Virus record (IMG/VR): IMGVR_UViG_3300045988_123324
Span: 32,001-96,000 of that record
Source of the DNA: a virus
Length of the DNA stretch: 64,000 nt
Reading direction: 5' to 3' (one strand)
Shown here: positions 1-64,000 of the stretch, in pieces
How the letters are laid out: each line of letters begins with the position of its first letter
How positions within the stretch are numbered: position 1 is the first letter of the stretch
The notes under the pieces: model-generated
The model's database searches: none
The model's input: the letters and a program-made list of their open reading frames with translations, nothing else
Told to the model about the DNA's origin: nothing
Program-made: the position numbers and the translations under genes

Positions 1-1447
1 TTTTATCTAAGTGCATTACTATACTTGCTGATGTGTTATCACGCCTAACTATAAACTCTATTGGGCATTTTACATCATTTCTACTTTTGTATTGCTCCTT
101 GTTTTCTTCTGATATTACAAACCAAGGACAACCAGTTCCATGAAAAACTGGTGGCGGTATCATCTGTACCTCATGACCTCCTGGTGGACACCACTGACGA
201 ATTTTTAATAAGTTACAAAACTGTTTAACACCGTCATTTGCTGTCACCCATTCATCATATCCTGTCGCTCCAAAATATTCGCATGAAAATAGGTTCTCAC
301 TAAATCCAAGAGAAACACTTACTGTTATAAACTCACCGCTATTCTTGAATAAGTTCCAATGAGTTCCATCATTACAATATTTAGACTCCCATCTCCATGA
401 TCCATGTATATCACCAGTTTTATATGATTGCTTATTTTGCTTTCCGTCTAGTGGATATTTACCATGAGTTCCAAAATATTTTGCATAAATGGTATCATTC
501 ATATTGCTTCCGACAAAATAATGATTGAATGTTATATAATAAGAATTTTTCTTTATTCCAAATAATTTCTCTATTACTTTTCTCTTTATTTTATCATATA
601 TGAACTGTAAATATCTCTTTGTGTAGTTTTCAGTTTCTACATAATAATGTTCAAAATACTTCTGCGATAATGGCTCATCTTCATTAGTTTTATATAGCCA
701 CCCATATTCTCGCTCTATCTGATCTCCTGTATATGTTCCCTCTACATGGCACTTAAACTTTATTATATTTATGTGCTTATAAATATATTCTGCAATATCA
801 AATATCAACATCTCATAATCATTTTGTCTTAACTCATTTATATGTGAAGTAAAATCATTCAATGTATTTGGTACTGTAGTAACTACACAACACTTTATAT
901 TATTTTCTGAACACAGAACATCAAGTTCTTTTAGCTTATCTCTTTTTGGCTCCGACGTATTACACACAAGGTAATCTATATCTTTATGTGCTTTTACATA
1001 ATCAATCACTTTATCTAGTGTATTTAGTTCTGTAGCCCCATTTGAATAGTCTCCAACAACGTCTATTTCTGCATTTGGGAATATATCTTTTATTTCATCC
1101 TTTACAGAATAATACTTTGTGACCGCCCACCTATTATCTAATTCTGTCATTATTCTATTATATTCTGGATTTCTATATAGAATATTTTCTGACATCAACC
1201 ACTTATCCCCAACTATTGCCACTTTAATGGCTTCTTTTCTTTGTGTTGGTGGTTCTAGTGGCACTTCATATGTACTACCATAAAAAGAGTGGAAGCGGTC
1301 ATCTACCTGCTCCCACTTCTGTAATTTATTCCCATGATCTTCTGAGGAATCAAACTTAAAGGTATCACCAATCACATAGGAGTTGGCGATATTAAAAAAG
1401 TATTTGTCAAATTCTGCAAAACTTGTCATTTTATTTATTGCATACAT
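1..1447 (-). CDS. hypothetical protein at the distal end of the tail module; C-terminus runs off the window
   Basis: Uninterrupted minus-strand frame from ATG 1447 to position 2. GGAGAGGAG lies 9 nt upstream and the ATG abuts the TAA of the upstream gene. Absent from the ORF track because no stop lies in the window. No recognisable motif. Confidence 0.55.
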   Translation of the reverse strand, partial: MYAINKMTSFAEFDKYFFNIANSYVIGDTFKFDSSEDHGNKLQKWEQVDDRFHSFYGSTYEVPLEPPTQRKEAIKVAIVGDKWLMSENILYRNPEYNRIMTELDNRWAVTKYYSVKDEIKDIFPNAEIDVVGDYSNGATELNTLDKVIDYVKAHKDIDYLVCNTSEPKRDKLKELDVLCSENNIKCCVVTTVPNTLNDFTSHINELRQNDYEMLIFDIAEYIYKHINIIKFKCHVEGTYTGDQIEREYGWLYKTNEDEPLSQKYFEHYYVETENYTKRYLQFIYDKIKRKVIEKLFGIKKNSYYITFNHYFVGSNMNDTIYAKYFGTHGKYPLDGKQNKQSYKTGDIHGSWRWESKYCNDGTHWNLFKNSGEFITVSVSLGFSENLFSCEYFGATGYDEWVTANDGVKQFCNLLKIRQWCPPGGHEVQMIPPPVFHGTGCPWFVISEENKEQYKSRNDVKCPIEFIVRRDNTSASIVMHLDK

Positions 1448-3493
1448 TTACATTATCTCCTCTCCTATGTAATATGCCAATCCATAATTATTTAGATAAC
1501 CATATCCATCATCTGTTTTTATTGGTGAATCTATATGATGAGCACCTGTAAACTGTATTTTTTCACTACACCACTTTTGATTTAGTGTCCACGGATTCTT
1601 TCTCTTGCCCAATGAAAAACAACCATGATACTCATTTACTGTCTCTCTAGGTGTTAATACTGCCAAACTACTCATATTAAACATACTACAAAAGTTTATA
1701 TCATTAGTCATTCCAATCTTACTGAATGTTCCAAAGGAATCATCTTTTGGATCATCTTTACCTTCATCCTTTAATCCTACTGGGTTTCTCCTAACATAGA
1801 ATATAGTAGGTAGTAACTCAGTGCTTGTGTTTGCTGTATTTATATCCGCATTACATTTTCCTGCACTTTTTGATATAGTCTGTGTTATAAACTTATTTTC
1901 ATTATAGTTTGGAACTTCTTGTGTAAATTGATATGATTCTAGATCTGGATTCCAAAACACACCAACACCATCTTCTGTTGTGTGTTTAGTTATTGATGTA
2001 AATAATGGCTCTGCACTAAAATTACAATTCATTGGAGATGATACATTCCCACCAAATTTTGTGTGTACGAGTGTGCCAGTCTTTCTCTTACTTGCATCAT
2101 ATCTAGGCAGGTGGTCATAGAAATTCGTCACAAACCATGTGCTTGTACCATGAACATCTACCATCTTCTTTGTTGCCATATTTAACATCTTTGTAGTCTT
2201 TTTATCCGAATCATCAACAATAACTTTTATTGCCCCCATTAGATAGTTATTATTTTCGTCTCCAAAAGAATCTATTGCCATTACATTAGTATTTATACTT
2301 ACTCCATCTATATCATCACTATCTGGCGCAATTTCAAGATTTACTATATTGTGTGTAAAATCTCCATGCCATAGCTTATGAATCTCTTTAAGCAACTCAT
2401 CTGATGGATGCTTTTTATCTTTCATCTTATCATATAAGTCTTTAATTTGCTTTTTCATTTGTTCTACGTCTTCTTTTATTGCATCCTCTAGTTGCTCATT
2501 TAGTGGTTTTGGTGGTGGTGCATATATATCTGGCTGTGTGTGATATGCTTCATCCATTTTCTGCTGCTTTGCTTTTTCCATGTAGTCTTTAGTTTTTTGT
2601 GTTATTGACTTCTTAAACTCGTCCATTATCTTATTAAGTGCATTTTTAAATTCTGAATCATCTTGTATAGGCTCATTAGCTTTTGCAAGTTCATACATCT
2701 TTATCAGATTCACTAACTTTTCTGCATCTTCTATTGCTTTATCGTATTCCTTAACTCTAACATTTCCAACACCTAAGTTAGTATATAATGGCGTAACATC
2801 ATCATATTCATCTAATCCGTATCCACTTCCATGAAAATTAGCCTTTTGTGCAAGTATAGCAAATCCACCTTTTATTAGCTTATCTTCTTGCTCAAAAAAT
2901 CCAAAAGTATAGTGGGTTGAAGTCTTTGGATACTCATTTGTTGTTAATATAAAAGAAAACAACCCACTATTATAATAACAGTCTAGGCATAGCACATTTT
3001 CATTTTTTGGAACATACAGAGAAAATGTCACCCTAACTGGAAATTTACCAGTAATTCTTCTCGGAACTTTCTTAAACTTTCTTATCTTTGATATACTTTT
3101 AGATATTTCATCCCTATAATATTCATCCGCAAATTCTTTATAATATAATCTAGTTTCTTTTATTATACTATATGCTTTACCATTTGCTTCTTCTACTTTA
3201 GCCCTTGCTTTTGCTGTCTCAACATCATCCAACTCATTAACCTTCATATCTATATGTTGATGTGAGTATATCATGTAGTCTTGTGCTTCCTCTCTTTTAT
3301 GTGGGCTATTAGTAAAATATGCGGAAGCACTTAATTCAGAATCAATATTGACCTTGACATACATTTCCTTTTCTGGATATTCAATTTTAAGAATACTACC
3401 AGAATCGATTATCTTCCTATCTGGTAGCATATCTTTTATAAACTGCTTTGCTTTTTCCTGCCAAGAATCAACATTCATATATCTTTTGTGCAT
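1448..3493 (-). CDS. hypothetical tail-tip/baseplate-associated structural protein
   Basis: 681-aa ORF tightly packed downstream of the tape measure and tail-tip genes. Function inferred from position only. Confidence 0.5.
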   Translation of the reverse strand: MHKRYMNVDSWQEKAKQFIKDMLPDRKIIDSGSILKIEYPEKEMYVKVNIDSELSASAYFTNSPHKREEAQDYMIYSHQHIDMKVNELDDVETAKARAKVEEANGKAYSIIKETRLYYKEFADEYYRDEISKSISKIRKFKKVPRRITGKFPVRVTFSLYVPKNENVLCLDCYYNSGLFSFILTTNEYPKTSTHYTFGFFEQEDKLIKGGFAILAQKANFHGSGYGLDEYDDVTPLYTNLGVGNVRVKEYDKAIEDAEKLVNLIKMYELAKANEPIQDDSEFKNALNKIMDEFKKSITQKTKDYMEKAKQQKMDEAYHTQPDIYAPPPKPLNEQLEDAIKEDVEQMKKQIKDLYDKMKDKKHPSDELLKEIHKLWHGDFTHNIVNLEIAPDSDDIDGVSINTNVMAIDSFGDENNNYLMGAIKVIVDDSDKKTTKMLNMATKKMVDVHGTSTWFVTNFYDHLPRYDASKRKTGTLVHTKFGGNVSSPMNCNFSAEPLFTSITKHTTEDGVGVFWNPDLESYQFTQEVPNYNENKFITQTISKSAGKCNADINTANTSTELLPTIFYVRRNPVGLKDEGKDDPKDDSFGTFSKIGMTNDINFCSMFNMSSLAVLTPRETVNEYHGCFSLGKRKNPWTLNQKWCSEKIQFTGAHHIDSPIKTDDGYGYLNNYGLAYYIGEEIM

Positions 3494-3494
3494 A

Positions 3495-6400
3495 TTATAC
3501 TATCAACTCCTTAAATGTTAATTCTGGATTTGCTTTACTGAATTTATCTATCTGCTCTTTCTTACAGTAGAACGGATAATGTTTCATATTTCCACTCATG
3601 TCTACTACGTGGAAAACTGTGTCTGAATATATATTAAACCTTATCTTATTATCCTTTTTAGGTTCTGGGAAGTGGTCTACATACAATAACTTTACTCTCT
3701 TACATAGATGTATTTGAACATCCCAATATTCTATATTGTGAACATCTAAATATACAGAATCTCTTACTCCCTTAAAATATATATTCTTGAATGTACTTTC
3801 ATATATGTGAATCCATGATTTTTTATCATCAACAATATTCTTCTCATAGAAATAAAAATCTGTCAAGTCATTTGGATCTTTTCTTTCGAGATTCGCTGTT
3901 CTCATTTTCCCGCCAAAGAAATCACTGCAAAAATCTTCTTTTAGTTTATTGGTCTCGCCAGTTCTCTGTAGAATCATCCACCATGTCTTGTCCTGATTTT
4001 CAAATATATCCTCAAACCTACCATTAAGTTGATAATTTACAAGACTACCTAGCCAATTACTTGATATAATCTTTTCTTCTTGACTATATCTTTCTTTCTC
4101 TCCATTTGATTCTCCTAATAATGGTTGATCTGGAACTACAAACTCTTTTCCTTCTGCATCCAGTTCAGTTTGAACTAATCCATCAATATTATACATCTGA
4201 CCTATATTTGGTTTATGATCTAAATCAAACTTTGGTCTTTCTACTGTATAATAAAAATCTGGATTTATCTTATAGTCAATTTCATCATTTTCTCTCGGAA
4301 CTGTTGCTCCATCTATACTCAAGCCACCACAAAACTTCATCACAGAGTCTACTATCTTCTTCTTATCAGTTAGCTTTTCTTTTTCGTCATATACAGGTAA
4401 TTCTTTTCTTACTGGCACTTCTGCAAAGAACTGAACAATTCCTTGATGTCTGTCTAAGTCTTCATGTAACTTAAATGTATTCTTATAACTATCATTATTC
4501 TCTGCATATATAGTGATTACATAATTTCCTTTATCTTGATATATGTGTCTCATTCGTGTTCTATATCTTCTCTTATTTACCCCATCACTATAATGTCTGT
4601 ATTCAGTTAGATTCTCCCACCCAGTGTAATACTGATACTCTGAGCCATCTCCCCAATCTACTAGTAATGTTCTTCCATCTGCATAGAATTGAAGTTCTGT
4701 TATCGTTGGATAATCAATAAACTCTATCTTATAATCTTTGGTATCGTCCCCAGTGTTGGAAATTCTTGTGATAATTTTCCGTGTTATTCCAACTGGTTTT
4801 TCTATGTGAATATATAATTCCATTAGTTTTCTTCTCTGTTCAGTATTTTCATTATCTTTTGTGATATTATTTTCTGCCCCTAAATCAAAATCTCTTATAT
4901 GTTCTACTTCACCAGTTTTTAATAACAGTTTAGTATTTATTTTATTTTCATTTCCCTCATAGTGATTTTCTCTATCATGATATGATTTATATGCTTGCTC
5001 GTTAGAAACCTGTGTGTTATAAACAGCACTATTTATTCCTGCCGCATTTTCTCCACCCCAATATATTCTTCCAACATACCAAGGATAATGCCACAGTCTC
5101 TCATCCCATCCATTAGGTACTAATACATATCTACTGTCTTTAGTCTCTAATTCTCCGCTCTCTTTATCAAAATCTGGAACTATGTAACAATTATCTATAA
5201 CGCCATGTATGTTGTGCTCGTCCTCACCTTCTTTTGGCTTTATAGATACCTCTACTGGATTCTTTAATAGGTGTCTATCCTTCAAATTATACTTTGGCTT
5301 ATTTGGTCTATACACCTCATCAAGATGTTGTTTTGGCTTATGTATGTGACTTGAATTACTATCTATATATGAGTGTTGATTTACTGGAACTCCCCATTGA
5401 TATATAGGTGCTCCGCATACATCAAAATATTTATACTCTGAATATGTCTGCTGCATACTAAACACATCTCGCCATTTACCATCATAACACAGCACTCTAA
5501 AATTAGACATATGTGATCCACCAAAATCTGTTGGATATGCTAAATTACTACTCGATAAGCATGGATTCTTCATGTCTAGCAAATATCTTAATCCGTTTAC
5601 GTGTAAATCTGGGGAAAAATAAACCCATACGTCTGGCACTAATGCTTGATTACCTCCTGCCACATACAGTGGTGGTATGGTTGAATATGTATCATATTTA
5701 AAGCATCCAAATACAAGTGTCTGCCAACAATCAGTATATATTCTACTCTTATCCATTATTCTGAACACTATAGTTGCACACTTATTAGACTTTGAAAAAT
5801 AATACTTTATCTTATTGTCTTTATCAATACCATACTGTGATTTATTTCTGTTTGATATGGTTAGCCAAGGGCATCCTGTTCCTGGATATTCTGGTATATC
5901 AAGTCTTTGATAAGGCGTTCCACCTCTAAAATCCCAAAATGGTAATAGGTTCATATGATTAGTTCCATCGTCTGCCTCTGCTTCACAGGTTATATTTCCT
6001 TGTTCTGTCATCCACAAATCTCTATCATAGGACATATGCAGTCCTACTGCAATCATTTCACCCGCATCATTAAACGCTTGTATACCATCTTTGCCGCGAA
6101 TAGATCTATTTCCAACACCTTCAACCTTGTTTATTTCTTCACTCATCACATCATGTTTTGTGCGGAAAAATTCTTCATAACTCCCACCAGTGATGTTTCT
6201 ATATTGAAATGATGTGTAATATACAGGTCTAAATGTTTTTAACATGATGTTCATGATTATGTCTATCTTTTTCATGAATCTGCTGAATGATTCTTTTCTT
6301 GGTCTATCTAGTACAGACTGTTCTTCCTCTTTTTCATTTCTATCCTTAAAGTGTTTCGGAACATCTTTCTCTCTCCAATAGATTGTAAAATTTGAAAAGA

Positions 6401-7046
6401 ATATGGAGTCATTCTTTCTCTCATACTCTTCTTGTACCCCCACAACCTCTTCCATCGGGTCATTTAGTATTTCGTCCCTAAAATAGAAAAACTGATGCTT
6501 AGACTCTCTAACATCATCTTTATACTTGTTCTTTCCATCATGACTGAAATAGAATAGTCTTAATTCTATCTTCTTTTCTTTGCACCAATCTACAAGTGCG
6601 TCATAACTATCAATGTTTCCATCTGCAAGCATTGTTTCAGTAATCCCACCAAAAAACGCAACATCTGGCAGGTCTGTTTGTTTCTTTAATGCTTTTAGTA
6701 AATTGGTTGCTGTAGCCTTATCTTCTATATTTACAACACTTATATGACTTCCATCTAGCATTTTTTCAAACATAGGAACTAAACTATCCATATGTATTGA
6801 TTTATTGTCATCAAATACTACATTATCAAAGAAATCAGATGAGTTTATCATCCATATTTTCTTATCCCTATACCCCGTGTATTTATATTCCCCAAGCGGT
6901 ATTTTTAAGGTTGAACCAAAAAATGAATCTGATCTATCATCAATGAGTTGCCATGAGACAGTAGATTCATTATATTTTTGAGCAAACACCAAAAACTTGT
7001 CCAACATTTCCTTTAGGGATATTGCTTCCCCTGTCTCATACATCAT
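3495..7046 (-). CDS. large tail-tip structural protein (1183 aa)
   Basis: Size and position two genes after the tape measure. An internal segment resembles the upstream 306-aa protein (shared CR/FRI...Y..G...P.Y(V)(C/A)GGN-like stretch). Confidence 0.5.
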   Translation of the reverse strand: MMYETGEAISLKEMLDKFLVFAQKYNESTVSWQLIDDRSDSFFGSTLKIPLGEYKYTGYRDKKIWMINSSDFFDNVVFDDNKSIHMDSLVPMFEKMLDGSHISVVNIEDKATATNLLKALKKQTDLPDVAFFGGITETMLADGNIDSYDALVDWCKEKKIELRLFYFSHDGKNKYKDDVRESKHQFFYFRDEILNDPMEEVVGVQEEYERKNDSIFFSNFTIYWREKDVPKHFKDRNEKEEEQSVLDRPRKESFSRFMKKIDIIMNIMLKTFRPVYYTSFQYRNITGGSYEEFFRTKHDVMSEEINKVEGVGNRSIRGKDGIQAFNDAGEMIAVGLHMSYDRDLWMTEQGNITCEAEADDGTNHMNLLPFWDFRGGTPYQRLDIPEYPGTGCPWLTISNRNKSQYGIDKDNKIKYYFSKSNKCATIVFRIMDKSRIYTDCWQTLVFGCFKYDTYSTIPPLYVAGGNQALVPDVWVYFSPDLHVNGLRYLLDMKNPCLSSSNLAYPTDFGGSHMSNFRVLCYDGKWRDVFSMQQTYSEYKYFDVCGAPIYQWGVPVNQHSYIDSNSSHIHKPKQHLDEVYRPNKPKYNLKDRHLLKNPVEVSIKPKEGEDEHNIHGVIDNCYIVPDFDKESGELETKDSRYVLVPNGWDERLWHYPWYVGRIYWGGENAAGINSAVYNTQVSNEQAYKSYHDRENHYEGNENKINTKLLLKTGEVEHIRDFDLGAENNITKDNENTEQRRKLMELYIHIEKPVGITRKIITRISNTGDDTKDYKIEFIDYPTITELQFYADGRTLLVDWGDGSEYQYYTGWENLTEYRHYSDGVNKRRYRTRMRHIYQDKGNYVITIYAENNDSYKNTFKLHEDLDRHQGIVQFFAEVPVRKELPVYDEKEKLTDKKKIVDSVMKFCGGLSIDGATVPRENDEIDYKINPDFYYTVERPKFDLDHKPNIGQMYNIDGLVQTELDAEGKEFVVPDQPLLGESNGEKERYSQEEKIISSNWLGSLVNYQLNGRFEDIFENQDKTWWMILQRTGETNKLKEDFCSDFFGGKMRTANLERKDPNDLTDFYFYEKNIVDDKKSWIHIYESTFKNIYFKGVRDSVYLDVHNIEYWDVQIHLCKRVKLLYVDHFPEPKKDNKIRFNIYSDTVFHVVDMSGNMKHYPFYCKKEQIDKFSKANPELTFKELIV

Positions 7047-7053
7047 ATAGTCA

Positions 7054-7974
7054 TTACTCCTCTATCTTTATAGCAAAATATGTATTTGCCCCTCTATCCA
7101 TCTGTGTGTCAAACACTATAAACTTGCTTCCATCATACTGTAAGATTCTTTCTGCATCAATATCTCTTGCGCCAGAAATCCAATAGCATCCTCTAAGTAG
7201 TCCATTTAAGTCTACAGGATCATTTGTCTGTAGCATTATTGGAATGAGCAAGAAGTTATCCTGATTGATGCTATCAGTTTCCTTGTAGTTAGGAATCAGC
7301 TTTGTGTTGTGTGAAGCATACGGGAATACTGTCCCTGTTGATGAGGGACTTGGATTTGGCTTTGTTGCATTAAACGCTCTCCAATTCCCGTCTGCTCTGC
7401 GTAGCCATCCACTGCCACCATTAGGGAATACAAACGATCCTAATCCTTGTGCTGTCCACTCTTTAGTTCCTGCTACTGTATTACCACAAACATACATTGG
7501 ATATGGATACTGCCTCTCTGATGCAATAGGGTTGAGGAATCCTAGATACATTGATTCATATACGATTGACATTCTACATACAACAACGATTCTGTATGTA
7601 TCTACAAATATCCAATAGAAAAATCTTTCATTCTTAGTTATTGTGAAAGCAGGTTCATTTGCCTTGTACTGTGGTGCAAAATTTTCTTTCTCATCATCAT
7701 ACTTGCCCTCAGACTTTAGATATTGCTGTAGGCATCCTGGCTGTTCAAAGAACCCTAGCTTATCATCGTATCCAACCGCCGAATCAATTATAATCTTATT
7801 CTCTAAGTTGTGATAACTAATCATTATATAAATCTTATCTTGCCCACTACCTGTTCCACAATAAATATAAGTATCCTCTGATAGCTTATATGGTGTCCAT
7901 CCAACTGCCACCAATGCCTTTCTTATCTCATCAAATAGTATGCCTATACTATAGGTATTTCCTGTTACATACAA
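7054..7974 (-). CDS. hypothetical tail protein (distal tail/hub position)
   Basis: 306-aa ORF between the tape measure and the large tail-tip protein. Partial similarity to the middle of the 1183-aa protein. Confidence 0.45.
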   Translation of the reverse strand: MYVTGNTYSIGILFDEIRKALVAVGWTPYKLSEDTYIYCGTGSGQDKIYIMISYHNLENKIIIDSAVGYDDKLGFFEQPGCLQQYLKSEGKYDDEKENFAPQYKANEPAFTITKNERFFYWIFVDTYRIVVVCRMSIVYESMYLGFLNPIASERQYPYPMYVCGNTVAGTKEWTAQGLGSFVFPNGGSGWLRRADGNWRAFNATKPNPSPSSTGTVFPYASHNTKLIPNYKETDSINQDNFLLIPIMLQTNDPVDLNGLLRGCYWISGARDIDAERILQYDGSKFIVFDTQMDRGANTYFAIKIEE

Positions 7975-7981
7975 TTATCAA

Positions 7982-8239
7982 TCACTCCTTTACAATTCCA
8001 TTAAGAAACTTACTCAGATCTAGTTGACTAAAATCTAGATCTTTCATCCCGTCCATTACAGTAGCTCTAATTTCAATTTCCTGCATATTGCTAATATTCA
8101 TTAAAAGCTGTGATAGCTTATAAGCTACATCAATATTATGATCTTTTGCGTCACCATAAACATTCTTTGATGCAACTCTCTTTAACTGCTCGTTAAAATA
8201 CTCCTCAATTCCACGCACAATCTCTTTTTCTATCTTCAT
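7982..8239 (-). CDS. hypothetical protein
   Basis: 85-aa ORF directly downstream of a consensus promoter, with a GAGGTGGAAAT RBS before the ATG. Confidence 0.5.
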   Translation of the reverse strand: MKIEKEIVRGIEEYFNEQLKRVASKNVYGDAKDHNIDVAYKLSQLLMNISNMQEIEIRATVMDGMKDLDFSQLDLSKFLNGIVKE

Positions 8240-8283
8240 ATTTCCACCTCAAAAAAAAATAAACCTACCAATATCACTAATTA

Positions 8284-8312
8284 TTATAGCATATTAGTAG
8301 GTTTTTGTCAAT
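8284..8312 (-). promoter_or_regulatory. sigma-A-type promoter TTGACA-17-TATAAT
   Basis: Minus strand reads TTGACA, then AAAACCTACTAATATGC (17 nt), then TATAAT, immediately after the tape-measure stop. An 8-bp inverted repeat AAACCTAC/GTAGGTTT (8262-8269 and 8298-8305) brackets the -10. Confidence 0.7.
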
Positions 8313-11300
8313 TTAGTTACTAAAGCTCATCTGTGCAAATGCACGTCCTGTTCCTCTCACTGTATCTAGTATATATCTTTCTCCCTTAGTTTTCATGAAG
8401 TGCTCCATAGCCTGTTCTTTATTATCAACAACTGCTATACTCATGTTGTTTGTAGTGGACACGCTTGTTCCAACCTTTTCAGCAAATGAGGTCATTCCTC
8501 TTGCTGTTTCTTGTTGTGCGTCTCCTACTGTACCACCATCTGCGAATCTTGGTAGATGTGCTCTAATCTTTGAAAGATTTCCATTATTTACTGCATTGAG
8601 GAAGTTTGTTCCCATCTGTCTAACTGCGCTAGCCTTTACAACAAATTCACCATTACTTAACATAGCAGGTATGCTGTCAGATGTTCCAGTTCCAATGCCT
8701 GAAATCAATCCACCATCTGCGTGCTTTCCTAAACTTGGCTTTGCACCTCTATTACCGCCACCAATTCCAAAACCTGTTATTGGTAGTCCCCCTAGCATCG
8801 ATCCACCGCCGAATCCCATACCTCCTAGGCTGTTGGTTATAGTGTTTATTGCTTGCACTAGCCCTTGTCCTGCCATCTCAAGATTTTGTCCTATGGTCTG
8901 AGTTACTTGAGCAATCTGATTTCCTGCGTCATCTCCGACTGCACTATTTGTGATGCTTTGTGCCATATCTTGTGTTGCCTTTGTTGCAGAATCCGTTCCT
9001 GCGCCAAAGTTTCCTAGATATAGTGTTGCATTTTGTAGCTGTGTGCCAAATCCAGTTAGGCTGTTTAGCGCATTACCTTTATAATCGACTTTATCCAAAG
9101 GCGAGTTTTTAACTTGAAATGCACCTTTTTTCTCCCACGGATGTAGATTTGGTTGACTAATGTCTATTCCCTGCATTGGTGAAATCGTTGTCATAACAAG
9201 AGGATTATTCTGTAACTTATGTCTACCCTGCCAAATTTGTGAGGATGTGGATTCTCCACGTAATGCCATTGTTGAAGCATACTGATCTTGTGGATTGCCA
9301 TTTTCATCGGTGCCATACTTTCTTGCACTTCTTGTTGGGAATAAAGTCTCCATTAGATTTGTGGTAAGCCTATCTGCAAAGAACTTCTGCATTGTTTTTA
9401 AGAAGTCAACAATCATGTTTTTAAGTGCATCACCAAGACTATTAGCGGAATTTATACCGTCAGTTAAGAACTTATTAAGACCATCTGCAAACGCTTGTTT
9501 TGCTTCTTTTCTTAAATCCCTTAGAAGTTCTGGTTGATGACTTTCCTCCTCTGCAAGCAGCTTTGCTGATTTTATGTCTTGACCGCGCATAACAAGTTTC
9601 TGCTTTTGTAGTCTTAATCCTTCTTGTTCACTTTTTAGAACAGCAATTTTATTTCTATATTCATTCTTCTCATTTGCGTCTTTTGCAAGTCTCTCTAGTT
9701 CGATATATTTAGCAAGACTGTTGTTTACATTCGTAAGTTGTTCGTCATACTGACCAAGTGACTTGTTTACAGCTTCAAGCCATGTTCCATATACCTGTGC
9801 TTTTTGCTCATTTTCTCTTGCTTTAATTTCTCTATGTGCAAATGTTTTCTGATAACTTGTCATATCAGTGGTGTCAACCCACTTGTCATAATTTCCATGA
9901 TATGTGGTAATTTGATTTATGTACTGATTAAATATTTCTCCAAGTGTATCAAACGCTTTTAATATTTTTTCTCTTAAATCTTGCGCTTTATCTACTTGCC
10001 CTATAGCTTCAAAGTCTCTAACCTTAGACCACATCTTATCCATTACAAAGGATGGAGACAGTGGGTTATTTACATCATCGTAAAAATACTTCATGTATTT
10101 CTGCATAAATGTAGATAGATCCATTGATCCTGGGTTTCTCTGGAATGTTTCAAATCCAGCATATTCACCCCATGTTTTAGCAGCTTTTAAGTTATAGTCC
10201 AATCTTCTTTCGAGTAATCCAGATTCAGCCTGATTTAGTTCTGCTAAGAAATTAGTTTTTAATGCCACAAGTAGCTTATCTCTATCTGCACCTTCTGGCA
10301 TCTCTGTTAATATCTTTTTAGCTACTTTTTTATATTTTTCTCTTATCTGTAGCGTCTTTGCAGCAAGTGCGGCTTTATAATCTTCTCCATATATATCTAA
10401 TATGTTTGATTGTGAATCTGCTGTTATTTGAAGTATATCTTCGTTAAATTTTTCTAGCTGTTTGTTTGTTTCAGATTCTATCTGTGTATTGCTTGCGTGT
10501 GTCTGATAAGAGCCACCTGGAACAAGACTACCACTTTGCCATCTGGCACCCATCATCTTATTATACCAATCTTCACCAGTGCTATTTGCTGTTATCTGCT
10601 GACCGCCGACACCACCCTTACCAAAGGATACGTCCCAGTGATCTCCTTCCCATCCAGCACCTACGCCGAACTGTCTAAGCAATTCTTCAAGAACTGCCTT
10701 ATTCATTAGTTTGGAGACATCCATTTTCCATCCTTGGTAGTGTCCCCAATTTCCACCGCTACTATGCTTGTCGCTACCAGTAAAGCTAGTTGGCTCTAGT
10801 CTTTCATGTGTTTGTTCATAATACATCTTAGCCAGCAAGTTGACAGCCATTCTTACATTTTCTTGTACTCTGTCTAGGCTCTCCCCAGATTCATTGAAAT
10901 CATCAAAGTTCAAATACCTTGTATCAAAACCATGAAAGTTATGCTCTTTGTCTGGTGTATATCCCATCAACTCGCCACTACTAGAAACCAATGTTTTTTC
11001 TACACCTTCCATTTGTGAAGATGCGTTATTCATGGCTTCTGCCGCGCTCTGCTGTGCTGATGCAGCTCTGTTTTGAGCATTTGCACTTGCTAAAATGTCA
11101 TTGATCGCTGGTAAGAATCTTTGTCTGCCTATTCCTTCTCCTTCTTTGTCTGCGGGTCTTTCTACAAACTTAGTGAAAGCATATGTCATAGCTTCTGCTG
11201 TCTGACCATTTTCGTTATAGTAAGCAAGTGCTTCTTCAAAATATGCTTTCTGTGTATCATTAAGCTCTTTTACTAAATATGCAAGCTGTGTAAGGATGTG

Positions 11301-14300
11301 ATATGGATCACTGTTATTTTGCGCCGCAAATTCAAACAAACCTTCACGCCGTTCTTTCCTCCACTGTGCAATTCCTGTTGCAAGACCAGCAGGTGAGCCA
11401 TCTGCATAATGATCCATATGTTCATTTTGTGGATTATCTAATGATTCGCCCTTTAGAGCAGCTATGATTCCTCTTGCAATAGCATCACTATATCCCTGAG
11501 AAGTAAGGAATCTATATGCTATTTCTTCATTTGTCATTCCTTGTGTATTTTCCGCATTAAGACCTATTGCTGGCGGTTGTCCTGGAACTGCAACACTTTT
11601 CTTTGATGACGTTGGCATACCATAACCGAATACAGCATTTATCATATCATCTCTTGATTGCTCATTTCTTGCTATTGCCTCTGATACACCACGGATTCCA
11701 TCTACTGCATTTCCAAGTTTCTTTTCATTTTCTCGTATTGCTCGTTCTACATCATGAAGTGCTTTTACTTTTTCATATTCATTATTAAACTGAGAGCCTT
11801 GTATTGTCTTTAATTCTTCTTGCGCTTCTTGTAGCCTTAGTTCAGCTTCTTGCTTTTCAATTTCTGCCTTTTGTGTGTAATAGTCTTTAATTGACATGAA
11901 TCCTTCGTCAAAGGCTATTTTGTTTTTATCTAGAATATCTTTTAAATCATCAAGTGATTCTTTCAGTGCATCTTTTAAGCCTTGAATATGCTCCCTCATA
12001 GCCGCCTGTGATGCCTTTATTGCTTCTTGCCGTGCTTTCTTATTTGCCTTTTCATCACTCTCTGGATTAGGATTACCTTTTACATCATTTAGTCCAACCT
12101 TTTTAGCCGAGCCTGTTTGACGCTCCATAGTCTTTTTAAGGTCTTTTATTCCTTGTTCTAATGATTCTGTTAATGTACCTTTCTTACTTAGTTCCCCGTA
12201 TCTTTCAGTTAAGTATTTCTGAAAACTATACCCGTCGGCTGACCATGTTTTTTCTGAAAGGTTATGATTCCATTCTACTGAATTTTTAAAGTCTTTTGCA
12301 GAATTTAGCGCCCAATTATTCACACGCCCAAGAGATTCTTTTACCCCAGTATCATCTATGCCGAAAAATTTCTTAACCCCGCTTGGTAAAGCATCAACTG
12401 CTGAAAGTAGTGCCTTTGCAATACCTGCTCCAAGCATAACAAAGGAAGAATAAAGTATTTTTACTTTCGCACCAATTAGTTGGAGTAACCTAATAACAGC
12501 CATTATTGGGGCTTCCATAATGGTAAATGCTTCAACAATTACGTCTCCAACCCATGTTGCGGCTCTTGCAAGTTCAAAGAATATTTGAATAGCATCCTTG
12601 ACAAGTTCAATAATTGCATCTATCGGATCTTCTGTTCCAGTGAGTTGTTCCAAAAATGCAATAAATCCATCTGCCAATTCTGCAATCATTTCTATTATTT
12701 CAGGCAGTGCTTCTTTTAGTTTCTCTATTGCCTCTGTTGGAATAAATTTTGCTTCTCCAACTTCACTATCTACATCAAGTCCACCTTGAACAATGTTCTT
12801 TTGTGCATCTAGTCCATAATCTTTTCCTTTTTGTTTCCACTTATTATCGACAATATCGAACTCGTTGCCCATCTCGTCTACCCATTTACCAGTAGCATTG
12901 GTAATGGTGTTAAATAGTCCCATAAACATTGGGGCTACATTTTCAACAATATCTGAGCTTACTTTTAACAATCTATCTTGCATACGTTCAAATGCACCGA
13001 CAGGTGTATTTGAATATTCTTCTAACATTTCTTTGTAGCTTTCAAACTTCTGCATTAGATAGTCAAATCTTGCATCTACATCGTCACCGAATTTTTTCAA
13101 ATCATCATTTGTAATATGTAGTGCATTTGCTACCTGTGATGAACGAGATGTTATACTATTCTGTGCTATATCTCTTGTTTCTTGAAGAACCTGATTTGGT
13201 GCTAACTGTAGTGTCTTTGCCGTCGCAGCTATGCCTTTATTTACTCTATATGCTTGGTCAAGGCTCATGCCCTTACTCATTAGCATTGGTAGAGTACCCT
13301 GCAAAGATTCAATTATTTCTGAAAAATCAAATACTGATTTTTCTGCATCAAGCATAGCCTTATTCATTAGTTTTTGGGATAGTGTTATGGAAGTTGCACC
13401 AGAAGCTTCACCATAGGCATCTTTAAATCCTTTTCCGCCAACATATCCCTGTGACTGTATCGCCGCAGCCATACCATATGTAGCCTTAGACTTCTTTACA
13501 TATAGTTCTATTCCTGGTTTTAACGCTTCATATATAAGCGACACAAGTTGCATTAGTGCATGTCCAAGAGAAGATGTAATGCTTAATAGTGATGAAAACG
13601 CCGCAAATACACCAGTAAGAACAGCAATCCCAGGAAGAATCCTAGCAGCAAATGTTCCAATAGCTCCGCTTGCTCCACCAGTGCCAGCATTTTTAGCAAG
13701 TTCTCCTAGTTGATATGCCGCAACTTCTAGTGCTGAACCAAAGCCCTTACTTGCGCGACCGATTGAGTAGATAGCATTGGAAGATGCTTTTGCATACCAA
13801 GGTGCCTCGTCAATATGATTATCTTTTCTTAGCAGGTCATCAACTTCGTATTCTCTTCCACCAGTATGTCTTTGTAGTCTACTCCTAGACCTGCGATTAG
13901 TTCCATCAGACAATCCAGTTTCTACCCTATTTGCTCTTGCATTTATATTTATATTACTGTTTCTCTTAATATCCGCAATCGCGTCTCTTATCTTTCCTAG
14001 AGTGCTTAATACGCCTTTATCTTCTAATGTTGTTGTAATCTTCTTATTTCCAGTTATTGAATCTAGGATCTTGCCAAGAGATACTGCTTTTGAGGTTGTA
14101 TCTTCAAACCCGCTTGGTTTAATGTTTACAGAATTACTCCCAGATAGTCCTTTTAATGCACTGCCTACTCTTGAGATTGCGCTCTCTGCACCCCTTGCAC
14201 TAGACGCATCAATATTTATTGACTTTCCCCTAATATTGTCTAGTTGCTTTCTAATGGATGCTATTTTTGACGTTACTTCTTTATCATCAAAATTAGTCTT

Positions 14301-14507
14301 TATCTTTGCAGTAAGTCCATCAAGTTGCTTTCTTAAACTGCTTAGTTCTTTATCTACTGATGCACTATCTACTCCTAATTTAATATTTCCTTGAAGTGAC
14401 TTTGTTGCGCCCTCTATTGCTTTGTTTAATTCTTTTATCTCTGCAATAGCTTTATCAGCTTTTGCTTTAAACTCAACTTCTTGTACTACTTTTGCCAAAC
14501 TATTCAT
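8313..14507 (-). CDS. tail tape measure protein with embedded lysozyme-like domain
   Basis: 2064 aa with coiled-coil repeats and Gly-rich hydrophobic segments, located directly after the frameshifted chaperone pair. Internal stretch EEIAYRFLTSQGYSD..GIAQWRKER resembles phage tail-tip lysozyme domains. Confidence 0.9.
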   Translation of the reverse strand: MNSLAKVVQEVEFKAKADKAIAEIKELNKAIEGATKSLQGNIKLGVDSASVDKELSSLRKQLDGLTAKIKTNFDDKEVTSKIASIRKQLDNIRGKSINIDASSARGAESAISRVGSALKGLSGSNSVNIKPSGFEDTTSKAVSLGKILDSITGNKKITTTLEDKGVLSTLGKIRDAIADIKRNSNININARANRVETGLSDGTNRRSRSRLQRHTGGREYEVDDLLRKDNHIDEAPWYAKASSNAIYSIGRASKGFGSALEVAAYQLGELAKNAGTGGASGAIGTFAARILPGIAVLTGVFAAFSSLLSITSSLGHALMQLVSLIYEALKPGIELYVKKSKATYGMAAAIQSQGYVGGKGFKDAYGEASGATSITLSQKLMNKAMLDAEKSVFDFSEIIESLQGTLPMLMSKGMSLDQAYRVNKGIAATAKTLQLAPNQVLQETRDIAQNSITSRSSQVANALHITNDDLKKFGDDVDARFDYLMQKFESYKEMLEEYSNTPVGAFERMQDRLLKVSSDIVENVAPMFMGLFNTITNATGKWVDEMGNEFDIVDNKWKQKGKDYGLDAQKNIVQGGLDVDSEVGEAKFIPTEAIEKLKEALPEIIEMIAELADGFIAFLEQLTGTEDPIDAIIELVKDAIQIFFELARAATWVGDVIVEAFTIMEAPIMAVIRLLQLIGAKVKILYSSFVMLGAGIAKALLSAVDALPSGVKKFFGIDDTGVKESLGRVNNWALNSAKDFKNSVEWNHNLSEKTWSADGYSFQKYLTERYGELSKKGTLTESLEQGIKDLKKTMERQTGSAKKVGLNDVKGNPNPESDEKANKKARQEAIKASQAAMREHIQGLKDALKESLDDLKDILDKNKIAFDEGFMSIKDYYTQKAEIEKQEAELRLQEAQEELKTIQGSQFNNEYEKVKALHDVERAIRENEKKLGNAVDGIRGVSEAIARNEQSRDDMINAVFGYGMPTSSKKSVAVPGQPPAIGLNAENTQGMTNEEIAYRFLTSQGYSDAIARGIIAALKGESLDNPQNEHMDHYADGSPAGLATGIAQWRKERREGLFEFAAQNNSDPYHILTQLAYLVKELNDTQKAYFEEALAYYNENGQTAEAMTYAFTKFVERPADKEGEGIGRQRFLPAINDILASANAQNRAASAQQSAAEAMNNASSQMEGVEKTLVSSSGELMGYTPDKEHNFHGFDTRYLNFDDFNESGESLDRVQENVRMAVNLLAKMYYEQTHERLEPTSFTGSDKHSSGGNWGHYQGWKMDVSKLMNKAVLEELLRQFGVGAGWEGDHWDVSFGKGGVGGQQITANSTGEDWYNKMMGARWQSGSLVPGGSYQTHASNTQIESETNKQLEKFNEDILQITADSQSNILDIYGEDYKAALAAKTLQIREKYKKVAKKILTEMPEGADRDKLLVALKTNFLAELNQAESGLLERRLDYNLKAAKTWGEYAGFETFQRNPGSMDLSTFMQKYMKYFYDDVNNPLSPSFVMDKMWSKVRDFEAIGQVDKAQDLREKILKAFDTLGEIFNQYINQITTYHGNYDKWVDTTDMTSYQKTFAHREIKARENEQKAQVYGTWLEAVNKSLGQYDEQLTNVNNSLAKYIELERLAKDANEKNEYRNKIAVLKSEQEGLRLQKQKLVMRGQDIKSAKLLAEEESHQPELLRDLRKEAKQAFADGLNKFLTDGINSANSLGDALKNMIVDFLKTMQKFFADRLTTNLMETLFPTRSARKYGTDENGNPQDQYASTMALRGESTSSQIWQGRHKLQNNPLVMTTISPMQGIDISQPNLHPWEKKGAFQVKNSPLDKVDYKGNALNSLTGFGTQLQNATLYLGNFGAGTDSATKATQDMAQSITNSAVGDDAGNQIAQVTQTIGQNLEMAGQGLVQAINTITNSLGGMGFGGGSMLGGLPITGFGIGGGNRGAKPSLGKHADGGLISGIGTGTSDSIPAMLSNGEFVVKASAVRQMGTNFLNAVNNGNLSKIRAHLPRFADGGTVGDAQQETARGMTSFAEKVGTSVSTTNNMSIAVVDNKEQAMEHFMKTKGERYILDTVRGTGRAFAQMSFSN

Positions 14508-14515
14508 CTCCTCCT

Positions 14516-14546
14516 AAATAAAAAAAAGCCCTACTTTTGCAGGGCT
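14516..14546 (-). terminator. intrinsic terminator-like hairpin between the chaperone genes and the tape measure
   Basis: Minus strand reads AAGCCCTGCAAAAGTAGGGCTTTTTTTTATTT. It starts right after the GT stop, and its U-tract abuts the AGGAGG RBS of the tape measure. Confidence 0.6.
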
Positions 14547-15241
14547 TTATTTTCTCATATCCTCAAGAAGTTTCGGTATCTTCTTACTTCCACCAAACGC
14601 ACCAGATATTCCGACCATTACGCCCTCGATAAAGTCGGCGTTTTGTCTCATATCATATTTTATGCACTTCTCATAAAACATGGAAATCTCATCTTTTGAG
14701 TAGGTATGTATTATTTTTTCTTTATCATGACCATGAGCAACAAGTGTATTTATTGCATCATATATGGTTACTTCTACTTCTCCTTTTTTGATCTCTTCTT
14801 CTTTGGAGTCAGGTTTGCGTTTAGCTTGCTCCAACAATTCACGAAAAAACCCTTGTTTATCTTGTAAACCTCGGTAAGTAGATCAACACCCTCAAGGCAA
14901 TCGACACTCTCTACTTCTTCCTCTGTCATATTAGTTGATTTAAGAATGATGTATCTAATAATGTCAACACTATCATCACCAATAAGTCCAAGAAGGTCTA
15001 TAATACCTGTCATGCGAACTCCATTGATTTCTTCCTGTGATGCTCCCTCTTTTCGATACATAATCTTATTGAGTGAAATATCAAATATCTCTGGATTACC
15101 TAGCACCTTTGCAACAAGATCACTAATCTTAGCCGCAATTCGGATGGTGTCAAGAAGCGCAATGCGCTTTACTGTAACCATCTTACCCCCTACACTCATC
15201 TCTTTTTCTGAGAGAAGTAGATCCATCTCTTTATTTTCCAT
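14547..15241 (-). CDS. tail assembly chaperone -1 frameshift fusion product (gpGT analogue)
   Basis: Zero-frame AAG GGU UUU UUC contains G GGU UUU. Slipping -1 reads ..GFFRELLEQAKRKPDSKEEE.., which is the 14547-14837 ORF. Confidence 0.7.
14774..15241 (-). CDS. tail assembly chaperone (gpG analogue)
   Basis: Located just upstream of the tape measure. Start taken at MENKEMD (GGAGG RBS) because the promoter at 15273-15301 excludes the longer ORF-track start. Its 3' end overlaps the -1 frame ORF. Confidence 0.75.
   Translation of the reverse strand: MENKEMDLLLSEKEMSVGGKMVTVKRIALLDTIRIAAKISDLVAKVLGNPEIFDISLNKIMYRKEGASQEEINGVRMTGIIDLLGLIGDDSVDIIRYIILKSTNMTEEEVESVDCLEGVDLLTEVYKINKGFFVNCWSKLNANLTPKKKRSKKEK
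14846..14852 (-). promoter_or_regulatory. -1 programmed ribosomal frameshift slippery heptamer GGGUUUU
   Basis: X XXY YYZ heptamer in the correct phase, located at the start of the overlap between the two chaperone frames. Confidence 0.7.
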
Positions 15242-15272
15242 GTTTATTTCCTCCTGATAATCGTTATATTTA

Positions 15273-15301
15273 ATTATATCACATTTATCTTTATTTGTCA
15301 A
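15273..15301 (-). promoter_or_regulatory. sigma-A-type promoter TTGACA-17-TATAAT for the chaperone/tape-measure operon
   Basis: Minus strand reads TTGACA, then AATAAAGATAAATGTGA (17 nt), then TATAAT. Confidence 0.7.
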
Positions 15302-15307
15302 ATACCG

Positions 15308-15616
15308 CTACCACCAGCAGGTATAAAAAACTGCCATACCGTTCTTTAGTTCAGCAATAGCTTCATCTACAAGTTCACTATCTTCTGGGTTTTCTTTGGC
15401 TATTTCTCTAAGATCTTTTTCTGTAAGGAATGTTATAGAACAATTAAAATCGTCATAATTGCCTCCTTTTTCCACGAACAATCTTTGCACAAAATCATTC
15501 AGTTTATGATTTTTTCTCCAATAAGCCAATTCGTAAGATCTAAAGTTTTTGTCTTTCTTGATATTAGACAACTTTGCTCTCGCGTCTGTTGAATACATCC
15601 ACGCATCAAGCCCCAT
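15308..15616 (-). CDS. hypothetical protein
   Basis: 102-aa ORF, compactly packed. No motif recognised. Confidence 0.5.
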   Translation of the reverse strand: MGLDAWMYSTDARAKLSNIKKDKNFRSYELAYWRKNHKLNDFVQRLFVEKGGNYDDFNCSITFLTEKDLREIAKENPEDSELVDEAIAELKNGMAVFYTCWW

Positions 15617-15618
15617 TT

Positions 15619-17115
15619 TTATGCCTCCGTATTAAGATTCATTATCCATTTCGTGTTGCCAGCTCTGTAAACTTTTTTAGCACCAAGTCTGCCCATAATA
15701 AAATCTTCTTTATTGTTTGCGTTTTCTGTTACTGCCTCTGCATATAAATCTCCATATAATTCTTTCAACAAATGCAACTGACAAGAAGTTCTTTTTAGTT
15801 CCCTGTTATTATAAAACCAGTAATAGTTTTCTGAAACACCACAATTAGAAAATCCTAACTTTTTATATACATCACCACTAAAGAAGTCATTATCAGAATA
15901 ACTTTTTATGCTTTCTGGTTGATGGTCATTGATAAAATGTTTCAATAGTTTTTCAGCCCCACCAACAATAAAATATTTATCGCTAACTACATATCTATGC
16001 AACTCATATTGATTACCACCACTTTTTGCGAACCTTGGAGTCCCAAAAGACATCAAAGAGATCAACTCATTATTATAATATAAACCATAATTTATCTTGC
16101 ATAGTCTATACCACCCCTGCAAGTGATGTTTTTCAATAAACATTTTTGCAACTTGTAAGTCCACTAATCTAACTGAACAGTTTCTTGCAAAAACCCTTTC
16201 TTTTTGTATCAACAACGATCTTATATATGTTTTTATTTTTTCTTGTTTTTCTGACTTCCAGTCCACGTCAAAAATATTCAAAAGTTTAATTCCCATTGAT
16301 AGTGCAACAGAAAATTTATCATAATGATACGTTTTATTCACATTCTTAAATGCTCCGTTTATTGTGGCATGAAATGGGCTTCCATTATACTCAATTCCAA
16401 TTTTTAGCTGTGGGATATAAATATCAATTTCTTTTCCGTTCAAAATTTTTGCCTTTTCAATGTTTTTATCACCAATAATAGAACAGATAAATTCCTTTAT
16501 TTCTTTTTCTTCTTTTGACCCACAAACATGAACAACACTATGTCCACAAGATGTTGTATGTCCTCTCCTCAGATTATTAGCAGTTACTACAACTTCTTTT
16601 CCACAAGAACATTTGCATTTCCACATCGAGTGTAGATTTTTTCTTCCTACAAATTCAACAACTGTAAGCTCCCCATATGTATGCCCAGTTAAATCATTAA
16701 ACCACTCCGTTTTTGTTCTTTCTTTGTTTATACACCCACACGATGTAACCGCACCAGAAGTAAGGTTATATCCCTGAACAATAGTTTTATTCCCACAAGA
16801 ACATATGCAATTCCAATAATCTTTTCTGTTTTTATCAAAATGGCTAAATGAAACAACACTAAGTCTACCAAACGGTTTTTTCCCCAACAGCCTTGTTGTA
16901 TTTCCATGTTCTTCTTTCCGCAAACATCCACAAGACTTTATTCTTCCAGAATTTAGTCTATCTGCTCTTACTTCACACTCATTTCCACAATCACATTTAC
17001 AGTGCCATTTTTTATTTTCGTCATTAAACCACAACGGAACAAGTCTTTCAAATCTTTTCCCTGTCAAGTCAACAAAATTCCACGGACGTTTATTCCCACT
17101 CATATGGTTCTCCAC
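15619..17115 (-). CDS. putative free-standing homing-type endonuclease: 3 zinc-ribbon repeats, a Vsr/DUF559-like nuclease and a C-terminal HHLQG domain
   Basis: Three repeats of (F.RL.V..n..W.C.C.CGN..V....L.SG...SCGC), followed by GKEIDIYIPQLKIGIEYNGSPFH. Paralogue of 40030-41709 and 46299-47384. Confidence 0.6.
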   Translation of the reverse strand: MENHMSGNKRPWNFVDLTGKRFERLVPLWFNDENKKWHCKCDCGNECEVRADRLNSGRIKSCGCLRKEEHGNTTRLLGKKPFGRLSVVSFSHFDKNRKDYWNCICSCGNKTIVQGYNLTSGAVTSCGCINKERTKTEWFNDLTGHTYGELTVVEFVGRKNLHSMWKCKCSCGKEVVVTANNLRRGHTTSCGHSVVHVCGSKEEKEIKEFICSIIGDKNIEKAKILNGKEIDIYIPQLKIGIEYNGSPFHATINGAFKNVNKTYHYDKFSVALSMGIKLLNIFDVDWKSEKQEKIKTYIRSLLIQKERVFARNCSVRLVDLQVAKMFIEKHHLQGWYRLCKINYGLYYNNELISLMSFGTPRFAKSGGNQYELHRYVVSDKYFIVGGAEKLLKHFINDHQPESIKSYSDNDFFSGDVYKKLGFSNCGVSENYYWFYNNRELKRTSCQLHLLKELYGDLYAEAVTENANNKEDFIMGRLGAKKVYRAGNTKWIMNLNTEA

Positions 17116-19354
17116 TCCAACATTTTGATACCTCTACATCACATCTTAGTGCTGCGTCTATTCCTACACCACCAGCAAGAAACTCTTTTTTCAAAATAGG
17201 TATTGCTTCTTGTAAATGTTCTTTTGGAACGCTCATTCCACATTCGTCATGTATTGTCAGAAGTATATATACTCCAAGCTCTTTTAATCTTTCATTCCTC
17301 GCAATATTTAGCATAGCCCTCTTTGTAATATATGCCGCTGTTGATTGAACAGGGTAATTATAGCATAATCTTTCTGCCTGTGCAATAAATCCACCATTTT
17401 GTTTTATCAGTATTCCTTTGCGTTCTGCTTCACTGATAATTTCTTTTTTCTCGTCTTGTCCCCAAGCATTTTTCATCTTATTCCAGTATAGATTCCTATA
17501 GTAATCAAACTGCCTATCTGTAAGAATCTTATCTTTTTGTGTTATTTCATACTCAGGAAGATTTAAGTCTGGAAGTCTGCGCCGTCCACCATAGAAGTTT
17601 TCAACGTATCCATGCTTTCTCCCAAATTCTACAACATTTTTTAGATATCTAGCAAGATCTGGAAAAGCAACCATAATAGAATCTTTTATTTCCTGTGCCT
17701 TTTCCTTTGATACGTTTAAATCCTCTGCAATAGCCTTTACTCCCTTACCATAGCAAATTCCAAGACAAATTGCCTTTGCATGCTTCCTGCGCTCTTTACC
17801 CTCTTTGTTTGTTGTCCCGTCTGCATTAAACTCTAAGCAGTCCTCATACTTTTTGTTAAATGCAATAGACGCAACATGGCTATAAATGTCTCTGCCAAAA
17901 TTAAACGATTCTAACATCTTTTTTTCATCTGCCAGTGATGCTACTGCCATCATCTCTTGTTGACTGAAATCTAAAAACACAAACACTCTATCCTCACCTG
18001 CGACAAACATATTTCTTATGTCCTTATTTTTCGCAGGGATCTGCTGGGCGTTGGGATTACTGCTTGAAAAGCGCATCGTATCGGTTCCGCACTGATTGAA
18101 ATTCGGATGAATCTTTCCACGGTGTTCAAGTGCATCTTCTGTGAGTTTATCAATGAAAGAACTTATGAGTTTATCATATTTCTTTACTTCTTCTAGTGCT
18201 GAAAAAATTTCCCTTACTCTTGTTCCTTCATATTTTTTCTGCCCCATTACTGCATTTATGACATGTTTTCCTGTCCCTCTTGGTTCTTTTTCAAATATTA
18301 CACCAGTTTTCATAATATCATAAATCAGTATTTGAAGTTGCTTTGGGCTATTGAAATTTACTGGATATTCAATATCTCCCATGACTTCCATGCGGGCGCG
18401 TATTTCTGATTCTAGCGGTTCTATTGATTTAGCAAATTTATGCTGTGCGTCAACCAACAATTTAGTGTATTTTTCTTTTAGCTTATTTGCTGTACTAAAA
18501 TCGAAATTAATCCCGCGAACCTTCATGTCACATACTAATTTCTGTATTGGCATCTCTACTTCCCAGAACAACTTTGAAATACGCTCAAGTTTATAGTCAC
18601 TACACTCTTTTGTTCCTACAGTGAGATATGGTCTAAAGAACTCTCCTAAGTCTAGGCTCATGTCAGCATCTTTAGCCGCATATGGAAAACCAACTTCAGG
18701 TGGTATATAGTTAAATGGTATGCCATCGAACAATTCAGCGAATTTATCTGCTTTTTTACCACCACTACAATACTTACCATATAGATATTTTAACCCATGC
18801 TGTTCGTTCTCATTAAGGAGATGAGATGCAATTAGTGTATCAAATGTAGCCCACAGCCATATACCAAACTGCACCTTAATCAATACTGTATCAAAGTATG
18901 CGTTGTGCATATATATGTCTGCTCCACTATCTGCAAGTATCTGTAGACCCTCTTTTACTTTTTCTTTACTGATCTGTTTATCCAATAGCATATCTGTTAT
19001 TGGGCTTGTATGTCCTATTGGAATATACATGGCTTTCTGAGACGGGCTTTTCATAGACAGACCAACAATATCACACAATATGTTATCCAGAGAAGTAGTC
19101 TCAGTATCAATAGCAAATACACCGTCTTTTGCAGCTTGTCTACAATAGTCCAACCACCAATCCTCATCTGTAATAAGAAGAAAGTTATTTTTTTCTTCTC
19201 CAAGGTTTTTTTCAACGAGCCTACTGATTGATGCAATCTTTTCTATAAGTGTTCCTTTTTTGAGTTTTATCTTTGGTTTGTGTGTTTCTTGTGTTTTCTT
19301 TAATATGTTATGTATATTCTCAGTTGTCCGACATGGTAACTTGAACAATGCCAT
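17090..19354 (-). CDS. family A DNA polymerase with 3'-5' exonuclease domain
   Basis: Exo motifs AIDTETT and HNAYFD. Pol motif A is FLDFSQQEMM, motif B is RRKHAKAICLGICYG, motif C is LTIHDE. Confidence 0.9.
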   Translation of the reverse strand: MALFKLPCRTTENIHNILKKTQETHKPKIKLKKGTLIEKIASISRLVEKNLGEEKNNFLLITDEDWWLDYCRQAAKDGVFAIDTETTSLDNILCDIVGLSMKSPSQKAMYIPIGHTSPITDMLLDKQISKEKVKEGLQILADSGADIYMHNAYFDTVLIKVQFGIWLWATFDTLIASHLLNENEQHGLKYLYGKYCSGGKKADKFAELFDGIPFNYIPPEVGFPYAAKDADMSLDLGEFFRPYLTVGTKECSDYKLERISKLFWEVEMPIQKLVCDMKVRGINFDFSTANKLKEKYTKLLVDAQHKFAKSIEPLESEIRARMEVMGDIEYPVNFNSPKQLQILIYDIMKTGVIFEKEPRGTGKHVINAVMGQKKYEGTRVREIFSALEEVKKYDKLISSFIDKLTEDALEHRGKIHPNFNQCGTDTMRFSSSNPNAQQIPAKNKDIRNMFVAGEDRVFVFLDFSQQEMMAVASLADEKKMLESFNFGRDIYSHVASIAFNKKYEDCLEFNADGTTNKEGKERRKHAKAICLGICYGKGVKAIAEDLNVSKEKAQEIKDSIMVAFPDLARYLKNVVEFGRKHGYVENFYGGRRRLPDLNLPEYEITQKDKILTDRQFDYYRNLYWNKMKNAWGQDEKKEIISEAERKGILIKQNGGFIAQAERLCYNYPVQSTAAYITKRAMLNIARNERLKELGVYILLTIHDECGMSVPKEHLQEAIPILKKEFLAGGVGIDAALRCDVEVSKCWSGEPYEWE

Positions 19355-20105
19355 CTGATTTACACCTTTTCTTATACCTACAATATTGACAAACTTTTCT
19401 ATCTACGTCTGGTTTCTCTGGAATAGTATTTTCGTCCGCGAACTTATTCGCTCTATATATCAAATCCCTAATATCATTCTTTTCTTCTTGTGTTGGTGTA
19501 AAGACCATAGCTTTCTTTGTAAGTAGATCTCTATCCTCAAACAAAAACATAACATCAGGAATCTGCATTAAGTAACTATAGCACGTTGCTTGAAGTTTAT
19601 ACTCATCTGGTATTTCATCTTTGATTTTCATAAACTTCATGCTCATCATAGTTTTTATCTCTAATATAAAATATTTTCCATTATTATTTTTGATTATGCC
19701 GTCACACATATATGATACTCTATTTTTATCATCATATAGATGTAATTCATGGTCTGTCTTTTCACCAATGCGAAGATCTAGTCCTTTTTCTTTAACATAT
19801 TCTTCAACATCTACGAACTCCCACGACGGCATATGTGTGATATACTCTTGAAGTGTCTCATGCCTATATGTTCCTATTTCTGTTATTCCCCTGAGATTGT
19901 AACTTCTCTTTTCATCCTCAACAGGTGTTGATAACAATTTATATACAATCTGCCTAATACACTTGAGGGAAGAAGGTGTTATATTTGCTGATGGAGGTCT
20001 TTCTTCCCCAAACTTCTCTATATAATTAGTAAGAGAAAACAAAAACTCTTTAGCATCATCTTTCTTTGCAGATGCAAGCAACTCATATAATGACTTTCTC
20101 CCCAT
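19320..20105 (-). CDS. PD-(D/E)XK RecB/Cas4-like exonuclease
   Basis: CDG...YFILEIKT (D..ExK) core and a C-terminal Cys cluster CQYCRYKKRC. Confidence 0.65.
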   Translation of the reverse strand: MGRKSLYELLASAKKDDAKEFLFSLTNYIEKFGEERPPSANITPSSLKCIRQIVYKLLSTPVEDEKRSYNLRGITEIGTYRHETLQEYITHMPSWEFVDVEEYVKEKGLDLRIGEKTDHELHLYDDKNRVSYMCDGIIKNNNGKYFILEIKTMMSMKFMKIKDEIPDEYKLQATCYSYLMQIPDVMFLFEDRDLLTKKAMVFTPTQEEKNDIRDLIYRANKFADENTIPEKPDVDRKVCQYCRYKKRCKSDGIVQVTMSDN

Positions 20106-20111
20106 GATTTA

Positions 20112-20381
20112 TCAAATAGCTCCCTCTACAACATATGGAACAATTTGATATTTTGATGTTATTCCACCAAAAAGTTCCTTTTCCTTTCGATTAAGTTCAC
20201 TAATTCGCACATACGCATCTGCCTCTGTCTCAAACACTTCTGGTTTATTACCAATAGTAACATATTCAACACCATTATCTGTGTCAGAAATAATAGCATA
20301 CATATTTTTCTGCACATAAACTTTCTTTGTCGATATATCAAATATATTCGATGTCTTTTTCTTTCTTGCCAAATTTATCAC
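20112..20381 (-). CDS. hypothetical protein
   Basis: 89-aa ORF whose start overlaps the upstream gene's stop by 4 nt. Confidence 0.45.
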   Translation of the reverse strand: MINLARKKKTSNIFDISTKKVYVQKNMYAIISDTDNGVEYVTIGNKPEVFETEADAYVRISELNRKEKELFGGITSKYQIVPYVVEGAI

Positions 20382-21424
20382 TCCATTACTGAAATAATGT
20401 ACCTTCCTAGGTCATCTTCAATACAAATAAAATCATCTTCAATATATAGCCTTATATCATTCTCCATGTTTTTCAGAGTACCTAGAACATAGTCCGTCTT
20501 TACAACTGCCACACGGTTTTCCATATTCACTTCTACATCAATACGCTCCTCAGATGTCCCCTGTGTATTCCTAACAACAAGACTTCTGTCCTCAACGCAA
20601 AACTTCACTGTTGGTTCTTCAAATGGATTTCTAAATACAGACTGTCTCTTTATTACATTCAACATATCTTTTTTTGACAGTATTATAGGCTGATTTTCTG
20701 AAAAATCCATCTCTATAAATGGTTTAACCACGTCAATAGGAAAATCATCCCATACCTTGTTGTTAAACTGTATTTCAAAGTTATCACAGTGCGCCCTATA
20801 TTTTCCCATGAGTATATCATTATCTAGTTTTGACAGAGACTCCACAATAAATGGTTTGATTGCACCCGTGGGAAGATTAGGTATTTTTGTCACAGCCAAA
20901 ATCATACTATTTGTAGTTACAAGTAAGCCATTATAGTTATAATACAACTTGAAATCTTCATGGCTGTCTCCATCATAAACAGCAACCTTATTTCTCTTTA
21001 TCGCAAGCTCAAAATCACTAGGCTTATATACAACCTCATTAGACAAATCATCCATAGATAGCGGCAGAACAATATCTGATCCATCCGCTTCTAACTGTAT
21101 CGGTATTTTGTATTTTCCATTCCCTTTAAACTCAATATATTTACCCATGTTCTTTATTTCTACAGTGTCTTTTGTTGTTAGTTTAAGTAGTTTAAGTAGA
21201 ATAGATAAAGAAATTACCGAATTATCAATGTCATTTTCACAATCGACCTTTGCCACAACTGTTGTAAATCCGTCAGTAGAACCAAGTTTCATTATTCCTT
21301 CTTTTGCATATAACTCAACTAACCCAGTAATAGGTTTTATAGGATTATAGGTTATCAGCGAATGTATCATTGTCACCGTGTTCAATAGCTCTTTTGTATT
21401 CACGCTGTTTCCTCTCATAATCAA
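20378..21424 (-). CDS. putative sliding clamp (DnaN-like processivity factor)
   Basis: About 350 aa. The N-terminus (L..V..I......PI.GLVEL.A....KLGSTDG) resembles beta-clamp domain 1, and the gene lies in the replication cluster. The true start is uncertain. Confidence 0.5.
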   Translation of the reverse strand: MIMRGNSVNTKELLNTVTMIHSLITYNPIKPITGLVELYAKEGIMKLGSTDGFTTVVAKVDCENDIDNSVISLSILLKLLKLTTKDTVEIKNMGKYIEFKGNGKYKIPIQLEADGSDIVLPLSMDDLSNEVVYKPSDFELAIKRNKVAVYDGDSHEDFKLYYNYNGLLVTTNSMILAVTKIPNLPTGAIKPFIVESLSKLDNDILMGKYRAHCDNFEIQFNNKVWDDFPIDVVKPFIEMDFSENQPIILSKKDMLNVIKRQSVFRNPFEEPTVKFCVEDRSLVVRNTQGTSEERIDVEVNMENRVAVVKTDYVLGTLKNMENDIRLYIEDDFICIEDDLGRYIISVME

Positions 21425-21638
21425 ACACTATGTCACCACTATCAAACAACTCTTCTAGCGTTTTATATGGTGTCATATTTTCTAAAAACCAGTATGTCCA
21501 GCAATCATTATAGACACCAGTTGGTTTATGTATACCTGGCGCCCATCTTCTATTCTTTGGTTTTTTCACACTATCCCTCTGTGACGATACTTTTGAAGAA
21601 CTTTCCCATAATTCGTCTATCTTCATGTTTTCAAACAA
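21345..21638 (-). CDS. hypothetical protein
   Basis: 97-aa ORF that overlaps its neighbours at both ends. Confidence 0.4.
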   Translation of the reverse strand: MFENMKIDELWESSSKVSSQRDSVKKPKNRRWAPGIHKPTGVYNDCWTYWFLENMTPYKTLEELFDSGDIVFDYERKQREYKRAIEHGDNDTFADNL

Positions 21639-22648
21639 TCACCTCCACTCAATGCTTCTTTTATACCACCTAAAACATATGTAGCACAAGGAATAGCAAT
21701 ACCATTTCCAATGGCTTTATATCTTGCTGAACTCCCTCCGTGAGCAGTATACCCAACTGGAAGTCCCTGTAGTTTTTCACATTCTGACAGTGACAACTTC
21801 CTAAGTATTCCAGAACGGCTTGAACTATTATATGTATGGATAACAGGTATTTGATTTCCACCCGTACCCATTCTTGCGTTTAAGGTCTGTATACAGTCCT
21901 CTCCAACATATCTAAGGGCTTCATTTGCATGAGTCATATCATAGATTGTATTTTTAATGTATCCATTAGTTCCATCGACAGAAGTATCTGATTTTCTCTC
22001 ACTCTCCGAAGTATTCCAAGACACGCTTTTGGACTTAAATAATACTTCTGCAAACCTTCCTTGCCCCCCCCCGTTGTTTGGTCTAAAATCTGCGACAAGG
22101 AAGATTCTCTTTCTTCTCTGGGGAACTCCCCAACCTCTTGCATCAGTGAGCCTCCACGAAATGTCACAGTTTTTGCTTCTAACCAATCCTGCGTTTGCCC
22201 ATCTTCCAGATCTAGGTATTGGAATATTGGTTTCTGAGATTTCTTCAAGCACAGTTCTAAAATCATTCCCTTTATTGGTTCCAAATGCGTTTTTGACATT
22301 TTCCCAAACAATGAACTTTGGGTATTCTCCATTAGTCGCTTCCCTCATCTCTCTTATAATGCGTATAGCTTCATGAAACAAGCTACTTTCTTTTCCATGT
22401 AAACCAACCCTATTTCCTGCAACACTCAAATTTTGACAAGGACTAGAGAATGTAATAATATCAACCGTCTCAATCTCTTTTCCATTAATATGCCTAATAT
22501 CTCCTAACTGTTTAACATATGGAAAATGAGCATTGCTTACTTTCATTGGAAACGCTTCAATTTCACTACTCCACAGCGGCTTTATTCCAAGTCTCTCTGC
22601 CACAAGCATCCAAGAACCAATGCCGTCAAATAGGCTTCCTAGTGTCAT
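21623..22648 (-). CDS. DNA (cytosine-5)-methyltransferase
   Basis: Motifs LFDGIGS (I), SSPCQNLS (IV), WENV (VI), QRRKRIFLV (VIII) and GNGIAIP (X). Start set at MTLGS (AGGAGG RBS) downstream of the promoter. Confidence 0.9.
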   Translation of the reverse strand: MTLGSLFDGIGSWMLVAERLGIKPLWSSEIEAFPMKVSNAHFPYVKQLGDIRHINGKEIETVDIITFSSPCQNLSVAGNRVGLHGKESSLFHEAIRIIREMREATNGEYPKFIVWENVKNAFGTNKGNDFRTVLEEISETNIPIPRSGRWANAGLVRSKNCDISWRLTDARGWGVPQRRKRIFLVADFRPNNGGGQGRFAEVLFKSKSVSWNTSESERKSDTSVDGTNGYIKNTIYDMTHANEALRYVGEDCIQTLNARMGTGGNQIPVIHTYNSSSRSGILRKLSLSECEKLQGLPVGYTAHGGSSARYKAIGNGIAIPCATYVLGGIKEALSGGDCLKT

Positions 22649-22672
22649 TTTTCTTCCTCCTTGCACATAGCA

Positions 22673-22701
22673 AGTATAACATATTTATGGATTTTTGTCA
22701 A
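22673..22701 (-). promoter_or_regulatory. sigma-A-type promoter TTGACA-17-TATACT
   Basis: Minus strand reads TTGACA, then AAAATCCATAAATATGT (17 nt), then TATACT. Confidence 0.65.
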
Positions 22702-22702
22702 A

Positions 22703-22727
22703 CAAAAAGGCAGGTTTTATCCTGCCT
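22703..22727 (-). terminator. intrinsic terminator after the SSB gene
   Basis: Minus strand reads AGGCAGGATAAAACCTGCCTTTTTG. Confidence 0.7.
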
Positions 22728-22734
22728 AATTTTA

Positions 22735-23499
22735 TCAAAATCCGTGGTTCACCGACCGTGCGCGTGGTGTAACAACTTCCTGCGGTGTTTCCTTCTTACC
22801 AGAGGGATATTCACCAGTCTCAAGATATTGATTCATTTGCTCCGCTGTCCAATTCTTGATATAAGAATCAGCGCGACCAAAAATATCGTCATTCTGTACG
22901 TTAAACTTCGCACGCAGACTTGCAACACTCTCCGATGTATCCAGTGCATTCCCTTCAAAGTCCTTTCGTGCTTCAAACAGATTCCACTGTGTCTGCGCTG
23001 GTGTTGCACCATTCACACGTTCAATCTCAATATAGTTATCAATTCCATACCGTGTCATAAACCCCATTAGATTTGTGCGATAATAATTTGTTGACCGAGA
23101 GAACAATTCATAATTATCTTCCCTCTCTCCCTTATAGTTATAAAGGCTGATAACAGGTGCATAGAAAGAATCATTCACTCGTGTAACCATCTGCGGGAAT
23201 GGATCAGATGCAAACTTCTTTGCAGCTTCACATAGCGGGCATCCATCACCAAGGCAACTAACCTCCACTGGATATGTTTTTCCATTCTTACGAGTCATTC
23301 GTACTGTATGGGTGCTATAAATCTCAATGTCCTCTGGTTTATCAACAAGCATCCGAACAATAGTGTGTGCCTTATTCTCCTTTAGCTGTACCTTATTCAA
23401 AAACTTTCGTGTAGTATTCTCAGCATGTGTATTATCATTCTTTGTTCGCTTATCAAGTCTCGCGTTCATTTCTTCAAAACTAATTCTCGCCATAATCAA
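22735..23499 (-). CDS. putative gp32-like single-stranded DNA-binding protein
   Basis: H...C..DGCPLC zinc-site-like pattern preceded by a basic OB-like region. Located between the primase and methyltransferase genes. Confidence 0.5.
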   Translation of the reverse strand: MIMARISFEEMNARLDKRTKNDNTHAENTTRKFLNKVQLKENKAHTIVRMLVDKPEDIEIYSTHTVRMTRKNGKTYPVEVSCLGDGCPLCEAAKKFASDPFPQMVTRVNDSFYAPVISLYNYKGEREDNYELFSRSTNYYRTNLMGFMTRYGIDNYIEIERVNGATPAQTQWNLFEARKDFEGNALDTSESVASLRAKFNVQNDDIFGRADSYIKNWTAEQMNQYLETGEYPSGKKETPQEVVTPRARSVNHGF

Positions 23500-24503
23500 A
23501 TTCCTCTTTCTTCTTTACAATAATTCATAAAATCATCAAATGTTTCTAAATAACCATAGTCATTTATATCTTTTCCTTTTTCCTTTATGACTAATTTAGA
23601 TATAAATTTATTTCTATCCAATTTTCTGCACAGCTTATTGCTCGCCATTTCTCCTGCTGAATCATTATCCAGACATAATATTATCCTCCTGTAGTCCAGC
23701 TCCCTTAACATATTTATCTGATAATCACTGCCTGTACCTAACAAGGCAACAGCAGGTTTACCCCATTTAACCAACATAAGTGCATTTAGTATGCTTTCAC
23801 ACACATATAGTTCAACAGATTTAGAAAAATTCTTTAACACTTGATATATCCCATATAAAGGCTTATCAACACCATCTGGTATATAAAATCTTTTTCCTCT
23901 AACACTTCTCTTAACAATAAACAAGGATCTTCCTTTTGTGTCGTGTACTGGAAAGGTTATGCAGTCAGTCAACTTATCATATCCAACATCATAGTCAACA
24001 ATCTGTTGATATTCCAGATACCGTTCTTTCATATATGGATGTATAAAGGAATATTTTGCTAGCTCATCTTCACTAACATATTCTTGTTTCTTTTCTGTAC
24101 TTTCTTGCTTGATTGGTGTAAAGAAACAAGCACGATTGTCAACGTCAGATGTAAACCTATCTATTAACCACCTAGCACCAAATGCACCACCGTCATTTAA
24201 GCCAAAACAATGAGAAATGAATTTTTCTATTGTGACCTTTTCATGACAACTGAAACAATGACAATATCCAATAGGTATAACCCTATTTATTTTCTTTATT
24301 TCTCTTGTTGTCATTCCCATAGACGGCTTCTTCTCTATGCCGCCACCATGATACGGGCAAGTAAGCATTATGCTTCCAGTATTTGCAGTCTTATAATTTA
24401 TATCATGGAGAAGATTACTGCCTGACATCCTAAGTTCTGTTTGTAATAATCTTAATATATCAGGAATATTAGCCAAAATTGGCACATCATCAACTATTAT
24501 CAT
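23496..24503 (-). CDS. DNA primase (zinc finger plus Toprim)
   Basis: CPYHGG...CHCFSCHEK zinc-binding region. Toprim elements YVCESILNAL and LCLDNDSAG. Confidence 0.8.
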   Translation of the reverse strand: MIIVDDVPILANIPDILRLLQTELRMSGSNLLHDINYKTANTGSIMLTCPYHGGGIEKKPSMGMTTREIKKINRVIPIGYCHCFSCHEKVTIEKFISHCFGLNDGGAFGARWLIDRFTSDVDNRACFFTPIKQESTEKKQEYVSEDELAKYSFIHPYMKERYLEYQQIVDYDVGYDKLTDCITFPVHDTKGRSLFIVKRSVRGKRFYIPDGVDKPLYGIYQVLKNFSKSVELYVCESILNALMLVKWGKPAVALLGTGSDYQINMLRELDYRRIILCLDNDSAGEMASNKLCRKLDRNKFISKLVIKEKGKDINDYGYLETFDDFMNYCKEERGI

Positions 24504-24684
24504 TGCTATCCTCTAATATATCATATTTAACACTGACCCGTGTTTTCAATATATCAATCAGCGTATCTTTTATGTAATCATTCCATGAATTTAAGTTGCA
24601 CTTTTCTTCTGGAATGACAAGAGTTATTTCTTTTGGTAGATGCTCTGTAACACTCTTCCAATCAAGACTTGCTTTAACTTCCAT
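24490..24684 (-). CDS. hypothetical protein
   Basis: 64-aa ORF downstream of a consensus promoter, with an AGGAGGTG RBS. Confidence 0.5.
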   Translation of the reverse strand: MEVKASLDWKSVTEHLPKEITLVIPEEKCNLNSWNDYIKDTLIDILKTRVSVKYDILEDSNDNS

Positions 24685-24708
24685 ATAATCACCTCCTGCT
24701 AAAAGATG

Positions 24709-24737
24709 ATTATATCACAAAAAGCTGAAAAAGTCAA
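24709..24737 (-). promoter_or_regulatory. sigma-A-type promoter TTGACT-17-TATAAT
   Basis: Minus strand reads TTGACT, then TTTTCAGCTTTTTGTGA (17 nt), then TATAAT. Confidence 0.65.
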
Positions 24738-24797
24738 TCTATCACAGCAAGTAAGATTCCAATTATTGCAAAAACAACAACTGTCCCAAATATCATT

Positions 24798-25673
24798 TTA
24801 GAACAACTCCTTCATTGTTTCCTTGATCTTATCTGTAACCATAACATTCAATAACTTAAAATTAACATTTGGATTCTTATACTTCTTAACGAAGTTATAC
24901 GTTTCTTCTTTTACAAACTCACGCCACACAACGCCAATAAGTCTAGGAATCATTTTACTGTTCCACTCACCAGCATCATTCACAATCTTCTCATACTCTT
25001 TTCGGATAAACTGCTCTGTGCAAAAGTTATCAACTATATCCTTTTCAACACTCTTACCATCAATAGGTTTATTTGCTTTCTTTGTCTGCTTAAACTCCCC
25101 GCGAACTATCTTAGCCCATGTAGTTCGACCATATTTATTTGTGTAGTCATATCGCTTTACACAAATACCCTCGCCAAGATTTCCTTCTGTTTGTAGAAAT
25201 GTGCATTTATCAACATATTCTCTTACTTGTTCCTCTGTCGGATTTTCAGGTTTTGCAATCAGCGGAATATACTCAATTCCAAATTCTTCGAGCATCGGAA
25301 CATATTCTTCATAAGCAAGATATGAGCCATCCTCTCGCATAACATCAAAAACATACAGCTTTCTCCAAGCATCCTCTTCGTATGTGCGAATATGGTGCTT
25401 TACAAGCCATTCACCATACAGATAAACATTTGTGTGTTTCTCAAAAAACTTCTTGAATTTTTCTTGGGATAATACATAAGCATATGATCCTGCATTATCA
25501 TTTTCTATAGTAAGTTGTCTGTTTCTGCTTCCTCCACATACAACACCATCTTTATCAAACAGCACCATGTTACTTCCATCCAACTTCGTAAACAGATACA
25601 CAGTTCCATTAAGTATTCCTTCAACCTCTGACGTTCCAAGTCTTTCGACATGCTGATACTTCTGATAAATCAT
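24798..25673 (-). CDS. ATP-dependent RNA/DNA ligase (nucleotidyltransferase superfamily, Rnl2-like size)
   Basis: KxDG adenylation motif FTKLDGSN near the N-terminus, and a later YLYGEW motif. At 291 aa it is too short for a classical DNA ligase with an OB domain. Confidence 0.6.
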   Translation of the reverse strand: MIYQKYQHVERLGTSEVEGILNGTVYLFTKLDGSNMVLFDKDGVVCGGSRNRQLTIENDNAGSYAYVLSQEKFKKFFEKHTNVYLYGEWLVKHHIRTYEEDAWRKLYVFDVMREDGSYLAYEEYVPMLEEFGIEYIPLIAKPENPTEEQVREYVDKCTFLQTEGNLGEGICVKRYDYTNKYGRTTWAKIVRGEFKQTKKANKPIDGKSVEKDIVDNFCTEQFIRKEYEKIVNDAGEWNSKMIPRLIGVVWREFVKEETYNFVKKYKNPNVNFKLLNVMVTDKIKETMKELF

Positions 25674-25683
25674 AAATATACTC

Positions 25684-25866
25684 CTATCTAATTATTTTAT
25701 ACGCAGACCACGCTATTGCTCCAAACAATGCGTGATTAACAATAGTAAACTCTGTTCCAATAAGTAGATTGCTTAATGCAAAAACTGTGCCGAATATGAA
25801 GAAATAAATCATTAAAGACACTAGAACTACTGATATTTCATAAGCAATTTTATTCAAAAGTTCCAC
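25684..25866 (-). CDS. small membrane protein
   Basis: 60 aa with two hydrophobic helices. Confidence 0.45.
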   Translation of the reverse strand: MELLNKIAYEISVVLVSLMIYFFIFGTVFALSNLLIGTEFTIVNHALFGAIAWSAYKIIR

Positions 25867-26294
25867 ATCTTTCTTGCTTTAATAAGACTGTCAATATCTG
25901 TAAAATAGTTATTAAGAGATTGGCTTTCAATAAAGCCGAGAACTTCTTTAAGATCTGATATTCGTCTGTAATCATCTTCAAATAGCGCCTCTGCTTTTAA
26001 TCTGTTTATTTCACTTGAGACAGTCTTTGCCAGTTTCTTTCTCATTTTTCTATATCTATTTGCAACATTTATCTGCAAATGGCATTTACACGGCTTTTCA
26101 TTCTTTCGCAATTTATATGCTGTCATTCTATGTAATTTGCCACAAAACAAGCACTTACATATGCACCTGTGTCGCGTTCTTCTACTTTCATTGGTATAAA
26201 ACATATCTTCTAATACGATATACCCATTTATAATTTTCCCCTTTAGCTTACTTATTCGCGGTTTATTTTTAGGTTTTTCCCCTACAAAAATCAT
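25854..26294 (-). CDS. hypothetical Cys-rich protein (one degenerate copy of the zinc-ribbon repeat)
   Basis: RHRCICKCLFCGKLH....KPCKCH resembles one repeat of the three endonuclease-like paralogues. Confidence 0.45.
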   Translation of the reverse strand: MIFVGEKPKNKPRISKLKGKIINGYIVLEDMFYTNESRRTRHRCICKCLFCGKLHRMTAYKLRKNEKPCKCHLQINVANRYRKMRKKLAKTVSSEINRLKAEALFEDDYRRISDLKEVLGFIESQSLNNYFTDIDSLIKARKMWNF

Positions 26295-26306
26295 ATAATC
26301 ACCAAC

Positions 26307-27590
26307 TTAAAACATATGCTTCAATTCACTTTTTAGTTCTTCCAACTCTTCCTTTGACGTATCGTCACTCTCAATATCTTCAAGGCTAGGAATAAACGTA
26401 TAACTCATTCTATCAATATCAAAACTATACGTATATGTTTTCCCAGCAATATTCCCACGATTCTTTGATATATAGAATTTCAGTGCATTTTCTGACTTAT
26501 TGATTGACACCATCTTTGTTGCCGCCCTGCTTACATCATAGCTATCGGCAATAGACTCTGAATCATCAAGCGCCTCATCTTCTGAACGCTTTTCTGAACT
26601 TCGTCTACGCGACTGTGCAACAACAACAACAGGAATCTTAAAGTCATTAGACAGTCTCAATAACTGCCTAGCAGCCATACCCATCTTTGCACTGATTGAC
26701 AACTTCCTTGTGTCACCATCTGGTTCAATATATACAAGACCATCAATAAACAATATATCAAGTCTCTTTGATTTAATAAACTGTCTACATTTTGAAATGG
26801 TTATATTACCATCAAAATCTTCACTGTCTGCAACAAATACGTGTTCCTCTGATAGGTTCAGTTCATCAAAATACTTTTCATACCCATTGATTAGTAGCCC
26901 CTTTTGCATGGCAGAATTAGAAAAATGTGTTCTCGAACTATCCCACCTAAAACCAATGGACTGCGTGCTCATCTCTGGGGAAATAAACCCAACTCTATTC
27001 CCCAGCTTTGATGCGTGTTCCGCACACATAGTAAGAGCGACACTCTTTCCCACGTTCGATTTAGCGAAGAACACAAACAATTCTTCACCACGTTGAAACC
27101 CAAGTAGATCTTCATTCAATTCCTTAAATGGTATCTCAATAAAGCTACTTTCAGGATCTCTCTGTCTACGTTTCCATTCCTCTAGCCTTGACCTGTCATG
27201 AATGATGTCAGTACATGAAAAATCCTCTTGTGGTTGTAGCTTATCAATCTGCGATAACAGATATTTGCTTGCTTCATTTGCATTTTTCTCATAGAGTTTT
27301 GATGCTTTATTTATAACATCCACCGCTCTGTTAAACAATACTTGCTCTCGAAGATCATCAACTATAGATTTATCTGTCTGTGTTACAATAAAAAATTCAA
27401 AGTTAGGAAATTTCTCTATAAACTTCTCTTTATCTGGGACACTACCATATTTTTTATAGAAGTCACTTAGGTATTGGAACTCTTTCTTTACCCTAGGAAG
27501 ATATTCCTCTGTAATCAGATTATCTTCAACTATATTAAAGCTCTTGTCGGAGAGGATTTTATTGATTAGCTGATATTCTCCTACGCTCAA
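26307..27590 (-). CDS. replicative DNA helicase (DnaB family)
   Basis: Walker A FFAKSNVGKS, Walker B-like ILFIDGL, RecA-like C-terminal domain, 427 aa. Confidence 0.85.
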   Translation of the reverse strand: MSVGEYQLINKILSDKSFNIVEDNLITEEYLPRVKKEFQYLSDFYKKYGSVPDKEKFIEKFPNFEFFIVTQTDKSIVDDLREQVLFNRAVDVINKASKLYEKNANEASKYLLSQIDKLQPQEDFSCTDIIHDRSRLEEWKRRQRDPESSFIEIPFKELNEDLLGFQRGEELFVFFAKSNVGKSVALTMCAEHASKLGNRVGFISPEMSTQSIGFRWDSSRTHFSNSAMQKGLLINGYEKYFDELNLSEEHVFVADSEDFDGNITISKCRQFIKSKRLDILFIDGLVYIEPDGDTRKLSISAKMGMAARQLLRLSNDFKIPVVVVAQSRRRSSEKRSEDEALDDSESIADSYDVSRAATKMVSINKSENALKFYISKNRGNIAGKTYTYSFDIDRMSYTFIPSLEDIESDDTSKEELEELKSELKHMF

Positions 27591-27593
27591 TGT

Positions 27594-28292
27594 TTATTCT
27601 CTCCTTTCATACGTTGCAACTCCTTTTCTTCTTCCATCGCCCTTGAGTTCAATTACTATATCCGTACAAGCCCTATCTGCAATTCTGCTGTTTATTTTAT
27701 ATAGTTCATCTGGATGCAGATTTGAACTATATAGCGTAGACAACGATTTTGCATATCTTGTGTTGATTATATTGGTAAGTACAGATATGTCATACTCTGA
27801 AGTTCTTACTGCTCCAATATCATCTAATATACACAACTCTCTTTTCATCAATGCCGAAATATGCTCATTTGCAGTTTCTCTATCTTCAAAGTTCTTTGCT
27901 GTCAATAGGAACGTCGGAATAAATTCAAACCAACACCTATCGGAAAATTCATTTCCTACACATATAGTAGCCATATAGGATTTCATTAACTTTGTCAGCC
28001 ACTCAGTCTTTCCATTCCCATAATTATAGCTCCAAAGATATAATGTTCTTCCATTCTTTACAAAGTTTTCTATATCATCTTTTATCTCTGCCAAAGTTGT
28101 AAAAGCATCTATATCTTCAACTGATGGAAATAACTTCTTAGCCACTTCATATCTTTCTGGCAAATTACTTGTTTTCAGTAGGTAATAAAATTCTGGCTGA
28201 ATCGTACATGACGGATCACATCCAAGTTTTTTCTCCCTTGGACACCCGCCCTTAAACACACAATTCTCTGTGTATCTATATTCCAATAACAT
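27594..28292 (-). CDS. DnaC/IstB-like AAA+ helicase loader
   Basis: Walker A YNYGNGKT and Walker B LCILDDIG. Immediately downstream of the helicase gene. Confidence 0.6.
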   Translation of the reverse strand: MLLEYRYTENCVFKGGCPREKKLGCDPSCTIQPEFYYLLKTSNLPERYEVAKKLFPSVEDIDAFTTLAEIKDDIENFVKNGRTLYLWSYNYGNGKTEWLTKLMKSYMATICVGNEFSDRCWFEFIPTFLLTAKNFEDRETANEHISALMKRELCILDDIGAVRTSEYDISVLTNIINTRYAKSLSTLYSSNLHPDELYKINSRIADRACTDIVIELKGDGRRKGVATYERRE

Positions 28293-28323
28293 TACCTCCT
28301 CTCATATAGATTCTACCACAATA

Positions 28324-28353
28324 CAAAAAGAAGGTCAAGTGTTTTCTTGACCT
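28324..28353 (-). terminator. intrinsic terminator
   Basis: Minus strand reads AGGTCAAGAAAACACTTGACCTTCTTTTTG and overlaps the stop of the 28335 ORF. Confidence 0.6.
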
Positions 28354-28544
28354 AATTCATAGTAATCTTTCATTTTCTTTGATCGCCGTATTGCCAACTG
28401 TAACTTTGAAATCAATTCCTCTTTCACAACACCATATTCCATTGACTTTACCATATCTATAATACTTTTATATGGTGCTCTAATTACTATGGTGTCAGAA
28501 GCACAATCAGCAAACACGCTCGTTTCAATCACTATATTCTCCAT
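28335..28544 (-). CDS. hypothetical protein
   Basis: Start taken at MENIVIE. The longer ORF-track start lies inside thyX in another frame. Confidence 0.4.
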   Translation of the reverse strand: MENIVIETSVFADCASDTIVIRAPYKSIIDMVKSMEYGVVKEELISKLQLAIRRSKKMKDYYELGQENT

Positions 28545-29163
28545 ACTCCTTATAAATATCTTCAAAAAACACTGGATACATTCCATGCACAAGTTCAAGC
28601 AGATCATACATAACCACACGAATATCTCTTTGTGCATGACTATCCAGCCGTAGAGTTAGAATATGTCGGAGTTCTCTAAAATTAACGTGCATAAATATAG
28701 TAGTTGCTAGGCTCTGTGGAAGTACACTCCTTGCAACCTCTGCCGACACCTTATCTTCTTGAATCATCTTCATGTAGGCTGTTTCTGCCATCAACATACT
28801 TGTATGCCATGTAGCGTATGCGTGATTATTAAGTCCTTCTGGGACGATTACCTTGATTTCACCAGACTTATTATAGTTACAGTATCTTGTAGATTCTATG
28901 CAAAATGTGGCAAGCCTATGTCTTGTTAGTTGTGCCATTGTCGCTCTGTCGATAACTAACTTTATAGTCACGCCTGCAAACTCAATCGGTGTTAAGTGTC
29001 TATTTTTAATAAGGAATCTAACTATTTTCTCTGCGCTACCCACTGAAATCTTATCTCCACTCTGATAGCAATTCCTTGCAGCTTGTTCAACTGTATTTAA
29101 GGCTTCGTCATACGAAATAGGATTTATTAGTTCAACACTTTTCTTAACTTTAAGCACTTTCAA
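28525..29163 (-). CDS. thyX: flavin-dependent thymidylate synthase
   Basis: ThyX signature LTRHRLATFCIESTRY, 212 aa. Confidence 0.9.
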   Translation of the reverse strand: MKVLKVKKSVELINPISYDEALNTVEQAARNCYQSGDKISVGSAEKIVRFLIKNRHLTPIEFAGVTIKLVIDRATMAQLTRHRLATFCIESTRYCNYNKSGEIKVIVPEGLNNHAYATWHTSMLMAETAYMKMIQEDKVSAEVARSVLPQSLATTIFMHVNFRELRHILTLRLDSHAQRDIRVVMYDLLELVHGMYPVFFEDIYKEYGEYSD

Positions 29164-29837
29164 TCTCCTTTAGTCTACCTACTGCTATGTTGTAGTATTT
29201 TGGGTCAATTTCACACCCAACAAAATCTCTATTTAGTTTCTTACACGCAATGGCTGTTGTTCCAATTCCAAATGCAAAATCACACACAACTTCTCCTTGT
29301 TTTGACGAATTTTCAATAAGAATTTCCATCAATTCCACTGGTTTACTTGTATCATGAAGGTTATTTCCATGTTCATCCTTTAATTTTACGTTCGGAACAT
29401 CAAGAACATCGGCGGTTCCACAGTTATTTATTTTTACCGCTTTTCCTTTTCTGAAAAATAGTATATACTCGAAACTATTCATGTAGTACAGTCCAGCAAC
29501 CTTGTTTCCCTTATTCCATATAAGAGATTTTATGAAATGGAAACCACAATTTTGTGCAACCGTTAAAAACTCGTACAAATTTGTATGGTTACACATAATA
29601 TAGCAATGTCCACCATCTTTTAGTACCCTAAAACATTCTGGAAACCACTCTTCACATTTAACATTATTGTGTCTAAAAACAGTCCCGTCCATACCACGCT
29701 TAGTTGCGAGAAATCCATGATTTTATGCAATTACCTCTTGCAGTAATCTTATATGGAGGGTCACATACAATTAAATCTACAGACTCATCTTTTATCTGTT
29801 TAAAGAAGTCCACGCAATCTGCATTTTCAATAATCAT
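29150..29837 (-). pseudogene. beta-class N6-adenine/N4-cytosine DNA methyltransferase interrupted by a 1-nt frameshift
   Basis: N-terminal 45-aa frame (29700-29837) carries LIVCDPPY. The C-terminal frame (29150-29692) carries FAFGIGTTAIAC. The frames meet at an A4 run (T4 on the plus strand, 29721-29724). Confidence 0.7.
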
Positions 29838-29905
29838 TTTTTATACCAACAACCACATCATACAGAACGTATATAAAAAACACAGATGTAAACAGATACA
29901 CTATA

Positions 29906-30151
29906 TCAAATATAATCATGCTCAATCACCGAAAACCTCTGAACAACATCTAGCCAACCACCATTTTTTCCTTCTTCATAAGCCTCTGTAAATGCTTTAT
30001 CAAAGTTATTCTTGTTCTTTATGTCAGAATATTCAAACATCATCTGCTTAATATCCTTATAGATATTTGGTCGCTTTCCACTTACATATTCGTCAACCAT
30101 TTCACTGATTCTATTGTATAAGTTTCCTACCTGTACTTTCAATTTCACCAT
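29906..30151 (-). CDS. hypothetical protein
   Basis: 81-aa ORF with no motif. Confidence 0.45.
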   Translation of the reverse strand: MVKLKVQVGNLYNRISEMVDEYVSGKRPNIYKDIKQMMFEYSDIKNKNNFDKAFTEAYEEGKNGGWLDVVQRFSVIEHDYI

Positions 30152-30170
30152 TCTCCTTAATCAAAAACAA

Positions 30171-30557
30171 TCAATCAATTTTCTCTTTCGCAAGTCCTCT
30201 CCTACGAATGATCTTAATTGCCAAATCTACTGGGCTATTTTCTCCATACTGTAGCCTATGAGGGCTTCCAGACGCTCTAAGCCTTGTACCATTCTTCAAC
30301 TCAACTGTAGTACCTGTAATAACATACCACTTCTCTTTTGTATTGACAATAACCCCCATCGCTGTCACCACATCAATGTTAGTGTTATCCACAAGCATAT
30401 TAAATCCATACAGAGAGCCACATTTATAAATATCTGTGTTTCCCATATATGTATAGATTCCATCTTCCTCACCAACGAAGATAAGTCCAGTATCCTTTGC
30501 TGAACACACACCGACAAGCATCATCATTGCAAATACAAATGATACAATCGTTTTCAT
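30171..30557 (-). CDS. secreted or lipid-anchored hypothetical protein
   Basis: Start taken at MKTIVSFVFAMMMLVGVCSA, which is signal-peptide-like with Cys in a lipobox-like position. Confidence 0.5.
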   Translation of the reverse strand: MKTIVSFVFAMMMLVGVCSAKDTGLIFVGEEDGIYTYMGNTDIYKCGSLYGFNMLVDNTNIDVVTAMGVIVNTKEKWYVITGTTVELKNGTRLRASGSPHRLQYGENSPVDLAIKIIRRRGLAKEKID

Positions 30558-30558
30558 T

Positions 30559-31023
30559 TTAAAGTCCTTTCTTGAACAGTCGAATATTTTCTTTTCCAAT
30601 AGGATCAATCACAGCATAGTCACCACTCGTTTCATTTGCTGTGTATGAACTCCTGCCGTGTGTAAAATAGTATGTCTTACCACCAATATATCCTGCAAAG
30701 AACGCTGGCTTCCAGACGCCGCCAATCCTCACTTCAACCTTTGTGTCAACAGGGATGCGTTCCCAATCAACACCAGACGCATCAAAGCATGGAGGAATCA
30801 ACTTTGAAACATTATCAATAGATTCATATAGTGCTGGATAATCCCACACCTTATCAATCTTAACCTCACGGAGAGGGATTATCTCTGTCTTTAGATACAG
30901 ATAGCCACCAAATGCTATGCCGATCTGCCCAGTTGTGAGCCTAACTATTGATCTATCTGGTACATTTTCACTTGTAATCGGCTTTCCTTCATTGTCATAC
31001 CCATAAATAAAAAAGTTCTTCAT
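30559..31023 (-). CDS. hypothetical protein
   Basis: Start taken at MKNFFIYG, preceded by GAGGAG. Confidence 0.5.
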   Translation of the reverse strand: MKNFFIYGYDNEGKPITSENVPDRSIVRLTTGQIGIAFGGYLYLKTEIIPLREVKIDKVWDYPALYESIDNVSKLIPPCFDASGVDWERIPVDTKVEVRIGGVWKPAFFAGYIGGKTYYFTHGRSSYTANETSGDYAVIDPIGKENIRLFKKGL

Positions 31024-31027
31024 TCTA

Positions 31028-31162
31028 TCACTCCTCACTCAATACTACAATTCCAATAAACATCATGTTTAAAATATCTTGCAACAGTCTAATTTCTGTC
31101 ACCTCTCCAAATATAGCGGAAAGAAGAATTAATGATCCAAGAATCTTAAAAATGGTTTTCAT
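31028..31162 (-). CDS. 44-aa two-helix membrane micro-protein
   Basis: Its ATG overlaps the dut stop (ATGA) and its stop lies 4 nt before the next ATG. Sequence is MKTIFKILGSLILLSAIFGE...MMFIGIVVLSEE. Below the ORF-track size cut-off. Confidence 0.4.
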   Translation of the reverse strand: MKTIFKILGSLILLSAIFGEVTEIRLLQDILNMMFIGIVVLSEE

Positions 31163-31602
31163 TTTCCCGTGCTCCCAATTCCACCAACTCTTGTTCCAGT
31201 AGGGTTATCATCATCTGTTGTAAAATACTTCATAAAAATACCCTGTGCAATCTTTGCCATCGGAGGAATTACTTGTGTTTTATTCCCAATGTTTGTAATG
31301 GCAATATGGATATGCCCCTCATTATCTGTATTATTATAGTACGAAGAATCAATAATTCCTGTCCCGTTACTCAAAACAAGCTGTTGCTTAAACCCCATCG
31401 AGCTACGAACGTACATCATAAGGACTTCATCTTCTGGAAAACAAGCCTTGATCCCTGTCTCAAAATACACAGTCTCCTGCGGTTTTATGTATGTGTCATA
31501 GTTTCTTGTGATATGAAAGTCATATCCACAACTACCAGTATCATTTCTTGTTGGTATCTTTGCTACATCTTCATACCCTGTTACTACTTCAAATTTACGC
31601 AT
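31159..31602 (-). CDS. dut: dUTP diphosphatase
   Basis: Motifs GSCGYDF, VRSSMGFK, GIIDSSY and GGIGSTGK. Confidence 0.9.
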   Translation of the reverse strand: MRKFEVVTGYEDVAKIPTRNDTGSCGYDFHITRNYDTYIKPQETVYFETGIKACFPEDEVLMMYVRSSMGFKQQLVLSNGTGIIDSSYYNNTDNEGHIHIAITNIGNKTQVIPPMAKIAQGIFMKYFTTDDDNPTGTRVGGIGSTGK

Positions 31603-32159
31603 TTTTACCCCCATATATTTTTATCTCACCAGAACCTTGTGTATCTACTGAGTGCAAAATTCCCATGTCTGCAAGGATGCTACTTAAAAGACTTGTTACA
31701 GTTTCATCTTGTGTATAAATAGTTCCTTTCCCTTCATCTATGAGGTCTTGAATGGCTTTCCTTGCTTTATTCTTGCTAGTCAAAGCTATACTAGCAAGTT
31801 CCGTAGATGTGATTCCCACTCTGTAACCCCCTAAAGAAAGCATGGATATGGTCAACAAGCACGCCCATATTCTGAAAATCAACATATTTATGAAATACTG
31901 GATTTGCATAATCAATTTTTCCGTTCTTTTTGCATTTAAAGAACATAAGCTCACAGTAGTTGTCAAGCTTTGCTAAACTACAATGGTATACAGTTCCACG
32001 AAACTCAATACCCTGATAGAGAGCACCAGTAAGACCAATACCACTACTAGATGGAAGGAAAGTATATTCCCTATTCTCTTCCTCTTTGCGTCTGCGATCT
32101 TCCCGATCTTTTGATTCAAACTCAATCCATGCAGGATCTTTTGTATAATCATATGCCAT
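31595..32159 (-). pseudogene. hypothetical protein with a C-terminal wHTH-like segment, split by a frameshift at a G5 run
   Basis: The frame from 32159 stays protein-like up to ..HIHAFFRG. The +1 frame continues GYRVGITSTELASIALTSKNKARKAIQDLIDEG. The junction is at CCCCC (plus strand, 31827-31831). Confidence 0.55.
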
Positions 32160-32183
32160 TTCAATAACCACCTTTCATTGACT

Positions 32184-32212
32184 ATTATATAGCATGTTTT
32201 AATTTTTGTCAA
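32184..32212 (-). promoter_or_regulatory. sigma-A-type promoter TTGACA-17-TATAAT
   Basis: Minus strand reads TTGACA, then AAAATTAAAACATGCTA (17 nt), then TATAAT. Confidence 0.7.
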
Positions 32213-32239
32213 GAAAAAAGTGCAAGAATTTCTTGCACC
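32213..32239 (-). terminator. intrinsic terminator after nrdG
   Basis: Minus strand reads GGTGCAAGAAATTCTTGCACTTTTTTC. The U-tract runs into the -35 of the next promoter. Confidence 0.7.
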
Positions 32240-32698
32240 TTAAAAATCTTTTCCTCTGTATAAAATTCTTTGATTTGAACTGCCCCTAAACTCAAGGTTT
32301 AAGTCTCTTAGTTCGTCAACATATCTTCCATCTACCAAGACATCTATATACTTTAGTATTTCATCCTTTCCGTTGACTTTTAGTTCTTCTAGTGTATATC
32401 CCGTGTAACACCACTTCTCCTTATTATCTATGCTTTTAGCCAATTTTAGTATAGTAGAATAGTTTTCATCTGCTAATGGCTCTCCTCCAAGAAATGAAAC
32501 TCTTTCAATGTATGGTCTTGATACAAGGTAAAAAAACTTATTTTCTATTTCACTTGTCCAAATCTTTCCTTCTTGGAAGTTCCATGTTGTCTGATTAAAG
32601 CAATTTTTACAATGAAAATGGCATCCTTGCACAAACAGTGCAACACCAATTCCACGCCCGTTGCTTATATCCATATCTCTTAAACTAGCATATCTCAT
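32240..32698 (-). CDS. nrdG: anaerobic ribonucleotide reductase activating protein (radical SAM)
   Basis: CHFHCKNCFN (CxxxCxxC) cluster, 152 aa, overlaps the end of nrdD. Confidence 0.85.
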   Translation of the reverse strand: MRYASLRDMDISNGRGIGVALFVQGCHFHCKNCFNQTTWNFQEGKIWTSEIENKFFYLVSRPYIERVSFLGGEPLADENYSTILKLAKSIDNKEKWCYTGYTLEELKVNGKDEILKYIDVLVDGRYVDELRDLNLEFRGSSNQRILYRGKDF

Positions 32699-33698
32699 GA
32701 TTATCTAAGTGAACATACCTTTCTTTTATTTCTTGTGTACGTCCTTGATTAAAGAAATTGGTGCTCAAATATCCACAAACCCTGCGTGTTATATTCATCT
32801 TCTCATGGTTTGTGTTGCCACAATTAGGACATCTCCAATCTAGCTTTCCATTATTATCGTAAATCTCAAACTCTCCTTCATACATACACTCATGACAGTA
32901 GTCGGATTTTGTGTTTATTTCTGCATATTGAGACGTTTCATAAATATACTTTATGAACTGTAACAGTGCTTCTACATTATTCATCATGTTTGCACTCTCA
33001 CAGTATGAGATGTTTCCTCCACCACTCAGTAATTGAAACTTAGACTCAATAGCCAGCTTATCAAACGGATTTATCTCTTCCCCAACAAATACATGATATG
33101 AGTTTGTGATGTAATTTCTATCAGTTATTCCTTCAATCTTTCCAAACCTACTTTGTAGACACTTAGCAAACTTATATGTGGTGGATTCTATTGGAGAACC
33201 ATAAGGAGAATAATCAATATCTTCTTCTTCTTTCCATTTATTGCAAGCATCATTAAGTTTTTGCATAACAGTAAGACCGAACTCTTCTCCTTCTGCATTG
33301 TCCGTATGTGAATGTCCAGTCATATACTTTACACACTCATATAAACCAGCATATCCTAGACTTACGGTTGCATACCCGCCTTTAATAAGTCTATCTATTG
33401 TTTCACCCGTCTTTAATCTTGCAAGCGCACCATGTTGCCATAAAATAGGTGCAACATCTGATACTGTTCCAAAAAGTCTGGATAATCTTTCCTTATGCGC
33501 CTTGTGACAAAGCTCCATTCTTTCTTCAAGTATATCCCAAAACAGATCTTTATCACCACCAGAAGATAACGCCACATCTGGTAGGTTTAATGTAACGACT
33601 CCACAATTAAAGCGACCCCAATACTTCTTACCTTTTACCCAATTATTTGCATTTGCAATGTTTGTTTCTACTCTATCTTTGGTTAAAAAACTTCTGCA
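32685..33698 (-). CDS. nrdD: anaerobic ribonucleoside-triphosphate reductase, exon 3
   Basis: Frame is open upstream of the track start and reads CRSFLTKDR..VVTLNLPDVALSSGG. C-terminal zinc site CHEC..CPNCG and glycyl-radical motif RRVCGYLS. Confidence 0.85.
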   Translation of the reverse strand, partial: CRSFLTKDRVETNIANANNWVKGKKYWGRFNCGVVTLNLPDVALSSGGDKDLFWDILEERMELCHKAHKERLSRLFGTVSDVAPILWQHGALARLKTGETIDRLIKGGYATVSLGYAGLYECVKYMTGHSHTDNAEGEEFGLTVMQKLNDACNKWKEEEDIDYSPYGSPIESTTYKFAKCLQSRFGKIEGITDRNYITNSYHVFVGEEINPFDKLAIESKFQLLSGGGNISYCESANMMNNVEALLQFIKYIYETSQYAEINTKSDYCHECMYEGEFEIYDNNGKLDWRCPNCGNTNHEKMNITRRVCGYLSTNFFNQGRTQEIKERYVHLDNHEIC

Positions 33699-34457
33699 CG
33701 TTTTTATCCTATGTCACCATAGGCACTGACTATATCATAACATAGTAACCCATGTTCTCATACGCTTCCAGCGGTGCTTATCCCCACCGTACCATCGAGT
33801 CAACCTCCCGATGCCGAGTTATTCCCTCGAAAATAGTCGATGAACTTTATTCAACAACAAATTCCCAATCAGTATAGTTATTTCTGCTACCACTCAGAAA
33901 TGTTTTGATTCTATGTCTTTCAACACCTGTAATTCTTTGTGCTTCCCGCATAGAACTACAGTGGATTATTTCTCCTGTATATTTATTTTTCACAACAAGA
34001 TTAACACTTTTCTTACTCAAGTAATACCCATTATCATAAGCGTGTTTTATATTTTTACTATGAGTGGAACGCTCTAGGTTTTCAAGTCTATTGTCTGATT
34101 TATTACCATTTATATGATTTACAACCTGTGGATTTCCTAAAAATGTTTCCCCCATAAGCCTATGAACACGTTTCCTATACCTTTTCCCACGAATATGTAG
34201 TACACAGTGCTCATATAAATCTGTTCCAATATAAGATGAAATTAGTCTCATTGTTTCCTTATTTAATATTTTTCCGCTTTTACTGATTGCATATTTATCG
34301 AATCTCTTTATGGTAGTAAATTCTTCGTTGTTGAATCTTAGCACAGACTCAAGTTTATTATTACTCATAATTAACTCCTATCTGTTAGCATGGCTCATGC
34401 CACACACCCAGCAAGCAACTGGTTCATATAAGTTTTACATGGGCTACATTTACACTT
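33699..34457 (-). mobile_element. group I intron carrying an HNH homing endonuclease ORF
   Basis: Interrupts ..WSCMG|CRSFL.. of NrdD. The upstream exon ends in U (GGU) and the intron ends in G. The 3' 150 nt are GC-enriched and ORF-free. Confidence 0.75.
33847..34368 (-). CDS. intron-encoded HNH homing endonuclease
   Basis: NUMOD4-like N-terminus (FDKYAISKSGKILN), HNH_3 core (VNHINGNKSDNRLENLE..HSKN) and a C-terminal HTH-like SMREAQRITGV. Confidence 0.8.
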   Translation of the reverse strand: MSNNKLESVLRFNNEEFTTIKRFDKYAISKSGKILNKETMRLISSYIGTDLYEHCVLHIRGKRYRKRVHRLMGETFLGNPQVVNHINGNKSDNRLENLERSTHSKNIKHAYDNGYYLSKKSVNLVVKNKYTGEIIHCSSMREAQRITGVERHRIKTFLSGSRNNYTDWEFVVE

Positions 34458-34766
34458 ACCCATACAACTCCAAACATCACCTTTGTTCTTTTTCATAACT
34501 TTAGCAGAGATGTAGTCTGGAACAAGTCTCTTTGCAGTGCATTTTGCTGCAAGTTTTGTTAAATACCAATATGGAGCATCTTCTGTTGTATTATCTTCAT
34601 CAAGAACATAAAGGAGCTTTGGAAAAGCAATAGAAAACCTCTGCCCAACGCTGTTTTTCATACCATCAATGCGCTGTTTGAAAAACTCCTCAATTAACAT
34701 GGCAAGCTCTTCTTTATATTCTTGTTCTTCTTGTGTATACATATATATGCTTAAAAATGGCGATTG
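34458..34766 (-). CDS. nrdD: anaerobic ribonucleoside-triphosphate reductase, exon 2
   Basis: Reads QSPFLSIYMYTQEEQ...FPKLLYVLDE...AKCTAKRLVPDYIS...WSCMG. 309 nt, so the introns are phase 0. Confidence 0.8.
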
Positions 34767-35081
34767 CGGATGCCATCAATCCGTAGACTATATCTTCACC
34801 ATATCACCATGTTGGTGACTTAGGTGCGGTGCGCTTCGGGTAATGAACTTTCACCACTACCCTACTCTACTCATTTACTCCCTAATAAATTATTAGGTAC
34901 ACTTTCGATAGTCGTTGCACTTTTCTGCTTTCACAGACTTAGCACAGGATTAGTTCCCTTCCCCTGTTAGCATGATACCGAGTTGTCATTTCCTACAACG
35001 CCTAAACGTGTATCATACACCCTAGATTTCTAAGTTCACACCGTTCAAATATAGTGTTTCCACCATACCGAGCCAATCTTA
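34767..35081 (-). mobile_element. ORF-less group I intron (315 nt)
   Basis: Splits ..SMTNVNG|QSPF... The 5' exon ends in U and the last intron nt is G. The segment has no ORF and is visibly GC-richer than the exons. Confidence 0.7.
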
Positions 35082-35933
35082 ACCATTAACATTGGTCATA
35101 CTATTTAGTTGATAATTAAATGTCTGAACACTATCACTTACTTCCTTCTTTATATCAATATCTGCAAACTTATTTGCCTGTTCCTCCGATAAGCCATTTT
35201 CTATGTACTTTTTATAATATAGTTTTCTGCTATCTCTTACAAATGGCGATAAATGTCCCAAACAAACAGAAGCACCACCGTAACTCATAGAAGTAACTGC
35301 AAGTATTATTTGTGTTGCTATGGTAGTCGCAGTTAAAAGTCTGTGTGGTTTATCAATTCTAACACCGTTTATTACTGTACCATTTTGTAACATATCATCA
35401 AGATTTATTAACTCGCAATTATGTATTCTCTGGCAACTATAGTCCATATCGTGTATATGGATGACACCATCGTTATGTGCTTGAATAACATCTGGTGAGA
35501 ATATATATCGCTCTGCAATATCCTTGCTGACAACTCCTGCTATATAATCCCTTTTAGTGCTAACAAGAAGTGAGTTTTTATTTGAGTTCTCTTCTTTCCA
35601 ATATTCACTTTTATCCCCGATCAAGTCCTTTAGTTCTTCATCCACAGTGTTCTTTGATCTTTGAAACTCTCTGATACTCCTATATCCTTCATAGGACTTT
35701 GCTGTTAGCTTTTGCTTATGCGAGATTAGCTTTGAGAATACAAGCGTCTCTATCTCTTGTATAGTTACAAGTTCCTTGTCTGATTCTATCAGCTCATTTT
35801 CAATTTCATCTGCTATATTATTTGCGATCTTTTCTGAATAAACATTTCCTGCTCTCATGGCTTTTAGTATAGCAACACTGATTTTATTCTTATCAAAAGC
35901 AACTATTCGTCCGTCACGTTTTTCTACTTTCAT
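35082..35933 (-). CDS. nrdD: anaerobic ribonucleoside-triphosphate reductase, exon 1 (ATP-cone plus N-terminal core)
   Basis: MKVEKRDGRIVAFDKNKI is the ATP-cone start. It ends ..YQLNSMTNVNG, followed by an in-frame intron stop. Confidence 0.85.
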
Positions 35934-35945
35934 TTAATTCCTCCC

Positions 35946-36317
35946 TCAAAATGCCATGTCATATCTTATGTTTTCTTCTTTTTCTTTTCTTACAGTTGCA
36001 TACTTCTTTAGATTTTCTTCATATGCTATGCTCCTATATCCGTAAGTTATGCTTCTTACAACCTGTTCTATTCTTGCTTCTTCTGGAAACTTCTCAAGAA
36101 CATTTAGTTGCATATTCCATGATATTTTTGAAGGAAACAGGTGTTTCTCTCTGCACATATCTAAAAACACATTTAACTGTAAGAGTAGCTTTTTGTCCTT
36201 GCCAAATCGTTCAGCAGCCATTTCCCTAAGACCAACCTTCTTTGGTTTTTCAGTCTTTGACTTCTGAATACGCATTGGCTTTGGTTTAACTAAACTCAAG
36301 TCACCAAACAGAGCCAT
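35946..36317 (-). CDS. hypothetical protein
   Basis: 123-aa ORF with an AAGGAG RBS immediately after the leader terminator. Confidence 0.5.
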   Translation of the reverse strand: MALFGDLSLVKPKPMRIQKSKTEKPKKVGLREMAAERFGKDKKLLLQLNVFLDMCREKHLFPSKISWNMQLNVLEKFPEEARIEQVVRSITYGYRSIAYEENLKKYATVRKEKEENIRYDMAF

Positions 36318-36332
36318 TTAATCACTCCTTAG

Positions 36333-36464
36333 ACATAAAAAGGGCTTATAGCCCTTATTGATTTTGATGTTATATGTAGCCCAACCACGCTACATACCGT
36401 ATGAACCTACCCGCGCTTCCTTTCATATATGTTGTGTAGCAAACTGTTCATTCCTCAACATCAT
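36333..36464 (-). ncRNA. approx. 130-nt promoter-to-terminator transcript (small RNA or cis-acting attenuator leader)
   Basis: No ORF. Helices ATGTTG/CAACAT and TATGTAGC/GCTACATA, then terminator AAGGGCTATAAGCCCTTTTTAT just before the RBS of 35946-36317. Confidence 0.45.
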
Positions 36465-36470
36465 GTATAT

Positions 36471-36499
36471 ATTTTACCACAAATCTATCTCGCAGTCAA
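36471..36499 (-). promoter_or_regulatory. sigma-A-type promoter TTGACT-17-TAAAAT
   Basis: Minus strand reads TTGACT, then GCGAGATAGATTTGTGG (17 nt), then TAAAAT. Confidence 0.6.
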
Positions 36500-36512
36500 T
36501 AGCCTCATGTAA

Positions 36513-36722
36513 TCACTTTTGTAAAGACTCTGCTGTGTCCAAAATCTGTTCATCAACCTTGCTGTTGCAATAGTCATATAACTTATCAACATATTCTTTC
36601 TTTTCATCATCACTCATGTTTTCTGTATTTGCTTCTACAGACATTTCATAAGTAAAAAATGAATCTCCTAGTTTTTCTGACCGTCTGCTTGCAACTGTGA
36701 CTTTTGTAATTCGTTCCATCAT
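36513..36722 (-). CDS. hypothetical protein
   Basis: 69-aa acidic ORF. Confidence 0.45.
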   Translation of the reverse strand: MMERITKVTVASRRSEKLGDSFFTYEMSVEANTENMSDDEKKEYVDKLYDYCNSKVDEQILDTAESLQK

Positions 36723-37060
36723 TTATTTTTCTCCCTAAAAGATACTGAATATGTTCTTGAAACATCGACACAACCAGAAAATTCTTCTGCTGAAATTTCC
36801 CCACTAGCCAGAGAATCTTCTAGTTTTTCTTCATCAATTACTGTTTTTAGTAACCACTTTGCACCTATCTTCTTGGCAATCTCTGTTGCCTTTTCTTGAT
36901 TTAGTCTCTGCGTGACACGCTCTTTTACTAATGCAACATATCTTTCTCCATCTGAACTTCCTTCTCCTGCCGACTTAATATCAGCTTTCAGATCATTCAA
37001 CTCTTTTGTGAGTTCAGTAATATGCTTATTTAGTTCAGCGGCTCTATCAATCTTGTTCAT
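36719..37060 (-). CDS. hypothetical coiled-coil protein
   Basis: 113-aa ORF with a 4-nt overlap with its neighbour. Confidence 0.45.
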   Translation of the reverse strand: MNKIDRAAELNKHITELTKELNDLKADIKSAGEGSSDGERYVALVKERVTQRLNQEKATEIAKKIGAKWLLKTVIDEEKLEDSLASGEISAEEFSGCVDVSRTYSVSFREKNK

Positions 37061-37554
37061 TATTTATCCTCTGTGTATAGATGCAGTCTCATAGCCCACT
37101 TAATTGGAACAAATTTTGTCTTAAACCACAACTTAATACGTTTTGTATTCAACTTATCAACACTGCACGGAAACTCAATTTTCTTACTACTTTCATTACA
37201 GTGAAAGTACAAATCATCCATTGGTTCTTTAAACACATATGCATTATTATATCGAGCAACACCATTTTCCATGAAAACAGAAGGGCATCGTATATTTTGC
37301 TTAACCCCATCAAATGATTCCTTCCATTCCCAATCTTCTACTGTAAGATTTGTAAGTGGTTTATAGTCAATAAGATCACAAATAATGTCCTTAACGTATG
37401 CTATAGACATTCCAGAATGTCCCTGTTTCTCAAGAACTTTAATGACTTCTAAAATATTTTCATTTATTCGTCTTTGTAGCTCTTTTTCACTATCACCATC
37501 ACAACTATTCTCAATAATTTCTAGTTCTCTCTTAGCAAATTCGTAAGCTGACAT
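37060..37554 (-). CDS. hypothetical protein
   Basis: 164-aa ORF. Confidence 0.45.
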   Translation of the reverse strand: MSAYEFAKRELEIIENSCDGDSEKELQRRINENILEVIKVLEKQGHSGMSIAYVKDIICDLIDYKPLTNLTVEDWEWKESFDGVKQNIRCPSVFMENGVARYNNAYVFKEPMDDLYFHCNESSKKIEFPCSVDKLNTKRIKLWFKTKFVPIKWAMRLHLYTEDK

Positions 37555-37556
37555 AA

Positions 37557-38075
37557 TTACCCCTTTACATAAACAGTTGTTGTATACCTTCCTTTTTGGA
37601 TTGCCTCTGATTCTGAATCTACAAAAATATCAATAACATTTCCACCCATTCCTCCGCGATCTTCCACAACGAAATCTTTTCCGTTAATTTCTACAATCGT
37701 ACCTAGTGGAAGAGAATTACACGCAACTGTTCTCCCCGCAACTGGATATGCACCGCTTGCTGTGTTGTTTCCAGTATGCGTATAATGAGTGATTTCAAAC
37801 ACAGCAGCTTCACCCTGCTCACTCTTTTCCTCTTCTCTCTTTACTTCCATATTTTGCTTTTCTTGTTGCTCAATATAGAGTAAATCATTGATTCTTTGTA
37901 GCTCAACTTTCATTTCTGTAAGTTCCTTTTCGTTATCATATAACATCTGTTGCTGTTTGTCAACAGTTTTTTCCAGTTCTTCCTTCTGATTTTCTATTCC
38001 AATCACTATAAACATACTTATACTCAAAAGTATTACCAATATAGCATACTTAACATATTTATTTACCCGTGTCAT
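37557..38075 (-). CDS. membrane-anchored 3D-domain (RlpA/MltA-like) protein
   Basis: N-terminal TM helix, then a coiled coil, then a C-terminal GRTVACN.LPLGT...G..FVVEDRGG...IDIF pattern typical of 3D domains. Confidence 0.55.
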   Translation of the reverse strand: MTRVNKYVKYAILVILLSISMFIVIGIENQKEELEKTVDKQQQMLYDNEKELTEMKVELQRINDLLYIEQQEKQNMEVKREEEKSEQGEAAVFEITHYTHTGNNTASGAYPVAGRTVACNSLPLGTIVEINGKDFVVEDRGGMGGNVIDIFVDSESEAIQKGRYTTTVYVKG

Positions 38076-39783
38076 TCACATTCCCCTTTTCTATATTTCC
38101 TTCGCCTGTTAGCATATATCTAATAACATCTTTATTTCTTACGTCATATTTAGCATCAACAATAGAATCGGACATAACACCCTTTTTCATAACAAGTTTA
38201 TGGATGTATTCATCTATTGTGTCTTTTGCCATAAGTGTAATTATATTAATTGAAGATGTTGTACCTATTCTATGTGCTCTATCTTCTGCTTGTTCTTTTG
38301 CCGCCCTAGTATATGGCTCATCCATGAATATAACTGTTGTCGCTTTTGTAAGCGTCAATCCAGTACCCATAGCAGCTACAGTTCCTATCAGTATATGACA
38401 ACTATCATCTTCCATGAATTTCTTTTTCTGTCTTTCCCTATCCTTCACCTTGCCAGTTATTACAGCCATTTTGTATTCTTGTAGTTCTCGCTCAAGAATA
38501 TCTGTTACTATTGTCCAAGATGAAAATATTAGACAGCTATCTCCATTATCAACAATCTCTTTTACAATCTCTTTTAATCTATCAATCTTTGCAGATTCAT
38601 GTATCGTTGATGAAAGTATTGAAGTATCTGCTGTTGCCTGTCTTAGCCTTATCATCTGTCCTAGTGGATCTGGTGACAGACTAATCTCGTCAATATTCTC
38701 CATAATCATCTTTAATACATCATCATAGATTTTTCTTTGCTTTTTCCCAAGTTCTACATATTCATCAATATATATCTTTGGGGGAAGATTTAATACATCA
38801 GACTTTTTCTTTCGCAAGCTAACTGAATCAAGTTTTTGTTGTAACTCACTAAGATTTTTATAAGAAACTACCTCATATCCCCCAAAGCCCCCATAATTTG
38901 CATAGCGGTGAGAAAATCCATATAAATTTGATTTTTCTTTATCAACCAGTTTCAACGGAACATACAAATCAAGAGGACTATTCATCAACGGTGTACCAGT
39001 AAGTCCATAAAAATATTTTACATACTTAGATAGTAATAACAATGCTTTTCCTTGTTGGCTTGAGCTACTTTTGCAACACTGAATTTCATCGAATATAATC
39101 ATCTCGATTACATTCTTCTTCATTAGATCTTTTAGCTTATCTCTTATCTCCTTATTTCTAAGAGATTCTACATTGGTAACAAGGAAAAATTCATTAAAGT
39201 CATTTAGGTCATCTAGCTTATCTTTTGTGCTACCAGATACCCATGTCCCTTTTTTATTTTTTCTGCTCCCAATCACTTTGACACTAGAAGTTGTGTGTTG
39301 TTCAACCTCATTCTTCCACGTATATTTCATGCCGTTTATGCCAGAAATAACTAAACAGTGTTTAACCTGACCAAGTTCTTTTCTCTTGAGTGCCACAGCA
39401 ATAGTAGTCAACCCTTTACCCATACCCATGTCATATAGCAATAAGTATTTATCAAAAGACAACAACTCATCTATTCCTTCTTTTTGATATGGATATGGTT
39501 TTGTTTTTAATTCTTTGGCAAGAGTATGTTTTACAATAACTTTCTCCCCAAATTTTTTATTATTTACTGGCTCACCAACAACATCAAAAGATTCCAGCCG
39601 TAGTTTCTCCTGGAGTTTTGACAATACATCAAATGGCATCTCCCAACTCTTGTCTTTTGGATTATATACACGCTCTGGAAAACTTCTGATAACATCTACA
39701 ATGATCGCTTTATACGGAAATGAAACAAATATACTCTGTTCACATGATAGCTTTTTTGGCTCTCCATATCTTACAGAAATCAT
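38059..39783 (-). CDS. SNF2-family helicase/ATPase
   Basis: Motif I DMGMGKG, motif II FDEIQ, C-terminal GTGLTLT....DEPYT....QAEDRAHRIG. Confidence 0.85.
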   Translation of the reverse strand: MISVRYGEPKKLSCEQSIFVSFPYKAIIVDVIRSFPERVYNPKDKSWEMPFDVLSKLQEKLRLESFDVVGEPVNNKKFGEKVIVKHTLAKELKTKPYPYQKEGIDELLSFDKYLLLYDMGMGKGLTTIAVALKRKELGQVKHCLVISGINGMKYTWKNEVEQHTTSSVKVIGSRKNKKGTWVSGSTKDKLDDLNDFNEFFLVTNVESLRNKEIRDKLKDLMKKNVIEMIIFDEIQCCKSSSSQQGKALLLLSKYVKYFYGLTGTPLMNSPLDLYVPLKLVDKEKSNLYGFSHRYANYGGFGGYEVVSYKNLSELQQKLDSVSLRKKKSDVLNLPPKIYIDEYVELGKKQRKIYDDVLKMIMENIDEISLSPDPLGQMIRLRQATADTSILSSTIHESAKIDRLKEIVKEIVDNGDSCLIFSSWTIVTDILERELQEYKMAVITGKVKDRERQKKKFMEDDSCHILIGTVAAMGTGLTLTKATTVIFMDEPYTRAAKEQAEDRAHRIGTTSSINIITLMAKDTIDEYIHKLVMKKGVMSDSIVDAKYDVRNKDVIRYMLTGEGNIEKGNVNDTGK

Positions 39784-40091
39784 TCATCTTCATCCTCTAT
39801 CTCATATGATTCTAAATGGACAGAATCCTTATCTACTTCTACAATTTCGTCTGAAAATTCTAGCCCATGAAGTAACTCATTCTTGTGCCGTTTCCAAAAC
39901 TTCTTTGCTTCTTTCTTCGATTCAAACAATCCAGTGATTCCCTCTCTAAGAGGAAACCACTGTAAATAAATATCGTCAGCATAGCAAAGAATCCTATCAT
40001 TATTTGCATTTACACCGTCTGCAACAATGTTAAATGTTGTCATAAAACTTCTCCCACTTTGTATTACCACTCCTATATACTTTGCAAGCAC
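39780..40091 (-). CDS. hypothetical protein
   Basis: 103-aa ORF. Confidence 0.4.
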   Translation of the reverse strand: MLAKYIGVVIQSGRSFMTTFNIVADGVNANNDRILCYADDIYLQWFPLREGITGLFESKKEAKKFWKRHKNELLHGLEFSDEIVEVDKDSVHLESYEIEDEDE

Positions 40092-41709
40092 CCAACTTCA
40101 ACATAACATAATCTTCTTTATTTGGTGCATCTTTGTCATATGCTTCTTGCAACAATTCTGGAAAGTCTCTTTTAAGATTTTTAAGTCTACAAGCCTCTCG
40201 TTTTATTTCTTTCCCGCCGATATACCAATAGTATCGCGGAGTACACTGACCACTGTTTGTAAAACCAAGTCTCTCATAAATATTTCCAACGAAATAGTCA
40301 TTCATGCTATAGCTAAGAATATAGGTTGGTTTATAGTCTTTTTCAAATGCTTTCAACAATTTATTTGCACCACCAACAACAGTATAACCATCTTTAACAC
40401 AATATCTGTGCAATTCATATTGCCCCTCTTTAGTTTTATTCATTCGTAGTTTTCCAAATGACATTACCGCAAGCAATTCATCGTTATGAAATAATCCATA
40501 ATTTATCTTCATTGTTGCTTTATTTGCACCTTGTATATGATACTTGTCAACAAAATCACAAGCAACCTCATCATCAATAATTGAAACAACACACTTTCTT
40601 GCAAAAATCTTATTTTGTGCGGCAATAAGCGACTTAATATACATTTTTATTTTCTCTTTATTATTTTCCCAGTCTACATCAAATATTGTAATAAGATGTA
40701 TACCTGATTTCTTTGATTCCAAAAACTTATCTCTATGATAATATTTATCTTTATCAGAGTAGATACTTCCGTAGGTTGAGTGGAAAGCAGATCCACAATA
40801 TTCAATTCCAATATTCTTTTCTGCTATCAAAATATCAATTTCCTTCCCGTGCAAAATCTTTCTGTCATGCTTTATGGTATCTACGCCAATATCAGCCACA
40901 AAATCTCCTATTTCATTTTCTGCCTTTGACCCGTTGTGTGAAACACTATTGCACCCACAAGAACTAATAAACCCATTTTTTACTTTATATGGATCATAGA
41001 TTCTCTCATTTCCGCAATCACATTTAAACTTCCACATAGCCCTTCCATTAATATATCCTGCATACTCAACCGCAACCAACATATTAAATCTACGATCTTT
41101 TATATCAATAAGATTTTCTCTTGCTAGTTCTCTTCGCAAGCATCCACAAGACCTTGTTACACCGTCAACTAAATATGCACGGCTTACAATCTTTGTGTTT
41201 CCACAGTCGCACTGGCAGAACCAATATGGCATACCGTCTTTTACGTGATGAATATAAATAGGTTTAAGCCTATCAAATTTATCTTTTGATAAATCCTTAT
41301 ATTTCCCAGTGTTTAATTCTTTTGCATTTTTTGATGCAATTTCCTTATGTAGGCAACCGCAAGACTGAGTGTTTTTTGTTCTAAGATTACCTGCACTAAC
41401 AACAACTTCATTCCCACACTCACACTTGCACCTATATTTATTACCTTCAAGTCTTTCAATAGGCATTAACCTACCACAGGGTACACCAACAAGAGATTTG
41501 ACTAGCTTTTCTTGTGGCTTGTAGCACTTTCCACAAGATACAATCCTCTTATTCGTTAGATGGCTATATCTAATTACTTTTTCTGTGCCACAATCACATC
41601 GACAAAGATAGTAAAACTGGTATCTCGAATCTTGATGGTCAAAGGCAATTATTTTCAGTCTTTCAAACCTTTCTCCAATATGAATATTTGGATCTGTCTT
41701 TTTTCTCAT
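40030..41709 (-). CDS. putative free-standing homing-type endonuclease: 4 zinc-ribbon repeats, a Vsr/DUF559-like nuclease and a C-terminal YHIQG domain
   Basis: Four C.CDCGN....SCGC repeats, then GKEIDILIAEKNIGIEYCGSAFH. The C-terminal domain is collinear with that of 15619-17115. Confidence 0.6.
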   Translation of the reverse strand: MRKKTDPNIHIGERFERLKIIAFDHQDSRYQFYYLCRCDCGTEKVIRYSHLTNKRIVSCGKCYKPQEKLVKSLVGVPCGRLMPIERLEGNKYRCKCECGNEVVVSAGNLRTKNTQSCGCLHKEIASKNAKELNTGKYKDLSKDKFDRLKPIYIHHVKDGMPYWFCQCDCGNTKIVSRAYLVDGVTRSCGCLRRELARENLIDIKDRRFNMLVAVEYAGYINGRAMWKFKCDCGNERIYDPYKVKNGFISSCGCNSVSHNGSKAENEIGDFVADIGVDTIKHDRKILHGKEIDILIAEKNIGIEYCGSAFHSTYGSIYSDKDKYYHRDKFLESKKSGIHLITIFDVDWENNKEKIKMYIKSLIAAQNKIFARKCVVSIIDDEVACDFVDKYHIQGANKATMKINYGLFHNDELLAVMSFGKLRMNKTKEGQYELHRYCVKDGYTVVGGANKLLKAFEKDYKPTYILSYSMNDYFVGNIYERLGFTNSGQCTPRYYWYIGGKEIKREACRLKNLKRDFPELLQEAYDKDAPNKEDYVMLKLGACKVYRSGNTKWEKFYDNI

Positions 41710-41729
41710 TTTTATCTCCTCCTTGTATT

Positions 41730-41758
41730 ATAATAACACAAGTTGGAAATGTTGTCAA
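41730..41758 (-). promoter_or_regulatory. sigma-A-type promoter TTGACA-17-TATTAT
   Basis: Minus strand reads TTGACA, then ACATTTCCAACTTGTGT (17 nt), then TATTAT. Confidence 0.55.
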
Positions 41759-41760
41759 CA

Positions 41761-41789
41761 AAAAAAAATAAGACCCATTTCTGAGTCCT
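41761..41789 (-). terminator. intrinsic terminator after the tail tube gene
   Basis: Minus strand reads AGGACTCAGAAATGGGTCTTATTTTTTTT (short stem with one G-U pair, U8 tract). Confidence 0.5.
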
Positions 41790-41805
41790 ATTTTTGTTGT
41801 ATTCA

Positions 41806-43023
41806 TTAATAATGTGGATCGTAAACTCCTTCGACCTTCTGCTTGCCAGATGCTCTTGAAATCATCGTAAGTTTGTAATATGGATACTTTGGATGATTCT
41901 CGTAGTCTGTTAGGAAGTTGACTGTTAGTCCGAATGAACCAAAGTCCGTTCCAATAAGTCCACTGAGATCGCCGTCTGGTGTAATCTTGACGTGCCATGC
42001 CTCAAGATTGTAAAGTCCACCTATGTTTGGATCGCCCACGAATAGTAGTTCGCCCTCAATGTCTCCTGCATTTCCACCAGAAACAGTTGGGAACGCAGCC
42101 TTTGGAACAGTGGCAGAAACCTTTACGATGTCACCAGTCTTAATGCGACTACCATCACGAATCTTGATAATACCAGCTCTGCTTTCCTGTGCATCCGTGA
42201 GGTAATCCTTACCGTCTTCATATATGCCGATTGATGCTGTTAGGACTGCTTCATTCATGTTTGCGTTTGCTGTGAATGTTTCACCAACACCAACAGTTGC
42301 TTTGATCGTTGCGCCGCTTGCAAGTGTAAATGTCTTTGTTAGTGTGCTTGCTGTTGTGACATTGAATGTCTGTGGAGCACCAACAAGTCCTTCCCTCACT
42401 TCTAGTGTTAGACCATCAAGATCACCACTTGCAGTTGGAGCAGTCTTTACTGTGATAAATACACGAACATCATCTGTTCCAGAAAATGCGCCAGTTGATA
42501 ATTCAAGAATACCGCCACCGTTATCCTTTAGTGTGTCATCTGGGTTCGTTGTTGTCTGAATACTCATATCAGATGTAACTGTTTTTGCCTTAAATGATGC
42601 AGGGATTGTGTTTGCAGGTTTAACTTTAATGTTACTTACATCAAAGTATCTGTTTCCATCTGCGTCCGCAAGTTGAATGATTCCTGGAACACTTATTACT
42701 GTGTAAGGTTCATCAACAAGTGTCTTTGCCTGTTGCACTTGAACATTCTCTACACCGAAAAGACCGAGAGCAAGATTATATGGGTTATACTCATTAAGTG
42801 TTAGCTTTGCGCTAGGCTTAATTGCAGTAATAACAGAAGCCATTAGCTCGCGCTTCTTGTTCATTGAGCTGTTCTTCTCTACCTTATCAACGTCATTGGA
42901 GATTGTAAACTCCTCTACATTTCCAAGGTGGTGAAAGCCATTCGTATCGTCATTTCTCTTAAAGTAGAGAACGCCAGCCCCTACCATGAGATCTTCGGAT
43001 ACGCTAAATGCCTGATTTGACAA
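41806..43023 (-). CDS. putative major tail (tube) protein with inserted Ig-like/Thr-Ala-rich region
   Basis: Located after the connector genes. The N-terminal GAGVLYF....LGNVEEF..S pattern and the C-terminal block are typical of siphovirus tube proteins. This call is by resemblance and position only. Confidence 0.5.
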   Translation of the reverse strand: MSNQAFSVSEDLMVGAGVLYFKRNDDTNGFHHLGNVEEFTISNDVDKVEKNSSMNKKRELMASVITAIKPSAKLTLNEYNPYNLALGLFGVENVQVQQAKTLVDEPYTVISVPGIIQLADADGNRYFDVSNIKVKPANTIPASFKAKTVTSDMSIQTTTNPDDTLKDNGGGILELSTGAFSGTDDVRVFITVKTAPTASGDLDGLTLEVREGLVGAPQTFNVTTASTLTKTFTLASGATIKATVGVGETFTANANMNEAVLTASIGIYEDGKDYLTDAQESRAGIIKIRDGSRIKTGDIVKVSATVPKAAFPTVSGGNAGDIEGELLFVGDPNIGGLYNLEAWHVKITPDGDLSGLIGTDFGSFGLTVNFLTDYENHPKYPYYKLTMISRASGKQKVEGVYDPHY

Positions 43024-43037
43024 AAGCTATTCCTCCT

Positions 43038-43514
43038 TTATTTATACCATTCTATATTTATAACTAACCGATGCTGACTTACATTCATGTTTTCGTTCTC
43101 ATCACCATCGCTCAAAATTCCTTGTAATGTTAGTTTAGACCCTATTCCTCTTTTTTGTAGATCTAGGTTAAACTTCCATAATAATTCACAAAATTCATTT
43201 TCAACATCATACATTTGCTTATAATTATTATCATTCATATCATATGCTGATGTTGCTTGATTTGTAACATATATATCAACCCATAGCTCTACTATCGCGC
43301 CGTGTACTGATGCTTGTTTTCCAGCATCTTCTTCTGAACCAAATATTATCCATATCGCAGGAAATTCACCTGTGTTCCCTTTTCCGACACGAATTTTAAG
43401 ATTATCTCTATCTGTCATTCTATCAAATGGTCTTTTCCCATTTTTATATTTATATGACTTTAGAAAATCTCTTAATCGTACTGCTATGTTATACCACTGT
43501 AAATCCTTTATCAT
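43038..43514 (-). CDS. head-tail connector/tail terminator-position protein
   Basis: 158-aa ORF between the capsid and tube genes. Confidence 0.4.
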   Translation of the reverse strand: MIKDLQWYNIAVRLRDFLKSYKYKNGKRPFDRMTDRDNLKIRVGKGNTGEFPAIWIIFGSEEDAGKQASVHGAIVELWVDIYVTNQATSAYDMNDNNYKQMYDVENEFCELLWKFNLDLQKRGIGSKLTLQGILSDGDENENMNVSQHRLVINIEWYK

Positions 43515-43517
43515 AAT

Positions 43518-43907
43518 TTAATTCCTTGAAATAGGCATTATTGCAGGAAATGTTCTCTTTTTTAGCTTTTTGCCATTGGTAAATGTGTCTGCACTCAGTT
43601 GCTTTAATAAATCATCAAGTAACTCCTTGAATAATTTATATTTAAGTGCAAAACTATCATTATCAGCGCTCTTTCCAAGAGAAAACTGTGCCTTTCCCCA
43701 AGCCGCTGTCATATATGCCCAGAACATCCCTAATTGACTTACAAGAAAAGGTGTAGGTGTAGCAATTTGTTCTGGTTCAACACCATAACTCATAGCTATT
43801 GATTCTACATATGATGATGAGTCTCTAATTATCCTTGGAGTTACATATGTTTTTAATAGCGCGTCATCTAACATTTTTGTGTTAAAATAAACTCTATAAT
43901 TTTCCAT
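43518..43907 (-). CDS. head-tail adaptor-position protein
   Basis: 129-aa ORF in the connector cluster. Confidence 0.4.
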   Translation of the reverse strand: MENYRVYFNTKMLDDALLKTYVTPRIIRDSSSYVESIAMSYGVEPEQIATPTPFLVSQLGMFWAYMTAAWGKAQFSLGKSADNDSFALKYKLFKELLDDLLKQLSADTFTNGKKLKKRTFPAIMPISRN

Positions 43908-44448
43908 CTAGTAACCTCCTGACTCCATCTTCAAATATATCATTCACCTTATCTATTGACTGGCTATAAGCATTTCCAAGAAAATCTTCGCCTCTCATAC
44001 CCCTGATACTTCTCAGTACCCATTCTGTTGGTTCTAATGGTGGTTTAAATCTTTTTCGATTAGTCCAAGGATTTATTACGCCTTTTTTAGAAAACCAGTG
44101 TAGTGCTTTTGCTCTCCTAGGAAATATTCTGCTATGTCTTATACCATATAATCCAGTTCCTTCAAGAACCCATTTCCCATGTGGAGCAAGTTTTGTGTCA
44201 ATATATACTCTGCCTATTCGCCCCTCTCTTGCTCTTGGCAAGACCATATATCTAATAGCACGTTCAAGATTTCCAGTTCTACTTGTAAAATCATGATTGC
44301 TTCGTGCTTTATCGCGAATATATTCACAAGAATCATGTAGACAGGACTTTAAGTACCTGTCTACATCGTCTTGTGTTAGAGTTATATCAGCCCGAACGCC
44401 TCCGCTATATACCACATCAATATGTGGTAATTTAGTTGGCACGCCCAT
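43894..44448 (-). CDS. head completion protein (HK97 gp10-like position)
   Basis: 184-aa ORF immediately after the major capsid gene. Contains TSRTGNLERAI, resembling the gp10-family TG.L..S motif. Confidence 0.45.
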   Translation of the reverse strand: MGVPTKLPHIDVVYSGGVRADITLTQDDVDRYLKSCLHDSCEYIRDKARSNHDFTSRTGNLERAIRYMVLPRAREGRIGRVYIDTKLAPHGKWVLEGTGLYGIRHSRIFPRRAKALHWFSKKGVINPWTNRKRFKPPLEPTEWVLRSIRGMRGEDFLGNAYSQSIDKVNDIFEDGVRRLLDGKL

Positions 44449-44450
44449 TC

Positions 44451-45509
44451 TTAGTCAATCTTTGCGATAAGAATTGAGCCAGCACCACCATCAACGTCTG
44501 CGCCGAATGAAGGAAGACAAATCTGTGATACAATAACTTCGCGGTTTACTGGATGGTCAATGAGACGTGTGTAAACTGCAACGCCCGTATCTGTAATTCT
44601 TGTATTCCCAGAAGTCTTTGCGTCTGTAAGAAGATCAATTTCCTCTGGTGTGGTACCAAATACCATGTTTCCTAGCTTGCCGCCAACAGGAAGGAGTGTG
44701 CAAACGCCCTCTGGATAGAATGGCTTACCAGCACCGCCAACTTCATCTGCATATGCAGCATCATTGATAAGAACTTGTAGACCAGTTGCATTAAGAATCA
44801 GATCCTTAACCTGTGGTGATGTTACAAGCTGATTTCCAATATTTGTTGCTGTTGGATAGAGAATAGCAATAGTTGATTCGCTCTTCTTAATGAGATTGAA
44901 TGTCTTTGTATTCATTACAACATATCCCATTGGAACATGGAACTCTGTACGGAAGTAATCAACCCAATCAATGAGATCCTGAATAGGCTTGCTGTGTACT
45001 GGATCAGTCCATGCAACACTTGCCTTAACATTCTGCTTTCTGCTGAGATTGTAGTTATAGTCTAGCTTTACACCGTTGCCGTCAATCTTAACGTGACCCG
45101 TGGAAATAAGCTCCATAGCCATTCTCTCACGAGTTGCGCGAGAGCCGCGAAGAAGATTACCTGCATCATCAAAGATGCGTGTTACATAGCCACGAAGAAT
45201 CTGGTCATTGCTGATTGCAAGAATCTGCTGACGAGTTTCCTCATCGACCTTCATTCTCTCACGGAAGAAAGGCATCTTCTGCTTTGTAACTTCGATTGAG
45301 AGACGATCTCTGTAAGTTGCCTGTGTGTCAAAAGCACTAGCCTTTAGACGAACAGGAAGTCCAGCGCGACCGCCGACCTTGCTAAGTTCTAGCCCCTGAA
45401 TCTTTGTTGCAGGGAAAAGCATTTCTCCCATATATGCTGTCTGATCTGCCTTTGAGTTATCCCAATATGCTAGAATATTAGCAGGTGTTATATAATCAAA
45501 AAAATTCAT
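44451..45509 (-). CDS. major capsid protein (lambda gpE-like family)
   Basis: 352 aa. The N-terminal pattern ..LFPATKIQGLELSKVGGRAGLPVRLKASAFD and overall layout match Phage_cap_E-type capsids. A decoration-like gene lies upstream. Confidence 0.75.
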   Translation of the reverse strand: MNFFDYITPANILAYWDNSKADQTAYMGEMLFPATKIQGLELSKVGGRAGLPVRLKASAFDTQATYRDRLSIEVTKQKMPFFRERMKVDEETRQQILAISNDQILRGYVTRIFDDAGNLLRGSRATRERMAMELISTGHVKIDGNGVKLDYNYNLSRKQNVKASVAWTDPVHSKPIQDLIDWVDYFRTEFHVPMGYVVMNTKTFNLIKKSESTIAILYPTATNIGNQLVTSPQVKDLILNATGLQVLINDAAYADEVGGAGKPFYPEGVCTLLPVGGKLGNMVFGTTPEEIDLLTDAKTSGNTRITDTGVAVYTRLIDHPVNREVIVSQICLPSFGADVDGGAGSILIAKID

Positions 45510-45536
45510 ACTATTAAAATTCCTCCTTTATGTTAA

Positions 45537-46277
45537 TTAGTCCTTGCGACCAAATACAATGTGTGGTAGCTTTGCCTTAACTGCACCACCAGGTTCGCCC
45601 TGTGGTAGATTATCCACATTAATGTATCCGTGAATAATAAGTGCGCCAGTAGCTTCGCCCTGTGTTACATCTACGCTATGATAAAGGATTCCGTCAATAT
45701 CACTAGAAACTGCCATAGCGCCACCACCAGCAAGAGGAGCTGATGCAGCGACCGCCGCAACTGTATCTTCATCTACACCAGAAACAAGTTCTGCAACTAC
45801 ATATGTGTTTGCCTCTGTGTCATTGTTGATAAGCTCAACTAGCTTTCCATATGTTGTCTTAACTGTGCCGTCTGCCTTGCAAGCGAGATTAACCTTGATT
45901 GCCTTTGTAACACCACCAGTAACCTCAACAGAAGCATTTGATACTGCATGACCAGTTGGAACATAAAATTCTACTGTATGTGCAACTGCGCCATCCTGCT
46001 TTGCTGTTAGTTTAACACTTGCATTAACTGTTAGTGCCGCCCGTGTTACTGTTGGTACAACTTCCTTTGCAACCTGCTGTGGGTTGACAAGCAAGCTACC
46101 GCTTGAACCATAAAGATACGTGCCATAGGGGATAATATAACGCCCCTTGTCTGTTGGCTGTAGCCCCGCAACTGTGTCCTTGTTTACTGTGACAGGGCGT
46201 GCAATATACCCTTCGCCAACAAGAAGTAGTTCCTTATCGAAACCATCAAACTTCTTTGTCTTAATTTGTATTGCCAT
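45537..46277 (-). CDS. putative head decoration protein
   Basis: 246-aa Ala/Val/Gly/Thr-rich ORF directly upstream of the gpE-like capsid gene. Confidence 0.45.
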   Translation of the reverse strand: MAIQIKTKKFDGFDKELLLVGEGYIARPVTVNKDTVAGLQPTDKGRYIIPYGTYLYGSSGSLLVNPQQVAKEVVPTVTRAALTVNASVKLTAKQDGAVAHTVEFYVPTGHAVSNASVEVTGGVTKAIKVNLACKADGTVKTTYGKLVELINNDTEANTYVVAELVSGVDEDTVAAVAASAPLAGGGAMAVSSDIDGILYHSVDVTQGEATGALIIHGYINVDNLPQGEPGGAVKAKLPHIVFGRKD

Positions 46278-46298
46278 ATTTTATATGACCTCCTTTGT

Positions 46299-47384
46299 TT
46301 ATGTTTTATTCCACAATGTCTTACCACACCTATATACAAGAAATCCATTATAGTTATAGGATGTCGGTTCGACTTGCCCCATTTCTTTGTACCCAAAGTT
46401 TTGTAACCATAACCCATTATCCCAATCATTATCGGTTGTGGTAATCGTTGACCTTGGTACAACTCTATTCTCATTGTTTGTAACAATGTCAAATATTCTG
46501 CTAAAAATTTCTTTTTTATTATTTAAATAATCAATATCAAAAATAGTTATCAGCCTTATTCCAAGAGACTTTGCTAAAAGGAACTTGTCTCTGTGGTAAT
46601 ATTTATCTTTATTTGAAAAAGTTCCATTCTCTGTGGCGTGACACCAACTACCATTATACTCAATTCCGATTCTTAATTCTGGTATGTATATATCTATTTC
46701 TTTTCCATTTAAGACTCTTGACTTTTTAATATCAATACCAAGCAAAATTCCTTGAAGATATTCAAATAATTCAACCTCTGGTTTTGATGTTTTATTAAGC
46801 ATCCTCAAACATCCGCAACTCGTTGTGTGTCCAGATTTTAAGTGGTCTATTGCAACAACAGTTTCATTGCCACAGTCACATTTACATTTCCAAAATGTTT
46901 TAGTATCAACATGATCTTCAGATAAAACTAATAATCTATTAAATCTCATTCCAGTTAAATCAACAAAATTACTTCTTCTTTTATTTTTTAGACAACCACA
47001 AGATTTAACAGTTCCAGAAACAAGTCTATCTTGCACAACATCAATCGTTCCACCGCAATCACATTTACAGTGCCAGTATGATCTTCCTTTACGGCGTTTA
47101 TCTTTCTTATACCCAAGAAATGAATCAACAATAAGATTTCCAAACCGTTTTCCAACCATATTGGCAGTATTTGCTTCTCTTGCCCTTTCTACTGTTATAC
47201 ATCCGCAAGATTTGACATGACCGTTTCTAAGATGTGCTGTTTTAACAAACACTTCATTACCACAATCACACTCGCATCTCCAATACTTTGCACCATCTTT
47301 AGAATATGCAAACTCAATCACAGTGAGGTTATTGAACTTTTGTCCTGTTAAATCTATCAATTTCATGTGCATACATCCTTTCAA
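46299..47384 (-). CDS. putative free-standing homing-type endonuclease: 3 zinc-ribbon repeats and a Vsr/DUF559-like nuclease, no C-terminal domain
   Basis: Three W.C.CDCG....SCGC repeats, then GKEIDIYIPELRIGIEYNGSWCH. Inserted between the scaffold and decoration genes. The true start is probably MKLIDL (47366). Confidence 0.6.
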   Translation of the reverse strand: MKGCMHMKLIDLTGQKFNNLTVIEFAYSKDGAKYWRCECDCGNEVFVKTAHLRNGHVKSCGCITVERAREANTANMVGKRFGNLIVDSFLGYKKDKRRKGRSYWHCKCDCGGTIDVVQDRLVSGTVKSCGCLKNKRRSNFVDLTGMRFNRLLVLSEDHVDTKTFWKCKCDCGNETVVAIDHLKSGHTTSCGCLRMLNKTSKPEVELFEYLQGILLGIDIKKSRVLNGKEIDIYIPELRIGIEYNGSWCHATENGTFSNKDKYYHRDKFLLAKSLGIRLITIFDIDYLNNKKEIFSRIFDIVTNNENRVVPRSTITTTDNDWDNGLWLQNFGYKEMGQVEPTSYNYNGFLVYRCGKTLWNKT

Positions 47385-47392
47385 ATATTTCT

Positions 47393-47421
47393 ATTTTACT
47401 ATATATGCACTACTTTGTCAA
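47393..47421 (-). promoter_or_regulatory. sigma-A-type promoter TTGACA-17-TAAAAT
   Basis: Minus strand reads TTGACA, then AAGTAGTGCATATATAG (17 nt), then TAAAAT, abutting the scaffold stop codon. Confidence 0.6.
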
Positions 47422-48186
47422 TCAACCAAACATATCTCCTAATGACTTTGTTTCTCCATTTCCACTCTGACCCTTCTTATCTGCGATCATAGCCTTAACG
47501 AAGTCATCTACGCCACTATCATCTTTCTTTCCCCCATTTGCGCCAGAACCACTTCCAGCACCACCACGGGTCTCTTTCTGTACGAACTCTGGATTAGCCT
47601 TTGCCCAATCTGCAATACCATCTACAACAGAAATTTCATTTCCTGCGGCATCCTTCATTGTAAGTGTTGAACCATCCTTATCAACGTCAACCTTCCCAAA
47701 GAATAGGTCAATCATCTGCTCTGGCTTGATTATCCGATTTGATACAAGGGCTTTCTGTATGGCATCACGCTTTACTGCATTAATTCGCTGTGTCTTTTCA
47801 CTCTCAAGCTGATCTGAAAGTTCCCTCACAGTTGTATTTGCCTTTTCAAGCTCTCTTTGAGCCTTTGTGAAATCACGCTTTAGGATTTTAATTTCTTCTG
47901 GTGTTGTTCCACCACCAGCTTCCTTTACGAGCTTGTCCTTGACATCATCAAGCATCTTGTCAAAATCCTCTGTTTCAAGATTGAGATCAAATGCCTTTGA
48001 AACAATGTCAAACTTTTCTGATGTTTCCTTTAGCTTTGCTTGTTCATCTTCAAGCGTCTTTACCTTCTTATTCGCCGTGTTGAGTAGCTTAGTAATCGCA
48101 TTAAATTCCTTTGTAATGGTTGCTACCTTTTCCTTGTTCTCTTCTCCCTCAAGACCAAGTGCTTTAATAAGTTCTTCCAGTGTCAT
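47422..48186 (-). CDS. scaffolding protein (GP20-like)
   Basis: 254 aa, acidic, coiled-coil, with a Gly-rich tail, located between the portal and capsid genes. Confidence 0.7.
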   Translation of the reverse strand: MTLEELIKALGLEGEENKEKVATITKEFNAITKLLNTANKKVKTLEDEQAKLKETSEKFDIVSKAFDLNLETEDFDKMLDDVKDKLVKEAGGGTTPEEIKILKRDFTKAQRELEKANTTVRELSDQLESEKTQRINAVKRDAIQKALVSNRIIKPEQMIDLFFGKVDVDKDGSTLTMKDAAGNEISVVDGIADWAKANPEFVQKETRGGAGSGSGANGGKKDDSGVDDFVKAMIADKKGQSGNGETKSLGDMFG

Positions 48187-48225
48187 GTTCTTCCTCCATT
48201 TTGTCCTAATATAATTCTAATTTAT

Positions 48226-48254
48226 ATTATACTGTATTTCTATACAAATGTCAA
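48226..48254 (-). promoter_or_regulatory. sigma-A-type promoter TTGACA-17-TATAAT
   Basis: Minus strand reads TTGACA, then TTTGTATAGAAATACAG (17 nt), then TATAAT. Confidence 0.7.
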
Positions 48255-48267
48255 CAACTATGTGTCA

Positions 48268-49770
48268 TTACATACCAGTTGGTTGAACAACGCTTACCTG
48301 TCCTGGTTCTAGTGGCTGTTTTCCTGTTGGACTCTTTTCCACACTTTCAACAAGTTTATCCACAATATTTGCATCAACATCTTTAAGCGTTGCTCTTACA
48401 ACTTGCTTACGCATTTCTTCATTATACTCTTCAGAGATATTCATTGTTAGTGCTGATGTTGCATTAGCAAGTGTTGTAGCGGCATCAATAATACCATATT
48501 GATTATTATACACAACAGAAAATTCTTTCATATCTTCATTCATATATTTTGAAAATACATACATTATAGACTTTTCTGCTTCTTGTAAACCTTGTCCTAA
48601 TTCGCTAATAGTTTGAAATAGCTGTTGATTATCCCACTCACGAGCGGTTCCACTAACATTATACTGATTTACGCCAGTAGTCATTTGTAGTGTTGCCATC
48701 CTATAAATTTCCTTTATGCAGAAATTTATCTCATTCATGATAATATCGCTAGAATCTGATGGTGGAGTTATAAACTCTGGCTTTGCCGCGCTTTTTCCTC
48801 CACGATACATTATCATGTCGGCAGTACCATATCTTAATGGTTCATCTCCATTTTCATAATCATCTTCATCTGCGATTGGATATGTGAGTAATGAAAATGC
48901 TTGTGCTCTATTTCTTTCTCTAAGCTCTGAGCACGCATTATATAGGGCATGATTCGTTCTTGCTATAGCATACAGATCCGACTGTGGTATTAAATTATTA
49001 CTGTCATTGATAGCCCCATATAAAGGTATTATTGGAATGATTCCAACAGGATTCTGGAAGGACTGTGTTTCGCCATCAACAACTTTCTTACATACCGTAT
49101 TTGTCCACGTCCATGTCTCTGGTTTATTTACCGCATTTCCGTCTTTATCAAGAACATAATTATCTATAGTATATGAAATACTGACAAGTCTGCCAAGTTT
49201 ATCAGTATACCAGTTTGTTACTTGTGCAGGACTTACAAGATAGAGATAAGGATATAGTCGCTGATCCACAACGTCTTTTTCTGTAAGTAATCTATCTTCT
49301 TCTACTTGTTCCATGTCTACAACAATAAACTCAACACCATGTAGTTTTGCCCTAATTGCCGCCTTTTTCATAAATCTTGTAAGTGTTGTCTTTTTTCCAT
49401 CAACATCTTTTTCAAACAAAGATGCAGTTGAAGATAATCCACTTCGCATTGGCTCTGTCTTAAATATAGGATTAACATGAGCATCTACAACTGGTTTTAC
49501 ATAGTTAATAAAATAGCTCATATTCTTTCTTCGCACATATTTTTCTGTTCTTTCACTAGGATGTGGAATAAGATATTCTCCTGTCTCAAATCCACCAGAT
49601 GCCCTATATGCGTTATCGAGAAGTTCATATTTTCCTATTAGTTGTCCATTGTAACTAGCAAGCATAGAAAGTTGTTTTATTAGTTCACTTTGTTGTTCTT
49701 CTACTTCTAAAAACGTATGAACTGAACCGCCAGCTTCTAATACTGTTCTTTTTTCTCCTATTTGTGACAA
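48268..49770 (-). CDS. portal protein
   Basis: 500-aa ORF immediately downstream of terL. Called from size and position. Confidence 0.75.
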   Translation of the reverse strand: MSQIGEKRTVLEAGGSVHTFLEVEEQQSELIKQLSMLASYNGQLIGKYELLDNAYRASGGFETGEYLIPHPSERTEKYVRRKNMSYFINYVKPVVDAHVNPIFKTEPMRSGLSSTASLFEKDVDGKKTTLTRFMKKAAIRAKLHGVEFIVVDMEQVEEDRLLTEKDVVDQRLYPYLYLVSPAQVTNWYTDKLGRLVSISYTIDNYVLDKDGNAVNKPETWTWTNTVCKKVVDGETQSFQNPVGIIPIIPLYGAINDSNNLIPQSDLYAIARTNHALYNACSELRERNRAQAFSLLTYPIADEDDYENGDEPLRYGTADMIMYRGGKSAAKPEFITPPSDSSDIIMNEINFCIKEIYRMATLQMTTGVNQYNVSGTAREWDNQQLFQTISELGQGLQEAEKSIMYVFSKYMNEDMKEFSVVYNNQYGIIDAATTLANATSALTMNISEEYNEEMRKQVVRATLKDVDANIVDKLVESVEKSPTGKQPLEPGQVSVVQPTGM

Positions 49771-49788
49771 ATTATTCCTCCTCTCTTA

Positions 49789-51537
49789 TTAGAATCCTAC
49801 AATTCTTGTTGCATCACTTATTTTTGACTTTGGTTGCATATACATCACACCATACCTAAGTGCATCACAATTATGTATAATAATATCTGACGTAGTGACT
49901 GCAAAACAATGAGTATCTTCTACCTCCATATTATATACATCTTCGTTTTCATGTTTATCTATATGAACAAGTTTTGTATGTGATACTGATGTTTTAATCA
50001 AATCTTCTGTTGTAATGTCTTTTGCCTCTACCCAACCACGATTTACTGTCAAAATCCTATGATCTGGTGTAACATTCAATATGTCTCTTGTATCAAATAC
50101 AAGAGAAATTACTTCTGTATCTTTTCTTGTCATATGAACATCAAAGAATCTTCTCGTGCAACAATATCCATTTTCATCACATGTGATAAGTTCTCCTGTT
50201 TTTCCAACGAGATCTTCTATTGGTATATAACCTTCTGTTGTATTTATCAATGTATCACCAGTTATGCAGGCGTGATCGTCAACCTTACGAGGAAGATCGA
50301 CTCCCCTAAGTTGCGCTTTCTCATCCCAAACGTATGTCTGTAGCTCTCTTATGAGATTTTCACACTGTTCCTCTATCAATATTTTTCCTTGTCCCATGTC
50401 AGACGCAACTGTCCTTATTCCTGGGAGAACATCATTTATAGCATTTTTTGTTTTCATGTGAAATCTTCGTGCCTGTAGTTTAAAACTACTTGCAGAAGGG
50501 TCAACAACTACAACAATCTGTCTGTATGTTCTCTGTGTTAATTCTGTTTCTTCGTTTATAAAATCTCTTAGATCATTTACATATTCTATATCTGTTTTTT
50601 GTGCTTCTTGGTTTCCGTCCTCTTCTTTTACTGCGGCTCGTCCATCAAAATAATATTCTTTGCATACATATATAGTATTATCTATGGTCTTACCGAGCAG
50701 TAAAAATGCTGTCGGGTTTGCTGTGCCTATATCACAACACACACACCAATCTATTATATCTTCATACGGAATATCCGATTGCTTTATGACATGTTCTTTT
50801 TTCTTAAACATATCATATATCAATCCGTCTGCAACCACCCATTTGCCTTCAATGTATCGTTTTGCAAACACGCCACTAAAATTTTTCTTATATCTATCAA
50901 GAACATCTTGTGGTAATGATAAATTATCTTCCATATTAAAATGAACGTATAATCCATCTTTCTCTCTTAGTTTCTTTAATACATTCTTATAAAACCAATG
51001 ATGTGGAGAAGATGGGTTACAATTTATAAACAACTTTGCTCCATCAATAGATAAACGAGATACTGCTTGATTGTAAAAAGACTCTGGCATTAGAACTGCT
51101 TCGTCTAGCAAAAGACCTGCAAGTGTCATACCTTGAATGAGATCTTGTGATGATTCGTCCTTACCACCAAAGATAAAGAAGTAATTTACTACCTCACACT
51201 TAATTATTTCTATGTAGTTCTCTGATCTGTGTTCAATAACATCATAATCTAATGCCATAAGCATCTGTTTCAATGTCATAAGCACGTTTCTTCTGAACGA
51301 TCCTACTGATTTACCACACATCGCAGCATTTTGTTGATTAAACGTGTTCATCATAAACAAAACAAAGGATAACGCCATGCTTACTGTCTTTCCGCTGCGA
51401 ATCGCGCCGTCAGCAATAAGCATAAACGAATCATTTACTGGCGATTTTTCTGTCCACCAACTTAGAACCTTTAATTGCTTGTTTGAAAAGGGTTTAAATT
51501 TAAATGCTGATAATTTCAGTTTCTTGTTATTAGCCAT
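49789..51537 (-). CDS. terL: terminase large subunit containing a mini-intein
   Basis: Walker A ADGAIRSGKT, Walker B LLLDEA, nuclease motifs VVVVDPS and DDHA|..|CDALRY, split by a 133-aa Hint domain. Confidence 0.9.
   Translation of the reverse strand: MANNKKLKLSAFKFKPFSNKQLKVLSWWTEKSPVNDSFMLIADGAIRSGKTVSMALSFVLFMMNTFNQQNAAMCGKSVGSFRRNVLMTLKQMLMALDYDVIEHRSENYIEIIKCEVVNYFFIFGGKDESSQDLIQGMTLAGLLLDEAVLMPESFYNQAVSRLSIDGAKLFINCNPSSPHHWFYKNVLKKLREKDGLYVHFNMEDNLSLPQDVLDRYKKNFSGVFAKRYIEGKWVVADGLIYDMFKKKEHVIKQSDIPYEDIIDWCVCCDIGTANPTAFLLLGKTIDNTIYVCKEYYFDGRAAVKEEDGNQEAQKTDIEYVNDLRDFINEETELTQRTYRQIVVVVDPSASSFKLQARRFHMKTKNAINDVLPGIRTVASDMGQGKILIEEQCENLIRELQTYVWDEKAQLRGVDLPRKVDDHACITGDTLINTTEGYIPIEDLVGKTGELITCDENGYCCTRRFFDVHMTRKDTEVISLVFDTRDILNVTPDHRILTVNRGWVEAKDITTEDLIKTSVSHTKLVHIDKHENEDVYNMEVEDTHCFAVTTSDIIIHNCDALRYGVMYMQPKSKISDATRIVGF
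49870..50268 (-). mobile_element. mini-intein (133 aa, no endonuclease domain) in the terL nuclease motif
   Basis: Block A is CITGDTLI, block B is TPDHRILT, and the C-terminus is IIIHN followed by the +1 Cys. Excision restores VDDHA-CDALRYG. Confidence 0.85.
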
Positions 51538-52213
51538 CTTCCTTTAATGCCTCATCAAGGTCACTATACACATTATCACCTGTCCATGTATCATCAATTC
51601 TTCCAGTAATGGCATCGAGTATTCTGCTATCTTCTTTTGCCTTATTATCCTTCTCTGCTTGCCACTCCATAAAGTCTTTTATTTTATCCCAACATGAAAG
51701 TTTATCTACAAGCTGTATAGTAACTCCATCTTTACCCTGTTTGATACTACTGACAAGAGACATATCCAAATCTTTACTGTTATTTAAGAATACTCTGCTT
51801 CTTTTATTTGTGATTGGTTCGCCAGTATCCATATTTAGAACTGGATTTCCTTCTTTATCAAGAACTGGCTTTTCTTCTTCCTCTACTCTTACATAATCTC
51901 CTATATTTGCATTTGCAGCTTTTAGAAGAAATTCTATGTACTGTGTTGGATCAATATCAAAACCAACTGACATTATCTTTCTTGCTCGCTTTATCGCCGC
52001 TCTAATATGTGGTCTTTGTAGTAGTTCACAAGCCTTAACTCTTGATGTTGTTATATTATCCATATTATATGCCTTGCGATAACTCTGAGCACCGTTGTAT
52101 GATTCTAAATACAGAAGTAGGAATGTCTTTTCATTCTCAGTCATATCACTTCCAAATATTTCTTCAAAAATTTTATCATTTACAACTTCTTTTACGTCTT
52201 TTCCCATATGCAA
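51530..52213 (-). CDS. terS: terminase small subunit
   Basis: N-terminal HTH-like TENEKTFLLLYLESYNGAQSYRKAY....RVKACELLQRPHIRAAI. Overlaps the terL start. Confidence 0.8.
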   Translation of the reverse strand: MHMGKDVKEVVNDKIFEEIFGSDMTENEKTFLLLYLESYNGAQSYRKAYNMDNITTSRVKACELLQRPHIRAAIKRARKIMSVGFDIDPTQYIEFLLKAANANIGDYVRVEEEEKPVLDKEGNPVLNMDTGEPITNKRSRVFLNNSKDLDMSLVSSIKQGKDGVTIQLVDKLSCWDKIKDFMEWQAEKDNKAKEDSRILDAITGRIDDTWTGDNVYSDLDEALKEDG

Positions 52214-52271
52214 TCTCCTTTCTAAATATTATATTTAATTATAACACAATTAATTTGTAAAGTCAATAGAA

Positions 52272-52302
52272 AACACAAAAAGCCCACCATTTCTGGTGAG
52301 CC
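52272..52302 (-). terminator. intrinsic terminator closing non-coding block A
   Basis: Minus strand reads GCTCACCAGAAATGGTGGGCTTTTTGTGTTTTC. Confidence 0.75.
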
Positions 52303-52990
52303 TTATGCGGAAAGGAGACAATTAAAATGAACTAGGACTTCATAAGACTTTCGCCTTACTCCGTCTGTGAGACTAGGCAGGTAAACGCGAATACCATTTT
52401 GCCTAGAGAACACACACGTCTGTCAAAGAACCACTTTATAAGATGTGGTAGAAATACTCCGTGTAAGTCATTTCTATAGCGGCTACATACCCAACGCGCT
52501 TTCCACATCCAGTAGCCATTGCAACAACACCATTATCTTGTTGCTCCCAATCTAGGTTGAAACCTTATCTTCTCTGTAGCAGGATTTTTGGATTTGCACC
52601 AAAGTCTTACAACTGGTTTTGTTGTATGTTCTTCTGTTAAACTAAATCCGCATGGTCGGGCATACAGGTAACGCTCCTGTGTCTTGGGTTTATAAGACCC
52701 CTGCACTCACTTTTGTGCTAATGCCCAATATTTCTTATGTAGCCCCACCCATCGCCCATAAGTTGAAGCCATTCTGACATTCTGCTTTGAGTTGTCAAGC
52801 ATGCGCTTCCTCCTGCTGTTTGTACTTTTGGCTTTTATTATCTAGGCACAGCCTACTCGCACATCATTTTGTTATATATCAGTATTTTGTTTTGCTGTTT
52901 GTGCCTACTCACAAGACGCTTATGGACACCTGCTGTGTTAGATTTGATTTCAGTTCAAATTTATAAATGATTTGCTGTCTGCGTCTTTAT
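52272..52990 (-). ncRNA. candidate large structured non-coding RNA A (approx. 0.7 kb)
   Basis: No ORF of 60 aa or more on either strand. Has its own promoter (52997-53025) and terminator. Long-range helices pair 52981-87 with 52913-19 (AAGACGC/GCGTCTT) and 52900-07 with 52843-50 (TAGGCACA/TGTGCCTA), plus CTAGGCA..TGCCTAG. GC-rich patches sit in AT-rich surroundings. Confidence 0.55.
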
Positions 52991-52996
52991 GTATAT

Positions 52997-53025
52997 ATCT
53001 TACCACATCTTTTTACTGTTGTCAA
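52997..53025 (-). promoter_or_regulatory. sigma-A-type promoter TTGACA-17-TAAGAT driving block A
   Basis: Minus strand reads TTGACA, then ACAGTAAAAAGATGTGG (17 nt), then TAAGAT. The -10 overlaps the stop codon of the upstream vWA gene. Confidence 0.6.
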
Positions 53026-54547
53026 CCCTAATTTCAAAAATTTTATCAACAATTTCGTATCGTGGTAAATTAAGTTGCTTTACAAGAGCCTTATACGGAT
53101 CTAGCTCACTTGACATCACCATATCCATAAGATTCTTGCTGAATCCACTGATAAGAATTACTCCATTTTCATTCTGCGTGAGAGGTACTGTGTTTGTCCT
53201 AGAATTTACGTTCCAGAAAACTAACTTTGGAAGTTTATATCCTTCCTTCTTGTACTTTTCCGCTATGGTTTCAAACAACGCTTTATTGCCCTTTTCATTG
53301 TAATATCCTTGCGCCATGTTGAACTCCATATCACTCACAATTAGTACAGTCTTTGGCATATCTTCTTGTGATACGCCATTCTTTACTGCGGTGTCAAGAA
53401 TAAGATCAAAAACACTCTCAATATTCGTACTTGAAATATCATCATATTTTGCAAGATATTTGAGCTTATCATGAAGATTATCAAGATGTGATACATCAAT
53501 CAACTTAGCCCATGAACTAAACGTGATGAACTTGTCTTTGAACGCTCCTTCATTATTCTCTGCACAATAAAGAGTGATTGCATCTGCAACTTCAAGTGCG
53601 GTAAGACCTGACTTATCAACTGGAACAGTCATAGATCCGCTACCATCACGAACAACAACAGTATCGCTAAACCCATTACACTTATCCTGTGCTTTCCATA
53701 GTTGCTCAAGTGTCTCGTCATAATCCTTATGCACGGCACACCATTCACCAAACTCTGCGTAAGCATGGACAATATCATGGAGAAACATAGCGTTTGCATT
53801 GATCTTTGTCTCACCCTTCTTGAGTGATTCAAGATACTTTTCTCTGCGCTCCCCATCATGACGCTCAAACGCATTACGATAGTTTACATTAGCCTTTGAT
53901 GGAACTGCTGAGTAGTCAATTTCTCCCCACTCATTTTCAGACATCTTACGCTCAACAACATCAATATATGCACGTAGTTCTGATAAAATCTTTCGATATT
54001 CGCTCTTTAGCATACCAAGATAATTGCAGATCATCTTTGCTTTTGCACAAGTTTCTTTACTGCTTGCATTGATGCTAGGAAGCCATTTTGCCAGGAGTGA
54101 TACAGATTTCTTATCATCCATATCTTGCATATCATTCACAAGTTGCTTGTCAATCTTATCTAAAATCATATTGCGAATAAAATCATTGTCTGTACGATAG
54201 GCAATATCTACGTAATCATCCCATCGACCATATTCCGCAATATCAACTTCCTTAATAAAGATATTGGCAAGATCAACATCATATGAGATAAGTTCAAGCA
54301 CAAAGTCTCTAAATGATTTACGCTCGCCGATTCCTTCTCGAACATCCCTAAGATAAAGAAGCCACTTGAGCGTCAGCTTTTCATCCTCATTGAGTGCTTG
54401 CTTAAACAAGTCCTTATCAATAGTCTTTCTAAATGAAGGTACTTGAAAATTTAGATCAACTAACTTACTTCCAGATGTTTTAAATCCAACAGCACCATTC
54501 TCTGTTACTGACTTTTCGTCATTCTCAATCATTTTCATAAAATCCAT
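53000..54547 (-). CDS. DUF2828-type protein: helical TROVE-like N-domain plus C-terminal vWA domain
   Basis: N-terminus ..SVTENGAVGFKTSGSKLVDLNF resembles the DUF2828/TROVE start. The C-terminus has a vWA MIDAS-like VVVRDGSGSM and later VLIVSDMEFN. Confidence 0.6.
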   Translation of the reverse strand: MDFMKMIENDEKSVTENGAVGFKTSGSKLVDLNFQVPSFRKTIDKDLFKQALNEDEKLTLKWLLYLRDVREGIGERKSFRDFVLELISYDVDLANIFIKEVDIAEYGRWDDYVDIAYRTDNDFIRNMILDKIDKQLVNDMQDMDDKKSVSLLAKWLPSINASSKETCAKAKMICNYLGMLKSEYRKILSELRAYIDVVERKMSENEWGEIDYSAVPSKANVNYRNAFERHDGERREKYLESLKKGETKINANAMFLHDIVHAYAEFGEWCAVHKDYDETLEQLWKAQDKCNGFSDTVVVRDGSGSMTVPVDKSGLTALEVADAITLYCAENNEGAFKDKFITFSSWAKLIDVSHLDNLHDKLKYLAKYDDISSTNIESVFDLILDTAVKNGVSQEDMPKTVLIVSDMEFNMAQGYYNEKGNKALFETIAEKYKKEGYKLPKLVFWNVNSRTNTVPLTQNENGVILISGFSKNLMDMVMSSELDPYKALVKQLNLPRYEIVDKIFEIRVDNSKKMW

Positions 54548-54748
54548 GTTTTATTCCTCCTAGACACTAAATAGTCAAACTGCTGTAAATGCCTAAATAC
54601 TCAAGACAGTATCTTGTTAGCTGATTTTAGGTCAGCACAGAATGATTGCTGTTACTGCCTTTTATTTCATATATTCTCTGGTAGGCAATTATATCCTACT
54701 ACAAGTCCGCAAACTTGTCAGCCTATTAAATGTTTCAGAGAAAAATTA

Positions 54749-54835
54749 TGGTGCTGACAGCGAGATTCGAACTCGCACCCACTTAACTAGAACGGTTTTT
54801 GAGACCGTCGTGTCTGCCAATTCCACCATGCCAGC
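54749..54835 (-). tRNA. tRNA-Leu(CAA): tRNA-Leu, anticodon CAA (type II, long variable arm, CCA encoded)
   Basis: Cloverleaf folded by hand. Acceptor GCTGGCA/TGTCAGC, anticodon stem ACGGT/ACCGT, loop CTCAAAA, T arm GCGAG-TTCGAAT-CTCGC. 87 nt. Confidence 0.9.
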
Positions 54836-54847
54836 ATTATATCATAT

Positions 54848-55087
54848 TCAAATTCCAAAGTCAAGTCTTTCTTTTGGAATTTCTTGTTCGTATTCTGTAC
54901 GATAGATTACAACCTTTTCTGCATCATACTTATTATATAACCCAGTTGATAGCAAAATCGCATCCATCTCAGTGTGTACTTCACATAGGATCATATTTCC
55001 GTGTGTTTCTACATTACTGCATAAAGTTTCTAGCTTTTCTACAAGCTCTTTGTTTACTTCTTTATAGTAAGATTTAACGAGAATCAT
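54848..55087 (-). CDS. hypothetical 79-aa protein lying between tRNA genes
   Basis: Start taken at MILVKSYYKE (AAGGAAG RBS). The longer ORF-track start would overlap tRNA-Arg. Confidence 0.45.
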   Translation of the reverse strand: MILVKSYYKEVNKELVEKLETLCSNVETHGNMILCEVHTEMDAILLSTGLYNKYDAEKVVIYRTEYEQEIPKERLDFGI

Positions 55088-55111
55088 ATTATCTTCTTCC
55101 TTATTAACAAA

Positions 55112-55187
55112 TGGTACGCCTAGAGGAACTCGAATCCCCGACAAGTGCTTTAGAAGAACACTGCTCTTCCAACTGAGCTATAGGCGT
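55112..55187 (-). tRNA. tRNA-Arg(TCT): tRNA-Arg, anticodon UCU (CCA encoded)
   Basis: Acceptor ACGCCTA/TAGGCGT, D arm GCTC-AGTTGGAA-GAGC, anticodon loop CTTCTAA, T arm GGGGA-TTCGAGT-TCCTC. 76 nt. Confidence 0.9.
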
Positions 55188-55191
55188 ATTA

Positions 55192-55267
55192 TGGAGCTTC
55201 TAGCTAGGATTGAACTAGCGACCTACTGATTACAAATCAGTCGTTCTACCAACTGAACTATAGAAGC
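55192..55267 (-). tRNA. tRNA-Thr(TGT): tRNA-Thr, anticodon UGU (CCA encoded)
   Basis: Acceptor GCTTCTA/TAGAAGC, D arm GTTC-AGTTGGTA-GAAC, anticodon loop TTTGTAA, T arm GCTAG-TTCAATC-CTAGC. 76 nt. Confidence 0.9.
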
Positions 55268-55268
55268 A

Positions 55269-55552
55269 TGGTGGAGCTGACGGTATTGAAACCGTGTCCA
55301 GAGACTACTTTCATATAAACCTTATACACGCTTGTTGAAAAGGTTTTGGTAGATTAGGTCTACCAGCCCAATGACATAGTTGGTTTTATTAGACCACTAA
55401 CAACATAACCAACTAGAAAAGTTATTAGTAGTTGCTTTTAAGCCGCTAGGCTGTAAACTTCGTTTTCGTCAGTTCTTTTGTTTGCTGTTTTACTGGTACG
55501 CCCCAGACGTGAGTTTATATGTAGTTTTCCTCTGTCGAAACCTTTCAGCCCC
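55269..55552 (-). ncRNA. ssrA: tmRNA (transfer-messenger RNA), 284 nt
   Basis: 5' end GGGGCTGAAAGGTTTCGACAGAGG and 3' end GGACACGGTTTCAATACCGTCAGCTCCACCA, matching the canonical tmRNA ends. Internal frame GCA AAC AAA AGA ACT GAC GAA AAC GAA GTT TAC AGC CTA GCG GCT TAA (55438-55485) encodes ANKRTDENEVYSLAA. Confidence 0.85.
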
Positions 55553-55570
55553 GTTACAGTTCTTATTATA

Positions 55571-56314
55571 TCACTGTGAAACATCTTTGTCAAGCATTTT
55601 TTCTGCTTTTTCTTTTGATTCTTTTATTATAGAAATATCTCTCTCGCAATCTGCCTTTATAAATCTTAGATTGATTCCATTTTTCTTGCAAGTCTTAATA
55701 AATTTTCTATATTCTATTTCACTCACAAGATTACTTCTCCCATTTATTGCTTCAACAATATAATCATCTAAGTAAAATACATCAACATTCTTTATTGGTG
55801 ATACATTCATATTTTGGCTATATGCAAAAGTATAAACAGCACACATCAAAGAAAGTTCAAGTGCGTTTATCTCTGTAATCTTAAAGAAAGGCTCTTGGTA
55901 TGTAATTTCTCCATTCTTAACAACTGTATAAGAACAAACATTCTTGTAATTGCCTAAATATATCTTTAAGTAATCTTCTTCAAAAAATAATCTAATTTTC
56001 TTTCTCTTCTTTCTCTCTATTATTCTATATTCCTCAGACAGTCTATATACTATATCTCTTTTGGCAAGACGATCTGTCATTAAAGAAAGTTGTTCTCTAA
56101 AATCTTCAAGACTATATGTATCTTTATACAAATTGCAATCGTGACAAGAAGGATTCAAGTTACTTTCATCATCAGTACCACCTTTACGTACTGCTAAGAT
56201 ATGATCTACTCTTAGATTTTTTCTATCTTCTATGAGTTTTCCACAGTATGCACACCTCTTACCATACTTCATCCACACATTCTGTCTTGTTTTATCTTGT
56301 ATTTTGCTTCGCAT
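55571..56314 (-). CDS. HNH endonuclease with an extra C-terminal domain
   Basis: CAYCGK....VDHILAVRKGGTDDESNLNPSCHDCNLYK HNH core at the N-terminus. The C-terminal 130 aa loosely resemble an RNase H-like layout (TEINALELSL..DVFYLDDYIV). That resemblance is weak. Confidence 0.7.
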   Translation of the reverse strand: MRSKIQDKTRQNVWMKYGKRCAYCGKLIEDRKNLRVDHILAVRKGGTDDESNLNPSCHDCNLYKDTYSLEDFREQLSLMTDRLAKRDIVYRLSEEYRIIERKKRKKIRLFFEEDYLKIYLGNYKNVCSYTVVKNGEITYQEPFFKITEINALELSLMCAVYTFAYSQNMNVSPIKNVDVFYLDDYIVEAINGRSNLVSEIEYRKFIKTCKKNGINLRFIKADCERDISIIKESKEKAEKMLDKDVSQ

Positions 56315-56354
56315 ATTTAACCTCTTTACATTGCAGACAATTTCTCTTTTATTG

Positions 56355-56384
56355 ATTATATCACAAGGTAAATGCTTCTGTCAA
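56355..56384 (-). promoter_or_regulatory. sigma-A-type promoter TTGACA-18-TATAAT
   Basis: Minus strand reads TTGACA, then GAAGCATTTACCTTGTGA (18 nt), then TATAAT, upstream of the HNH gene. Confidence 0.6.
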
Positions 56385-56469
56385 CACATATTTTCCATTA
56401 TCTGTCAAGTAGGTATAGTTATCCTTAAACCAACATACATATATTTTTATTTCATATTATTAAACTCCT

Positions 56470-57100
56470 AACATCGTTTACGTACTTTGTACTTCAACTC
56501 GTTAGGGCTACACAAACCTCGTTTGCTCCGCACTCTCTTCTCTATTTATTTTCTGTATTTTTTTTTCTCTGTGTAACTTAACTTTTTAGGTAAACCCTCA
56601 ATGGGAATTTCACTAGATTTAGGCTATTAGAGGGCATAGTACACCACCTAGGAAACAAAAAAGACGCTAAAAATGGACGCACGAATACACCGCAAAATGC
56701 AGTGTAATTACGATCCATAATTAGTTCTTAGTTGTTTCTCTAGGTGTCCTAACATACATACATAATCAATGAGATTTCACTGAGTTTGAGTATATCGTCA
56801 GGGTTCTGTTTTTACAGAACTAGACTTACTGTTAAGCATTTAAGCAGTCCTCATGCCAGTAAGCCGACCACCCTACCGAAGTAGCCTGCTCCCAACCTAA
56901 CCGATTATAGCCGTTACCGCAGCATATTATTTACATAATATGTCCTCTGTACGCCAGAGGAAGTCCCCATTTTAAGTGTCGCGGCTGGGATAGACCGCGT
57001 GTCCGTATGTCTTACCCTCCAGTTTAGATTTTATCTTACTATATCACTAGACCCATTAGCGAACATAGCCTTGCTAGGTAAGCCCCAATATTTAGTTTGT
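56470..57100 (-). ncRNA. candidate large structured non-coding RNA B (0.6 kb or more; 3' end undefined)
   Basis: No ORF of 60 aa or more on either strand. Promoter at 57107-57135 points into it. Hairpins: CCTCTG/CAGAGG (56944-60), CATATTAT/ATAATATG (56923-42), CTAC-UUCG-GTAG (56873-84), GTTCTG/CAGAAC (56803-20). A long-range helix pairs 56641-56 with 56734-47. GC-rich relative to its flanks. Confidence 0.5.
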
Positions 57101-57106
57101 ATATGC

Positions 57107-57135
57107 ATTATATCACAGAAAAAACCGCTTGTCAA
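57107..57135 (-). promoter_or_regulatory. sigma-A-type promoter TTGACA-17-TATAAT driving block B (divergent partner of the early promoter)
   Basis: Minus strand reads TTGACA, then AGCGGTTTTTTCTGTGA (17 nt), then TATAAT. Confidence 0.65.
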
Positions 57136-57168
57136 CAGTTTTTTAAAATTTTTTTTATTAAATTAGTA

Positions 57169-57197
57169 TTGACAAACTGATTTTATTTTGATATAAT
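57169..57197 (+). promoter_or_regulatory. sigma-A-type promoter TTGACA-17-TATAAT (first plus-strand early promoter)
   Basis: TTGACA, then AACTGATTTTATTTTGA (17 nt), then TATAAT. Its -35 lies 34 bp from the -35 of the divergent promoter. Confidence 0.7.
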
Positions 57198-57268
57198 GAA
57201 CAACAATAAGTGCTGTCCGCAAAGTATGATAGCACAGAAGGTAAATTTTGTCAATAGTAGGAGGAAAT

Positions 57269-57502
57269 ATGAAACAGAAATATAGGACGGCAATCTACAA
57301 TATTGCACACAACATTCCAGACAGCCTAAAAGAAAATGAAGAATATGTGCATCTTATTGCAAGACATTTAATGAAAAGACTTTATGATTTAACGGATATT
57401 AGTTATATATTTGTTGTTATTAATGAATTAGCAAATGGAACAAAGCATAAAAAGGATAAAGAAGTTATAAGACACTTTTATACTGAGTTAAGTGTGATAT
57501 AA
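57269..57502 (+). CDS. hypothetical early protein
   Basis: ATG preceded by TAGGAGGAAAT. 77 aa. Confidence 0.55.
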   Translation: MKQKYRTAIYNIAHNIPDSLKENEEYVHLIARHLMKRLYDLTDISYIFVVINELANGTKHKKDKEVIRHFYTELSVI

Positions 57503-57521
57503 AAATTTTCTGAAAATTATA

Positions 57522-57550
57522 TTGACATTAGCCATAATTTGTGCTATACT
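57522..57550 (+). promoter_or_regulatory. sigma-A-type promoter TTGACA-17-TATACT
   Basis: TTGACA, then TTAGCCATAATTTGTGC (17 nt), then TATACT. Confidence 0.65.
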
Positions 57551-57585
57551 CTAATATAGAATTATATGTGGTCTTGGAGGAAGAT

Positions 57586-58116
57586 ATGATACAAAAACAC
57601 ACAGGAAGTAAAAATGTTCAAGGAACGATTACTTTGAACAAGACAGCACTTTCTGATATTGGTGAGTTATACAGACTTATGCCCTCTGCTGCGCGAATTT
57701 GGTTCTTGCTTATCGCTTACGCAGACGATAATAATGCAATTATAACAGATACTTCGACAATATCAAAAATGCTTGGAATGGATATTAAGAGAGTAGAATG
57801 TGCGTTACACAAGCTAGTTGAGAATGGTTATATTACAATTATTCTTGTAAAACTAAGGCATGAAAATGATTTGATTGGCGTACAGCATGATGAAGAAATG
57901 TACGAAAACACTGAAAAAGAAGTTTGGCGTGTTGTGCGTGAGAAATATCTAGGAACAATTAAATTCTCTGAGAAGAAACTAAAGATACGAATAAATGAAA
58001 ATATAGTACAGTGTAGCAATAATCAGAGAAACAATATACTTATTGGCTTAGACAAAGATGGAAAAGTGTTTTATGACACAAGGATTAGGGATAACGAAAT
58101 TATTTGGGAACTTTAA
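57586..58116 (+). CDS. winged-helix DNA-binding protein (regulator or replication organiser)
   Basis: GGAGGAAGAT RBS. ISKMLGMDIKRVECALHKLVENGYITI is a wHTH-like segment. Confidence 0.5.
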   Translation: MIQKHTGSKNVQGTITLNKTALSDIGELYRLMPSAARIWFLLIAYADDNNAIITDTSTISKMLGMDIKRVECALHKLVENGYITIILVKLRHENDLIGVQHDEEMYENTEKEVWRVVREKYLGTIKFSEKKLKIRINENIVQCSNNQRNNILIGLDKDGKVFYDTRIRDNEIIWEL

Positions 58117-58128
58117 GTGAGGGAAGAC

Positions 58129-58299
58129 ATGAAATTACAGAACACAAATATAAATATCAGGGTTACAAAGAAGATGCGCGAACAGTTAGTTGAGATCTCA
58201 AAAGAGCGTGGAGTAAGCTATTCTTCTGTGCTACGTAAAATGATTAAGGAATATATTGCAAGGAATGGGGAGATTGATCTCCTTGATGAGGACGAGTAA
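58129..58299 (+). CDS. ribbon-helix-helix (CopG/Arc-like) protein
   Basis: INIRVTKKMREQLVEISKERGVSYSSVLRKMI fits a beta-strand, helix, helix pattern. 56 aa. Confidence 0.55.
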   Translation: MKLQNTNINIRVTKKMREQLVEISKERGVSYSSVLRKMIKEYIARNGEIDLLDEDE

Positions 58300-59099
58300 T
58301 GTTTGAGCATGAGAGACTTCTATCTTCAAAACTAGAAGAAAATGTGTTTTCGTTTCGCGCAAAGAAAGACAAAATATTTTTAGTCACCTTATCAGACTTA
58401 CACGTTGGAGCAGGGGATAGGAATTATATCAAGGAAATAATAAAGTTTATTTTATCTGTACCAAATATGTATGTAGTCCTTGGTGGAGACATGGTAAATA
58501 ATACAACAAAAACTTCAAAGGGAACTACACTTGAGGAATATGCAAGTGGACAAGAACAAATAAATCTATTGGTGGAATATTTGAAGCCTCTTGCTGATGA
58601 TAATAGAATTATTGCCGTTGTTGGTGGGGGAAATCATGAAAGACGGTCATATAATGACTGCTTTATCTCTCTACCACAGATGATTGCAACACTTCTTGGG
58701 ATACCAGATCTATATGTTGGAGAATTTGGCATTGGATATATCAATGTAAACAAAAACTGCTATATGTACGGTGTTGTCCACCAACACAGAAAGACAAGAA
58801 ACTATTATGAGCACATGAATATGGATATTCTAATCATGGAACATACGCATGAACTAGATATTCGTCAAAAGCTAGTAATGGAACACAATAAATATGCAAA
58901 AAAGACTTATCTAAAACTTATATATGAAGTAGACAATGGTTCTGCTCTTGCGTTGCCGTCCTATGCAAAATTTGCAGGATATAGACCACTGCCAGTTGGA
59001 TGCTATATCGCTGAACTTAGTGGGAACAGCAGGAATATAACTATGTGGAAGGATGTTGATTTATATAATGCAATCAAGCAAGGCTATCGAACCAATTAA
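58299..59099 (+). CDS. calcineurin-like metallophosphoesterase
   Basis: Motifs LSDLHVG, GGDMVNN, GGNHE and EHTHE, in the canonical order. Confidence 0.8.
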   Translation: MFEHERLLSSKLEENVFSFRAKKDKIFLVTLSDLHVGAGDRNYIKEIIKFILSVPNMYVVLGGDMVNNTTKTSKGTTLEEYASGQEQINLLVEYLKPLADDNRIIAVVGGGNHERRSYNDCFISLPQMIATLLGIPDLYVGEFGIGYINVNKNCYMYGVVHQHRKTRNYYEHMNMDILIMEHTHELDIRQKLVMEHNKYAKKTYLKLIYEVDNGSALALPSYAKFAGYRPLPVGCYIAELSGNSRNITMWKDVDLYNAIKQGYRTN

Positions 59100-59499
59100 A
59101 CAATTTAAGAGTATAAGAGAACTAAAAGATTGTGCTAAGTGGTGGCAAAAAAGACTGTTTTTGGAGAACTGGTTTATAAAGTATGAACTTGTGGATAAGC
59201 GACTTGCAAAAGAAAGTGGAGAACCTATTGATGGATATTGCCAATTTTCAGTAGAAAACAAGGAAGCAAAGATAGTTATTTCAAATATGCCAACAGAAGA
59301 AGGTATCGTTGAATTTTCAGCAGAACTCACACTTGTTCATGAGCTTTTACATATAAAAAGAGAGTATTTGCCAAGGTCATACAGTGAAGAAGACGTTGAA
59401 TCTTTTGAAGATATTTTACTCCATCAAAGCCAAGAAGAAATGGCTAAGACACTTCTTCTAACAAAATATGGCATTGAAAAGGATTGGTTTTTAAGATGA
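59068..59499 (+). CDS. HExxH zinc metallopeptidase-like protein
   Basis: LVHELLHI motif preceded by an SprT/ImmA-like layout. Start is uncertain (overlaps the upstream gene). Confidence 0.55.
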   Translation: MQSSKAIEPIKQFKSIRELKDCAKWWQKRLFLENWFIKYELVDKRLAKESGEPIDGYCQFSVENKEAKIVISNMPTEEGIVEFSAELTLVHELLHIKREYLPRSYSEEDVESFEDILLHQSQEEMAKTLLLTKYGIEKDWFLR

Positions 59500-60164
59500 G
59501 ATTTGACAATGACAAGGAAATCAACCTAAAAAACAACAAGGAAAGAGATAGATTCTACAAGAAAATGTCTGAGGAACAGAAGCTATTCTTTCATTCTATT
59601 AAAGGAAACATCTTTACTTTTTGCGAAGCCGTTGCGGGAACAGGTAAAAGCCATGTTTCTGTCGCGGCTATGGTTGATATGCTTGCAAATGGAGAAATAG
59701 ATAAAATCGTTTACATTCAAAAAGCATCTGAAAGATATTTAGAGCATGGATTTCTTCCTGGTGGCATTGAAGAAAAAACAGAAGCACTTTGGACACCATT
59801 TTATGACGCTATGCTAACATTAGGATACTTCCCAGAGACAGTAAGTAGGATGGTACAACAAGGCATTATTCAACTAACAACGGATTCAACCCTACGTGGC
59901 ATAAATCTTGAGAACGCAGGAGTAATACTGGACGAATGTGAGTCGATGGATACAGAAACACTTAAATTGATTTTTACCAGGTGTCATGATTCATGTCACG
60001 TAGTAATGATTGGGGATATTAAACAAAAAGATAACAGAGGACGAAATGACTATTTCGTTGCCTATGGAGACTATTTAGCAAACAGTAAATTAGGAAACAA
60101 GTGCTATCTAACGAAGAACTATAGAGGAAAGTTTAGTCAGTTAGCAGAGGATTTTGGGGGTTAA
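59496..60164 (+). CDS. PhoH-like ATPase
   Basis: Walker A AVAGTGKSH, Walker B VILDECESMD, then GDIKQKD, as in PhoH-family proteins. Confidence 0.7.
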   Translation: MRFDNDKEINLKNNKERDRFYKKMSEEQKLFFHSIKGNIFTFCEAVAGTGKSHVSVAAMVDMLANGEIDKIVYIQKASERYLEHGFLPGGIEEKTEALWTPFYDAMLTLGYFPETVSRMVQQGIIQLTTDSTLRGINLENAGVILDECESMDTETLKLIFTRCHDSCHVVMIGDIKQKDNRGRNDYFVAYGDYLANSKLGNKCYLTKNYRGKFSQLAEDFGG

Positions 60165-60166
60165 TC

Positions 60167-60346
60167 ATGAATAAATACAGAGTAGCATTTAATGTAGACG
60201 GTAAGATTAATTATATAACCGTTGACGCGACGTATTATGTGAGACAAGAAGGATTTGTTGATTTTATAAGGATCAAAGAAGATGGAGACGATGAAGAAGT
60301 GTTTTCTATCAAGATCGACCACGTTATCAGTATTTTAAAATCTTAA
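60167..60346 (+). CDS. hypothetical 59-aa protein
   Basis: ATG lies 2 nt after the PhoH-like stop. Frame is open to the TAA at 60344-60346. Below the ORF-track cut-off. Confidence 0.4.
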   Translation: MNKYRVAFNVDGKINYITVDATYYVRQEGFVDFIRIKEDGDDEEVFSIKIDHVISILKS

Positions 60347-60369
60347 CCAAATTTTAATTTAGAGATGTA

Positions 60370-60398
60370 TTGACATCTCTATTTTTATATGTTAATAT
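60370..60398 (+). promoter_or_regulatory. sigma-A-type promoter TTGACA-17-TAATAT
   Basis: TTGACA, then TCTCTATTTTTATATGT (17 nt), then TAATAT. The -35 sits inside the hairpin AGAGATGT/ACATCTCT (60361-60380), which also looks like a terminator. Confidence 0.6.
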
Positions 60399-60425
60399 GT
60401 AGACATAGAAAGAGAGGTAATAGAA

Positions 60426-60680
60426 ATGGCAACCATGATTTTATCAGTGATTTTTGTTTTTGCATCAACATATCTTTTTAAGAACAAGAAGTACATTCTT
60501 GGACTGGTTAGTTTCCTTATCGGCGGGGCATTTGCTCTATTTACACAAAACCCACCATCTGTGGTGTTCCTTGCACTGCTTATTGCTTGGTTTACCACAC
60601 CAGTAAAGCCGACCAAGGCAACAAAGAAAAGCCCAGTGGGGGGTTTCAGAAAGCCCACCATGAGTTATATGATGAGGTAA
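60426..60680 (+). CDS. three-helix membrane protein with basic tail
   Basis: 84 aa with three hydrophobic segments and an AGAGAGGT RBS. Could be holin-like or an exclusion protein. Function unknown. Confidence 0.55.
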   Translation: MATMILSVIFVFASTYLFKNKKYILGLVSFLIGGAFALFTQNPPSVVFLALLIAWFTTPVKPTKATKKSPVGGFRKPTMSYMMR

Positions 60681-60682
60681 AT

Positions 60683-60868
60683 ATGAGGGATTATACAATA
60701 AAATCGTGCAGTAGTGATATATCCTTTTGTGCAGGAAACTGCTCAAACATGGACTGTGACAGAAACATGGATGGTGCGTTATTCAACAGAGCAAAGAGAG
60801 CAAAAGATTTTTACTATGCAGTATGCGATTTTAGCAAAGAATGTAGTAAATATAAGGAGAAGAAATGA
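60683..60868 (+). CDS. small Cys-rich protein
   Basis: Start taken at ATG 60683 after GAGG. Sequence is MRDYTIKSCSSDISFCAGNCSNMDCDRN..CDFSKEC. Confidence 0.45.
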   Translation: MRDYTIKSCSSDISFCAGNCSNMDCDRNMDGALFNRAKRAKDFYYAVCDFSKECSKYKEKK

Positions 60869-61179
60869 ATTTCCATTGGTTGACAGGTCACAAATATAAG
60901 CTAAAAAAGCTATTATATCGTGCAGTGATTGAAAACAGTTATGGGGCGAACTATTATAGAATAACAGCATTTGGCTACTATGTATGTAGCTGTGGAAAAG
61001 CAAAGATAGAGCCACTAAACATAACTGATATGTCAATGGACGAAAAGAGATTTGAAGACAAAGTGAACTATCTTCGCTCACTTGGATACGTAGACGATAT
61101 GGAATTTTATGGGTGGTTAGCAAATGAAGCATCCGACGAACAAAAGACAGAGGATACTAATACAGAAGAGAAAGAATAG
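60865..61179 (+). CDS. hypothetical protein
   Basis: 104-aa ORF with a 4-nt overlap with the previous gene. Confidence 0.45.
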   Translation: MNFHWLTGHKYKLKKLLYRAVIENSYGANYYRITAFGYYVCSCGKAKIEPLNITDMSMDEKRFEDKVNYLRSLGYVDDMEFYGWLANEASDEQKTEDTNTEEKE

Positions 61180-61369
61180 AATTTTATTTAATAGAATACG
61201 TGGATATAGGTATGTAGTACCTATATGGTATAAAAATGGTGTCCCAAAGCGGTACTATTTTCAGTCAAAATACTGGAAAAACCAAGCCAACAGATACATT
61301 CGGCGCAAGAAATTAAGTAAAATCAAGCAATATAAAAAAGAATACCCATATATATGGAAGATATGGTAA
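61124..61369 (+). CDS. highly basic hypothetical protein
   Basis: 81 aa, Lys/Arg/Tyr/Trp-rich, GGTGG 7 nt before the ATG. Overlaps the previous ORF by 56 nt. Confidence 0.35.
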   Translation: MKHPTNKRQRILIQKRKNRILFNRIRGYRYVVPIWYKNGVPKRYYFQSKYWKNQANRYIRRKKLSKIKQYKKEYPYIWKIW

Positions 61370-61414
61370 TAAGGCAACAGAACAACAGGTTGCCTTATTG
61401 CTTTACAGCAAATA

Positions 61415-61443
61415 TTGACATTTATCTTTAACCATGATATAAT
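61415..61443 (+). promoter_or_regulatory. sigma-A-type promoter TTGACA-17-TATAAT
   Basis: TTGACA, then TTTATCTTTAACCATGA (17 nt), then TATAAT. Preceded by hairpin AAGGCAAC/GTTGCCTT (61371-61396). Confidence 0.7.
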
Positions 61444-61479
61444 AGTAATATAATACTTATAGAAAGGTGGAGATAATTT

Positions 61480-62169
61480 ATGCTAATGGAAGAAGATCTT
61501 TTAGCACTATCAACATTAGTGAGCAAGCTACAGATTGAGGGTTATGACGTAGCAACACTAAAGGAGATACTCAAGAAAGAGCGCAAGAAGCTCAATGAGA
61601 GACAGGCAGAGGACTTAAAGTTATACTTCCCAATCAAGTCTAACGTAGGTGTCCGTGTTTCAGAGATTGAGTATGGCTATCGCAATCTACGTCTCAATGT
61701 ACTTATTGAACTTGAGCGTGAGACAGGTGTCTTTGACATCAACAGCAAGCCAGAGCTATTTGAGAGCATCATCCGCAACACACTAATGCAGTGTGCGAGA
61801 AACATCAAGGCAGAATACATTAAGGAAGTAGCAAAGCTAACTGCTGGCACTACACCTCCTGCAAGTTCTACCAAGACAGCGAGTGCATCTAATCCAATCG
61901 TACTAACAATAGGTTCTAACTCACTACAAGTTGAGACAGGTACTATTGACACAGCAGTAGCATGGCAGATCAAGAAGATTGAAGATCATAGCGGCGTAAG
62001 CCTAGATGGTACACATAGTGCAACAACGGCAACAGCAAGCGCACCAATCAAAGTAACACTTTGGGACGGCGTAAGCACAGGCACAGAAGTAACACTAGAA
62101 GCAGTAAGCGGCAACTGGGACGGCAGCTCAATCAGCGGGGCGAGTGTGGCAATCACTGGTGGCGTTTAA
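61480..62169 (+). CDS. hypothetical protein with Thr/Ala/Ser/Gly-rich C-terminal half
   Basis: 229-aa ORF with an AAGGTGGAG RBS. Noticeably GC-richer than neighbouring genes. Confidence 0.5.
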   Translation: MLMEEDLLALSTLVSKLQIEGYDVATLKEILKKERKKLNERQAEDLKLYFPIKSNVGVRVSEIEYGYRNLRLNVLIELERETGVFDINSKPELFESIIRNTLMQCARNIKAEYIKEVAKLTAGTTPPASSTKTASASNPIVLTIGSNSLQVETGTIDTAVAWQIKKIEDHSGVSLDGTHSATTATASAPIKVTLWDGVSTGTEVTLEAVSGNWDGSSISGASVAITGGV

Positions 62170-62228
62170 CAAGTATTCATGGAGGGGGCAGGAATGTCCT
62201 CTCTTTTTAATATAGAAGGAGGAATAAG

Positions 62229-62615
62229 ATGTATATAAAACAAACAGCAGAAATGCTAGGAGTAGAACTCAATGAATATTTTGAAGTATATGACGAAGCA
62301 AACACACTAAAGGGACAATACTGCTTTGATGAAATAGGTTTCCCAGACAGTCATATACTACTAAACATACTCAATGGAACATATACAATGAAGAAGAAAA
62401 AGTTCAAGCCTAAAAACGGGCAAGAATATTTCTTCTTCGCGCCAGACGGGAACTTTTCGGGGGGAATAAACAAAAAAGAATGGAATGATTCCCTCATAGA
62501 TCTAGAACATTATTACACAGGTAATATATATAGATCAAAAGAAGAAGCAAAAAGATATAAAGATGAACTAATGAATAAACTAAGAGAAGAATACACAGGA
62601 GAAGAAAGAGACTAA
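62229..62615 (+). CDS. hypothetical protein
   Basis: 128-aa ORF with an AGGAGG RBS, followed by a terminator. Confidence 0.5.
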   Translation: MYIKQTAEMLGVELNEYFEVYDEANTLKGQYCFDEIGFPDSHILLNILNGTYTMKKKKFKPKNGQEYFFFAPDGNFSGGINKKEWNDSLIDLEHYYTGNIYRSKEEAKRYKDELMNKLREEYTGEERD

Positions 62616-62631
62616 AACAGTCTCTTTTTTT
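62607..62631 (+). terminator. intrinsic terminator ending the plus-strand block
   Basis: AGAGACTAAAACAGTCTCTTTTTTT. Confidence 0.75.
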
Positions 62632-62634
62632 ATT

Positions 62635-62956
62635 ACAGATAAAAGTAAAATACAAAAATTCAAAAAATTATAGAAAGCCTACCAAAACAATTAGAATGTC
62701 ATTAACAGTAAAAAGTTTTTCTCAAACTTGAAAAAATTATAGTGAGTGGATATTACTGCTAAGAACACAGCAAAATATTTAATGGTATTGACAGCAAAAG
62801 TCAGTTTTCAGATCTCAAAAAATTAGAGAGAGTGGATGGTTTAGACGTGTCAACACAGTAAAAAGTTTTTTTCTAAATACCAAAAAATTATAGAGAGTAT
62901 ATTAAAGGTATATACAGATAAAACTCTTTTTCAAATTTTCAAAAAATTATAGAGAG
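62635..62956 (+). repeat. array of five bipartite direct repeats: ACAG(W)AAAAG box, then 25-26 nt later the core CAAAAAATTATAGAGAG
   Basis: Cores at 62661-77, 62730-46, 62816-32, 62881-97 and 62940-56. ACAG boxes at 62635, 62705, 62791, 62855 and 62914. Core-to-core spacing is 69, 86, 65 and 59 nt. No ORFs. Confidence 0.8.
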
Positions 62957-63140
62957 CCTAGAGATACCCCACAGCCGACCCAAACTTGAATCCTACCCCC
63001 TCCTCCTTCATGTATGGAGAGCGCACCGGCTGCGTTCATGATTGACGCAAGAGCTGCTGCGTTCGTGAATGAGAAAAGCTGCGGCTGATTCGTTTTGTCT
63101 GACAATTTATCTATGGGCGGGCAGGGAATTTTCAGACAAT

Positions 63141-63169
63141 AAAAAAGAGAACGGATTTTCTCCGTCCTC
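63141..63169 (-). terminator. intrinsic terminator of the GC-rich minus-strand genes
   Basis: Minus strand reads GAGGACGGAGAAAATCCGTTCTCTTTTTT. Confidence 0.65.
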
Positions 63170-63179
63170 TAATTGAGAA

Positions 63180-63446
63180 TCAGACTTCTTCACCAATCCT
63201 TTTGAGAATGGTTATCACAGTCGCATCGGTGAAGTCTCGACGAAAAATCCGAACATATGAACTCTCAGCCGCCCGCTCGATATCGTCGAACATATCGCCG
63301 ACAGAATAAATCTCGTCGTTAGCATAGGCGCGAAGCGACGTGCCGTCATCCGTCGTGCCGATCTGGTAGGTGTCCACGTAATCCAGCCCTACCACGCGCA
63401 CGATAGCACCATCAAAAACAGCCGCCTTGATCTCTGCAAGTGTCAT
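63180..63446 (-). CDS. hypothetical protein (GC-rich segment)
   Basis: 88-aa ORF. Its codon and GC usage are clearly different from the rest of the window. Confidence 0.5.
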   Translation of the reverse strand: MTLAEIKAAVFDGAIVRVVGLDYVDTYQIGTTDDGTSLRAYANDEIYSVGDMFDDIERAAESSYVRIFRRDFTDATVITILKRIGEEV

Positions 63447-63538
63447 TATAAACCCATCCTAAAATAGCCATAAATTGCCCTAGAATCGTTCTAACGCCGC
63501 CGCCTATAGGAATGTATAGGCGGCAACGCTAAACCCGA

Positions 63539-63982
63539 TCAAACGACAAGATAAGTAATGCGGTGGTGACTTGTCATCCCGTGGCTAGGATGATGCACCT
63601 TGAGACCAATCCCAAACCGCCCGCGATAAGCCTCGCGGTATCCCGTCCCCTTGCGTGACACGTAACCACGCGCAAGCGCGGAATGATGCACAGTCAGCCC
63701 GTTATCGCCTGCCATGTCATGTAGCATTGCGACAAGCACCTTGCGGCACTCGTCAACGTCCTCGCACGCCTCACGCATGATCTTAATGTACTCGTTGAGA
63801 CGTTCCGTCGGATACGATGTCCCATGCGGGCGGTATCCGCATGAGATAACCAACCCATAGGGCGCACCGTCGATCTGGTCGAAACTGTAATAGTCACAGT
63901 TCCAACCATACACGCCCGCGCTATAGGCATAAGGCGTGACCTTGCAAAGTCGCTCCACCTCCTGCATCGCGCAATACGGCAA
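63539..63982 (-). CDS. hypothetical protein (GC-rich segment)
   Basis: 147-aa ORF with no recognised motif. Confidence 0.5.
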   Translation of the reverse strand: MPYCAMQEVERLCKVTPYAYSAGVYGWNCDYYSFDQIDGAPYGLVISCGYRPHGTSYPTERLNEYIKIMREACEDVDECRKVLVAMLHDMAGDNGLTVHHSALARGYVSRKGTGYREAYRGRFGIGLKVHHPSHGMTSHHRITYLVV

Positions 63983-64000
63983 AGAGATGAGATGTGCCGC

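What the first reader, a model, noticed from the sequence alone, without database searches (positions are those of the whole stretch)
52272..57135. RNA island: two promoter-equipped non-coding blocks bracket a TROVE-like vWA protein, three tRNAs, a tmRNA and an HNH gene
Between terS and the divergent early promoters lies a 4.9-kb segment in which more than half the bases are non-protein-coding.

In order of minus-strand transcription it contains:
- promoter, then block B (about 0.6 kb, no ORF)
- promoter, then the HNH gene
- tmRNA, tRNA-Thr, tRNA-Arg
- a 79-aa ORF
- tRNA-Leu
- the DUF2828/vWA gene
- promoter, then block A (about 0.7 kb, no ORF), then a terminator.

Large ornate RNAs such as GOLLD and ROOL are known to sit next to tRNA genes in Firmicutes phages and prophages. 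Ro60/TROVE-vWA proteins are known to work with dedicated non-coding RNAs (Y RNAs). I do not know of a described module that combines all of these with a tmRNA. Together with the Rnl-like ligase elsewhere in the genome, this looks like a phage RNA-maintenance or translation-takeover module. That function is an inference, not something the sequence shows.
Basis: partly seen in the sequence, partly recalled or inferred. Interest (0 to 1): 0.85.

Follow-up and report, generated by a model that had tools for sequence, protein, structure and literature searches.

The report
Phage Ro60-like protein with Y-like RNAs
This stretch of a gut phage genome is a cluster of stable-RNA genes (tRNAs, a tmRNA, a large structured RNA) built around a Ro60-like RNA-binding protein, and next to that protein sit several copies of a small, previously uncatalogued RNA that looks like the protein's own 'Y RNA' partner and recurs beside the same protein in many phages and bacteria.

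Summary
On the minus strand, 52.27-57.14 kb carries near-consensus promoters, a 0.7-kb ORF-free block B, an HNH gene, a tmRNA, tRNA-Thr/Arg/Leu, a 79-aa ORF, a DUF2828/DUF7788 gene, an ORF-free block A and a terminator.

- **Protein.** The AlphaFold model of the DUF2828 protein matches Ro60/TROVE structures over its full length, so "TROVE-like" is supported at fold level.
- **New RNA module.** It has a covarying 7-10 bp closing stem, an invariant ACAGCAA and a variable interior. Three to four copies flank the gene. In loci chosen by protein alone, 16 of 18 DUF2828 lineages carry it, always on the gene's strand. It also lies beside DUF2828 in tRNA-free bacterial loci, often with RtcB.
- **Link to Y RNA.** Longer relatives enclose a YrlA-type permuted tRNA-like domain. 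I read the module as this family's Y-RNA counterpart. It is not in Rfam.
- **Block A.** A composite: two modules, another hairpin element, a non-canonical tRNA-Ile(UAU), a tRNA-like element and an anti-SD/terminator piece.
- **Block B.** A structured RNA supported by covariation. It matches no Rfam family and occurs only in this phage clade.
- **Variable parts.** The tmRNA, the HNH gene and the tRNA set differ among relatives, so the "module" is looser than proposed.

The parts
57107..57135 (-). Promoter of block B (TTGACA-17-TATAAT with TG)
   Evidence: 12/12 consensus match. Conserved in relatives (alignments A1 and A4).
56400..57100 (-). Block B: ~0.7-kb structured non-coding RNA of unknown class. 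The 5' ~200 nt are variable; the core is 56400-56925.
   Evidence: Ten relatives were aligned. RNAalifold gave 93 pairs, 22 of them with compensatory changes, against 11.9+/-2.1 in shuffles and 2-8 in slid controls. It contains a C(UUCG)G hairpin. MFE is -210 kcal/mol, z = -5.4. No conserved ORF. No Rfam match at E<=10. Found only in the close clade.
56355..56384 (-). Promoter in front of the HNH gene
   Evidence: 12/12 consensus match. Relatives carry a 124-140-aa ORF at this position instead.
55571..56314 (-). HNH endonuclease gene (247 aa)
   Evidence: Pfam HNH 4.4e-11 and HNH_5. PHROG 2118. Truncated or replaced in some relatives.
55565..55593 (-). Promoter directly upstream of the tmRNA
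   Evidence: 12/12 consensus match. The -10 box ends 13 nt before the tmRNA 5' end.
55269..55552 (-). tmRNA (tag ANKRTDENEVYSLAA*)
   Evidence: Rfam RF00023, 79.5 bits against a gathering score of 47, full-length model match, ends in ...UCCACCA. Homologues found only in L006, L007, L012 and L053.
55192..55267 (-). tRNA-Thr(UGU)
   Evidence: ARAGORN and Rfam, 72.8 bits.
55112..55187 (-). tRNA-Arg(UCU)
   Evidence: ARAGORN and Rfam, 61.4 bits.
54848..55087 (-). 79-aa ORF of unknown function
   Evidence: ATG preceded by AAGGAGG. A 79-81-aa ORF is conserved in close relatives. No Pfam or PHROG hit.
54749..54835 (-). tRNA-Leu(CAA)
   Evidence: ARAGORN and Rfam, 56.4 bits.
54599..54665 (-). ACAGCAA module copy 0 (stem AAGGCAGUA / UACUGUCUU)
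   Evidence: CM R1, 30.3 bits, E = 1.2e-4 over the whole window with filters off. 9-bp closing stem.
54557..54598 (-). Mini ACAGCA module. Its 3' stem strand (UGUCUAGG) runs into the DUF2828 Shine-Dalgarno sequence AGGAGG.
   Evidence: Stem UUUAGGCA/UGUCUAGG. CM score is 10.6 bits here but 32.5 bits for the same element in relatives. A module abuts the start codon in L008-L011, L013, L016 and L020 as well.
53000..54547 (-). DUF2828/DUF7788 protein (515 aa): Ro60-like HEAT-repeat ring plus vWA domain
   Evidence: Pfam DUF7788 4.5e-46, DUF2828 2.9e-33, vWA_Ro60 0.007. PHROG 850 'RNA-binding protein' 1.4e-127. AF2 pLDDT 75. Foldseek top 8 are Ro60/TROVE, E 1.6e-9 to 9e-5, ~490-575 alignment columns. 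D-G-S-G-S (a DxSxS pattern, as in MIDAS sites) is conserved: D301, G302, S303 and S305 invariant, G304 in at least 90%.
52997..53025 (-). Promoter of block A (TTGACA-17-TAAGAT with TG), overlapping the end of the DUF2828 gene
   Evidence: Conserved in 11 relatives (A5).
52909..52991 (-). ACAGCAA module copy 1 (stem AAGACGC / GCGUCUU)
   Evidence: CM R1, 53.5 bits, E = 2.8e-10; the best hit in the whole window.
52839..52907 (-). ACAGCAA module copy 2 (stem UAGGCACA / UGUGCCUA)
   Evidence: CM R1, 37 bits, E = 2.9e-6.
52728..52838 (-). Structured element 'M3': GAAGY...RCUUC stem around a CUUGAC-loop-GUCAR hairpin, followed by a CUUAUG...CAUAAG hairpin
   Evidence: Compensatory change GAAGC/GCUUC to GAAGU/ACUUC. 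Loop-length indels of 2, 9 and 11 nt rule out the 31-aa ORF. Clade-restricted.
52656..52727 (-). Non-canonical tRNA-Ile(UAU)-like gene. T-loop is AGCGUUA and the D-loop lacks GG.
   Evidence: Rfam tRNA 47.2 bits; not called by ARAGORN. It occupies the slot of a canonical tRNA-Ile(tat) in relatives. The same odd version is 94.6% identical in L009 and L039, whose DUF2828 proteins are only 67-68% identical to this one. Cloverleaf MFE, z = -2.7.
52575..52652 (-). tRNA-like 'element 2': cloverleaf with a bulged acceptor stem, anticodon-type loop AAAACCA and T-loop UGCAAAU
   Evidence: The MFE structure is a cloverleaf. It is nearly invariant in relatives while the neighbouring tRNA-Ile varies widely, and its loop is 7-8 nt. 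Clade-restricted. Not called by ARAGORN and no Rfam match at E<=10.
52365..52574 (-). Optional ~210-nt non-coding module of unknown role
   Evidence: Present in the window, L006, L012 and L047, and partly in L051 and L054. Absent in L046, L048 and L049.
52279..52364 (-). Terminal piece: small hairpin, unpaired UCUCCUUUCC (complementary to the terS ribosome-binding site GAAAGGAGA at ~52214-52222), then the intrinsic terminator
   Evidence: Terminator with an 11-bp stem and a T run at 52304-52279. z = -3.4. Weak csRNA-like Rfam match, 24 bits. Conserved in all relatives.
52238..52266 (-). terS promoter (boundary of the island)
   Evidence: 11/12 consensus match. terS at 51530-52213 is Pfam Terminase_2.

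Best explanation
The segment is a phage stable-RNA island. Several near-consensus sigma-70-type promoters are positioned to transcribe it on the minus strand.

**Conserved core**
- The core is a Ro60-like protein (Pfam DUF2828+DUF7788: a predicted HEAT-repeat ring plus a vWA domain).
- Next to it sits a family of small RNAs that I take to be its Y-RNA counterparts.
- Each of these RNAs has a 7-10 bp stem formed by its 5' and 3' ends, an invariant and mostly unpaired ACAGCAA just inside the 5' strand, and a variable AU-rich interior.

**Copies in this window**
- Two copies open the block A transcript.
- One full copy and one mini copy lie in the leader of the protein gene.

**Proposed mechanism (inferred by analogy)**
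- The analogy is with Rsr/Ro60-Y RNA, YrlA and phage phiLo Ro60-Yrl1/2.
- The protein ring binds the stem/ACAGCAA handle.
- The resulting RNPs act in quality control, processing or repair of the co-transcribed tRNA-type RNAs. This could be protection or repair after host nuclease attack, together with the phage RNA ligase. In other lineages the ligase is RtcB.
- The mini copy whose 3' strand merges with the Shine-Dalgarno sequence probably lets the protein repress its own translation.

**Accessory cargo that differs between relatives**
- The tRNAs, the non-canonical tRNA-Ile(UAU), the tRNA-like element 2 and the tmRNA supplement or manipulate host translation.
- Block B is a separate, early-promoter-driven, highly structured ~0.7-kb RNA of unknown function. 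It occupies the kind of position that ROOL holds in a different phage contig, L082, which was found through the module motif.

**Shown versus inferred**
- Shown: gene content, promoters and terminator by consensus, the fold of the protein, covariation and distribution of the RNAs, and linkage to DUF2828 and RtcB.
- Inferred: binding, autoregulation and the repair or quality-control role.
For: **Fold**
- The AF2 model matches Ro60/TROVE structures over its full length. The conserved D-G-S-G-S fits the DxSxS pattern of MIDAS sites.

**The module is a real RNA**
- All 8 stem pairs covary. 64 cells changed on both sides, against 20.5+/-3.3 in shuffles and 4-14 in slid controls.
- The same holds on 130 distinct further hits.
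- ACAGCAA is unpaired in about 70% of MFE folds.

**Specificity**
- With the covariance model and filters off, the three best hits in the whole 64-kb window all flank the gene.
- All 129 hits in 48 DUF2828 loci are on the gene's strand.
- In loci selected by protein only, 16 of 18 lineages carry modules: 40 on the same strand and 0 on the opposite strand.

**Reverse test**
- Scanning by RNA motif alone recovers DUF2828 in 52 of 116 viral stretches.
- It recovers DUF2828 in 59 of 120 stretches from bacterial genomes or MAGs, most with no tRNA nearby.

**Link to Y RNA and repair**
- Long versions enclose a T-arm, a closed acceptor-like hairpin and a D-arm, which is the YrlA layout. They get sub-threshold YrlA hits of 33-43 bits. 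One lies directly upstream of a DUF2828 gene (L071).
- RtcB is the commonest conserved neighbour: 23 of 89 lineages, always on the same strand.
- Published precedent: Y RNAs are encoded within 2 kb of Ro60 in bacteria and phages and mimic tRNA (PMC4201824). Phage phiLo Ro60 binds two adjacent Y-like RNAs (PMC12135203).
- The window encodes an RNA ligase.
Against: - No binding or expression data exist.
- The window's own modules lack the tRNA-like domain and the CGAA/GNCGAA motif of described Y RNAs.
- The Rfam YrlA model does not match the window's modules. It reaches only sub-threshold scores on the long relatives, and there it aligns mainly to the tRNA-like part, not the stem.
- The protein has no significant Pfam TROVE hit and only 10-16% identity to Ro60 structures. 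TM-scores are ~0.33-0.52 (normalised by query length) with high rmsd.
- Many modules sit inside tRNA arrays with no DUF2828 gene in the 5-8 kb held. They often abut tRNAs within 30 nt. A role in tRNA-array processing is therefore not excluded.
- Two DUF2828 lineages (L019, L038) show no module within 1.5 kb.
- The seed modules were picked by requiring a stem, so the percentage paired is partly by construction. The strand asymmetry and the independent hits are the unbiased evidence.
Confidence: 0.6

Rival explanations
1. The ACAGCAA modules are cis-acting parts of tRNA-array transcripts. They could be leader/trailer helices or spacers that guide RNase P/Z processing, insulate tRNA folding, or prevent premature termination of long untranslated transcripts. 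Under this reading, DUF2828 is just another frequent resident of such arrays.
For: - 73% of motif-selected viral loci carry tRNAs, up to 29 per stretch.
- Modules are co-oriented with all 672 tRNAs counted within 3 kb (summed over modules). 38 of 150 are followed by a tRNA within 30 nt.
- Some closing stems enclose a complete tRNA (L070, L063, L106, L116).
- Several large arrays show no DUF2828 in the held 5-8 kb.
Against: - Modules lie next to DUF2828 in loci without any tRNA. These include jumbo phages L022, L026 and L035 and most of the 59 bacterial or MAG loci.
- 16 of 18 protein-selected lineages have them.
- A copy abuts the DUF2828 start codon in many lineages.
- The long forms are YrlA-like.
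Confidence: 0.2
2. The island is a loose collection of independently acquired accessory genes (tRNAs, tmRNA, HNH, DUF2828) at a recombination-prone spot between the early promoters and terS. Under this reading there is no functional coupling, and the non-coding blocks are spacers or regulatory leaders.
For: - Content varies among close relatives. A tmRNA homologue is found in 4 of 10.
- The HNH gene is shortened, or replaced by Bro-N/ANT genes.
- tRNA sets differ.
- An optional 210-nt module comes and goes.
- Block B's 5' domain exists in three versions.
Against: - The DUF2828-module pairing is conserved across lineages down to ~30% protein identity and across phyla.
- Blocks A and B show compensatory changes and nucleotide conservation above that of flanking genes in places.
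- All parts share one strand and dedicated promoters.
Confidence: 0.12
3. Block B is a long structured 5' leader that controls the downstream ORF/HNH/tmRNA-tRNA transcription unit, or it is a divergent member of a known large-RNA class. Under this reading it is not an independent new RNA.
For: - In relatives no promoter separates block B from the following 124-140-aa ORF.
- No terminator follows block B.
- ROOL occupies an analogous place in L082.
Against: - In the window a 12/12 promoter follows block B, so the downstream genes need no leader.
- No Rfam family (ROOL, GOLLD, HEARO, raiA, OLE, RNase P, introns, riboswitches) matches at E<=10, even when block B is searched alone.
- None of the ROOL consensus motifs printed is visible by eye in block B.
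- At 0.7 kb with 13 helices it is far larger than typical leaders.
Confidence: 0.25

Closest known systems
Bacterial and phage Ro60 (Rsr) with Y RNAs (YrlA/YrlB), including the rsr-yrlBA-rtcBA operon
   Same: - The protein has a ring-plus-vWA fold.
- One to several small RNAs, each closed by a 5'/3' stem, are encoded within 2 kb on the same strand (PMC4201824).
- Long relatives of the RNA carry the YrlA-type permuted tRNA-like domain.
- RtcB is a frequent neighbour.
   Different: - The protein belongs to Pfam DUF2828/DUF7788, not TROVE, and is 10-16% identical to Ro60 structures.
- The RNA handle is a short stem plus ACAGCAA, not the bulged Ro-binding helix or the GNCGAA motif.
- The window's copies have no tRNA-like domain.
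- The RNAs are embedded in phage tRNA arrays, often in many copies.
- The Rfam YrlA gathering score is not reached.
Thermus phage phiLo Ro60 with Yrl1/Yrl2 (PMC12135203; PDB 9KOP, 9L5Y)
   Same: - It is a phage-encoded Ro60 homologue with two tandem Y-like RNAs directly next to the gene.
- It gives the best structural matches to the model.
   Different: - phiLo Ro60 was found in UniProt as a Ro60 homologue, and its Yrls carry the CGAA motif in a large internal bulge.
- Here the motif is ACAGCAA.
- Here the island also carries tRNAs, a tmRNA and a 0.7-kb RNA.
- No PNPase or other partner has been tested.
ROOL and GOLLD large ornate RNAs of phages and Firmicutes
   Same: - Block B is a ~0.7-kb, highly structured RNA with its own promoter, lying beside tRNA genes in a phage.
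- A bona fide ROOL lies directly after an ACAGCAA module in L082.
   Different: - Block B does not match the ROOL or GOLLD covariance models at E<=10.
- None of the ROOL consensus motifs printed is visible by eye in block B.
- It is known from only about a dozen contigs of one phage clade.
Phage T4 tRNA gene cluster with its two small stable RNAs (from my own knowledge)
   Same: A polycistronic phage tRNA operon that also yields small non-tRNA stable RNAs, released by tRNA-processing enzymes.
   Different: The T4 RNAs have no known protein partner, and T4 has no Ro-like gene. No sequence or structure relation was tested.

Membership tests
Ro60/TROVE proteins | HEAT-repeat ring (TROVE module) followed by a vWA domain | tested here: met
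   AF2 model with pLDDT 75 and pTM 0.68. The Foldseek PDB top 8 are all Ro60/TROVE over ~490-575 alignment columns, with E 1.6e-9 to 8.8e-5 and TM (normalised by query) 0.33-0.52.
Ro60/TROVE proteins | Sequence match to Pfam TROVE (PF05731) or to solved Ro60 sequences | tested here: not met
   Pfam gives DUF2828 and DUF7788. vWA_Ro60 scores only E = 0.007, below its cut-off, and there is no TROVE hit. A profile search of PDB sequences found nothing.
Ro60/TROVE proteins | MIDAS motif (DxSxS) in the vWA domain | tested here: met
   D301, G302, S303 and S305 are invariant and G304 is in at least 90% of 15 homologues that are 54-100% identical. That DxSxS defines a MIDAS site is from my own knowledge.
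Ro60/TROVE proteins | Binds Y RNA or misfolded RNA | not testable with these tools
   Needs RIP/CLIP or EMSA.
Y RNA / YrlA (Rfam RF02553) | Encoded next to the Ro gene (within ~2 kb) | tested here: met
   Window copies lie 9-160 nt downstream and 10-118 nt upstream of the gene. 16 of 18 lineages carry them.
Y RNA / YrlA (Rfam RF02553) | Stem formed by the 5' and 3' ends that encloses a large loop | tested here: met
   8 covarying pairs. MFE folds agree.
Y RNA / YrlA (Rfam RF02553) | Conserved Ro-binding helix or the GNCGAA(N)G / CGAA motif | tested here: not met
   The invariant motif is ACAGCAA (A6). GGCGAAAG occurs only in the terminal hairpin of the window and L006, and reads GGUGAAAG in most relatives.
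Y RNA / YrlA (Rfam RF02553) | tRNA-like domain (T-arm, closed acceptor-like stem, D-arm) | tested here: not met
   Absent from the window's copies. Present in longer relatives elsewhere.
Y RNA / YrlA (Rfam RF02553) | Reaches the Rfam gathering score (69 bits) | tested here: not met
   The only YrlA hit in the window is 21 bits, across the tRNA-Thr/Arg pair. Long relatives score 33-43 bits.
tmRNA (RF00023) | Covariance-model score above gathering, a tRNA-like end and a tag reading frame | tested here: met
   79.5 bits against 47, covering model positions 1-374 and ending in UCCACCA. The frame ...ANKRTDENEVYSLAA is followed by a stop. ARAGORN did not call it.
Canonical tRNA (element at 52656-52727) | Cloverleaf with standard D-loop GG and T-loop UUCRANY | tested here: inconclusive
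   Rfam tRNA 47 bits, above the gathering score of 29, with a cloverleaf MFE. However, the T-loop is AGCGUUA, the D-loop lacks GG, and ARAGORN rejects it.
ROOL / GOLLD / HEARO / raiA / OLE (block B) | Match to the family covariance model | tested here: not met
   No hit at E<=10 in 5.3 kb or in block B searched alone. As a positive control, ROOL was found at 351 bits in L082.

The most novel reading that the evidence does not exclude
DUF2828/DUF7788 proteins and the ACAGCAA closing-stem RNAs form a second, very widespread branch of Ro60-Y RNA ribonucleoproteins that has not been catalogued.

- It is found in thousands of phages, in Clostridia and in other bacteria.
- Short forms are minimal Y RNAs.
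- Long forms carry YrlA-type tRNA mimics or even whole tRNAs.
- They are built into phage tRNA arrays and into RtcB operons.
- The same handle also marks inserts in tRNA anticodon loops.
- This points to a protein-guided system for processing, splicing or repair of tRNA-shaped RNAs during infection.
- Block B would in addition be a new large ornate RNA class.
Probability: 0.5. Interest if true: 0.78.

Novelty: new variant of a known kind. Interest (0 to 1): 0.66.

Why it matters
Ro60-Y RNA particles are studied in autoimmunity and in bacterial RNA quality control, but their substrates in microbes remain poorly defined.

- **A large, overlooked sister system.** The protein search returned at least 7,968 homologues. 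If real, this is a big family with a simple, recognisable RNA handle.
- **A testable hypothesis.** The handle is physically wired into tRNA arrays, tRNA mimics and RtcB operons. This makes it testable that Ro-type rings work on tRNA-shaped RNAs during phage-host conflict.
- **Better annotation.** It gives meaning to a widespread DUF and to the many "empty" spacers in phage tRNA clusters.
- **Block B.** It adds a candidate to the short list of large structured RNAs carried by phages.

Tried and rejected
- **Known RNA families.** Full Rfam scans were run at gathering score and at E<=10, with block B also searched alone. They gave nothing for blocks A or B beyond one tRNA hit and a weak csRNA-like match.
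- **Annotated phages.** megablast and blastn against INPHARED found no match for the region or for either block.
- **Decayed-gene reading.** Rejected, because indels of 2, 9 and 11 nt fall in hairpin loops and stems show compensatory changes.
- **Block B as RNase P, T-box or 16S-like.** Short motif resemblances seen by eye (ACAGAACCC, GGUGGU, GGUAACGGC) got no covariance-model support. I dropped them as numerology.
- **Block B homologues outside the clade.** nhmmer on about 280 fetched loci found none. Collection scans found only 3 viral and 3 metagenome contigs.
- **ACAGCAA as a plain 7-mer.** It is common in coding sequence (34 copies in the window), so the 7-mer alone is not diagnostic. A loose regex with 6-bp stems gives about one chance hit per 10 kb. 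I therefore used the covariance model and strand controls.
- **CM hit at 7539-7608.** It scores 21 bits, lies inside ORF 7054-7974 and lacks the C of the motif. I treat it as chance.
- **Literature.** Searching for DUF2828 gave only incidental plant and tardigrade mentions. The Burroughs & Aravind 2016 paper on RNA repair systems could not be retrieved. Prior recognition of DUF2828 as TROVE-like therefore cannot be excluded. PHROGs already labels the family "RNA-binding protein".

Full report
**1. What is in the sequence**

On the minus strand, between the divergent early promoters and terS, the window carries these features in order of transcription:
- A 12/12 consensus promoter at 57135-57107.
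- An ORF-free stretch, block B, at about 57100-56400.
- A second 12/12 promoter at 56384-56355.
- An HNH gene at 56314-55571.
- A third 12/12 promoter at 55593-55565.
- A tmRNA at 55552-55269.
- tRNA-Thr and tRNA-Arg.
- A 79-aa ORF at 55087-54848.
- tRNA-Leu.
- A 200-nt spacer.
- A 515-aa DUF2828/DUF7788 gene at 54547-53000.
- A promoter overlapping the gene's end at 53025-52997.
- About 0.7 kb without a conserved ORF (block A).
- A strong intrinsic terminator at 52304-52279.
- The terS promoter.

The tmRNA scores 79.5 bits (gathering score 47) over the whole Rfam model and encodes the tag ANKRTDENEVYSLAA. ARAGORN missed it. Three amendments apply:
- The non-protein-coding share is about one half (47.9% if the 79-aa ORF is counted).
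- The tmRNA has its own promoter.
- Block A contains an Rfam tRNA hit at 52656-52727.

**2. Source and relatives**

The DUF2828 protein is identical to a protein that UniRef names "DUF2828 family protein, Myoviridae sp. ctqfO1". Nothing similar is in the annotated phage collection.

I fetched ten distinct close relatives from IMG/VR, ENA and Logan. Their proteins are 74-95% identical to this one. All share the same gene order, including both ORF-free gaps.

**3. The protein**

- Pfam gives DUF7788 (4.5e-46) and DUF2828 (2.9e-33). Ro60's vWA domain appears only as a sub-threshold hint.
- PHROGs files the protein under family 850, "RNA-binding protein".
- An AlphaFold2 model (pLDDT 75) was compared with the PDB. 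Its eight best matches are all Ro60/TROVE proteins aligned over essentially the full length.
- Those matches include Thermus phage phiLo Ro60 (9KOP, 9L5Y), Deinococcus Rsr (2NVO) and human Ro60. E-values run from 1.6e-9 to 9e-5. Isolated vWA domains come only after them.
- D-G-S-G-S, which fits the DxSxS pattern of MIDAS sites, is conserved.
- "TROVE-like vWA protein" is therefore supported at fold level, although the sequence-level TROVE test fails.

**4. A small RNA module beside the gene**

I aligned the regions downstream of DUF2828 genes from 40 IMG/VR loci (44-95% protein identity). A recurring unit appeared:
- a 5' strand such as AAGACGC or UAGGCACA;
- one or two nucleotides;
- an invariant ACAGCAA;
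- 30-60 variable AU-rich nucleotides;
- the exact complement of the 5' strand;
- usually a G.

The stems differ freely between copies and lineages but always pair. Examples are AAGACGC/GCGUCUU, UAGGCACA/UGUGCCUA, AAGGCUC/GAGCCUU, AAGUUGC/GCAACUU, UGAACGC/GCGUUCA and UGGACAUAU/AUAUGUCCA.

On 40 seed copies:
- All eight stem pairs show changes on both sides.
- 64 cells changed on both sides, against 20.5+/-3.3 in shuffles and 4-14 when the partner is slid.

Because the seeds were chosen for having a stem, the independent tests matter more:
- A covariance model built from the seeds found 129 hits at E<=1 in 48 DUF2828 loci, every one on the strand of the gene.
- In the whole 64-kb window with filters off, the three best hits are 52909-52991 (53.5 bits), 52839-52907 (37 bits) and 54599-54665 (30 bits). 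All flank the gene.
- I then applied a strict rule (ACAGCAA plus a stem of at least 7 bp) to loci selected by protein only. 16 of 18 lineages have modules within 1.5 kb. The count is 40 on the gene's strand and 0 on the opposite strand of the same DNA.
- A fourth, mini copy at 54557-54598 has a 3' strand (UGUCUAGG) that runs into the Shine-Dalgarno AGGAGG of the DUF2828 gene. The same arrangement, with a module abutting the start codon, recurs in several other lineages.
- No Rfam family covers these elements.

**5. Reverse test of the linkage**

I scanned the collections with one stem variant only (AGACGC NN ACAGCAA N25-55 GCGTCT).

Viral contigs:
- 52 of 116 new stretches contain a DUF2828 homologue (31-77% identity).
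- 85 of 116 contain tRNAs.
- The model finds 205 modules in 98 of these loci, with the same covariation on 130 distinct sequences.
- In the loci that also hold a DUF2828 gene, all 80 modules are co-oriented with it. Modules are co-oriented with all 672 tRNAs counted within 3 kb, summed over modules.
- They often abut a tRNA, another module or the gene within 30 nt.

Bacterial genomes and MAGs:
- By my estimate roughly 130 chance matches are expected over the whole collection.
- Even so, 59 of 120 stretches carry DUF2828, and most of them have no tRNA nearby.

Neighbours:
- I clustered the neighbours of 89 DUF2828 lineages.
- RtcB is the commonest conserved neighbour: 23 lineages, always on the same strand.
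- A WCX-domain regulator of the kind found with WYL domains is second.
- This mirrors the known rsr-yrlBA-rtcBA arrangement.

**6. Link to Y RNAs**

- Longer hits of the same model enclose a T-arm, a closed acceptor-like hairpin and a D-arm inside the ACAGCAA stem. This is the permuted tRNA-like layout that defines YrlA (PMC4201824).
- Rfam's YrlA model hits two of them, and two neighbouring elements, at 33-43 bits. That is below its 69-bit threshold.
- One lies directly upstream of a DUF2828 gene in a tRNA-free stretch (L071).
- Other closing stems enclose a complete tRNA.
- The phiLo study shows a phage Ro60 that binds two adjacent Y-like RNAs with a 5'/3' stem and a large internal loop (PMC12135203).
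- Together these make the module the most likely RNA partner of the DUF2828 protein.
- The window's copies are minimal forms without the tRNA-like domain.

**7. Block A resolved**

Block A is not one RNA. After the promoter come:
- Modules 1 and 2.
- A third structured element at 52728-52838. It shows the compensatory change GAAGC/GCUUC to GAAGU/ACUUC, and loop indels that destroy the 31-aa ORF.
- A tRNA-Ile(UAU)-like gene with aberrant D- and T-loops. It sits where relatives have a canonical tRNA-Ile(tat), or a run of four tRNAs in L002. It is 94.6% identical in phages whose DUF2828 proteins are only 67-68% identical to this one.
- A second cloverleaf, "element 2", at 52575-52652. Its loops are non-tRNA-like. 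It is nearly invariant while the neighbouring tRNA varies.
- An optional 210-nt piece.
- A terminal hairpin with an unpaired UCUCCUUUCC that is complementary to the terS ribosome-binding site, followed by the terminator.

**8. Block B**

- Ten homologues align with an invariant core and three alternative 5' domains.
- RNAalifold predicts 93 pairs in 13 helices. 22 pairs show compensatory changes, against 11.9+/-2.1 in shuffles and 2-8 in slid controls. The structure was derived from the same alignment, which is a caveat.
- It contains a C(UUCG)G hairpin and folds far better than shuffles, z = -5.4.
- It matches no Rfam family even when searched alone.
- It is confined to this clade.
- A true ROOL RNA lies directly after a module in another phage array (L082, 351 bits). 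The type of position is therefore shared, but block B is not ROOL.
- Its function is unknown.

**9. How fixed is the "module"?**

Only the DUF2828 gene and its ACAGCAA RNAs are constant across the lineages compared. The other parts vary:
- A tmRNA homologue is found in four of ten close relatives.
- The HNH gene is shortened or replaced.
- tRNA sets differ.

The window does encode an RNA ligase (PF09414) at 24798-25673. That fits a repair theme but is not proof.

**10. Verdict**

- The finding is a new variant of the Ro60-Y RNA theme: a DUF2828-type ring protein with its own, uncatalogued, widely distributed small-RNA family, integrated into phage tRNA arrays.
- It also includes a candidate new large structured RNA.
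- Binding, autoregulation and the repair or quality-control role are inferences that need experiments.

Noticed in passing
L116:5945-6214, L116:11196-11346, L116:11817-11939, L099:275-412, L099:1522-1643, L086:1980-2101, L102:2155-2267: tRNA genes in module-bearing phage arrays carry 41-77-nt inserts at the anticodon loop (ARAGORN intron mode; Rfam tRNA hits of 113-151 nt). Two inserts in L116 contain ACAGCAAUUUU. This hints that the same handle marks tRNA introns, and RtcB is a tRNA-splicing ligase.
   Followed up: partly
L082:39-667 (-): A bona fide ROOL RNA (351 bits) lies directly downstream of an ACAGCAA module (728-797) within a phage tRNA array.
   Followed up: partly
L070:7254-7375, L063:1312-1434, L106:2795-2917, L116:5674-5803: In some copies the ACAGCAA closing stem encloses a complete, ARAGORN-callable tRNA (Gly, Asn, Ile), as if the stem were a leader-trailer helix around the tRNA.
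   Followed up: partly
window 55480-55490 (-), inside the tmRNA: The tmRNA carries ACAGCAAAC, whose GCA is the first codon of the tag frame that I read as ANKRTDENEVYSLAA. It may be coincidence, but it is the same heptamer as the module motif.
   Followed up: no
window 52309-52318 versus 52214-52222 (-): UCUCCUUUCC, just before the block A terminator, is complementary to the terS ribosome-binding site GAAAGGAGA about 90 nt downstream. Read-through transcripts could mask terS translation, while transcripts from the terS promoter would not.
   Followed up: no
window 54836-54864 (-): An 11/12 consensus promoter ends 1 nt before the 5' end of tRNA-Leu, so its start site would fall inside the tRNA. 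It may instead drive the downstream module and the DUF2828 gene, or it may be spurious.
   Followed up: no
window 32685-35933 (-): The anaerobic ribonucleotide reductase NrdD is split into two ORFs: 35079-35933 (ATP-cone plus N-terminal part) and 32685-33575 (C-terminal glycyl-radical part). About 1.5 kb separates them and holds a 173-aa ORF. This suggests an intron or homing-endonuclease insertion. No intron reached the Rfam gathering score.
   Followed up: no
window 49789-51537 (-): The ORF next to terS, presumably the large terminase by position and by the Terminase_3/6N ORFs at this place in relatives, contains an intein-like insert (CITGDTL...IIHNC). Relatives carry Hom_end/LAGLIDADG inteins or split genes at the same place (L046, L048, L049).
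   Followed up: no
L074:1222-1302, L063:2327-2377: Sub-threshold twister-P1 ribozyme matches (41 bits, E about 1e-5) lie inside module-bearing phage tRNA arrays.
   Followed up: no
window 7539-7608 (-): A weak covariance-model hit to the module (21 bits; the motif reads ACAG-AA) lies inside ORF 7054-7974. It is probably chance.
   Followed up: partly
window 52656-52727 (-); L009:3993-4084; L039:8733-8824: The same aberrant tRNA-Ile(UAU) (T-loop AGCGUUA, no D-loop GG) is 94.6% identical in phages whose DUF2828 proteins are only 67-68% identical to the window's. This suggests either selection for the odd form or recent exchange.
   Followed up: partly

What the first reader, a model, noticed from the sequence alone, without database searches (positions are those of the whole stretch)
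52272..52990. Block A: 0.7-kb ORF-free transcription unit with its own promoter, terminator and long-range helices
A TTGACA-17-TAAGAT promoter (52997-53025) and a strong terminator (52272-52302) delimit about 715 nt with no ORF of 60 aa or more in any frame.

The inferred RNA begins with AAGACGC, which pairs with GCGTCTT about 65 nt downstream. TAGGCACA pairs with TGTGCCTA, and CTAGGCA pairs with TGCCTAG. Several GC-rich patches stand out against the AT-rich genome, which is typical of structured RNA in AT-rich phages.

Size, phage context and proximity to tRNAs fit the GOLLD/ROOL class, but I cannot confirm membership from memory of the consensus. It could be a new class.
Basis: partly seen in the sequence, partly recalled or inferred. 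Interest (0 to 1): 0.75.

Follow-up and report, generated by a model that had tools for sequence, protein, structure and literature searches.

The report
Small-RNA operon beside phage Ro60-like gene
The 0.7-kb gene-free block is not one giant RNA but a string of small structured RNAs, two of them from a widespread and apparently undescribed family that always sits next to a phage or bacterial Ro60-like RNA-binding protein and is probably its RNA partner.

Summary
A conserved promoter and a strong terminator bracket about 715 nt with no ORF longer than 59 aa, and all three named helices exist. The GOLLD/ROOL reading does not hold: Rfam gives no such match even at E<=10, and relatives gain and lose parts of the block independently.

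The block is a polycistronic non-coding operon just downstream of a DUF2828/DUF7788 gene. That protein's AlphaFold model matches Ro60 over its full length. The block holds:
- two tandem 65-75-nt RNAs with a 7-bp terminal stem followed by ANACAGCAA
- a conserved 115-nt element of unknown role
- a non-canonical tRNA-Ile(UAU)
- a tRNA-like RNA
- a clade-specific structured tail of about 270 nt

The stem+ACAGCAA unit covaries strongly. It gave 207 same-strand hits in 80 loci chosen by the protein. A scan of bacterial genomes with the RNA pattern alone returned 67 loci, 49 of which carry the protein gene, and 14 of those have rtcB behind it. Units also flank homologues in cultured Staphylococcus, Listeria, Mycobacterium, Campylobacter, Vibrio and E. 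coli phages.

Best reading: these are Y-RNA-like partners of a Ro60-like protein. Binding is inferred, not shown.

The parts
52997..53025 (-). Sigma-70-type promoter of the block: TTGACA, 17-nt spacer, TG-n-TAAGAT. It overlaps the last codons and the stop codon of the Ro60-like gene.
   Evidence: Consensus scan. Conserved in win, L002, L006, L007, L008 and L009 (A3).
52913..52987 (-). Unit 1, a Y-RNA-like small RNA of 75 nt. Terminal stem AAGACGC/GCGUCUU, then AGACAGCAA, then an inner hairpin UUUGA-ACUGAAA-UCAAA.
   Evidence: R1 covariance model, 54.5 bits, E=4e-11. The inner hairpin shows a compensatory change in L006, UUUUA/UAAAA. Fold.
52843..52907 (-). Unit 2, a Y-RNA-like small RNA of 65 nt. 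Terminal stem UAGGCAC/GUGCCUA, then AAACAGCAA.
   Evidence: R1, 36.6 bits, E=6e-7 with filters off. This unit was itself in the R1 training alignment A5. Motif positions. Family covariation.
52728..52842 (-). Conserved 115-nt element ('mid') of unknown role. It contains AGCAGGAGG, a UUGACA...UGUCAG hairpin and GGCUUCAACUUAUGGGCGAUGGRUGGGGCYACAUAAGA. It is not a standard unit and not coding.
   Evidence: nhmmer finds it in win, L001, L002, L006, L090 and the L007 clade. The reading frame is not conserved. No closing stem was found. The consensus structure is weak.
52653..52727 (-). Non-canonical tRNA-Ile(UAU) with an encoded CCA (52655-52653). The T-loop is AGCGUUA and the D-loop is AAAAGUGA with no GG.
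   Evidence: Rfam tRNA 47.2 bits against a gathering score of 29. ARAGORN does not call it. Compensatory changes occur in all four stems against L006, L008 and L086. A canonical tRNA-Ile(UAU) sits at the same place in L002 and L090 (A6). Fold z = -2.7.
52579..52651 (-). tRNA-like RNA ('tl2'). Its acceptor-type stem has a conserved bulged U, the 'anticodon' loop reads ARAACCA, the T-like loop reads UGCAAAU, and there is no CCA.
   Evidence: The MFE structure is a cloverleaf. It is conserved in L002, L090 and L016, with compensatory changes in the acceptor and T stems (A7). It does not match the Rfam tRNA model.
52305..52578 (-). Clade-specific structured 3' domain (core 52312-52476). It includes the CUAGGCA/UGCCUAG helix, which has a T-loop-like UUCGCGU hairpin, and a GNRA hairpin UAAGGC-GAAA-GUCUUA. 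Its single-stranded UCUCCUUUC (52318-52310) is complementary to the terS ribosome-binding site.
   Evidence: RNAalifold on five sequences predicts 68 pairs, 19 with compensatory changes (A9). The domain is found only in win, L001, L089, L002, L090 and L006. There is a weak csRNA resemblance, 24.3 bits against a gathering score of 57.
52272..52304 (-). Intrinsic terminator of the block.
   Evidence: Scan. Conserved, with two compensatory pairs.
53000..54547 (-). Ro60-like protein gene of 515 aa (Pfam DUF2828 + DUF7788). It is the predicted protein partner of the units.
   Evidence: Pfam. AlphaFold2 model with mean pLDDT 91.7. The ten best Foldseek PDB matches are all Ro60/TROVE over the full length.
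54603..54661 (-). Unit upstream of the Ro60-like gene: AAGGCAG|UAACAGCAA|...|CUGUCUU.
   Evidence: R1, 23.2 bits, E=8e-4. Fold z = -2.5. Sequence.
54561..54595 (-). Mini-unit UAGGCAU|UUACAGCA|...|GUGUCUA. Its 3' strand abuts the GGAGG Shine-Dalgarno sequence (54560-54556) of the Ro60-like gene, so it is a possible autoregulatory operator.
   Evidence: R1, 10.9 bits (weak). Sequence. KVP40 has an analogous arrangement in which the stem encloses the SD and AUG.

Best explanation
Block A is a promoter-to-terminator operon of small non-coding RNAs. It lies immediately downstream of, and probably also reads through from, a phage gene for a Ro60-like ring protein (DUF2828/DUF7788).

Inferred step: the ~715-nt primary transcript is cut into tRNA-sized pieces, probably by the host tRNA-processing enzymes that release the embedded tRNA.

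Shown: the first two pieces are members of a large family. Each has a 7-bp stem formed by its 5' and 3' ends (WAGNNNC...GNNNCUW-G). The stem is followed directly on the 5' side by single-stranded ANACAGCAA, then an AU-rich loop and one inner hairpin.

Inferred step: the stem-plus-ACAGCAA element is the binding site of the Ro60-like protein, so these RNAs play the part that Y RNAs play for Ro60. They would tether or gate the protein for RNA surveillance, repair or decay during infection. Copies that abut the protein's own ribosome-binding site may autoregulate it.

The rest of the block adds a non-canonical tRNA-Ile(UAU), a tRNA-like RNA, a conserved 115-nt element and a clade-specific structured tail. 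The roles of these four are unknown.
For: Protein:
- The AlphaFold2 model (pLDDT 91.7) has ten best PDB matches that are all Ro60/TROVE. They cover 518-577 alignment columns at E 4e-9 to 3e-6.
- GenBank annotators already call homologues 'Ro-like RNA binding protein'.

RNA structure:
- On 29 diverse units, 5 of 7 stem pairs show double changes, in 46 cells. The covariation score is 0.617 against 0.165 in shuffles, and 0 of 500 shuffles reach it.
- G-U pairs place the structure on the transcribed strand.
- 94 of 136 motif occurrences have a 7/7 partner, against 24% of random positions.

Association with the protein gene:
- Model R1 gives 207 hits at E<=0.01 in 80 loci fetched by the protein. 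All are on the gene's strand, and 75 of the 80 loci have at least one hit.
- In the 64-kb window the significant hits cluster within 150 nt of the two ends of the gene.

Reverse test:
- A genome scan with the RNA pattern alone returned 67 loci.
- 49 of them hold a DUF2828 homologue (29-57% identity).
- 48 of those 49 have it on the same strand as the unit, and in 45 of the 48 the unit lies upstream, with a median gap of 136 nt.
- 14 loci have rtcB directly behind the gene, as in the rsr-yrl-rtcBA operon.

Breadth:
- Units lie beside homologues in Staphylococcus phage 6ec, Listeria LP-064, Mycobacterium Krypton555, Campylobacter F365, E. coli phage adrianh and Vibrio KVP40.
- One adrianh unit encloses a T-arm, a 7-bp stem-loop and a D-arm-like hairpin, in that order. 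This is the permuted tRNA module of YrlA (PMC4201824).

Modularity of the block.
Against: - No transcript, processing or binding data exist. Binding is inferred from co-location and architecture alone.
- The conserved motif (ANACAGCAA) is unlike the known Ro60-binding motif (GNCGAAN0-1G / GGUCCGA).
- Units are interleaved with tRNA genes in phages, so some of the association could reflect tRNA arrays rather than the protein. Units do occur with the gene in bacterial loci that have no tRNAs.
- Fold z-scores of single units are modest, -1.5 to -2.5.
- Alignment A5 was built from units chosen for perfect stems, so its 100% pairing is by construction.
- About a third of the block (the 115-nt element and the tail) has no assigned function.
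Confidence: 0.7

Rival explanations
1. The units are cis-acting elements only: translational or transcriptional operators, or processing signals, of the Ro60-like gene and the tRNA operon. They would not be stable trans-acting partner RNAs.
For: - In bacterial genomes the unit lies a median of 136 nt upstream of the gene on the same strand.
- The window's mini-unit ends at the Shine-Dalgarno sequence.
- In KVP40 the stem encloses the SD and AUG.
Against: - Phages carry 2-7 tandem copies, many of them downstream of the gene or between tRNAs. These copies have their own promoter and exact tRNA-like spacing.
- Units 1 and 2 of the window lie after the gene's stop codon.
- Larger relatives carry extra folded modules. 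An operator would have no need of them.
Confidence: 0.15
2. The whole 0.7 kb acts as one large structured RNA, either GOLLD/ROOL-like or a new large class.
For: - One promoter and one terminator bracket the block, and no internal terminator is predicted.
- The whole-block fold has z = -4.0.
- RNAalifold proposes one long-range helix inside the tail.
- The block is in a phage and near tRNAs.
Against: - There is no GOLLD or ROOL hit even at E<=10.
- Relatives replace the single tRNA by 0-9 tRNAs. They also add a unit and an 84-nt insert (L002), lose tl2 and the 5' part of the tail (L006), and interpose ORFs (L007).
- The MFE structure is a chain of local modules.
Confidence: 0.06
3. The block is a decaying tRNA array, made of pseudo-tRNAs and spacers with no function of their own.
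For: - Relatives have full tRNA arrays at this site.
- The units are tRNA-sized, with 7-bp terminal stems and anticodon-like inner hairpins.
- ARAGORN does not call the tRNA.
Against: - Stems are kept by compensatory changes across deep divergence.
- The ACAGCAA motif is invariant from Firmicutes phages to Vibrio, E. coli and Mycobacterium phages.
- Units occur next to the protein gene in bacterial chromosomes with no tRNA array.
Confidence: 0.05
4. The repeats are DNA-level sites, such as terminase pac/cos or other protein-binding repeats, located upstream of terS.
For: - The block lies directly upstream of terS.
- The motif occurs three times at a spacing of about 80 bp.
Against: - All 207 hits share the gene's strand.
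- Pairing is preserved through G-U pairs and compensatory changes.
- The same units occur in bacterial rtcB operons far from any terminase.
- In relatives up to 1.9 kb of tRNAs separate the units from terS.
Confidence: 0.03

Closest known systems
Bacterial and phage Y RNAs (Yrn1, YrlA/YrlB, phiLo Yrl1/2) bound by Ro60/Rsr (PMC4201824; PMC12135203)
   Same: - Small RNAs are encoded within a few hundred nt of a Ro60-fold gene, on the same strand and often in several copies.
- The 5' and 3' ends pair into a terminal stem. A conserved short motif sits on the 5' strand next to a large loop, with apical stem-loops above it.
- Small and large forms both exist. Some large forms carry a permuted tRNA-like module (L161 6421-6560).
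- In bacteria the locus often continues into rtcB.
   Different: - The protein belongs to the DUF2828/DUF7788 sequence family, not Pfam TROVE.
- The conserved motif is ANACAGCAA directly after a 7-bp stem, not GNCGAAN0-1G or CGAA.
- Most units are minimal (47-119 nt, median 61) and have no tRNA-like domain.
- No binding data exist.
Felixounavirus Bas63 gp130 (PhageMaP preprint, PMC11482910)
   Same: - The tblastn matches of the window protein include many Felixounavirus records, for example phage adrianh. Bas63 itself was not checked.
- The preprint notes structural similarity to Ro60 and a position directly upstream of the tRNA array.
- Its authors proposed that some neighbouring 'tRNAs' are Y RNAs, and found that gp130 counters the Ppl defence system.
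   Different: - That work did not identify the partner RNA.
- Here the candidates are not the annotated tRNAs. They are stem+ACAGCAA units in the spacers between tRNAs.
GOLLD and ROOL large RNAs
   Same: Non-coding RNA in a phage or prophage, close to tRNAs, with a total length of about 0.7 kb.
   Different: - There is no covariance-model match.
- The block is not one conserved architecture. It is an operon of independent small RNAs whose content varies between close relatives.
Phage tRNA gene arrays with tmRNA
   Same: The block is the remnant of such an array. It is flanked by three tRNAs and a tmRNA (54749-55552) and contains one tRNA-type gene. Relatives hold up to nine tRNAs at this position.
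   Different: Most of the block is not tRNA. The one tRNA it keeps has an altered elbow (T-loop AGCGUUA), and that alteration is conserved.

Membership tests
GOLLD / ROOL (Rfam covariance models) | Scores at or near the family's gathering score against the Rfam model | tested here: not met
   cmscan of the whole window at the gathering score, and of 52100-53200 at E<=10, gave only tRNA plus chance-level hits. The same result held in 18 related loci.
GOLLD / ROOL (Rfam covariance models) | One large RNA whose multi-stem architecture is conserved as a unit among homologues | tested here: not met
   Modules are gained and lost independently in L002, L006 and L007-L010.
GOLLD / ROOL (Rfam covariance models) | Phage or prophage location close to tRNA genes | tested here: met
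   Terminase genes and tRNAs flank the block.
Y RNA (Ro60-associated: Yrn1, YrlA, YrlB) | Encoded near a Ro60-family gene and on the same strand | tested here: met
   The protein has a Ro60 fold. All 207 hits share the gene's strand, and 75 of 80 loci have a hit. The reverse scan gave 49 of 67 loci with the gene, 48 of those on the same strand.
Y RNA (Ro60-associated: Yrn1, YrlA, YrlB) | Terminal stem formed by the 5' and 3' ends, adjoining a large internal loop and apical stem-loop(s) | tested here: met
   The 7-bp stem covaries. With the stem constrained, 57 of 78 units fold with a single inner hairpin.
Y RNA (Ro60-associated: Yrn1, YrlA, YrlB) | Ro60-binding motif GNCGAAN0-1G (bacteria) or GGUCCGA (animals) on the 5' strand | tested here: not met
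   The conserved motif is ANACAGCAA (column counts). The reference motif is taken from PMC4201824.
Y RNA (Ro60-associated: Yrn1, YrlA, YrlB) | tRNA-like module with T-arm and D-arm (YrlA subclass) | tested here: inconclusive
   The module is absent from the window's units 1 and 2. It is present in some relatives, for example L161 6421-6560 with T-arm, 7-bp stem-loop and D-arm-like hairpin, and T-arm-like hairpins occur in long units.
Y RNA (Ro60-associated: Yrn1, YrlA, YrlB) | Physically bound by the Ro60 protein | not testable with these tools
   This needs RIP, EMSA or a solved structure.
Ro60 / TROVE protein family (for gene 53000-54547) | Ring of helical repeats followed by a vWA domain | tested here: met
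   AlphaFold2 model with pLDDT 91.7 and pTM 0.91. The ten best Foldseek matches are Ro60 structures (9kop, 9l5y, 1yvr, 2i91, 2nvo, 9nep and others) with TM 0.45-0.58.
Ro60 / TROVE protein family (for gene 53000-54547) | Sequence match to the Pfam TROVE or Ro60 models, or to solved Ro60 sequences | tested here: not met
   Pfam gives DUF2828 and DUF7788. vWA_Ro60 reaches only E=0.007, 16.8 bits against a cut-off of 27.7. A profile search of PDB sequences found no Ro60.
tRNA (for 52727-52656) | Rfam tRNA model at or above the gathering score, with the cloverleaf kept by compensatory changes | tested here: met
   47.2 bits against 29. Compensatory changes occur in all four stems.
tRNA (for 52727-52656) | Canonical elbow: T-loop UUCRANY and D-loop GG | tested here: not met
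   The T-loop is AGCGUUA and the D-loop is AAAAGUGA. ARAGORN does not call the gene.
csRNA (Rfam RF02379; for the 3' end, 52359-52277) | Score at or above the gathering score | tested here: not met
   24.3 bits against 57, E=1.4.

The most novel reading that the evidence does not exclude
The stem+ACAGCAA RNAs are the cognate 'Y RNAs' of the whole DUF2828 branch of Ro60-like proteins. That branch covers more than 700 cultured phage records (FelixO1-like, KVP40-like and Listeria P100-like phages, plus staphylococcal, campylobacter and cluster-L mycobacteriophages) and many Firmicutes chromosomes with rtcB. On this reading the RNAs and the protein form a ribonucleoprotein that phages use to protect or remodel the (t)RNA pool, or to disarm defences such as Ppl. 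This would be a second, sequence-unrelated solution to Ro60-RNA recognition.
Probability: 0.55. Interest if true: 0.8.

Novelty: new variant of a known kind. Interest (0 to 1): 0.7.

Why it matters
Ro60 and its Y RNAs form a conserved RNA-surveillance system, but partner RNAs are known for only a minority of Ro60-type proteins.

The DUF2828 branch is very large. More than 7,900 homologues were scored in one search, and 711 cultured phage records carry one. It sits next to tRNA arrays, tmRNA and RtcB. One member (Bas63 gp130) is reported to counter a bacterial defence system (PMC11482910), yet no RNA ligand has been named.

A simple sequence-plus-structure signature found beside these genes from Firmicutes to Proteobacteria and Actinobacteria gives a concrete candidate ligand. 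It can be tested in cultured phages by pull-down, mutation of ACAGCAA, and deletion phenotypes on Ppl hosts.

The result also shows that 'ORF-free gaps' in phage tRNA arrays hold a distinct RNA gene family that annotation pipelines miss.

Tried and rejected
- **Sequence search.** blastn (distant mode) of the block against 50,697 phage records found no match.
- **Rfam.** Searches at the gathering score and at permissive E-values were run on the window, on 30 related loci in two batch scans, and on E. coli phage and Oribacterium loci. They returned only tRNA, tmRNA and an unrelated riboswitch.
- **Small protein.** The 31-aa ORF with an AGGAGG ribosome-binding site (52802-52707) was rejected. The conserved nucleotides are read in another frame in L006, and the ATG is missing in the L007 clade.
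- **The 115-nt element as a third unit.** It was tested as a degenerate or long-range third unit and rejected. ACAGCA is not conserved in L006 or L090, and no consistent closing stem exists.
- **ACAGCAA pairing within a unit.** The partner seen in unit 1 (GACA/UGUC) is absent from other units, so the motif is treated as single-stranded.
- **The tail in wider relatives.** Profile nhmmer found it only in the closest clade. I did not build a covariance model for it.
- **PDB sequence search.** A profile of the protein family found nothing. Only the fold comparison showed the Ro60 relationship.
- **R1 hit at 7607-7539.** It lies inside a plausible coding region and lacks the C of ACAGCAA, so it is taken as chance.
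- **Literature.** Searches for DUF2828, Ro-like, TROVE/vWA/phage and Y RNA/prophage found no description of the RNA family. Two Ro60 reviews were not held in the library.
Full report
**Observation.** All features lie on the minus strand.
- The region 52272-52990 sits between a 515-aa gene (54547-53000) and terS (52213-51530).
- It has no ORF longer than 59 aa.
- A TTGACA-17-TG-n-TAAGAT promoter (53025-52997) precedes it, and an 11-bp hairpin with a T-run (52304-52279) closes it.
- Both signals are conserved in relatives.
- G+C is modestly raised, 0.42-0.435 against 0.27-0.37.
- The 719-nt RNA folds at -205.8 kcal/mol against -178.6 +/- 6.8 for shuffles, z = -4.0.

**Not GOLLD or ROOL, and not one RNA.**
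- Rfam 15 gives no large-RNA match in the window at the gathering score. Nothing relevant appears in 52100-53200 at E<=10.
- Rfam instead finds a tRNA at 52727-52656 inside the block, scoring 47.2 bits. ARAGORN misses it.
- Two viral contigs share the block. L001 is 98% identical. L002 is about 82-84% identical in three pieces.
- L002 has four canonical tRNAs (Thr, Phe, Asn, Ile-UAU) where the window has one. It also carries an extra 61-nt unit and an 84-nt insert.
- Other relatives fetched through the neighbouring protein carry 0-9 tRNAs, and even ORFs, between the same flanks.
- nhmmer shows that the pieces of the block have different distributions.

The block is therefore an operon of separate modules, embedded in a variable tRNA array. 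That array also includes three tRNAs and a tmRNA upstream (54749-55552).

**The two 5' helices are separate small RNAs of one family.**
- CANACAGCA occurs three times in the block at a spacing of 79-80 nt, against 2.4 expected in the whole 64 kb.
- The 13-mer GCACANACAGCAA occurs once or twice, always on the gene's strand, in 35 of the 84 loci held at that point.
- The contexts give a common unit: 5'-WAGNNNC | ANACAGCAA | about 35-100 nt | GNNNCUW | G.
- Of 136 distinct motif occurrences, 94 have a perfect 7-bp partner downstream, against 24% of random positions.
- On 29 diverse units, five of the seven pairs show double changes (46 cells). The covariation score is 0.617 against 0.165 for shuffles (0 of 500 reach it) and at most 0.12 for slid partners. 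Those units were chosen for intact stems, so the 100% pairing is by construction. The diversity of pair types is not.
- With the stem constrained, most units fold into one inner hairpin beyond an AU-rich loop.
- In the window the covariance model R1 finds four units:
  - unit 1 at 52990-52909 (54.5 bits);
  - unit 2 at 52907-52839 (36.6 bits; this unit was in the R1 training alignment);
  - a third unit at 54664-54599 (23.2 bits);
  - a mini-unit at 54598-54557 (10.9 bits), whose 3' strand abuts the Shine-Dalgarno sequence of the 515-aa gene.

**The neighbouring protein is Ro60-like.**
- Pfam calls it DUF2828 + DUF7788, with only a sub-threshold vWA_Ro60 hit.
- A profile search of PDB sequences finds nothing.
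- The AlphaFold2 model is confident, with pLDDT 91.7 and pTM 0.91.
- Its ten best Foldseek matches are all Ro60/TROVE structures aligned over the full length. They include Thermus phage phiLo Ro60, Xenopus Ro60 and Deinococcus Rsr, at E 4e-9 to 3e-6.
- Homologues occur in 711 cultured phage records. They are annotated variously as 'RNA-binding protein', 'Ro-like RNA binding protein', 'vWFA protein' or DUF2828.

**The RNA and the protein travel together.**
- In 80 loci fetched only through the protein (45-95% identity), R1 gives 207 hits at E<=0.01.
- Every hit is on the gene's strand, and 75 of the 80 loci have at least one hit. Three of the five loci without a hit are cut short upstream.
- For the reverse test I scanned one genome per prokaryotic species with the RNA pattern alone (AAGACACANACAGCAA-N32-62-GTGTCTTG). 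This returned 67 loci, mostly from Clostridia, Bacilli and Mollicutes, including Oribacterium and Butyrivibrio isolates.
- Of those 67, 49 hold a DUF2828 homologue at 29-57% identity.
- Of those 49, 48 have it on the same strand as the unit, and in 45 of the 48 the unit is upstream, with a median gap of 136 nt.
- Seven of the 18 loci without the gene have less than 650 nt of sequence on the relevant side.
- In 14 loci rtcB follows the gene directly. This is the layout of the rsr-yrlBA-rtcBA RNA-repair operon (established knowledge; PMC4201824, PMC7790460).
- Some contexts are plainly chromosomal and lack tRNAs.
- In Oribacterium asaccharolyticum a small unit and a unit of about 240 nt with a G+C-rich insert both precede the gene. 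This recalls the small and large Y RNAs of Salmonella and Mycobacterium.

**Cultured phages.** R1 hits or plain motif-plus-stem units lie beside the homologue, on its strand, in the following phages:
- Staphylococcus phage 6ec has three tandem units (41, 38 and 29 bits).
- Mycobacterium phage Krypton555 has one at 31 bits.
- Listeria phage LP-064 has three, with an RtcB-like ligase 1.3 kb away.
- Campylobacter phage F365 has one at 24 bits.
- Enterococcus phage GVEsP-1 has a weak hit.
- E. coli Felixounavirus adrianh has four AGACCRW|WUACAGCAA|...|WYGGUCU|GG units in tRNA-array spacers.
- Vibrio phage KVP40 has a stem that encloses the gene's SD and AUG.

One adrianh unit (L161 6421-6560) encloses a T-arm, a 7-bp stem-loop and a D-arm-like hairpin, in that order. 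This is the permuted tRNA module described for YrlA (PMC4201824). No Rfam family matches any of these units, even at E<=5.

**Other parts of the block.**
- *tRNA, 52727-52656.* It has anticodon UAU, an encoded CCA, T-loop AGCGUUA and a D-loop without GG. L006, L008 and L086 keep these oddities while changing both sides of pairs in all four stems. L002 and L090 have a canonical tRNA-Ile(UAU) at the same place. It is therefore a maintained variant, not a pseudogene.
- *tl2, 52651-52579.* It folds as a cloverleaf with a bulged U in the acceptor stem, an ARAACCA loop and a UGCAAAU T-like loop. It is kept, with compensatory changes, as far as L016.
- *'mid', 52842-52728.* It is strongly conserved but neither coding nor clearly structured.
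- *Tail, 52578-52305.* It has 19 pairs with compensatory changes in five sequences and is limited to the closest clade. Its 3' single strand, UCUCCUUUC (52318-52310), is the exact complement of the terS ribosome-binding site GAAAGGAGA (52222-52214). It also resembles csRNAs weakly, at 24.3 bits against a gathering score of 57.

**Mechanism.**
- *Shown:* a conserved, strand-specific, covarying RNA unit that is tightly linked to a Ro60-fold gene across phyla, and a modular operon layout.
- *Inferred:*
  - The ~715-nt transcript is processed into small RNAs. In relatives, units abut tRNAs with gaps of 0-3 nt, so RNase P and RNase Z cleavage would release them.
  - The stem-plus-ACAGCAA element is the protein's binding site.
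  - The complex acts as Ro60-Y RNA particles do, in RNA surveillance, repair or decay.
  - Copies at the ribosome-binding site autoregulate the gene.
- A preprint reports that the Felixounavirus member gp130 is Ro60-like, lies upstream of the tRNA array and counters the Ppl defence. It guesses that some tRNAs are its Y RNAs (PMC11482910). The units described here are a more specific candidate.

**Comparison and novelty.** The system works like Ro60 with its Y RNAs, and the protein's Ro-likeness is already recognised. The RNA fails the sequence-defined membership test for known Y RNAs because it has no GNCGAA or CGAA motif. It is absent from Rfam 15, and I found no description of it in the searchable literature. 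That library is incomplete. I therefore class it as a new variant of a known kind. As a GOLLD/ROOL candidate the finding fails. As a pointer to an unannotated RNA family it is valuable.

Noticed in passing
window 55269-55552 (-), with tRNAs at 55192-55267, 55112-55187 and 54749-54835 (-): The phage carries a tmRNA gene (79.5 bits) directly followed by tRNA-Thr, tRNA-Arg and tRNA-Leu, each cluster with a strong consensus promoter. The same tmRNA-tRNA arrangement recurs in relatives L001, L002, L006 and L012.
   Followed up: partly
window 52653-52727 (-); L006 5323-5394; L008 3995-4064; L086 10954-11023: A tRNA-Ile(UAU) variant has T-loop AGCGUUA and a D-loop lacking GG. It is kept by compensatory changes in several phage lineages, while sister phages keep a canonical version at the same site. 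ARAGORN does not detect it.
   Followed up: partly
window 52579-52651 (-); L016 6451-6552: A tRNA-like cloverleaf has a conserved bulged U in the acceptor stem and an ACCA-containing 'anticodon' loop. A similar UGCAACU loop on a G5/C5 stem occurs inside the large unit upstream of the Oribacterium DUF2828 gene (L139, about 2235-2219 on the minus strand).
   Followed up: partly
window 52310-52318 (-) and 52214-52222 (-): UCUCCUUUC, just before the block's terminator, is the exact complement of the terS ribosome-binding site GAAAGGAGA about 90 nt downstream in the next transcript. It also resembles the 16S anti-SD sequence and the csRNA seed region. It could act as an sRNA-type regulator of terminase translation.
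   Followed up: no
window 49789-51537 (-): The large terminase subunit has sub-threshold Hint/intein-type Pfam hits in its C-terminal part (Intein_splicing at residues 467-515, PT-HINT at 430-556). This hints at an intein or Hint insertion.
   Followed up: no
window 55571-56314 (-): An HNH endonuclease gene lies immediately upstream of the tmRNA promoter. Staphylococcus phage 6ec likewise has an HNH gene and terS just before its Ro-like gene, which there sits between terS and terL.
   Followed up: no
L159 3470-6237; also L094, L095, L101, L104, L110, L116, L123, L128, L133, L136, L148, L157, L160: Bacterial (Clostridia) loci have the order unit, DUF2828 gene, rtcB on one strand. This parallels the rsr-Y RNA-rtcB repair operon. 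In Oribacterium a WYL-domain gene is divergently placed (L139 2640-3647).
   Followed up: partly
L161 (E. coli phage adrianh) 6421-6560: A 140-nt unit has an inner part that reads T-arm (GAAGG-UUCGAUU-CCUUC), 7-bp stem-loop and D-arm-like hairpin. This is the permuted tRNA module of YrlA, set on an ACAGCAA-type basal stem in a tRNA-array spacer that is annotated as empty.
   Followed up: partly
L025-L053 (for example L026 about 2990-3150; L025 about 2180-2360): In some large gut phages the ACAGCAA motif lies inside a longer RNA closed by an acceptor-like stem next to a canonical T-arm (GUGGGUUCAAAUCCCAC). This suggests further architectural subtypes of the family.
   Followed up: no
window 7539-7607 (-): R1 gives a weak hit (22 bits, E about 0.014) with a perfect UAGAUAC/GUAUCUA stem, but with ACAG-AA in place of ACAGCAA. 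It lies inside a 306-aa ORF and is probably chance.
   Followed up: partly

Follow-up and report, generated by a model that had tools for sequence, protein, structure and literature searches.

Background

Bacterial one-piece tmRNAs, such as E. coli SsrA, are about 350-363 nt long and combine an acceptor stem with a G3.U pair, a discriminator A and CCA, a D-loop analogue with the motif GGUUUCGAC, a long P2 helix, a T arm with UUCRA, an A-rich spacer with an A at -4, and a short tag that ends in LAA and whose stop codon lies beside the P5 hairpin. Apart from the length, the phage-borne RNA described here shares all of these features and differs in others: it is compact (284 nt); it has at most one pseudoknot and a hairpin between the stop codon and P2, where the bacterial form has three pseudoknots; its T loop has 6 nt rather than 7; it probably resumes translation at GAC (Asp), where the bacterial form uses GCA (Ala); its PK1 is a 4-bp hairpin rather than a full pseudoknot; and it is carried on a phage, with no adjacent smpB.

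Cluster C mycobacteriophages such as Bxz1 encode tmRNA. One survey lists tmRNAs in 402 of 18,146 phage genomes and gives 2.3% as the share of phage genomes with complete tmRNAs (PMC9004378), in line with a preliminary description of the present DNA that had called phage tmRNAs known but rare, and huge phages also carry them (PMC7162821). Like these, the present gene is a complete ssrA in a large virulent-type phage with tRNA genes. It differs in coming from a phage of about 110 kb with a probable anaerobic Firmicute-type host, in belonging to a clade with compact and full-size forms at one orthologous locus, and in that this clade is invisible to ARAGORN, the program on which the surveys relied; moreover, some huge phages encode SmpB, whereas none was found in the examined part of the present phage.

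Natural tmRNAs range from 250 to 425 nt, vary in their number of pseudoknots and in some cases do without PK1 or PK3: that of Oenococcus oeni has no helix 4, cyanobacterial and organellar forms have no PK3, and that of Synechococcus PCC7009 measures 250 nt (PMC1168896). Here, likewise, at a length inside that range, pseudoknots have been lost or have collapsed to hairpins while the tRNA-like and mRNA-like domains are kept; the difference is that the loss of P4 and of about two 3' pseudoknots is combined in one molecule, and that the time of the reduction can be placed inside a narrow phage clade with full-size sisters. Another phage-borne shortened derivative, the mini-tmRNA of DS6A (PMC11915505), is about 65 nt long, has no tag frame and inhibits the host tmRNA, whereas the present RNA keeps its tag frame and most of P2. 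Both phage tmRNAs and reduced tmRNAs are already known.

By examining the RNA gene itself, compact and full-size copies from related phages and the surrounding genes, we hypothesize that the phage carries a genuine ssrA of its own, whose product is a one-piece tmRNA in reduced form, kept under selection and probably working in ribosome rescue in the host.

Results and discussion

A 284-nt tmRNA gene in a phage genome

The window analysed (positions 32,001-96,000 of IMGVR_UViG_3300045988_123324) covers 64 kb of a phage genome of about 110 kb. A complete one-piece tmRNA gene (ssrA) of 284 nt lies at 55269..55552 on the minus strand, as do all features located below; tmRNA nt n corresponds to window coordinate 55553-n. 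The preliminary description had placed a compact phage-encoded tmRNA at 55269-55552 and had proposed the Rfam models and ARAGORN as checks. The Rfam covariance model RF00023 returned the same coordinates, matching 55552..55269 from end to end (model positions 1-374) and scoring 79.5 bits where the gathering score is 47 (E 3.4e-29), and gave the other compact copies 81-89 bits. The termini resemble canonical tmRNA ends, as had been claimed, with GGGGCUGAAAGGUUUCGACAG at the 5' end and GGACACGGUUUCAAUACCGUCAGCUCCACCA at the 3' end. P1, P2, P3 and the T arm all emerge from an MFE fold run without constraints, and the folding z is -4.0 relative to dinucleotide shuffles, none of 200 being equally good; the tmRNA features at 55552..55269 are far beyond chance.

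ARAGORN, by contrast with Rfam, called no tmRNA at 55552..55269, nor did it call one for any member of the clade when run on the window and all related loci. The full-size homologues at the syntenic locus and further phage tmRNAs that score with Rfam were likewise missed. The program did call six bacterial-type tmRNAs, one of them with the same 6-nt T loop. Since canonical-looking full-size homologues are missed too, this silence is not taken as negative evidence, and the miss is a sensitivity limit of the program. Because ARAGORN, which is used both in surveys and in annotation pipelines, misses phage tmRNAs, the frequency given in the literature, about 2% of phage genomes, is probably too low. 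Taken together, the covariance score, compensatory substitutions, phage gene context and literature frequency support the core of the earlier reading, namely a shortened one-piece phage tmRNA.

BLAST searches of GenBank phages with the tmRNA and with 19 kb of its surroundings matched nothing, and further IMG/VR pattern scans yielded no extra tmRNA copies. Scanning a genome collection with the 19-nt 5' end returned almost solely Mycobacterium ssrA, with a few chance matches, and gave no clue to the host; that this 5' end is shared with Mycobacterium ssrA is a coincidence.

Conserved tRNA-like domain and P2

Six compact copies from independent samples were compared: the window copy and those at L002, L003, L122, L124 and L143, the latter five being 90-94% identical. 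Pairing is retained at 16 of the 17 variable paired positions, three of which show full compensatory changes (located in P3, the 3' hairpin and the T stem), although these covariation events are few, since all six copies are at least 90% identical. Nucleotides 1-116 are nearly invariant. Judged by these sequences, the compact gene is maintained by selection.

The 5' strand of the acceptor stem (GGGGCUG, nt 1-7; 55546..55552) pairs with nt 274-280 to give a 7-bp stem, GGGGCUG/CAGCUCC, which contains G3.U278 and is followed by the discriminator A and CCA. The G3.U pair, which is the alanine identity pair, is invariant in all six copies, and the stem is otherwise unchanged except that U6-A becomes U6.G in L124. 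Next comes the D-loop analogue with its GGUUUCGAC motif (nt 8-18; 55535..55545), aligned with high posterior probability to the Rfam consensus GGaUUCGAC and enlarged by one additional G in L124. The tRNA-like domain thus comprises a T-loop motif and a D-loop analogue (GGNUUCGAC), without an anticodon arm.

The P2-like helix recognized in the preliminary description is there: CAGAG/CUCUG and ACUAC/GUAGU are present together with 13 more pairs, for a total of 23 in the unconstrained MFE fold. Its 5' strand consists of P2a (nt 19-23) and P2b-d (nt 28-45; together 55508..55534), and its 3' strand of nt 223-254 (55299..55330); all variable pairs still pair except C29.U248 in L003 and L143. After the 3' strand stands the conserved GAC that has been described before the T arm of tmRNAs (PMC1168896).

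The T arm (ACGGU-UUCAAU-ACCGU, nt 258-273), the acceptor 3' strand CAGCUCC and the encoded ACCA complete the molecule (55269..55295). Its 5-bp stem has a closing pair that changes from U-A to C-G in L003, L124 and L143. The loop, UUCAAU, is indeed 1 nt short, as had been noticed at the outset; this 6-nt form (UUCRAU) is common to all six compact copies, and the variant also occurs in the unrelated tmRNAs L116 and L119. Together with the loss of PK1, it could reduce activity.

A reduced pseudoknot region

The expectation that so short a molecule would have fewer pseudoknots is borne out on both sides of the tag frame. The remnant of PK1 is the P3 hairpin CUGG-GGCGUA-CCAG (nt 47-60; 55493..55506), whose 4-bp stem covaries, G49-C58 being replaced by U-A in L003 and L143. 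PK1 is built from helices 3 and 4, and here helix 3 alone is present, with no convincing P4; a residual 4-bp P4 (G52-C69, C53-G68, G54-C66, U55-A65) was considered and dropped, as L143 has C69A. The absence of PK1 does not disqualify the RNA as a tmRNA, since O. oeni has no helix 4 (PMC1168896) and PK1 is experimentally replaceable (PMC2481249).

At the end of the tag frame, the P5 hairpin AGCC-UAGC-GGCU (nt 101-112; 55441..55452) forms four invariant base pairs right before UAA. From the stop codon to P2 there are 107 nt, with room for one pseudoknot or nested hairpin and one more hairpin. The first of these is a central structured domain (nt 121-176; 55377..55432) with two alternative folds: in one, 121-132/149-160 and 140-146/168-174 form an H-type pseudoknot; in the other, a hairpin of 150-156/161-167 is nested within 138-146/168-176. 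The variable pairs of both models all keep pairing, and an A-U to G.U to G-C series at 155-162 appears to favour the nested fold. The second is the hairpin GGUAGA-CCUAA-UCUACC (nt 189-205; 55348..55364), a remnant of the 3' pseudoknots with a compensatory series from U-A through U.G to C-G at 191-203.

Full-size tmRNAs in sister phages

Four related loci (L133, L140, L141 and L142) carry, at the orthologous position, full-size tmRNAs of 358-359 nt. Locus and gene order are those of the compact form, as is the 5' motif AAAGGUUUCGACA; the GAACU-GAC-GAA block recurs unchanged, a tRNA again follows immediately on the CCA, and the leader is of the type seen in the compact copy L122. The full-size RNAs differ in having a true PK1 with a 7-bp P4 (UAGAUAA/UUAUCUA), where the compact form has no P4, in a 7-nt T loop (UUCGAUU) instead of one of 6 nt, and in the tag, for which the predicted frames give DEYEDRIAA as against DENEVYSLAA. 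Global identity between the two forms is about 60%, and outside the two ends and an 18-nt resume block they cannot be aligned.

The compact form is probably a remodelled orthologue of the full-size phage tmRNA from which P4 of PK1 has disappeared, together with some 70 nt of the 3' pseudoknot domain. The pseudoknots of the E. coli tmRNA, including the parts missing in the compact form, are replaceable (PMC2481249). A natural compact/full-size pair at one locus offers a comparison for which tmRNA parts matter in vivo.

Resume codon and predicted tag

The likeliest tag frame, GAC GAA AAC GAA GUU UAC AGC CUA GCG GCU UAA (nt 83-115; 55438..55470), encodes DENEVYSLAA*. An alternative extension on its 5' side, GCA AAC AAA AGA ACU (ANKRT, nt 68-82; 55471..55485), is open and in frame, and aligns with the 3' strand of PK1 and the spacer of the full-size form. 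The preliminary description had started the tag at this GCA: the open frame from GCA to GCU UAA exists and reads ANKRTDENEVYSLAA*, as it had stated, but the start is probably GAC. Its further claim of a degron ending in LAA holds with either start, the C-terminus being ...YSLAA in both cases.

Three observations lead us to prefer GAC. The GAACU-GAC-GAA block is common to the compact form and the four full-size tmRNAs of the orthologous locus, where an in-frame UGA lies two codons before GAC; the Rfam alignment puts the model resume codon at GAC; and L143 carries GAA where GCA stands in the window copy. The GCA is accordingly demoted as a candidate resume codon in this comparison of sequences, and the most likely tag is (A)DENEVYSLAA, of 10 residues, with ANKRTDENEVYSLAA a less probable but serious contender. 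Ten residues is the modal length of tmRNA tags. The codons GAC GAA AAC (D-E-N) match those of the E. coli tag. GCA keeps some probability because the longer series GCA AAC ... GAC GAA AAC ... UAC looks like the tag gene of E. coli, but with insertions that preserve the frame. The resume frame is set by an upstream pentamer with an A at -4 (PMC2481249), and A79 occupies the -4 position relative to GAC.

Conservation of this region bears on what the RNA does. One proposal is that it acts as an inhibitor or decoy, binding SmpB, EF-Tu or the ribosome unproductively and so stopping host trans-translation; the mini-tmRNA of mycobacteriophage DS6A, which has no CDS, is a precedent (PMC11915505), and the compact form has indeed given up PK1 and much of the pseudoknot domain and has a T loop 1 nt short. 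Yet, unlike the form of about 65 nt in DS6A, it keeps a complete mRNA-like domain, and the resume block, tag frame and stop are its most conserved part, the sole substitution in the tag frame among six copies being synonymous (UAC to UAU). We consider a decoy very improbable.

Another proposal puts the emphasis on proteolysis: a phage-specific tag would redirect proteins to a given protease or adaptor, or would speed amino-acid recycling, an idea already raised for other phage tmRNAs (PMC9004378). The C-termini of the compact and full-size tags (YSLAA and RIAA) differ strongly while the resume block is conserved, as such a role might predict; within the compact group, however, the tag is invariant and gives no sign of diversifying selection, and we rate this explanation as improbable.

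Promoter and gene context

Upstream of the tmRNA is a promoter of the sigma-70/sigma-A type, TTGACA-17-TATAAT with extended TG (55565..55593), that matches the consensus at 12 of 12 positions and ends, at its -10 box, 12 nt before the mature G1. It is kept in L002 and L124, while L003, L122 and L143 have about 60 nt of extra leader between the -10 box and G1. A gene for tRNA-Thr(UGU) (55192..55267) begins 1 nt after the tmRNA CCA, a junction that should place both on the same transcript; in all related loci, too, the tmRNA is followed by a tRNA at a distance of 0-4 nt. Next in the array are tRNA-Arg(UCU) (55112..55187), a conserved 79-aa ORF (54848..55087) and tRNA-Leu(CAA) (54749..54835), the three tRNAs being called by both ARAGORN and Rfam. 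The ORF has no Pfam or PHROG match; ORFs of 79-81 aa stand at the equivalent place in L133, L134 and L140-L143.

Beyond the array lies a gene (53000..54547) for a Ro60/TROVE plus vWA-like RNA-binding protein, with matches to Pfam DUF2828 and DUF7788 and to phrog_850 (1e-127). A PDB sequence search gave no match, so a fold search was used: in the AF2 model (pLDDT 79, pTM 0.76) the product is predicted to have the TROVE HEAT-repeat ring and a vWA fold, and its top eight PDB matches are all Ro60/TROVE structures (E 3e-10 to 3e-5), including the Ro60 of a Thermus phage. No YrlA/Y RNA was detected in the spacer beside this gene at E up to 1. Farther on is a tRNA-Ile(UAU)-like gene (52656..52727) that lacks an encoded CCA and whose T loop (AGCGUUA) is aberrant. 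Rfam scores it as tRNA at 47 bits, and ARAGORN is silent on it; in relatives, ARAGORN calls a tRNA-Ile(tat) at its place. The block of RNA genes and Ro60 is closed by an intrinsic terminator with an 11-bp stem and a U tract (52279..52304), upstream of the promoter of the terminase small subunit.

On the other side, the gene immediately upstream of the tmRNA encodes an HNH endonuclease (55571..56314; phrog_2118 at 4e-33, PF01844) and has its own consensus promoter at 56384. The tmRNA is thus flanked by HNH, the replication module and PhoH upstream, and by tRNAs, the Ro60-like gene, TerS, TerL, portal and capsid downstream; it lies inside a phage genome and not at a prophage-host junction.

This setting bears on whether the gene could be a non-functional relic, that is, a decaying host ssrA left by imprecise excision, or an attP-type sequence. 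ssrA is a frequent integration site of prophages, and pieces of the gene are often found in them (PMC9004378, PMC11915505); the shortening could be read as decay. Against this, both ends are full length, a consensus promoter belongs to the gene itself, compensatory substitutions are evident and the frame is conserved. Ten related contigs keep the gene in the same position, which here falls between HNH and tRNA genes in the interior of a virulent-type genome, and no integrase was found in the 64-kb window. A relic is hardly credible.

Proposed function in ribosome rescue

A working phage ssrA, which we favour, would be expected to act as follows. Host RNA polymerase would transcribe the tmRNA early from the sigma-A promoter, in one precursor with the downstream tRNAs; by standard processing, RNase P would remove the 12-nt leader and cut the 5' end of tRNA-Thr, and trimming would expose the encoded CCA. 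Host AlaRS would charge the RNA via the G3.U pair. No SmpB was found in the 64-kb window of the ~110-kb genome or in the related loci, by a search whose positive control worked, and the phage tmRNA would therefore need to bind host SmpB along with EF-Tu. It would then enter ribosomes stalled on broken or non-stop mRNAs, where translation would resume at GAC, 4 nt after the conserved A (a frame suggested by homology), add A-DENEVYSLAA and end at UAA, and the ...LAA C-terminus would send the product to host AAA+ proteases. The phage would benefit from more ribosome recycling at the stage of infection when mRNA is being broken up by its own and the host's nucleases. The suggestion made at the outset, that ribosome rescue or tagging is manipulated by the phage, is a reasonable conjecture.

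A narrower version of this explanation, which refines when the tmRNA would matter and does not contradict it, makes the gene part of a counter-defence module: with the phage tRNAs, the Ro60-like protein and an RNA ligase it would form an RNA-damage toolkit, rescuing ribosomes when host defence nucleases cut tRNAs, mRNAs or the host tmRNA. The tmRNA heads the tRNA array and adjoins the Ro60/TROVE-like gene, and elsewhere the window encodes an RNA ligase of the Rnl2 type and the Thoeris inhibitor Tad3. Phage tRNAs have been proposed as replacements for tRNAs cleaved in defence (PMC10264068), and TROVE proteins and RNA ligases in large phages have been read as RNA repair (PMC7824862). This is, however, guilt by association, the RNA ligase and Tad3 genes being 17-30 kb away, and more distant relatives have Ro60 and tRNAs without a tmRNA at the locus; we hold the counter-defence role to be unlikely.

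Bolder, and decidedly unlikely in our view, is the combined proposal that the compact form is a tmRNA with one pseudoknot or none, that it arose recently in the phage lineage from a four-pseudoknot ancestor which sister phages have retained, and that it serves as the rescue arm of a counter-defence cluster (tRNA array, Ro60-like protein and tRNA-like RNA) directed against host nucleases that stall translation. If true, this would be a minimal tmRNA found in nature, and it would show what concrete selective advantage a phage gains from ssrA. The neighbourhood of tRNAs and a Ro60-like gene suggests, by its arrangement, a link to RNA surveillance; otherwise the locus is an ordinary example of a known phenomenon.

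Phage and probable host

The window encodes a terminase, portal, capsid and tape measure as well as the phage's own replisome. The identity of the capsid and DNA polymerase to proteins of Clostridium, Streptococcus and Bacillus phages does not exceed 40%, and the host is probably an uncultured member of the Bacillota (a gut-type Firmicute). One neighbouring protein is 100% identical to a protein from 'Myoviridae sp. ctqfO1'.

Identification of a compact tmRNA

Encoded on the minus strand at 55552..55269, the 284-nt RNA has the ends GGGGCUGAAAGGUUUCGACAG ... GGACACGGUUUCAAUACCGUCAGCUCCACCA, and it aligns from end to end with the tmRNA covariance model of Rfam, RF00023, at 79.5 bits (E = 3.4e-29; gathering score 47 bits), so that the coordinates assigned in the preliminary description, which had proposed Rfam and ARAGORN as checks, prove exact. 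Unconstrained RNAfold finds the acceptor stem (nt 1-7/274-280), a long P2 (nt 19-45 paired with 223-254), a small hairpin (nt 47-60) and the T arm, whose loop is short, as had been noticed, at 6 nt (UUCAAU). The fold energy is -79.2 kcal/mol as against -60.7 +/- 4.6 for dinucleotide shuffles (z = -4.0), a value that none of 200 shuffles reaches. ARAGORN called three tRNAs only in the window, leaving the tmRNA uncalled. The program was positive on six bacterial-type tmRNAs, including one (L116) with the same 6-nt T loop, and called none of the compact copies and none of their canonical-looking full-size homologues; it also missed further phage tmRNAs with Rfam scores of 70-124 bits. Because it misses canonical-looking homologues, its silence reflects a limit of sensitivity and is no evidence against the gene.

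The tmRNA opens a minus-strand block directly downstream of a perfect-consensus promoter (TTGACA-17-TATAAT, extended TG) that ends 12 nt before G1. One nucleotide past its CCA begins tRNA-Thr(UGU), followed by tRNA-Arg(UCU), a 79-aa ORF with a good ribosome-binding site (54848-55087), tRNA-Leu(CAA), a gene for a 515-aa DUF2828/DUF7788 protein (53000-54547) and a non-coding stretch of about 790 nt (52214-52999); a strong terminator (52304..52279) closes the block, and the terminase promoter comes next. The 79-aa ORF has no match in Pfam or PHROG, and at least six related contigs have an ORF of 79-81 aa at the equivalent position. No SmpB was found in the window or any related locus, using a query that recovers SmpB beside ssrA in two bacterial loci (E ~1e-32).

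Conservation among compact copies

Pattern scans, together with contigs recovered via homologues of the Ro60-like protein encoded downstream, yielded six compact copies (the window, L002, L003, L122, L124 and L143), which measure 283-288 nt and are at least 90% identical. Seventeen paired positions vary among them and only C29.U248 fails to pair, in two of the copies; full compensatory changes occur in P3 (G49-C58 to U-A), in a 3' hairpin (U191-A203 to U.G to C-G) and in the closing pair of the T stem (U262-A269 to C-G). Nucleotides 1-116 are nearly invariant, and the sole substitution in the tag frame (UAC to UAU) is synonymous. A functional RNA would be expected to vary in this way, although each helix contributes only one or two events, since the copies are few and closely related. 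Such conservation of the mRNA-like domain argues against an inhibitor of host trans-translation like that of DS6A (PMC11915505), which we also considered. That the element is a relic or an attP sequence is likewise opposed by its promoter, covariation and conserved position and by the lack of an integrase in the 64-kb window, in which no repressor was found either.

The tag and its resume codon

The open frame GCA...GCU UAA singled out in the preliminary description is present and encodes ANKRTDENEVYSLAA. Its C-terminal part stands, as the predicted product ends ...DENEVYSLAA with either start, but translation probably does not resume at GCA. Compact and full-size forms (the latter being the tmRNAs of sister phages L133, L140, L141 and L142) have in common the block GAACU GAC GAA, and the full-size frame reads ...AGU UGA ACU GAC GAA UAC GAA GAU CGU AUU GCU GCU UGA, in which the in-frame UGA two codons upstream means that the tag starts at GAC or at ACU; from GAC it would be DEYEDRIAA. 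In E. coli the pentamer before the resume codon sets the frame, and the nucleotide at -4 is almost always A (PMC2481249); GAACU/GAC carries an A at that position. In the compact form, GAC is favoured by the Rfam alignment, which places the model resume codon on it with high posterior probability; by its spacing from the PK1 remnant (13 nt; the full-size form has 14 nt and E. coli 11-12 nt); by the resulting tag of 10 residues, the modal length (PMC11915505); and by the GCA itself, which is GAA in L143 and aligns with a P4 strand of the full-size form. On these comparisons we regard GAC as the probable resume codon. Counting for GCA are that Ala is the commonest resume codon and that GCA AAC (then 9 nt) GAC GAA AAC (then 6 nt) UAC looks like the E. 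coli tag gene interrupted by in-frame insertions.

Predicted fold of the compact tmRNA

In line with the earlier expectation of fewer pseudoknots, the compact tmRNA would contain at most one and possibly none. Its PK1 is a covarying 4-bp hairpin; the only P4 pairing that can be drawn for it is broken in L143 and was rejected. Nucleotides 121-176 fit either a nested hairpin or an H-type pseudoknot with stems of 12 and 7 bp, and all substitutions suit both, the series A-U to G.U to G-C at 155-162 favouring the nested form. A further covarying hairpin (nt 189-205) precedes the 3' strand of P2. This reduction is within known tmRNA variation: natural lengths range from 250 to 425 nt, the Oenococcus tmRNA lacks helix 4, those of cyanobacteria and organelles lack PK3 and that of Rickettsia lacks PK2 (PMC1168896), and all four E. 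coli pseudoknots are replaceable (PMC2481249).

Compact and full-size forms at one locus

The sister phages share the window's gene order and have Ro60-like proteins 74-77% identical to its own, and at the same place each carries a tmRNA of 358-359 nt (98-100 bits in Rfam) with a normal 7-nt T loop and a clear PK1 (P3 ACGAC/GUCGU, P4 UAGAUAA/UUAUCUA). The approximately 60-nt leader of these full-size genes is homologous to that of the compact copy L122, which makes the locus orthologous. Most of the length gap lies in the 3' domain (169 nt from stop codon to 3' end in the compact form vs 239 nt), a further 7-8 nt being missing at PK1, and the two forms can be aligned only at their two ends and over an 18-nt resume-codon block (17/18 identical). 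The compact form may have arisen by deletion and fast divergence, or the gene body may have been replaced through recombination. More distant relatives (Ro60 54-68% identical) have tRNAs at this place and no tmRNA within 6 kb. Between promoter and tmRNA, three leaders occur: one of 12 nt (the window, L002, L124) and two unrelated ones of about 60 nt, the first common to L003 (4554-4641) and L143 (~2750-2810), the second to L122 (218-305) and all full-size copies (e.g. L133 5178-5237).

Complete tmRNAs are known from 402 of 18,146 phage genomes (PMC9004378) as well as from huge phages (PMC7162821), and reduced tmRNAs are already documented in bacteria and organelles. Modestly new are the occurrence of compact and full-size forms at one orthologous phage locus, and a whole clade invisible to ARAGORN, the tool behind phage tmRNA censuses. 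Other, unrelated tmRNA genes lie on viral or tRNA-rich contigs (L001 8662-9013, L004 432-783, L119 2656-3021, L120 9353-9777), with the same 21-nt 5' end and tRNAs directly downstream of each; ARAGORN also missed those of L001/L004 and L119. The T arm of the L001/L004 tmRNA has an 8-nt loop, or a 6-bp stem with a 6-nt loop, and the L119 tmRNA has no encoded CCA.

The Ro60-like neighbour and possible function

A sequence search of the PDB gave no match to the DUF2828 protein, and the top eight structural matches of its AlphaFold (AF2) model (pLDDT 79, pTM 0.76) are Ro60/TROVE (plus vWA) structures (E 3e-10 to 3e-5), among them Deinococcus Rsr and the Ro60 of a Thermus phage. About 8000 metagenome homologues were found at E <= 1e-30, many on phage-sized contigs of 80-140 kb. 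The non-coding stretch beside the gene yielded no YrlA (Rfam) and holds a tRNA-Ile(UAU)-like element (52656-52727, minus strand; Rfam tRNA, 47 bits), uncalled by ARAGORN, whose T loop is aberrant (AGCGUUA) and which lacks a CCA; relatives have a normal tRNA-Ile(tat) there. The element might serve the Ro60 protein as a Y-RNA-like partner.

A working tmRNA is the best-supported reading of these sequences. Host RNA polymerase would co-transcribe it with the tRNAs, RNase P and 3' trimming would mature it, host AlaRS would charge it and it would depend on host SmpB, adding ribosome-rescue capacity during infection and tagging the released products for proteolysis. We considered a role centred on the tag in proteolysis, and also one in counter-defence tied to the tRNA, Ro60 and RNA ligase genes (PMC10264068, PMC7824862), the last being an Rnl2-type ligase in the replication module (24798-25673, minus strand; PF09414 7.6e-18, phrog_548 9e-35); the counter-defence role refines the working-tmRNA reading and does not contradict it.

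Phage genome and host

The window is phage DNA, encoding small and large terminase, portal, scaffold, an HK97/lambda-E type capsid, major tail protein and a 2064-aa tape measure protein, as well as DNA polymerase, primase, DnaB, DnaC, thymidylate synthase, dUTPase and the anaerobic ribonucleotide reductase NrdD/NrdG. The neighbouring protein matches a database entry from "Myoviridae sp. ctqfO1" at 100% identity, so the genome has already been deposited, and four independent sequencing runs contain the identical capsid gene, on contigs of up to 109 kb. The closest isolated phages by capsid and DNA polymerase (identity <=40%) infect Clostridium, Streptococcus, Bacillus and related hosts. Taken with a GC content of 35%, the anaerobic NrdDG, ribosome-binding sites of the AGGAG type and sigma-A promoters of consensus sequence, this points to an anaerobic member of the Bacillota as host. 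A minus-strand ORF at 37060-37554 matches Tad3, a Type I Thoeris inhibitor (Pfam, E 3.8e-28), and is likely an anti-defence gene.

At least five HNH/homing-endonuclease ORFs lie in the 64 kb, all on the minus strand (15619-17115, 33847-34368, 40030-41709, 46299-47384, 55571-56314), one immediately ahead of the tmRNA promoter, several others between structural genes. NrdD is split into three minus-strand ORFs (35079-35933, 34395-34742 and 32685-33575, spanning 32685-35933), one gap holding the endonuclease gene 33847-34368, and the split suggests intron- or intein-type interruptions. The large terminase (49789-51537, minus strand) has a C-terminal Hint/intein-like region (aa 430-556), and in relatives LAGLIDADG/Hom_end homing endonuclease domains lie inside or adjoin the terminase gene (L133 8838-10343; L141 7231-9554). 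Two divergent sigma-70-type promoters, both perfect 12/12 matches (57135, minus; 57169, plus), lie in a region (57107-57197) that looks like an early control region and divides a leftward block (HNH, tmRNA, packaging) from a rightward one (HTH, phosphoesterase, PhoH).
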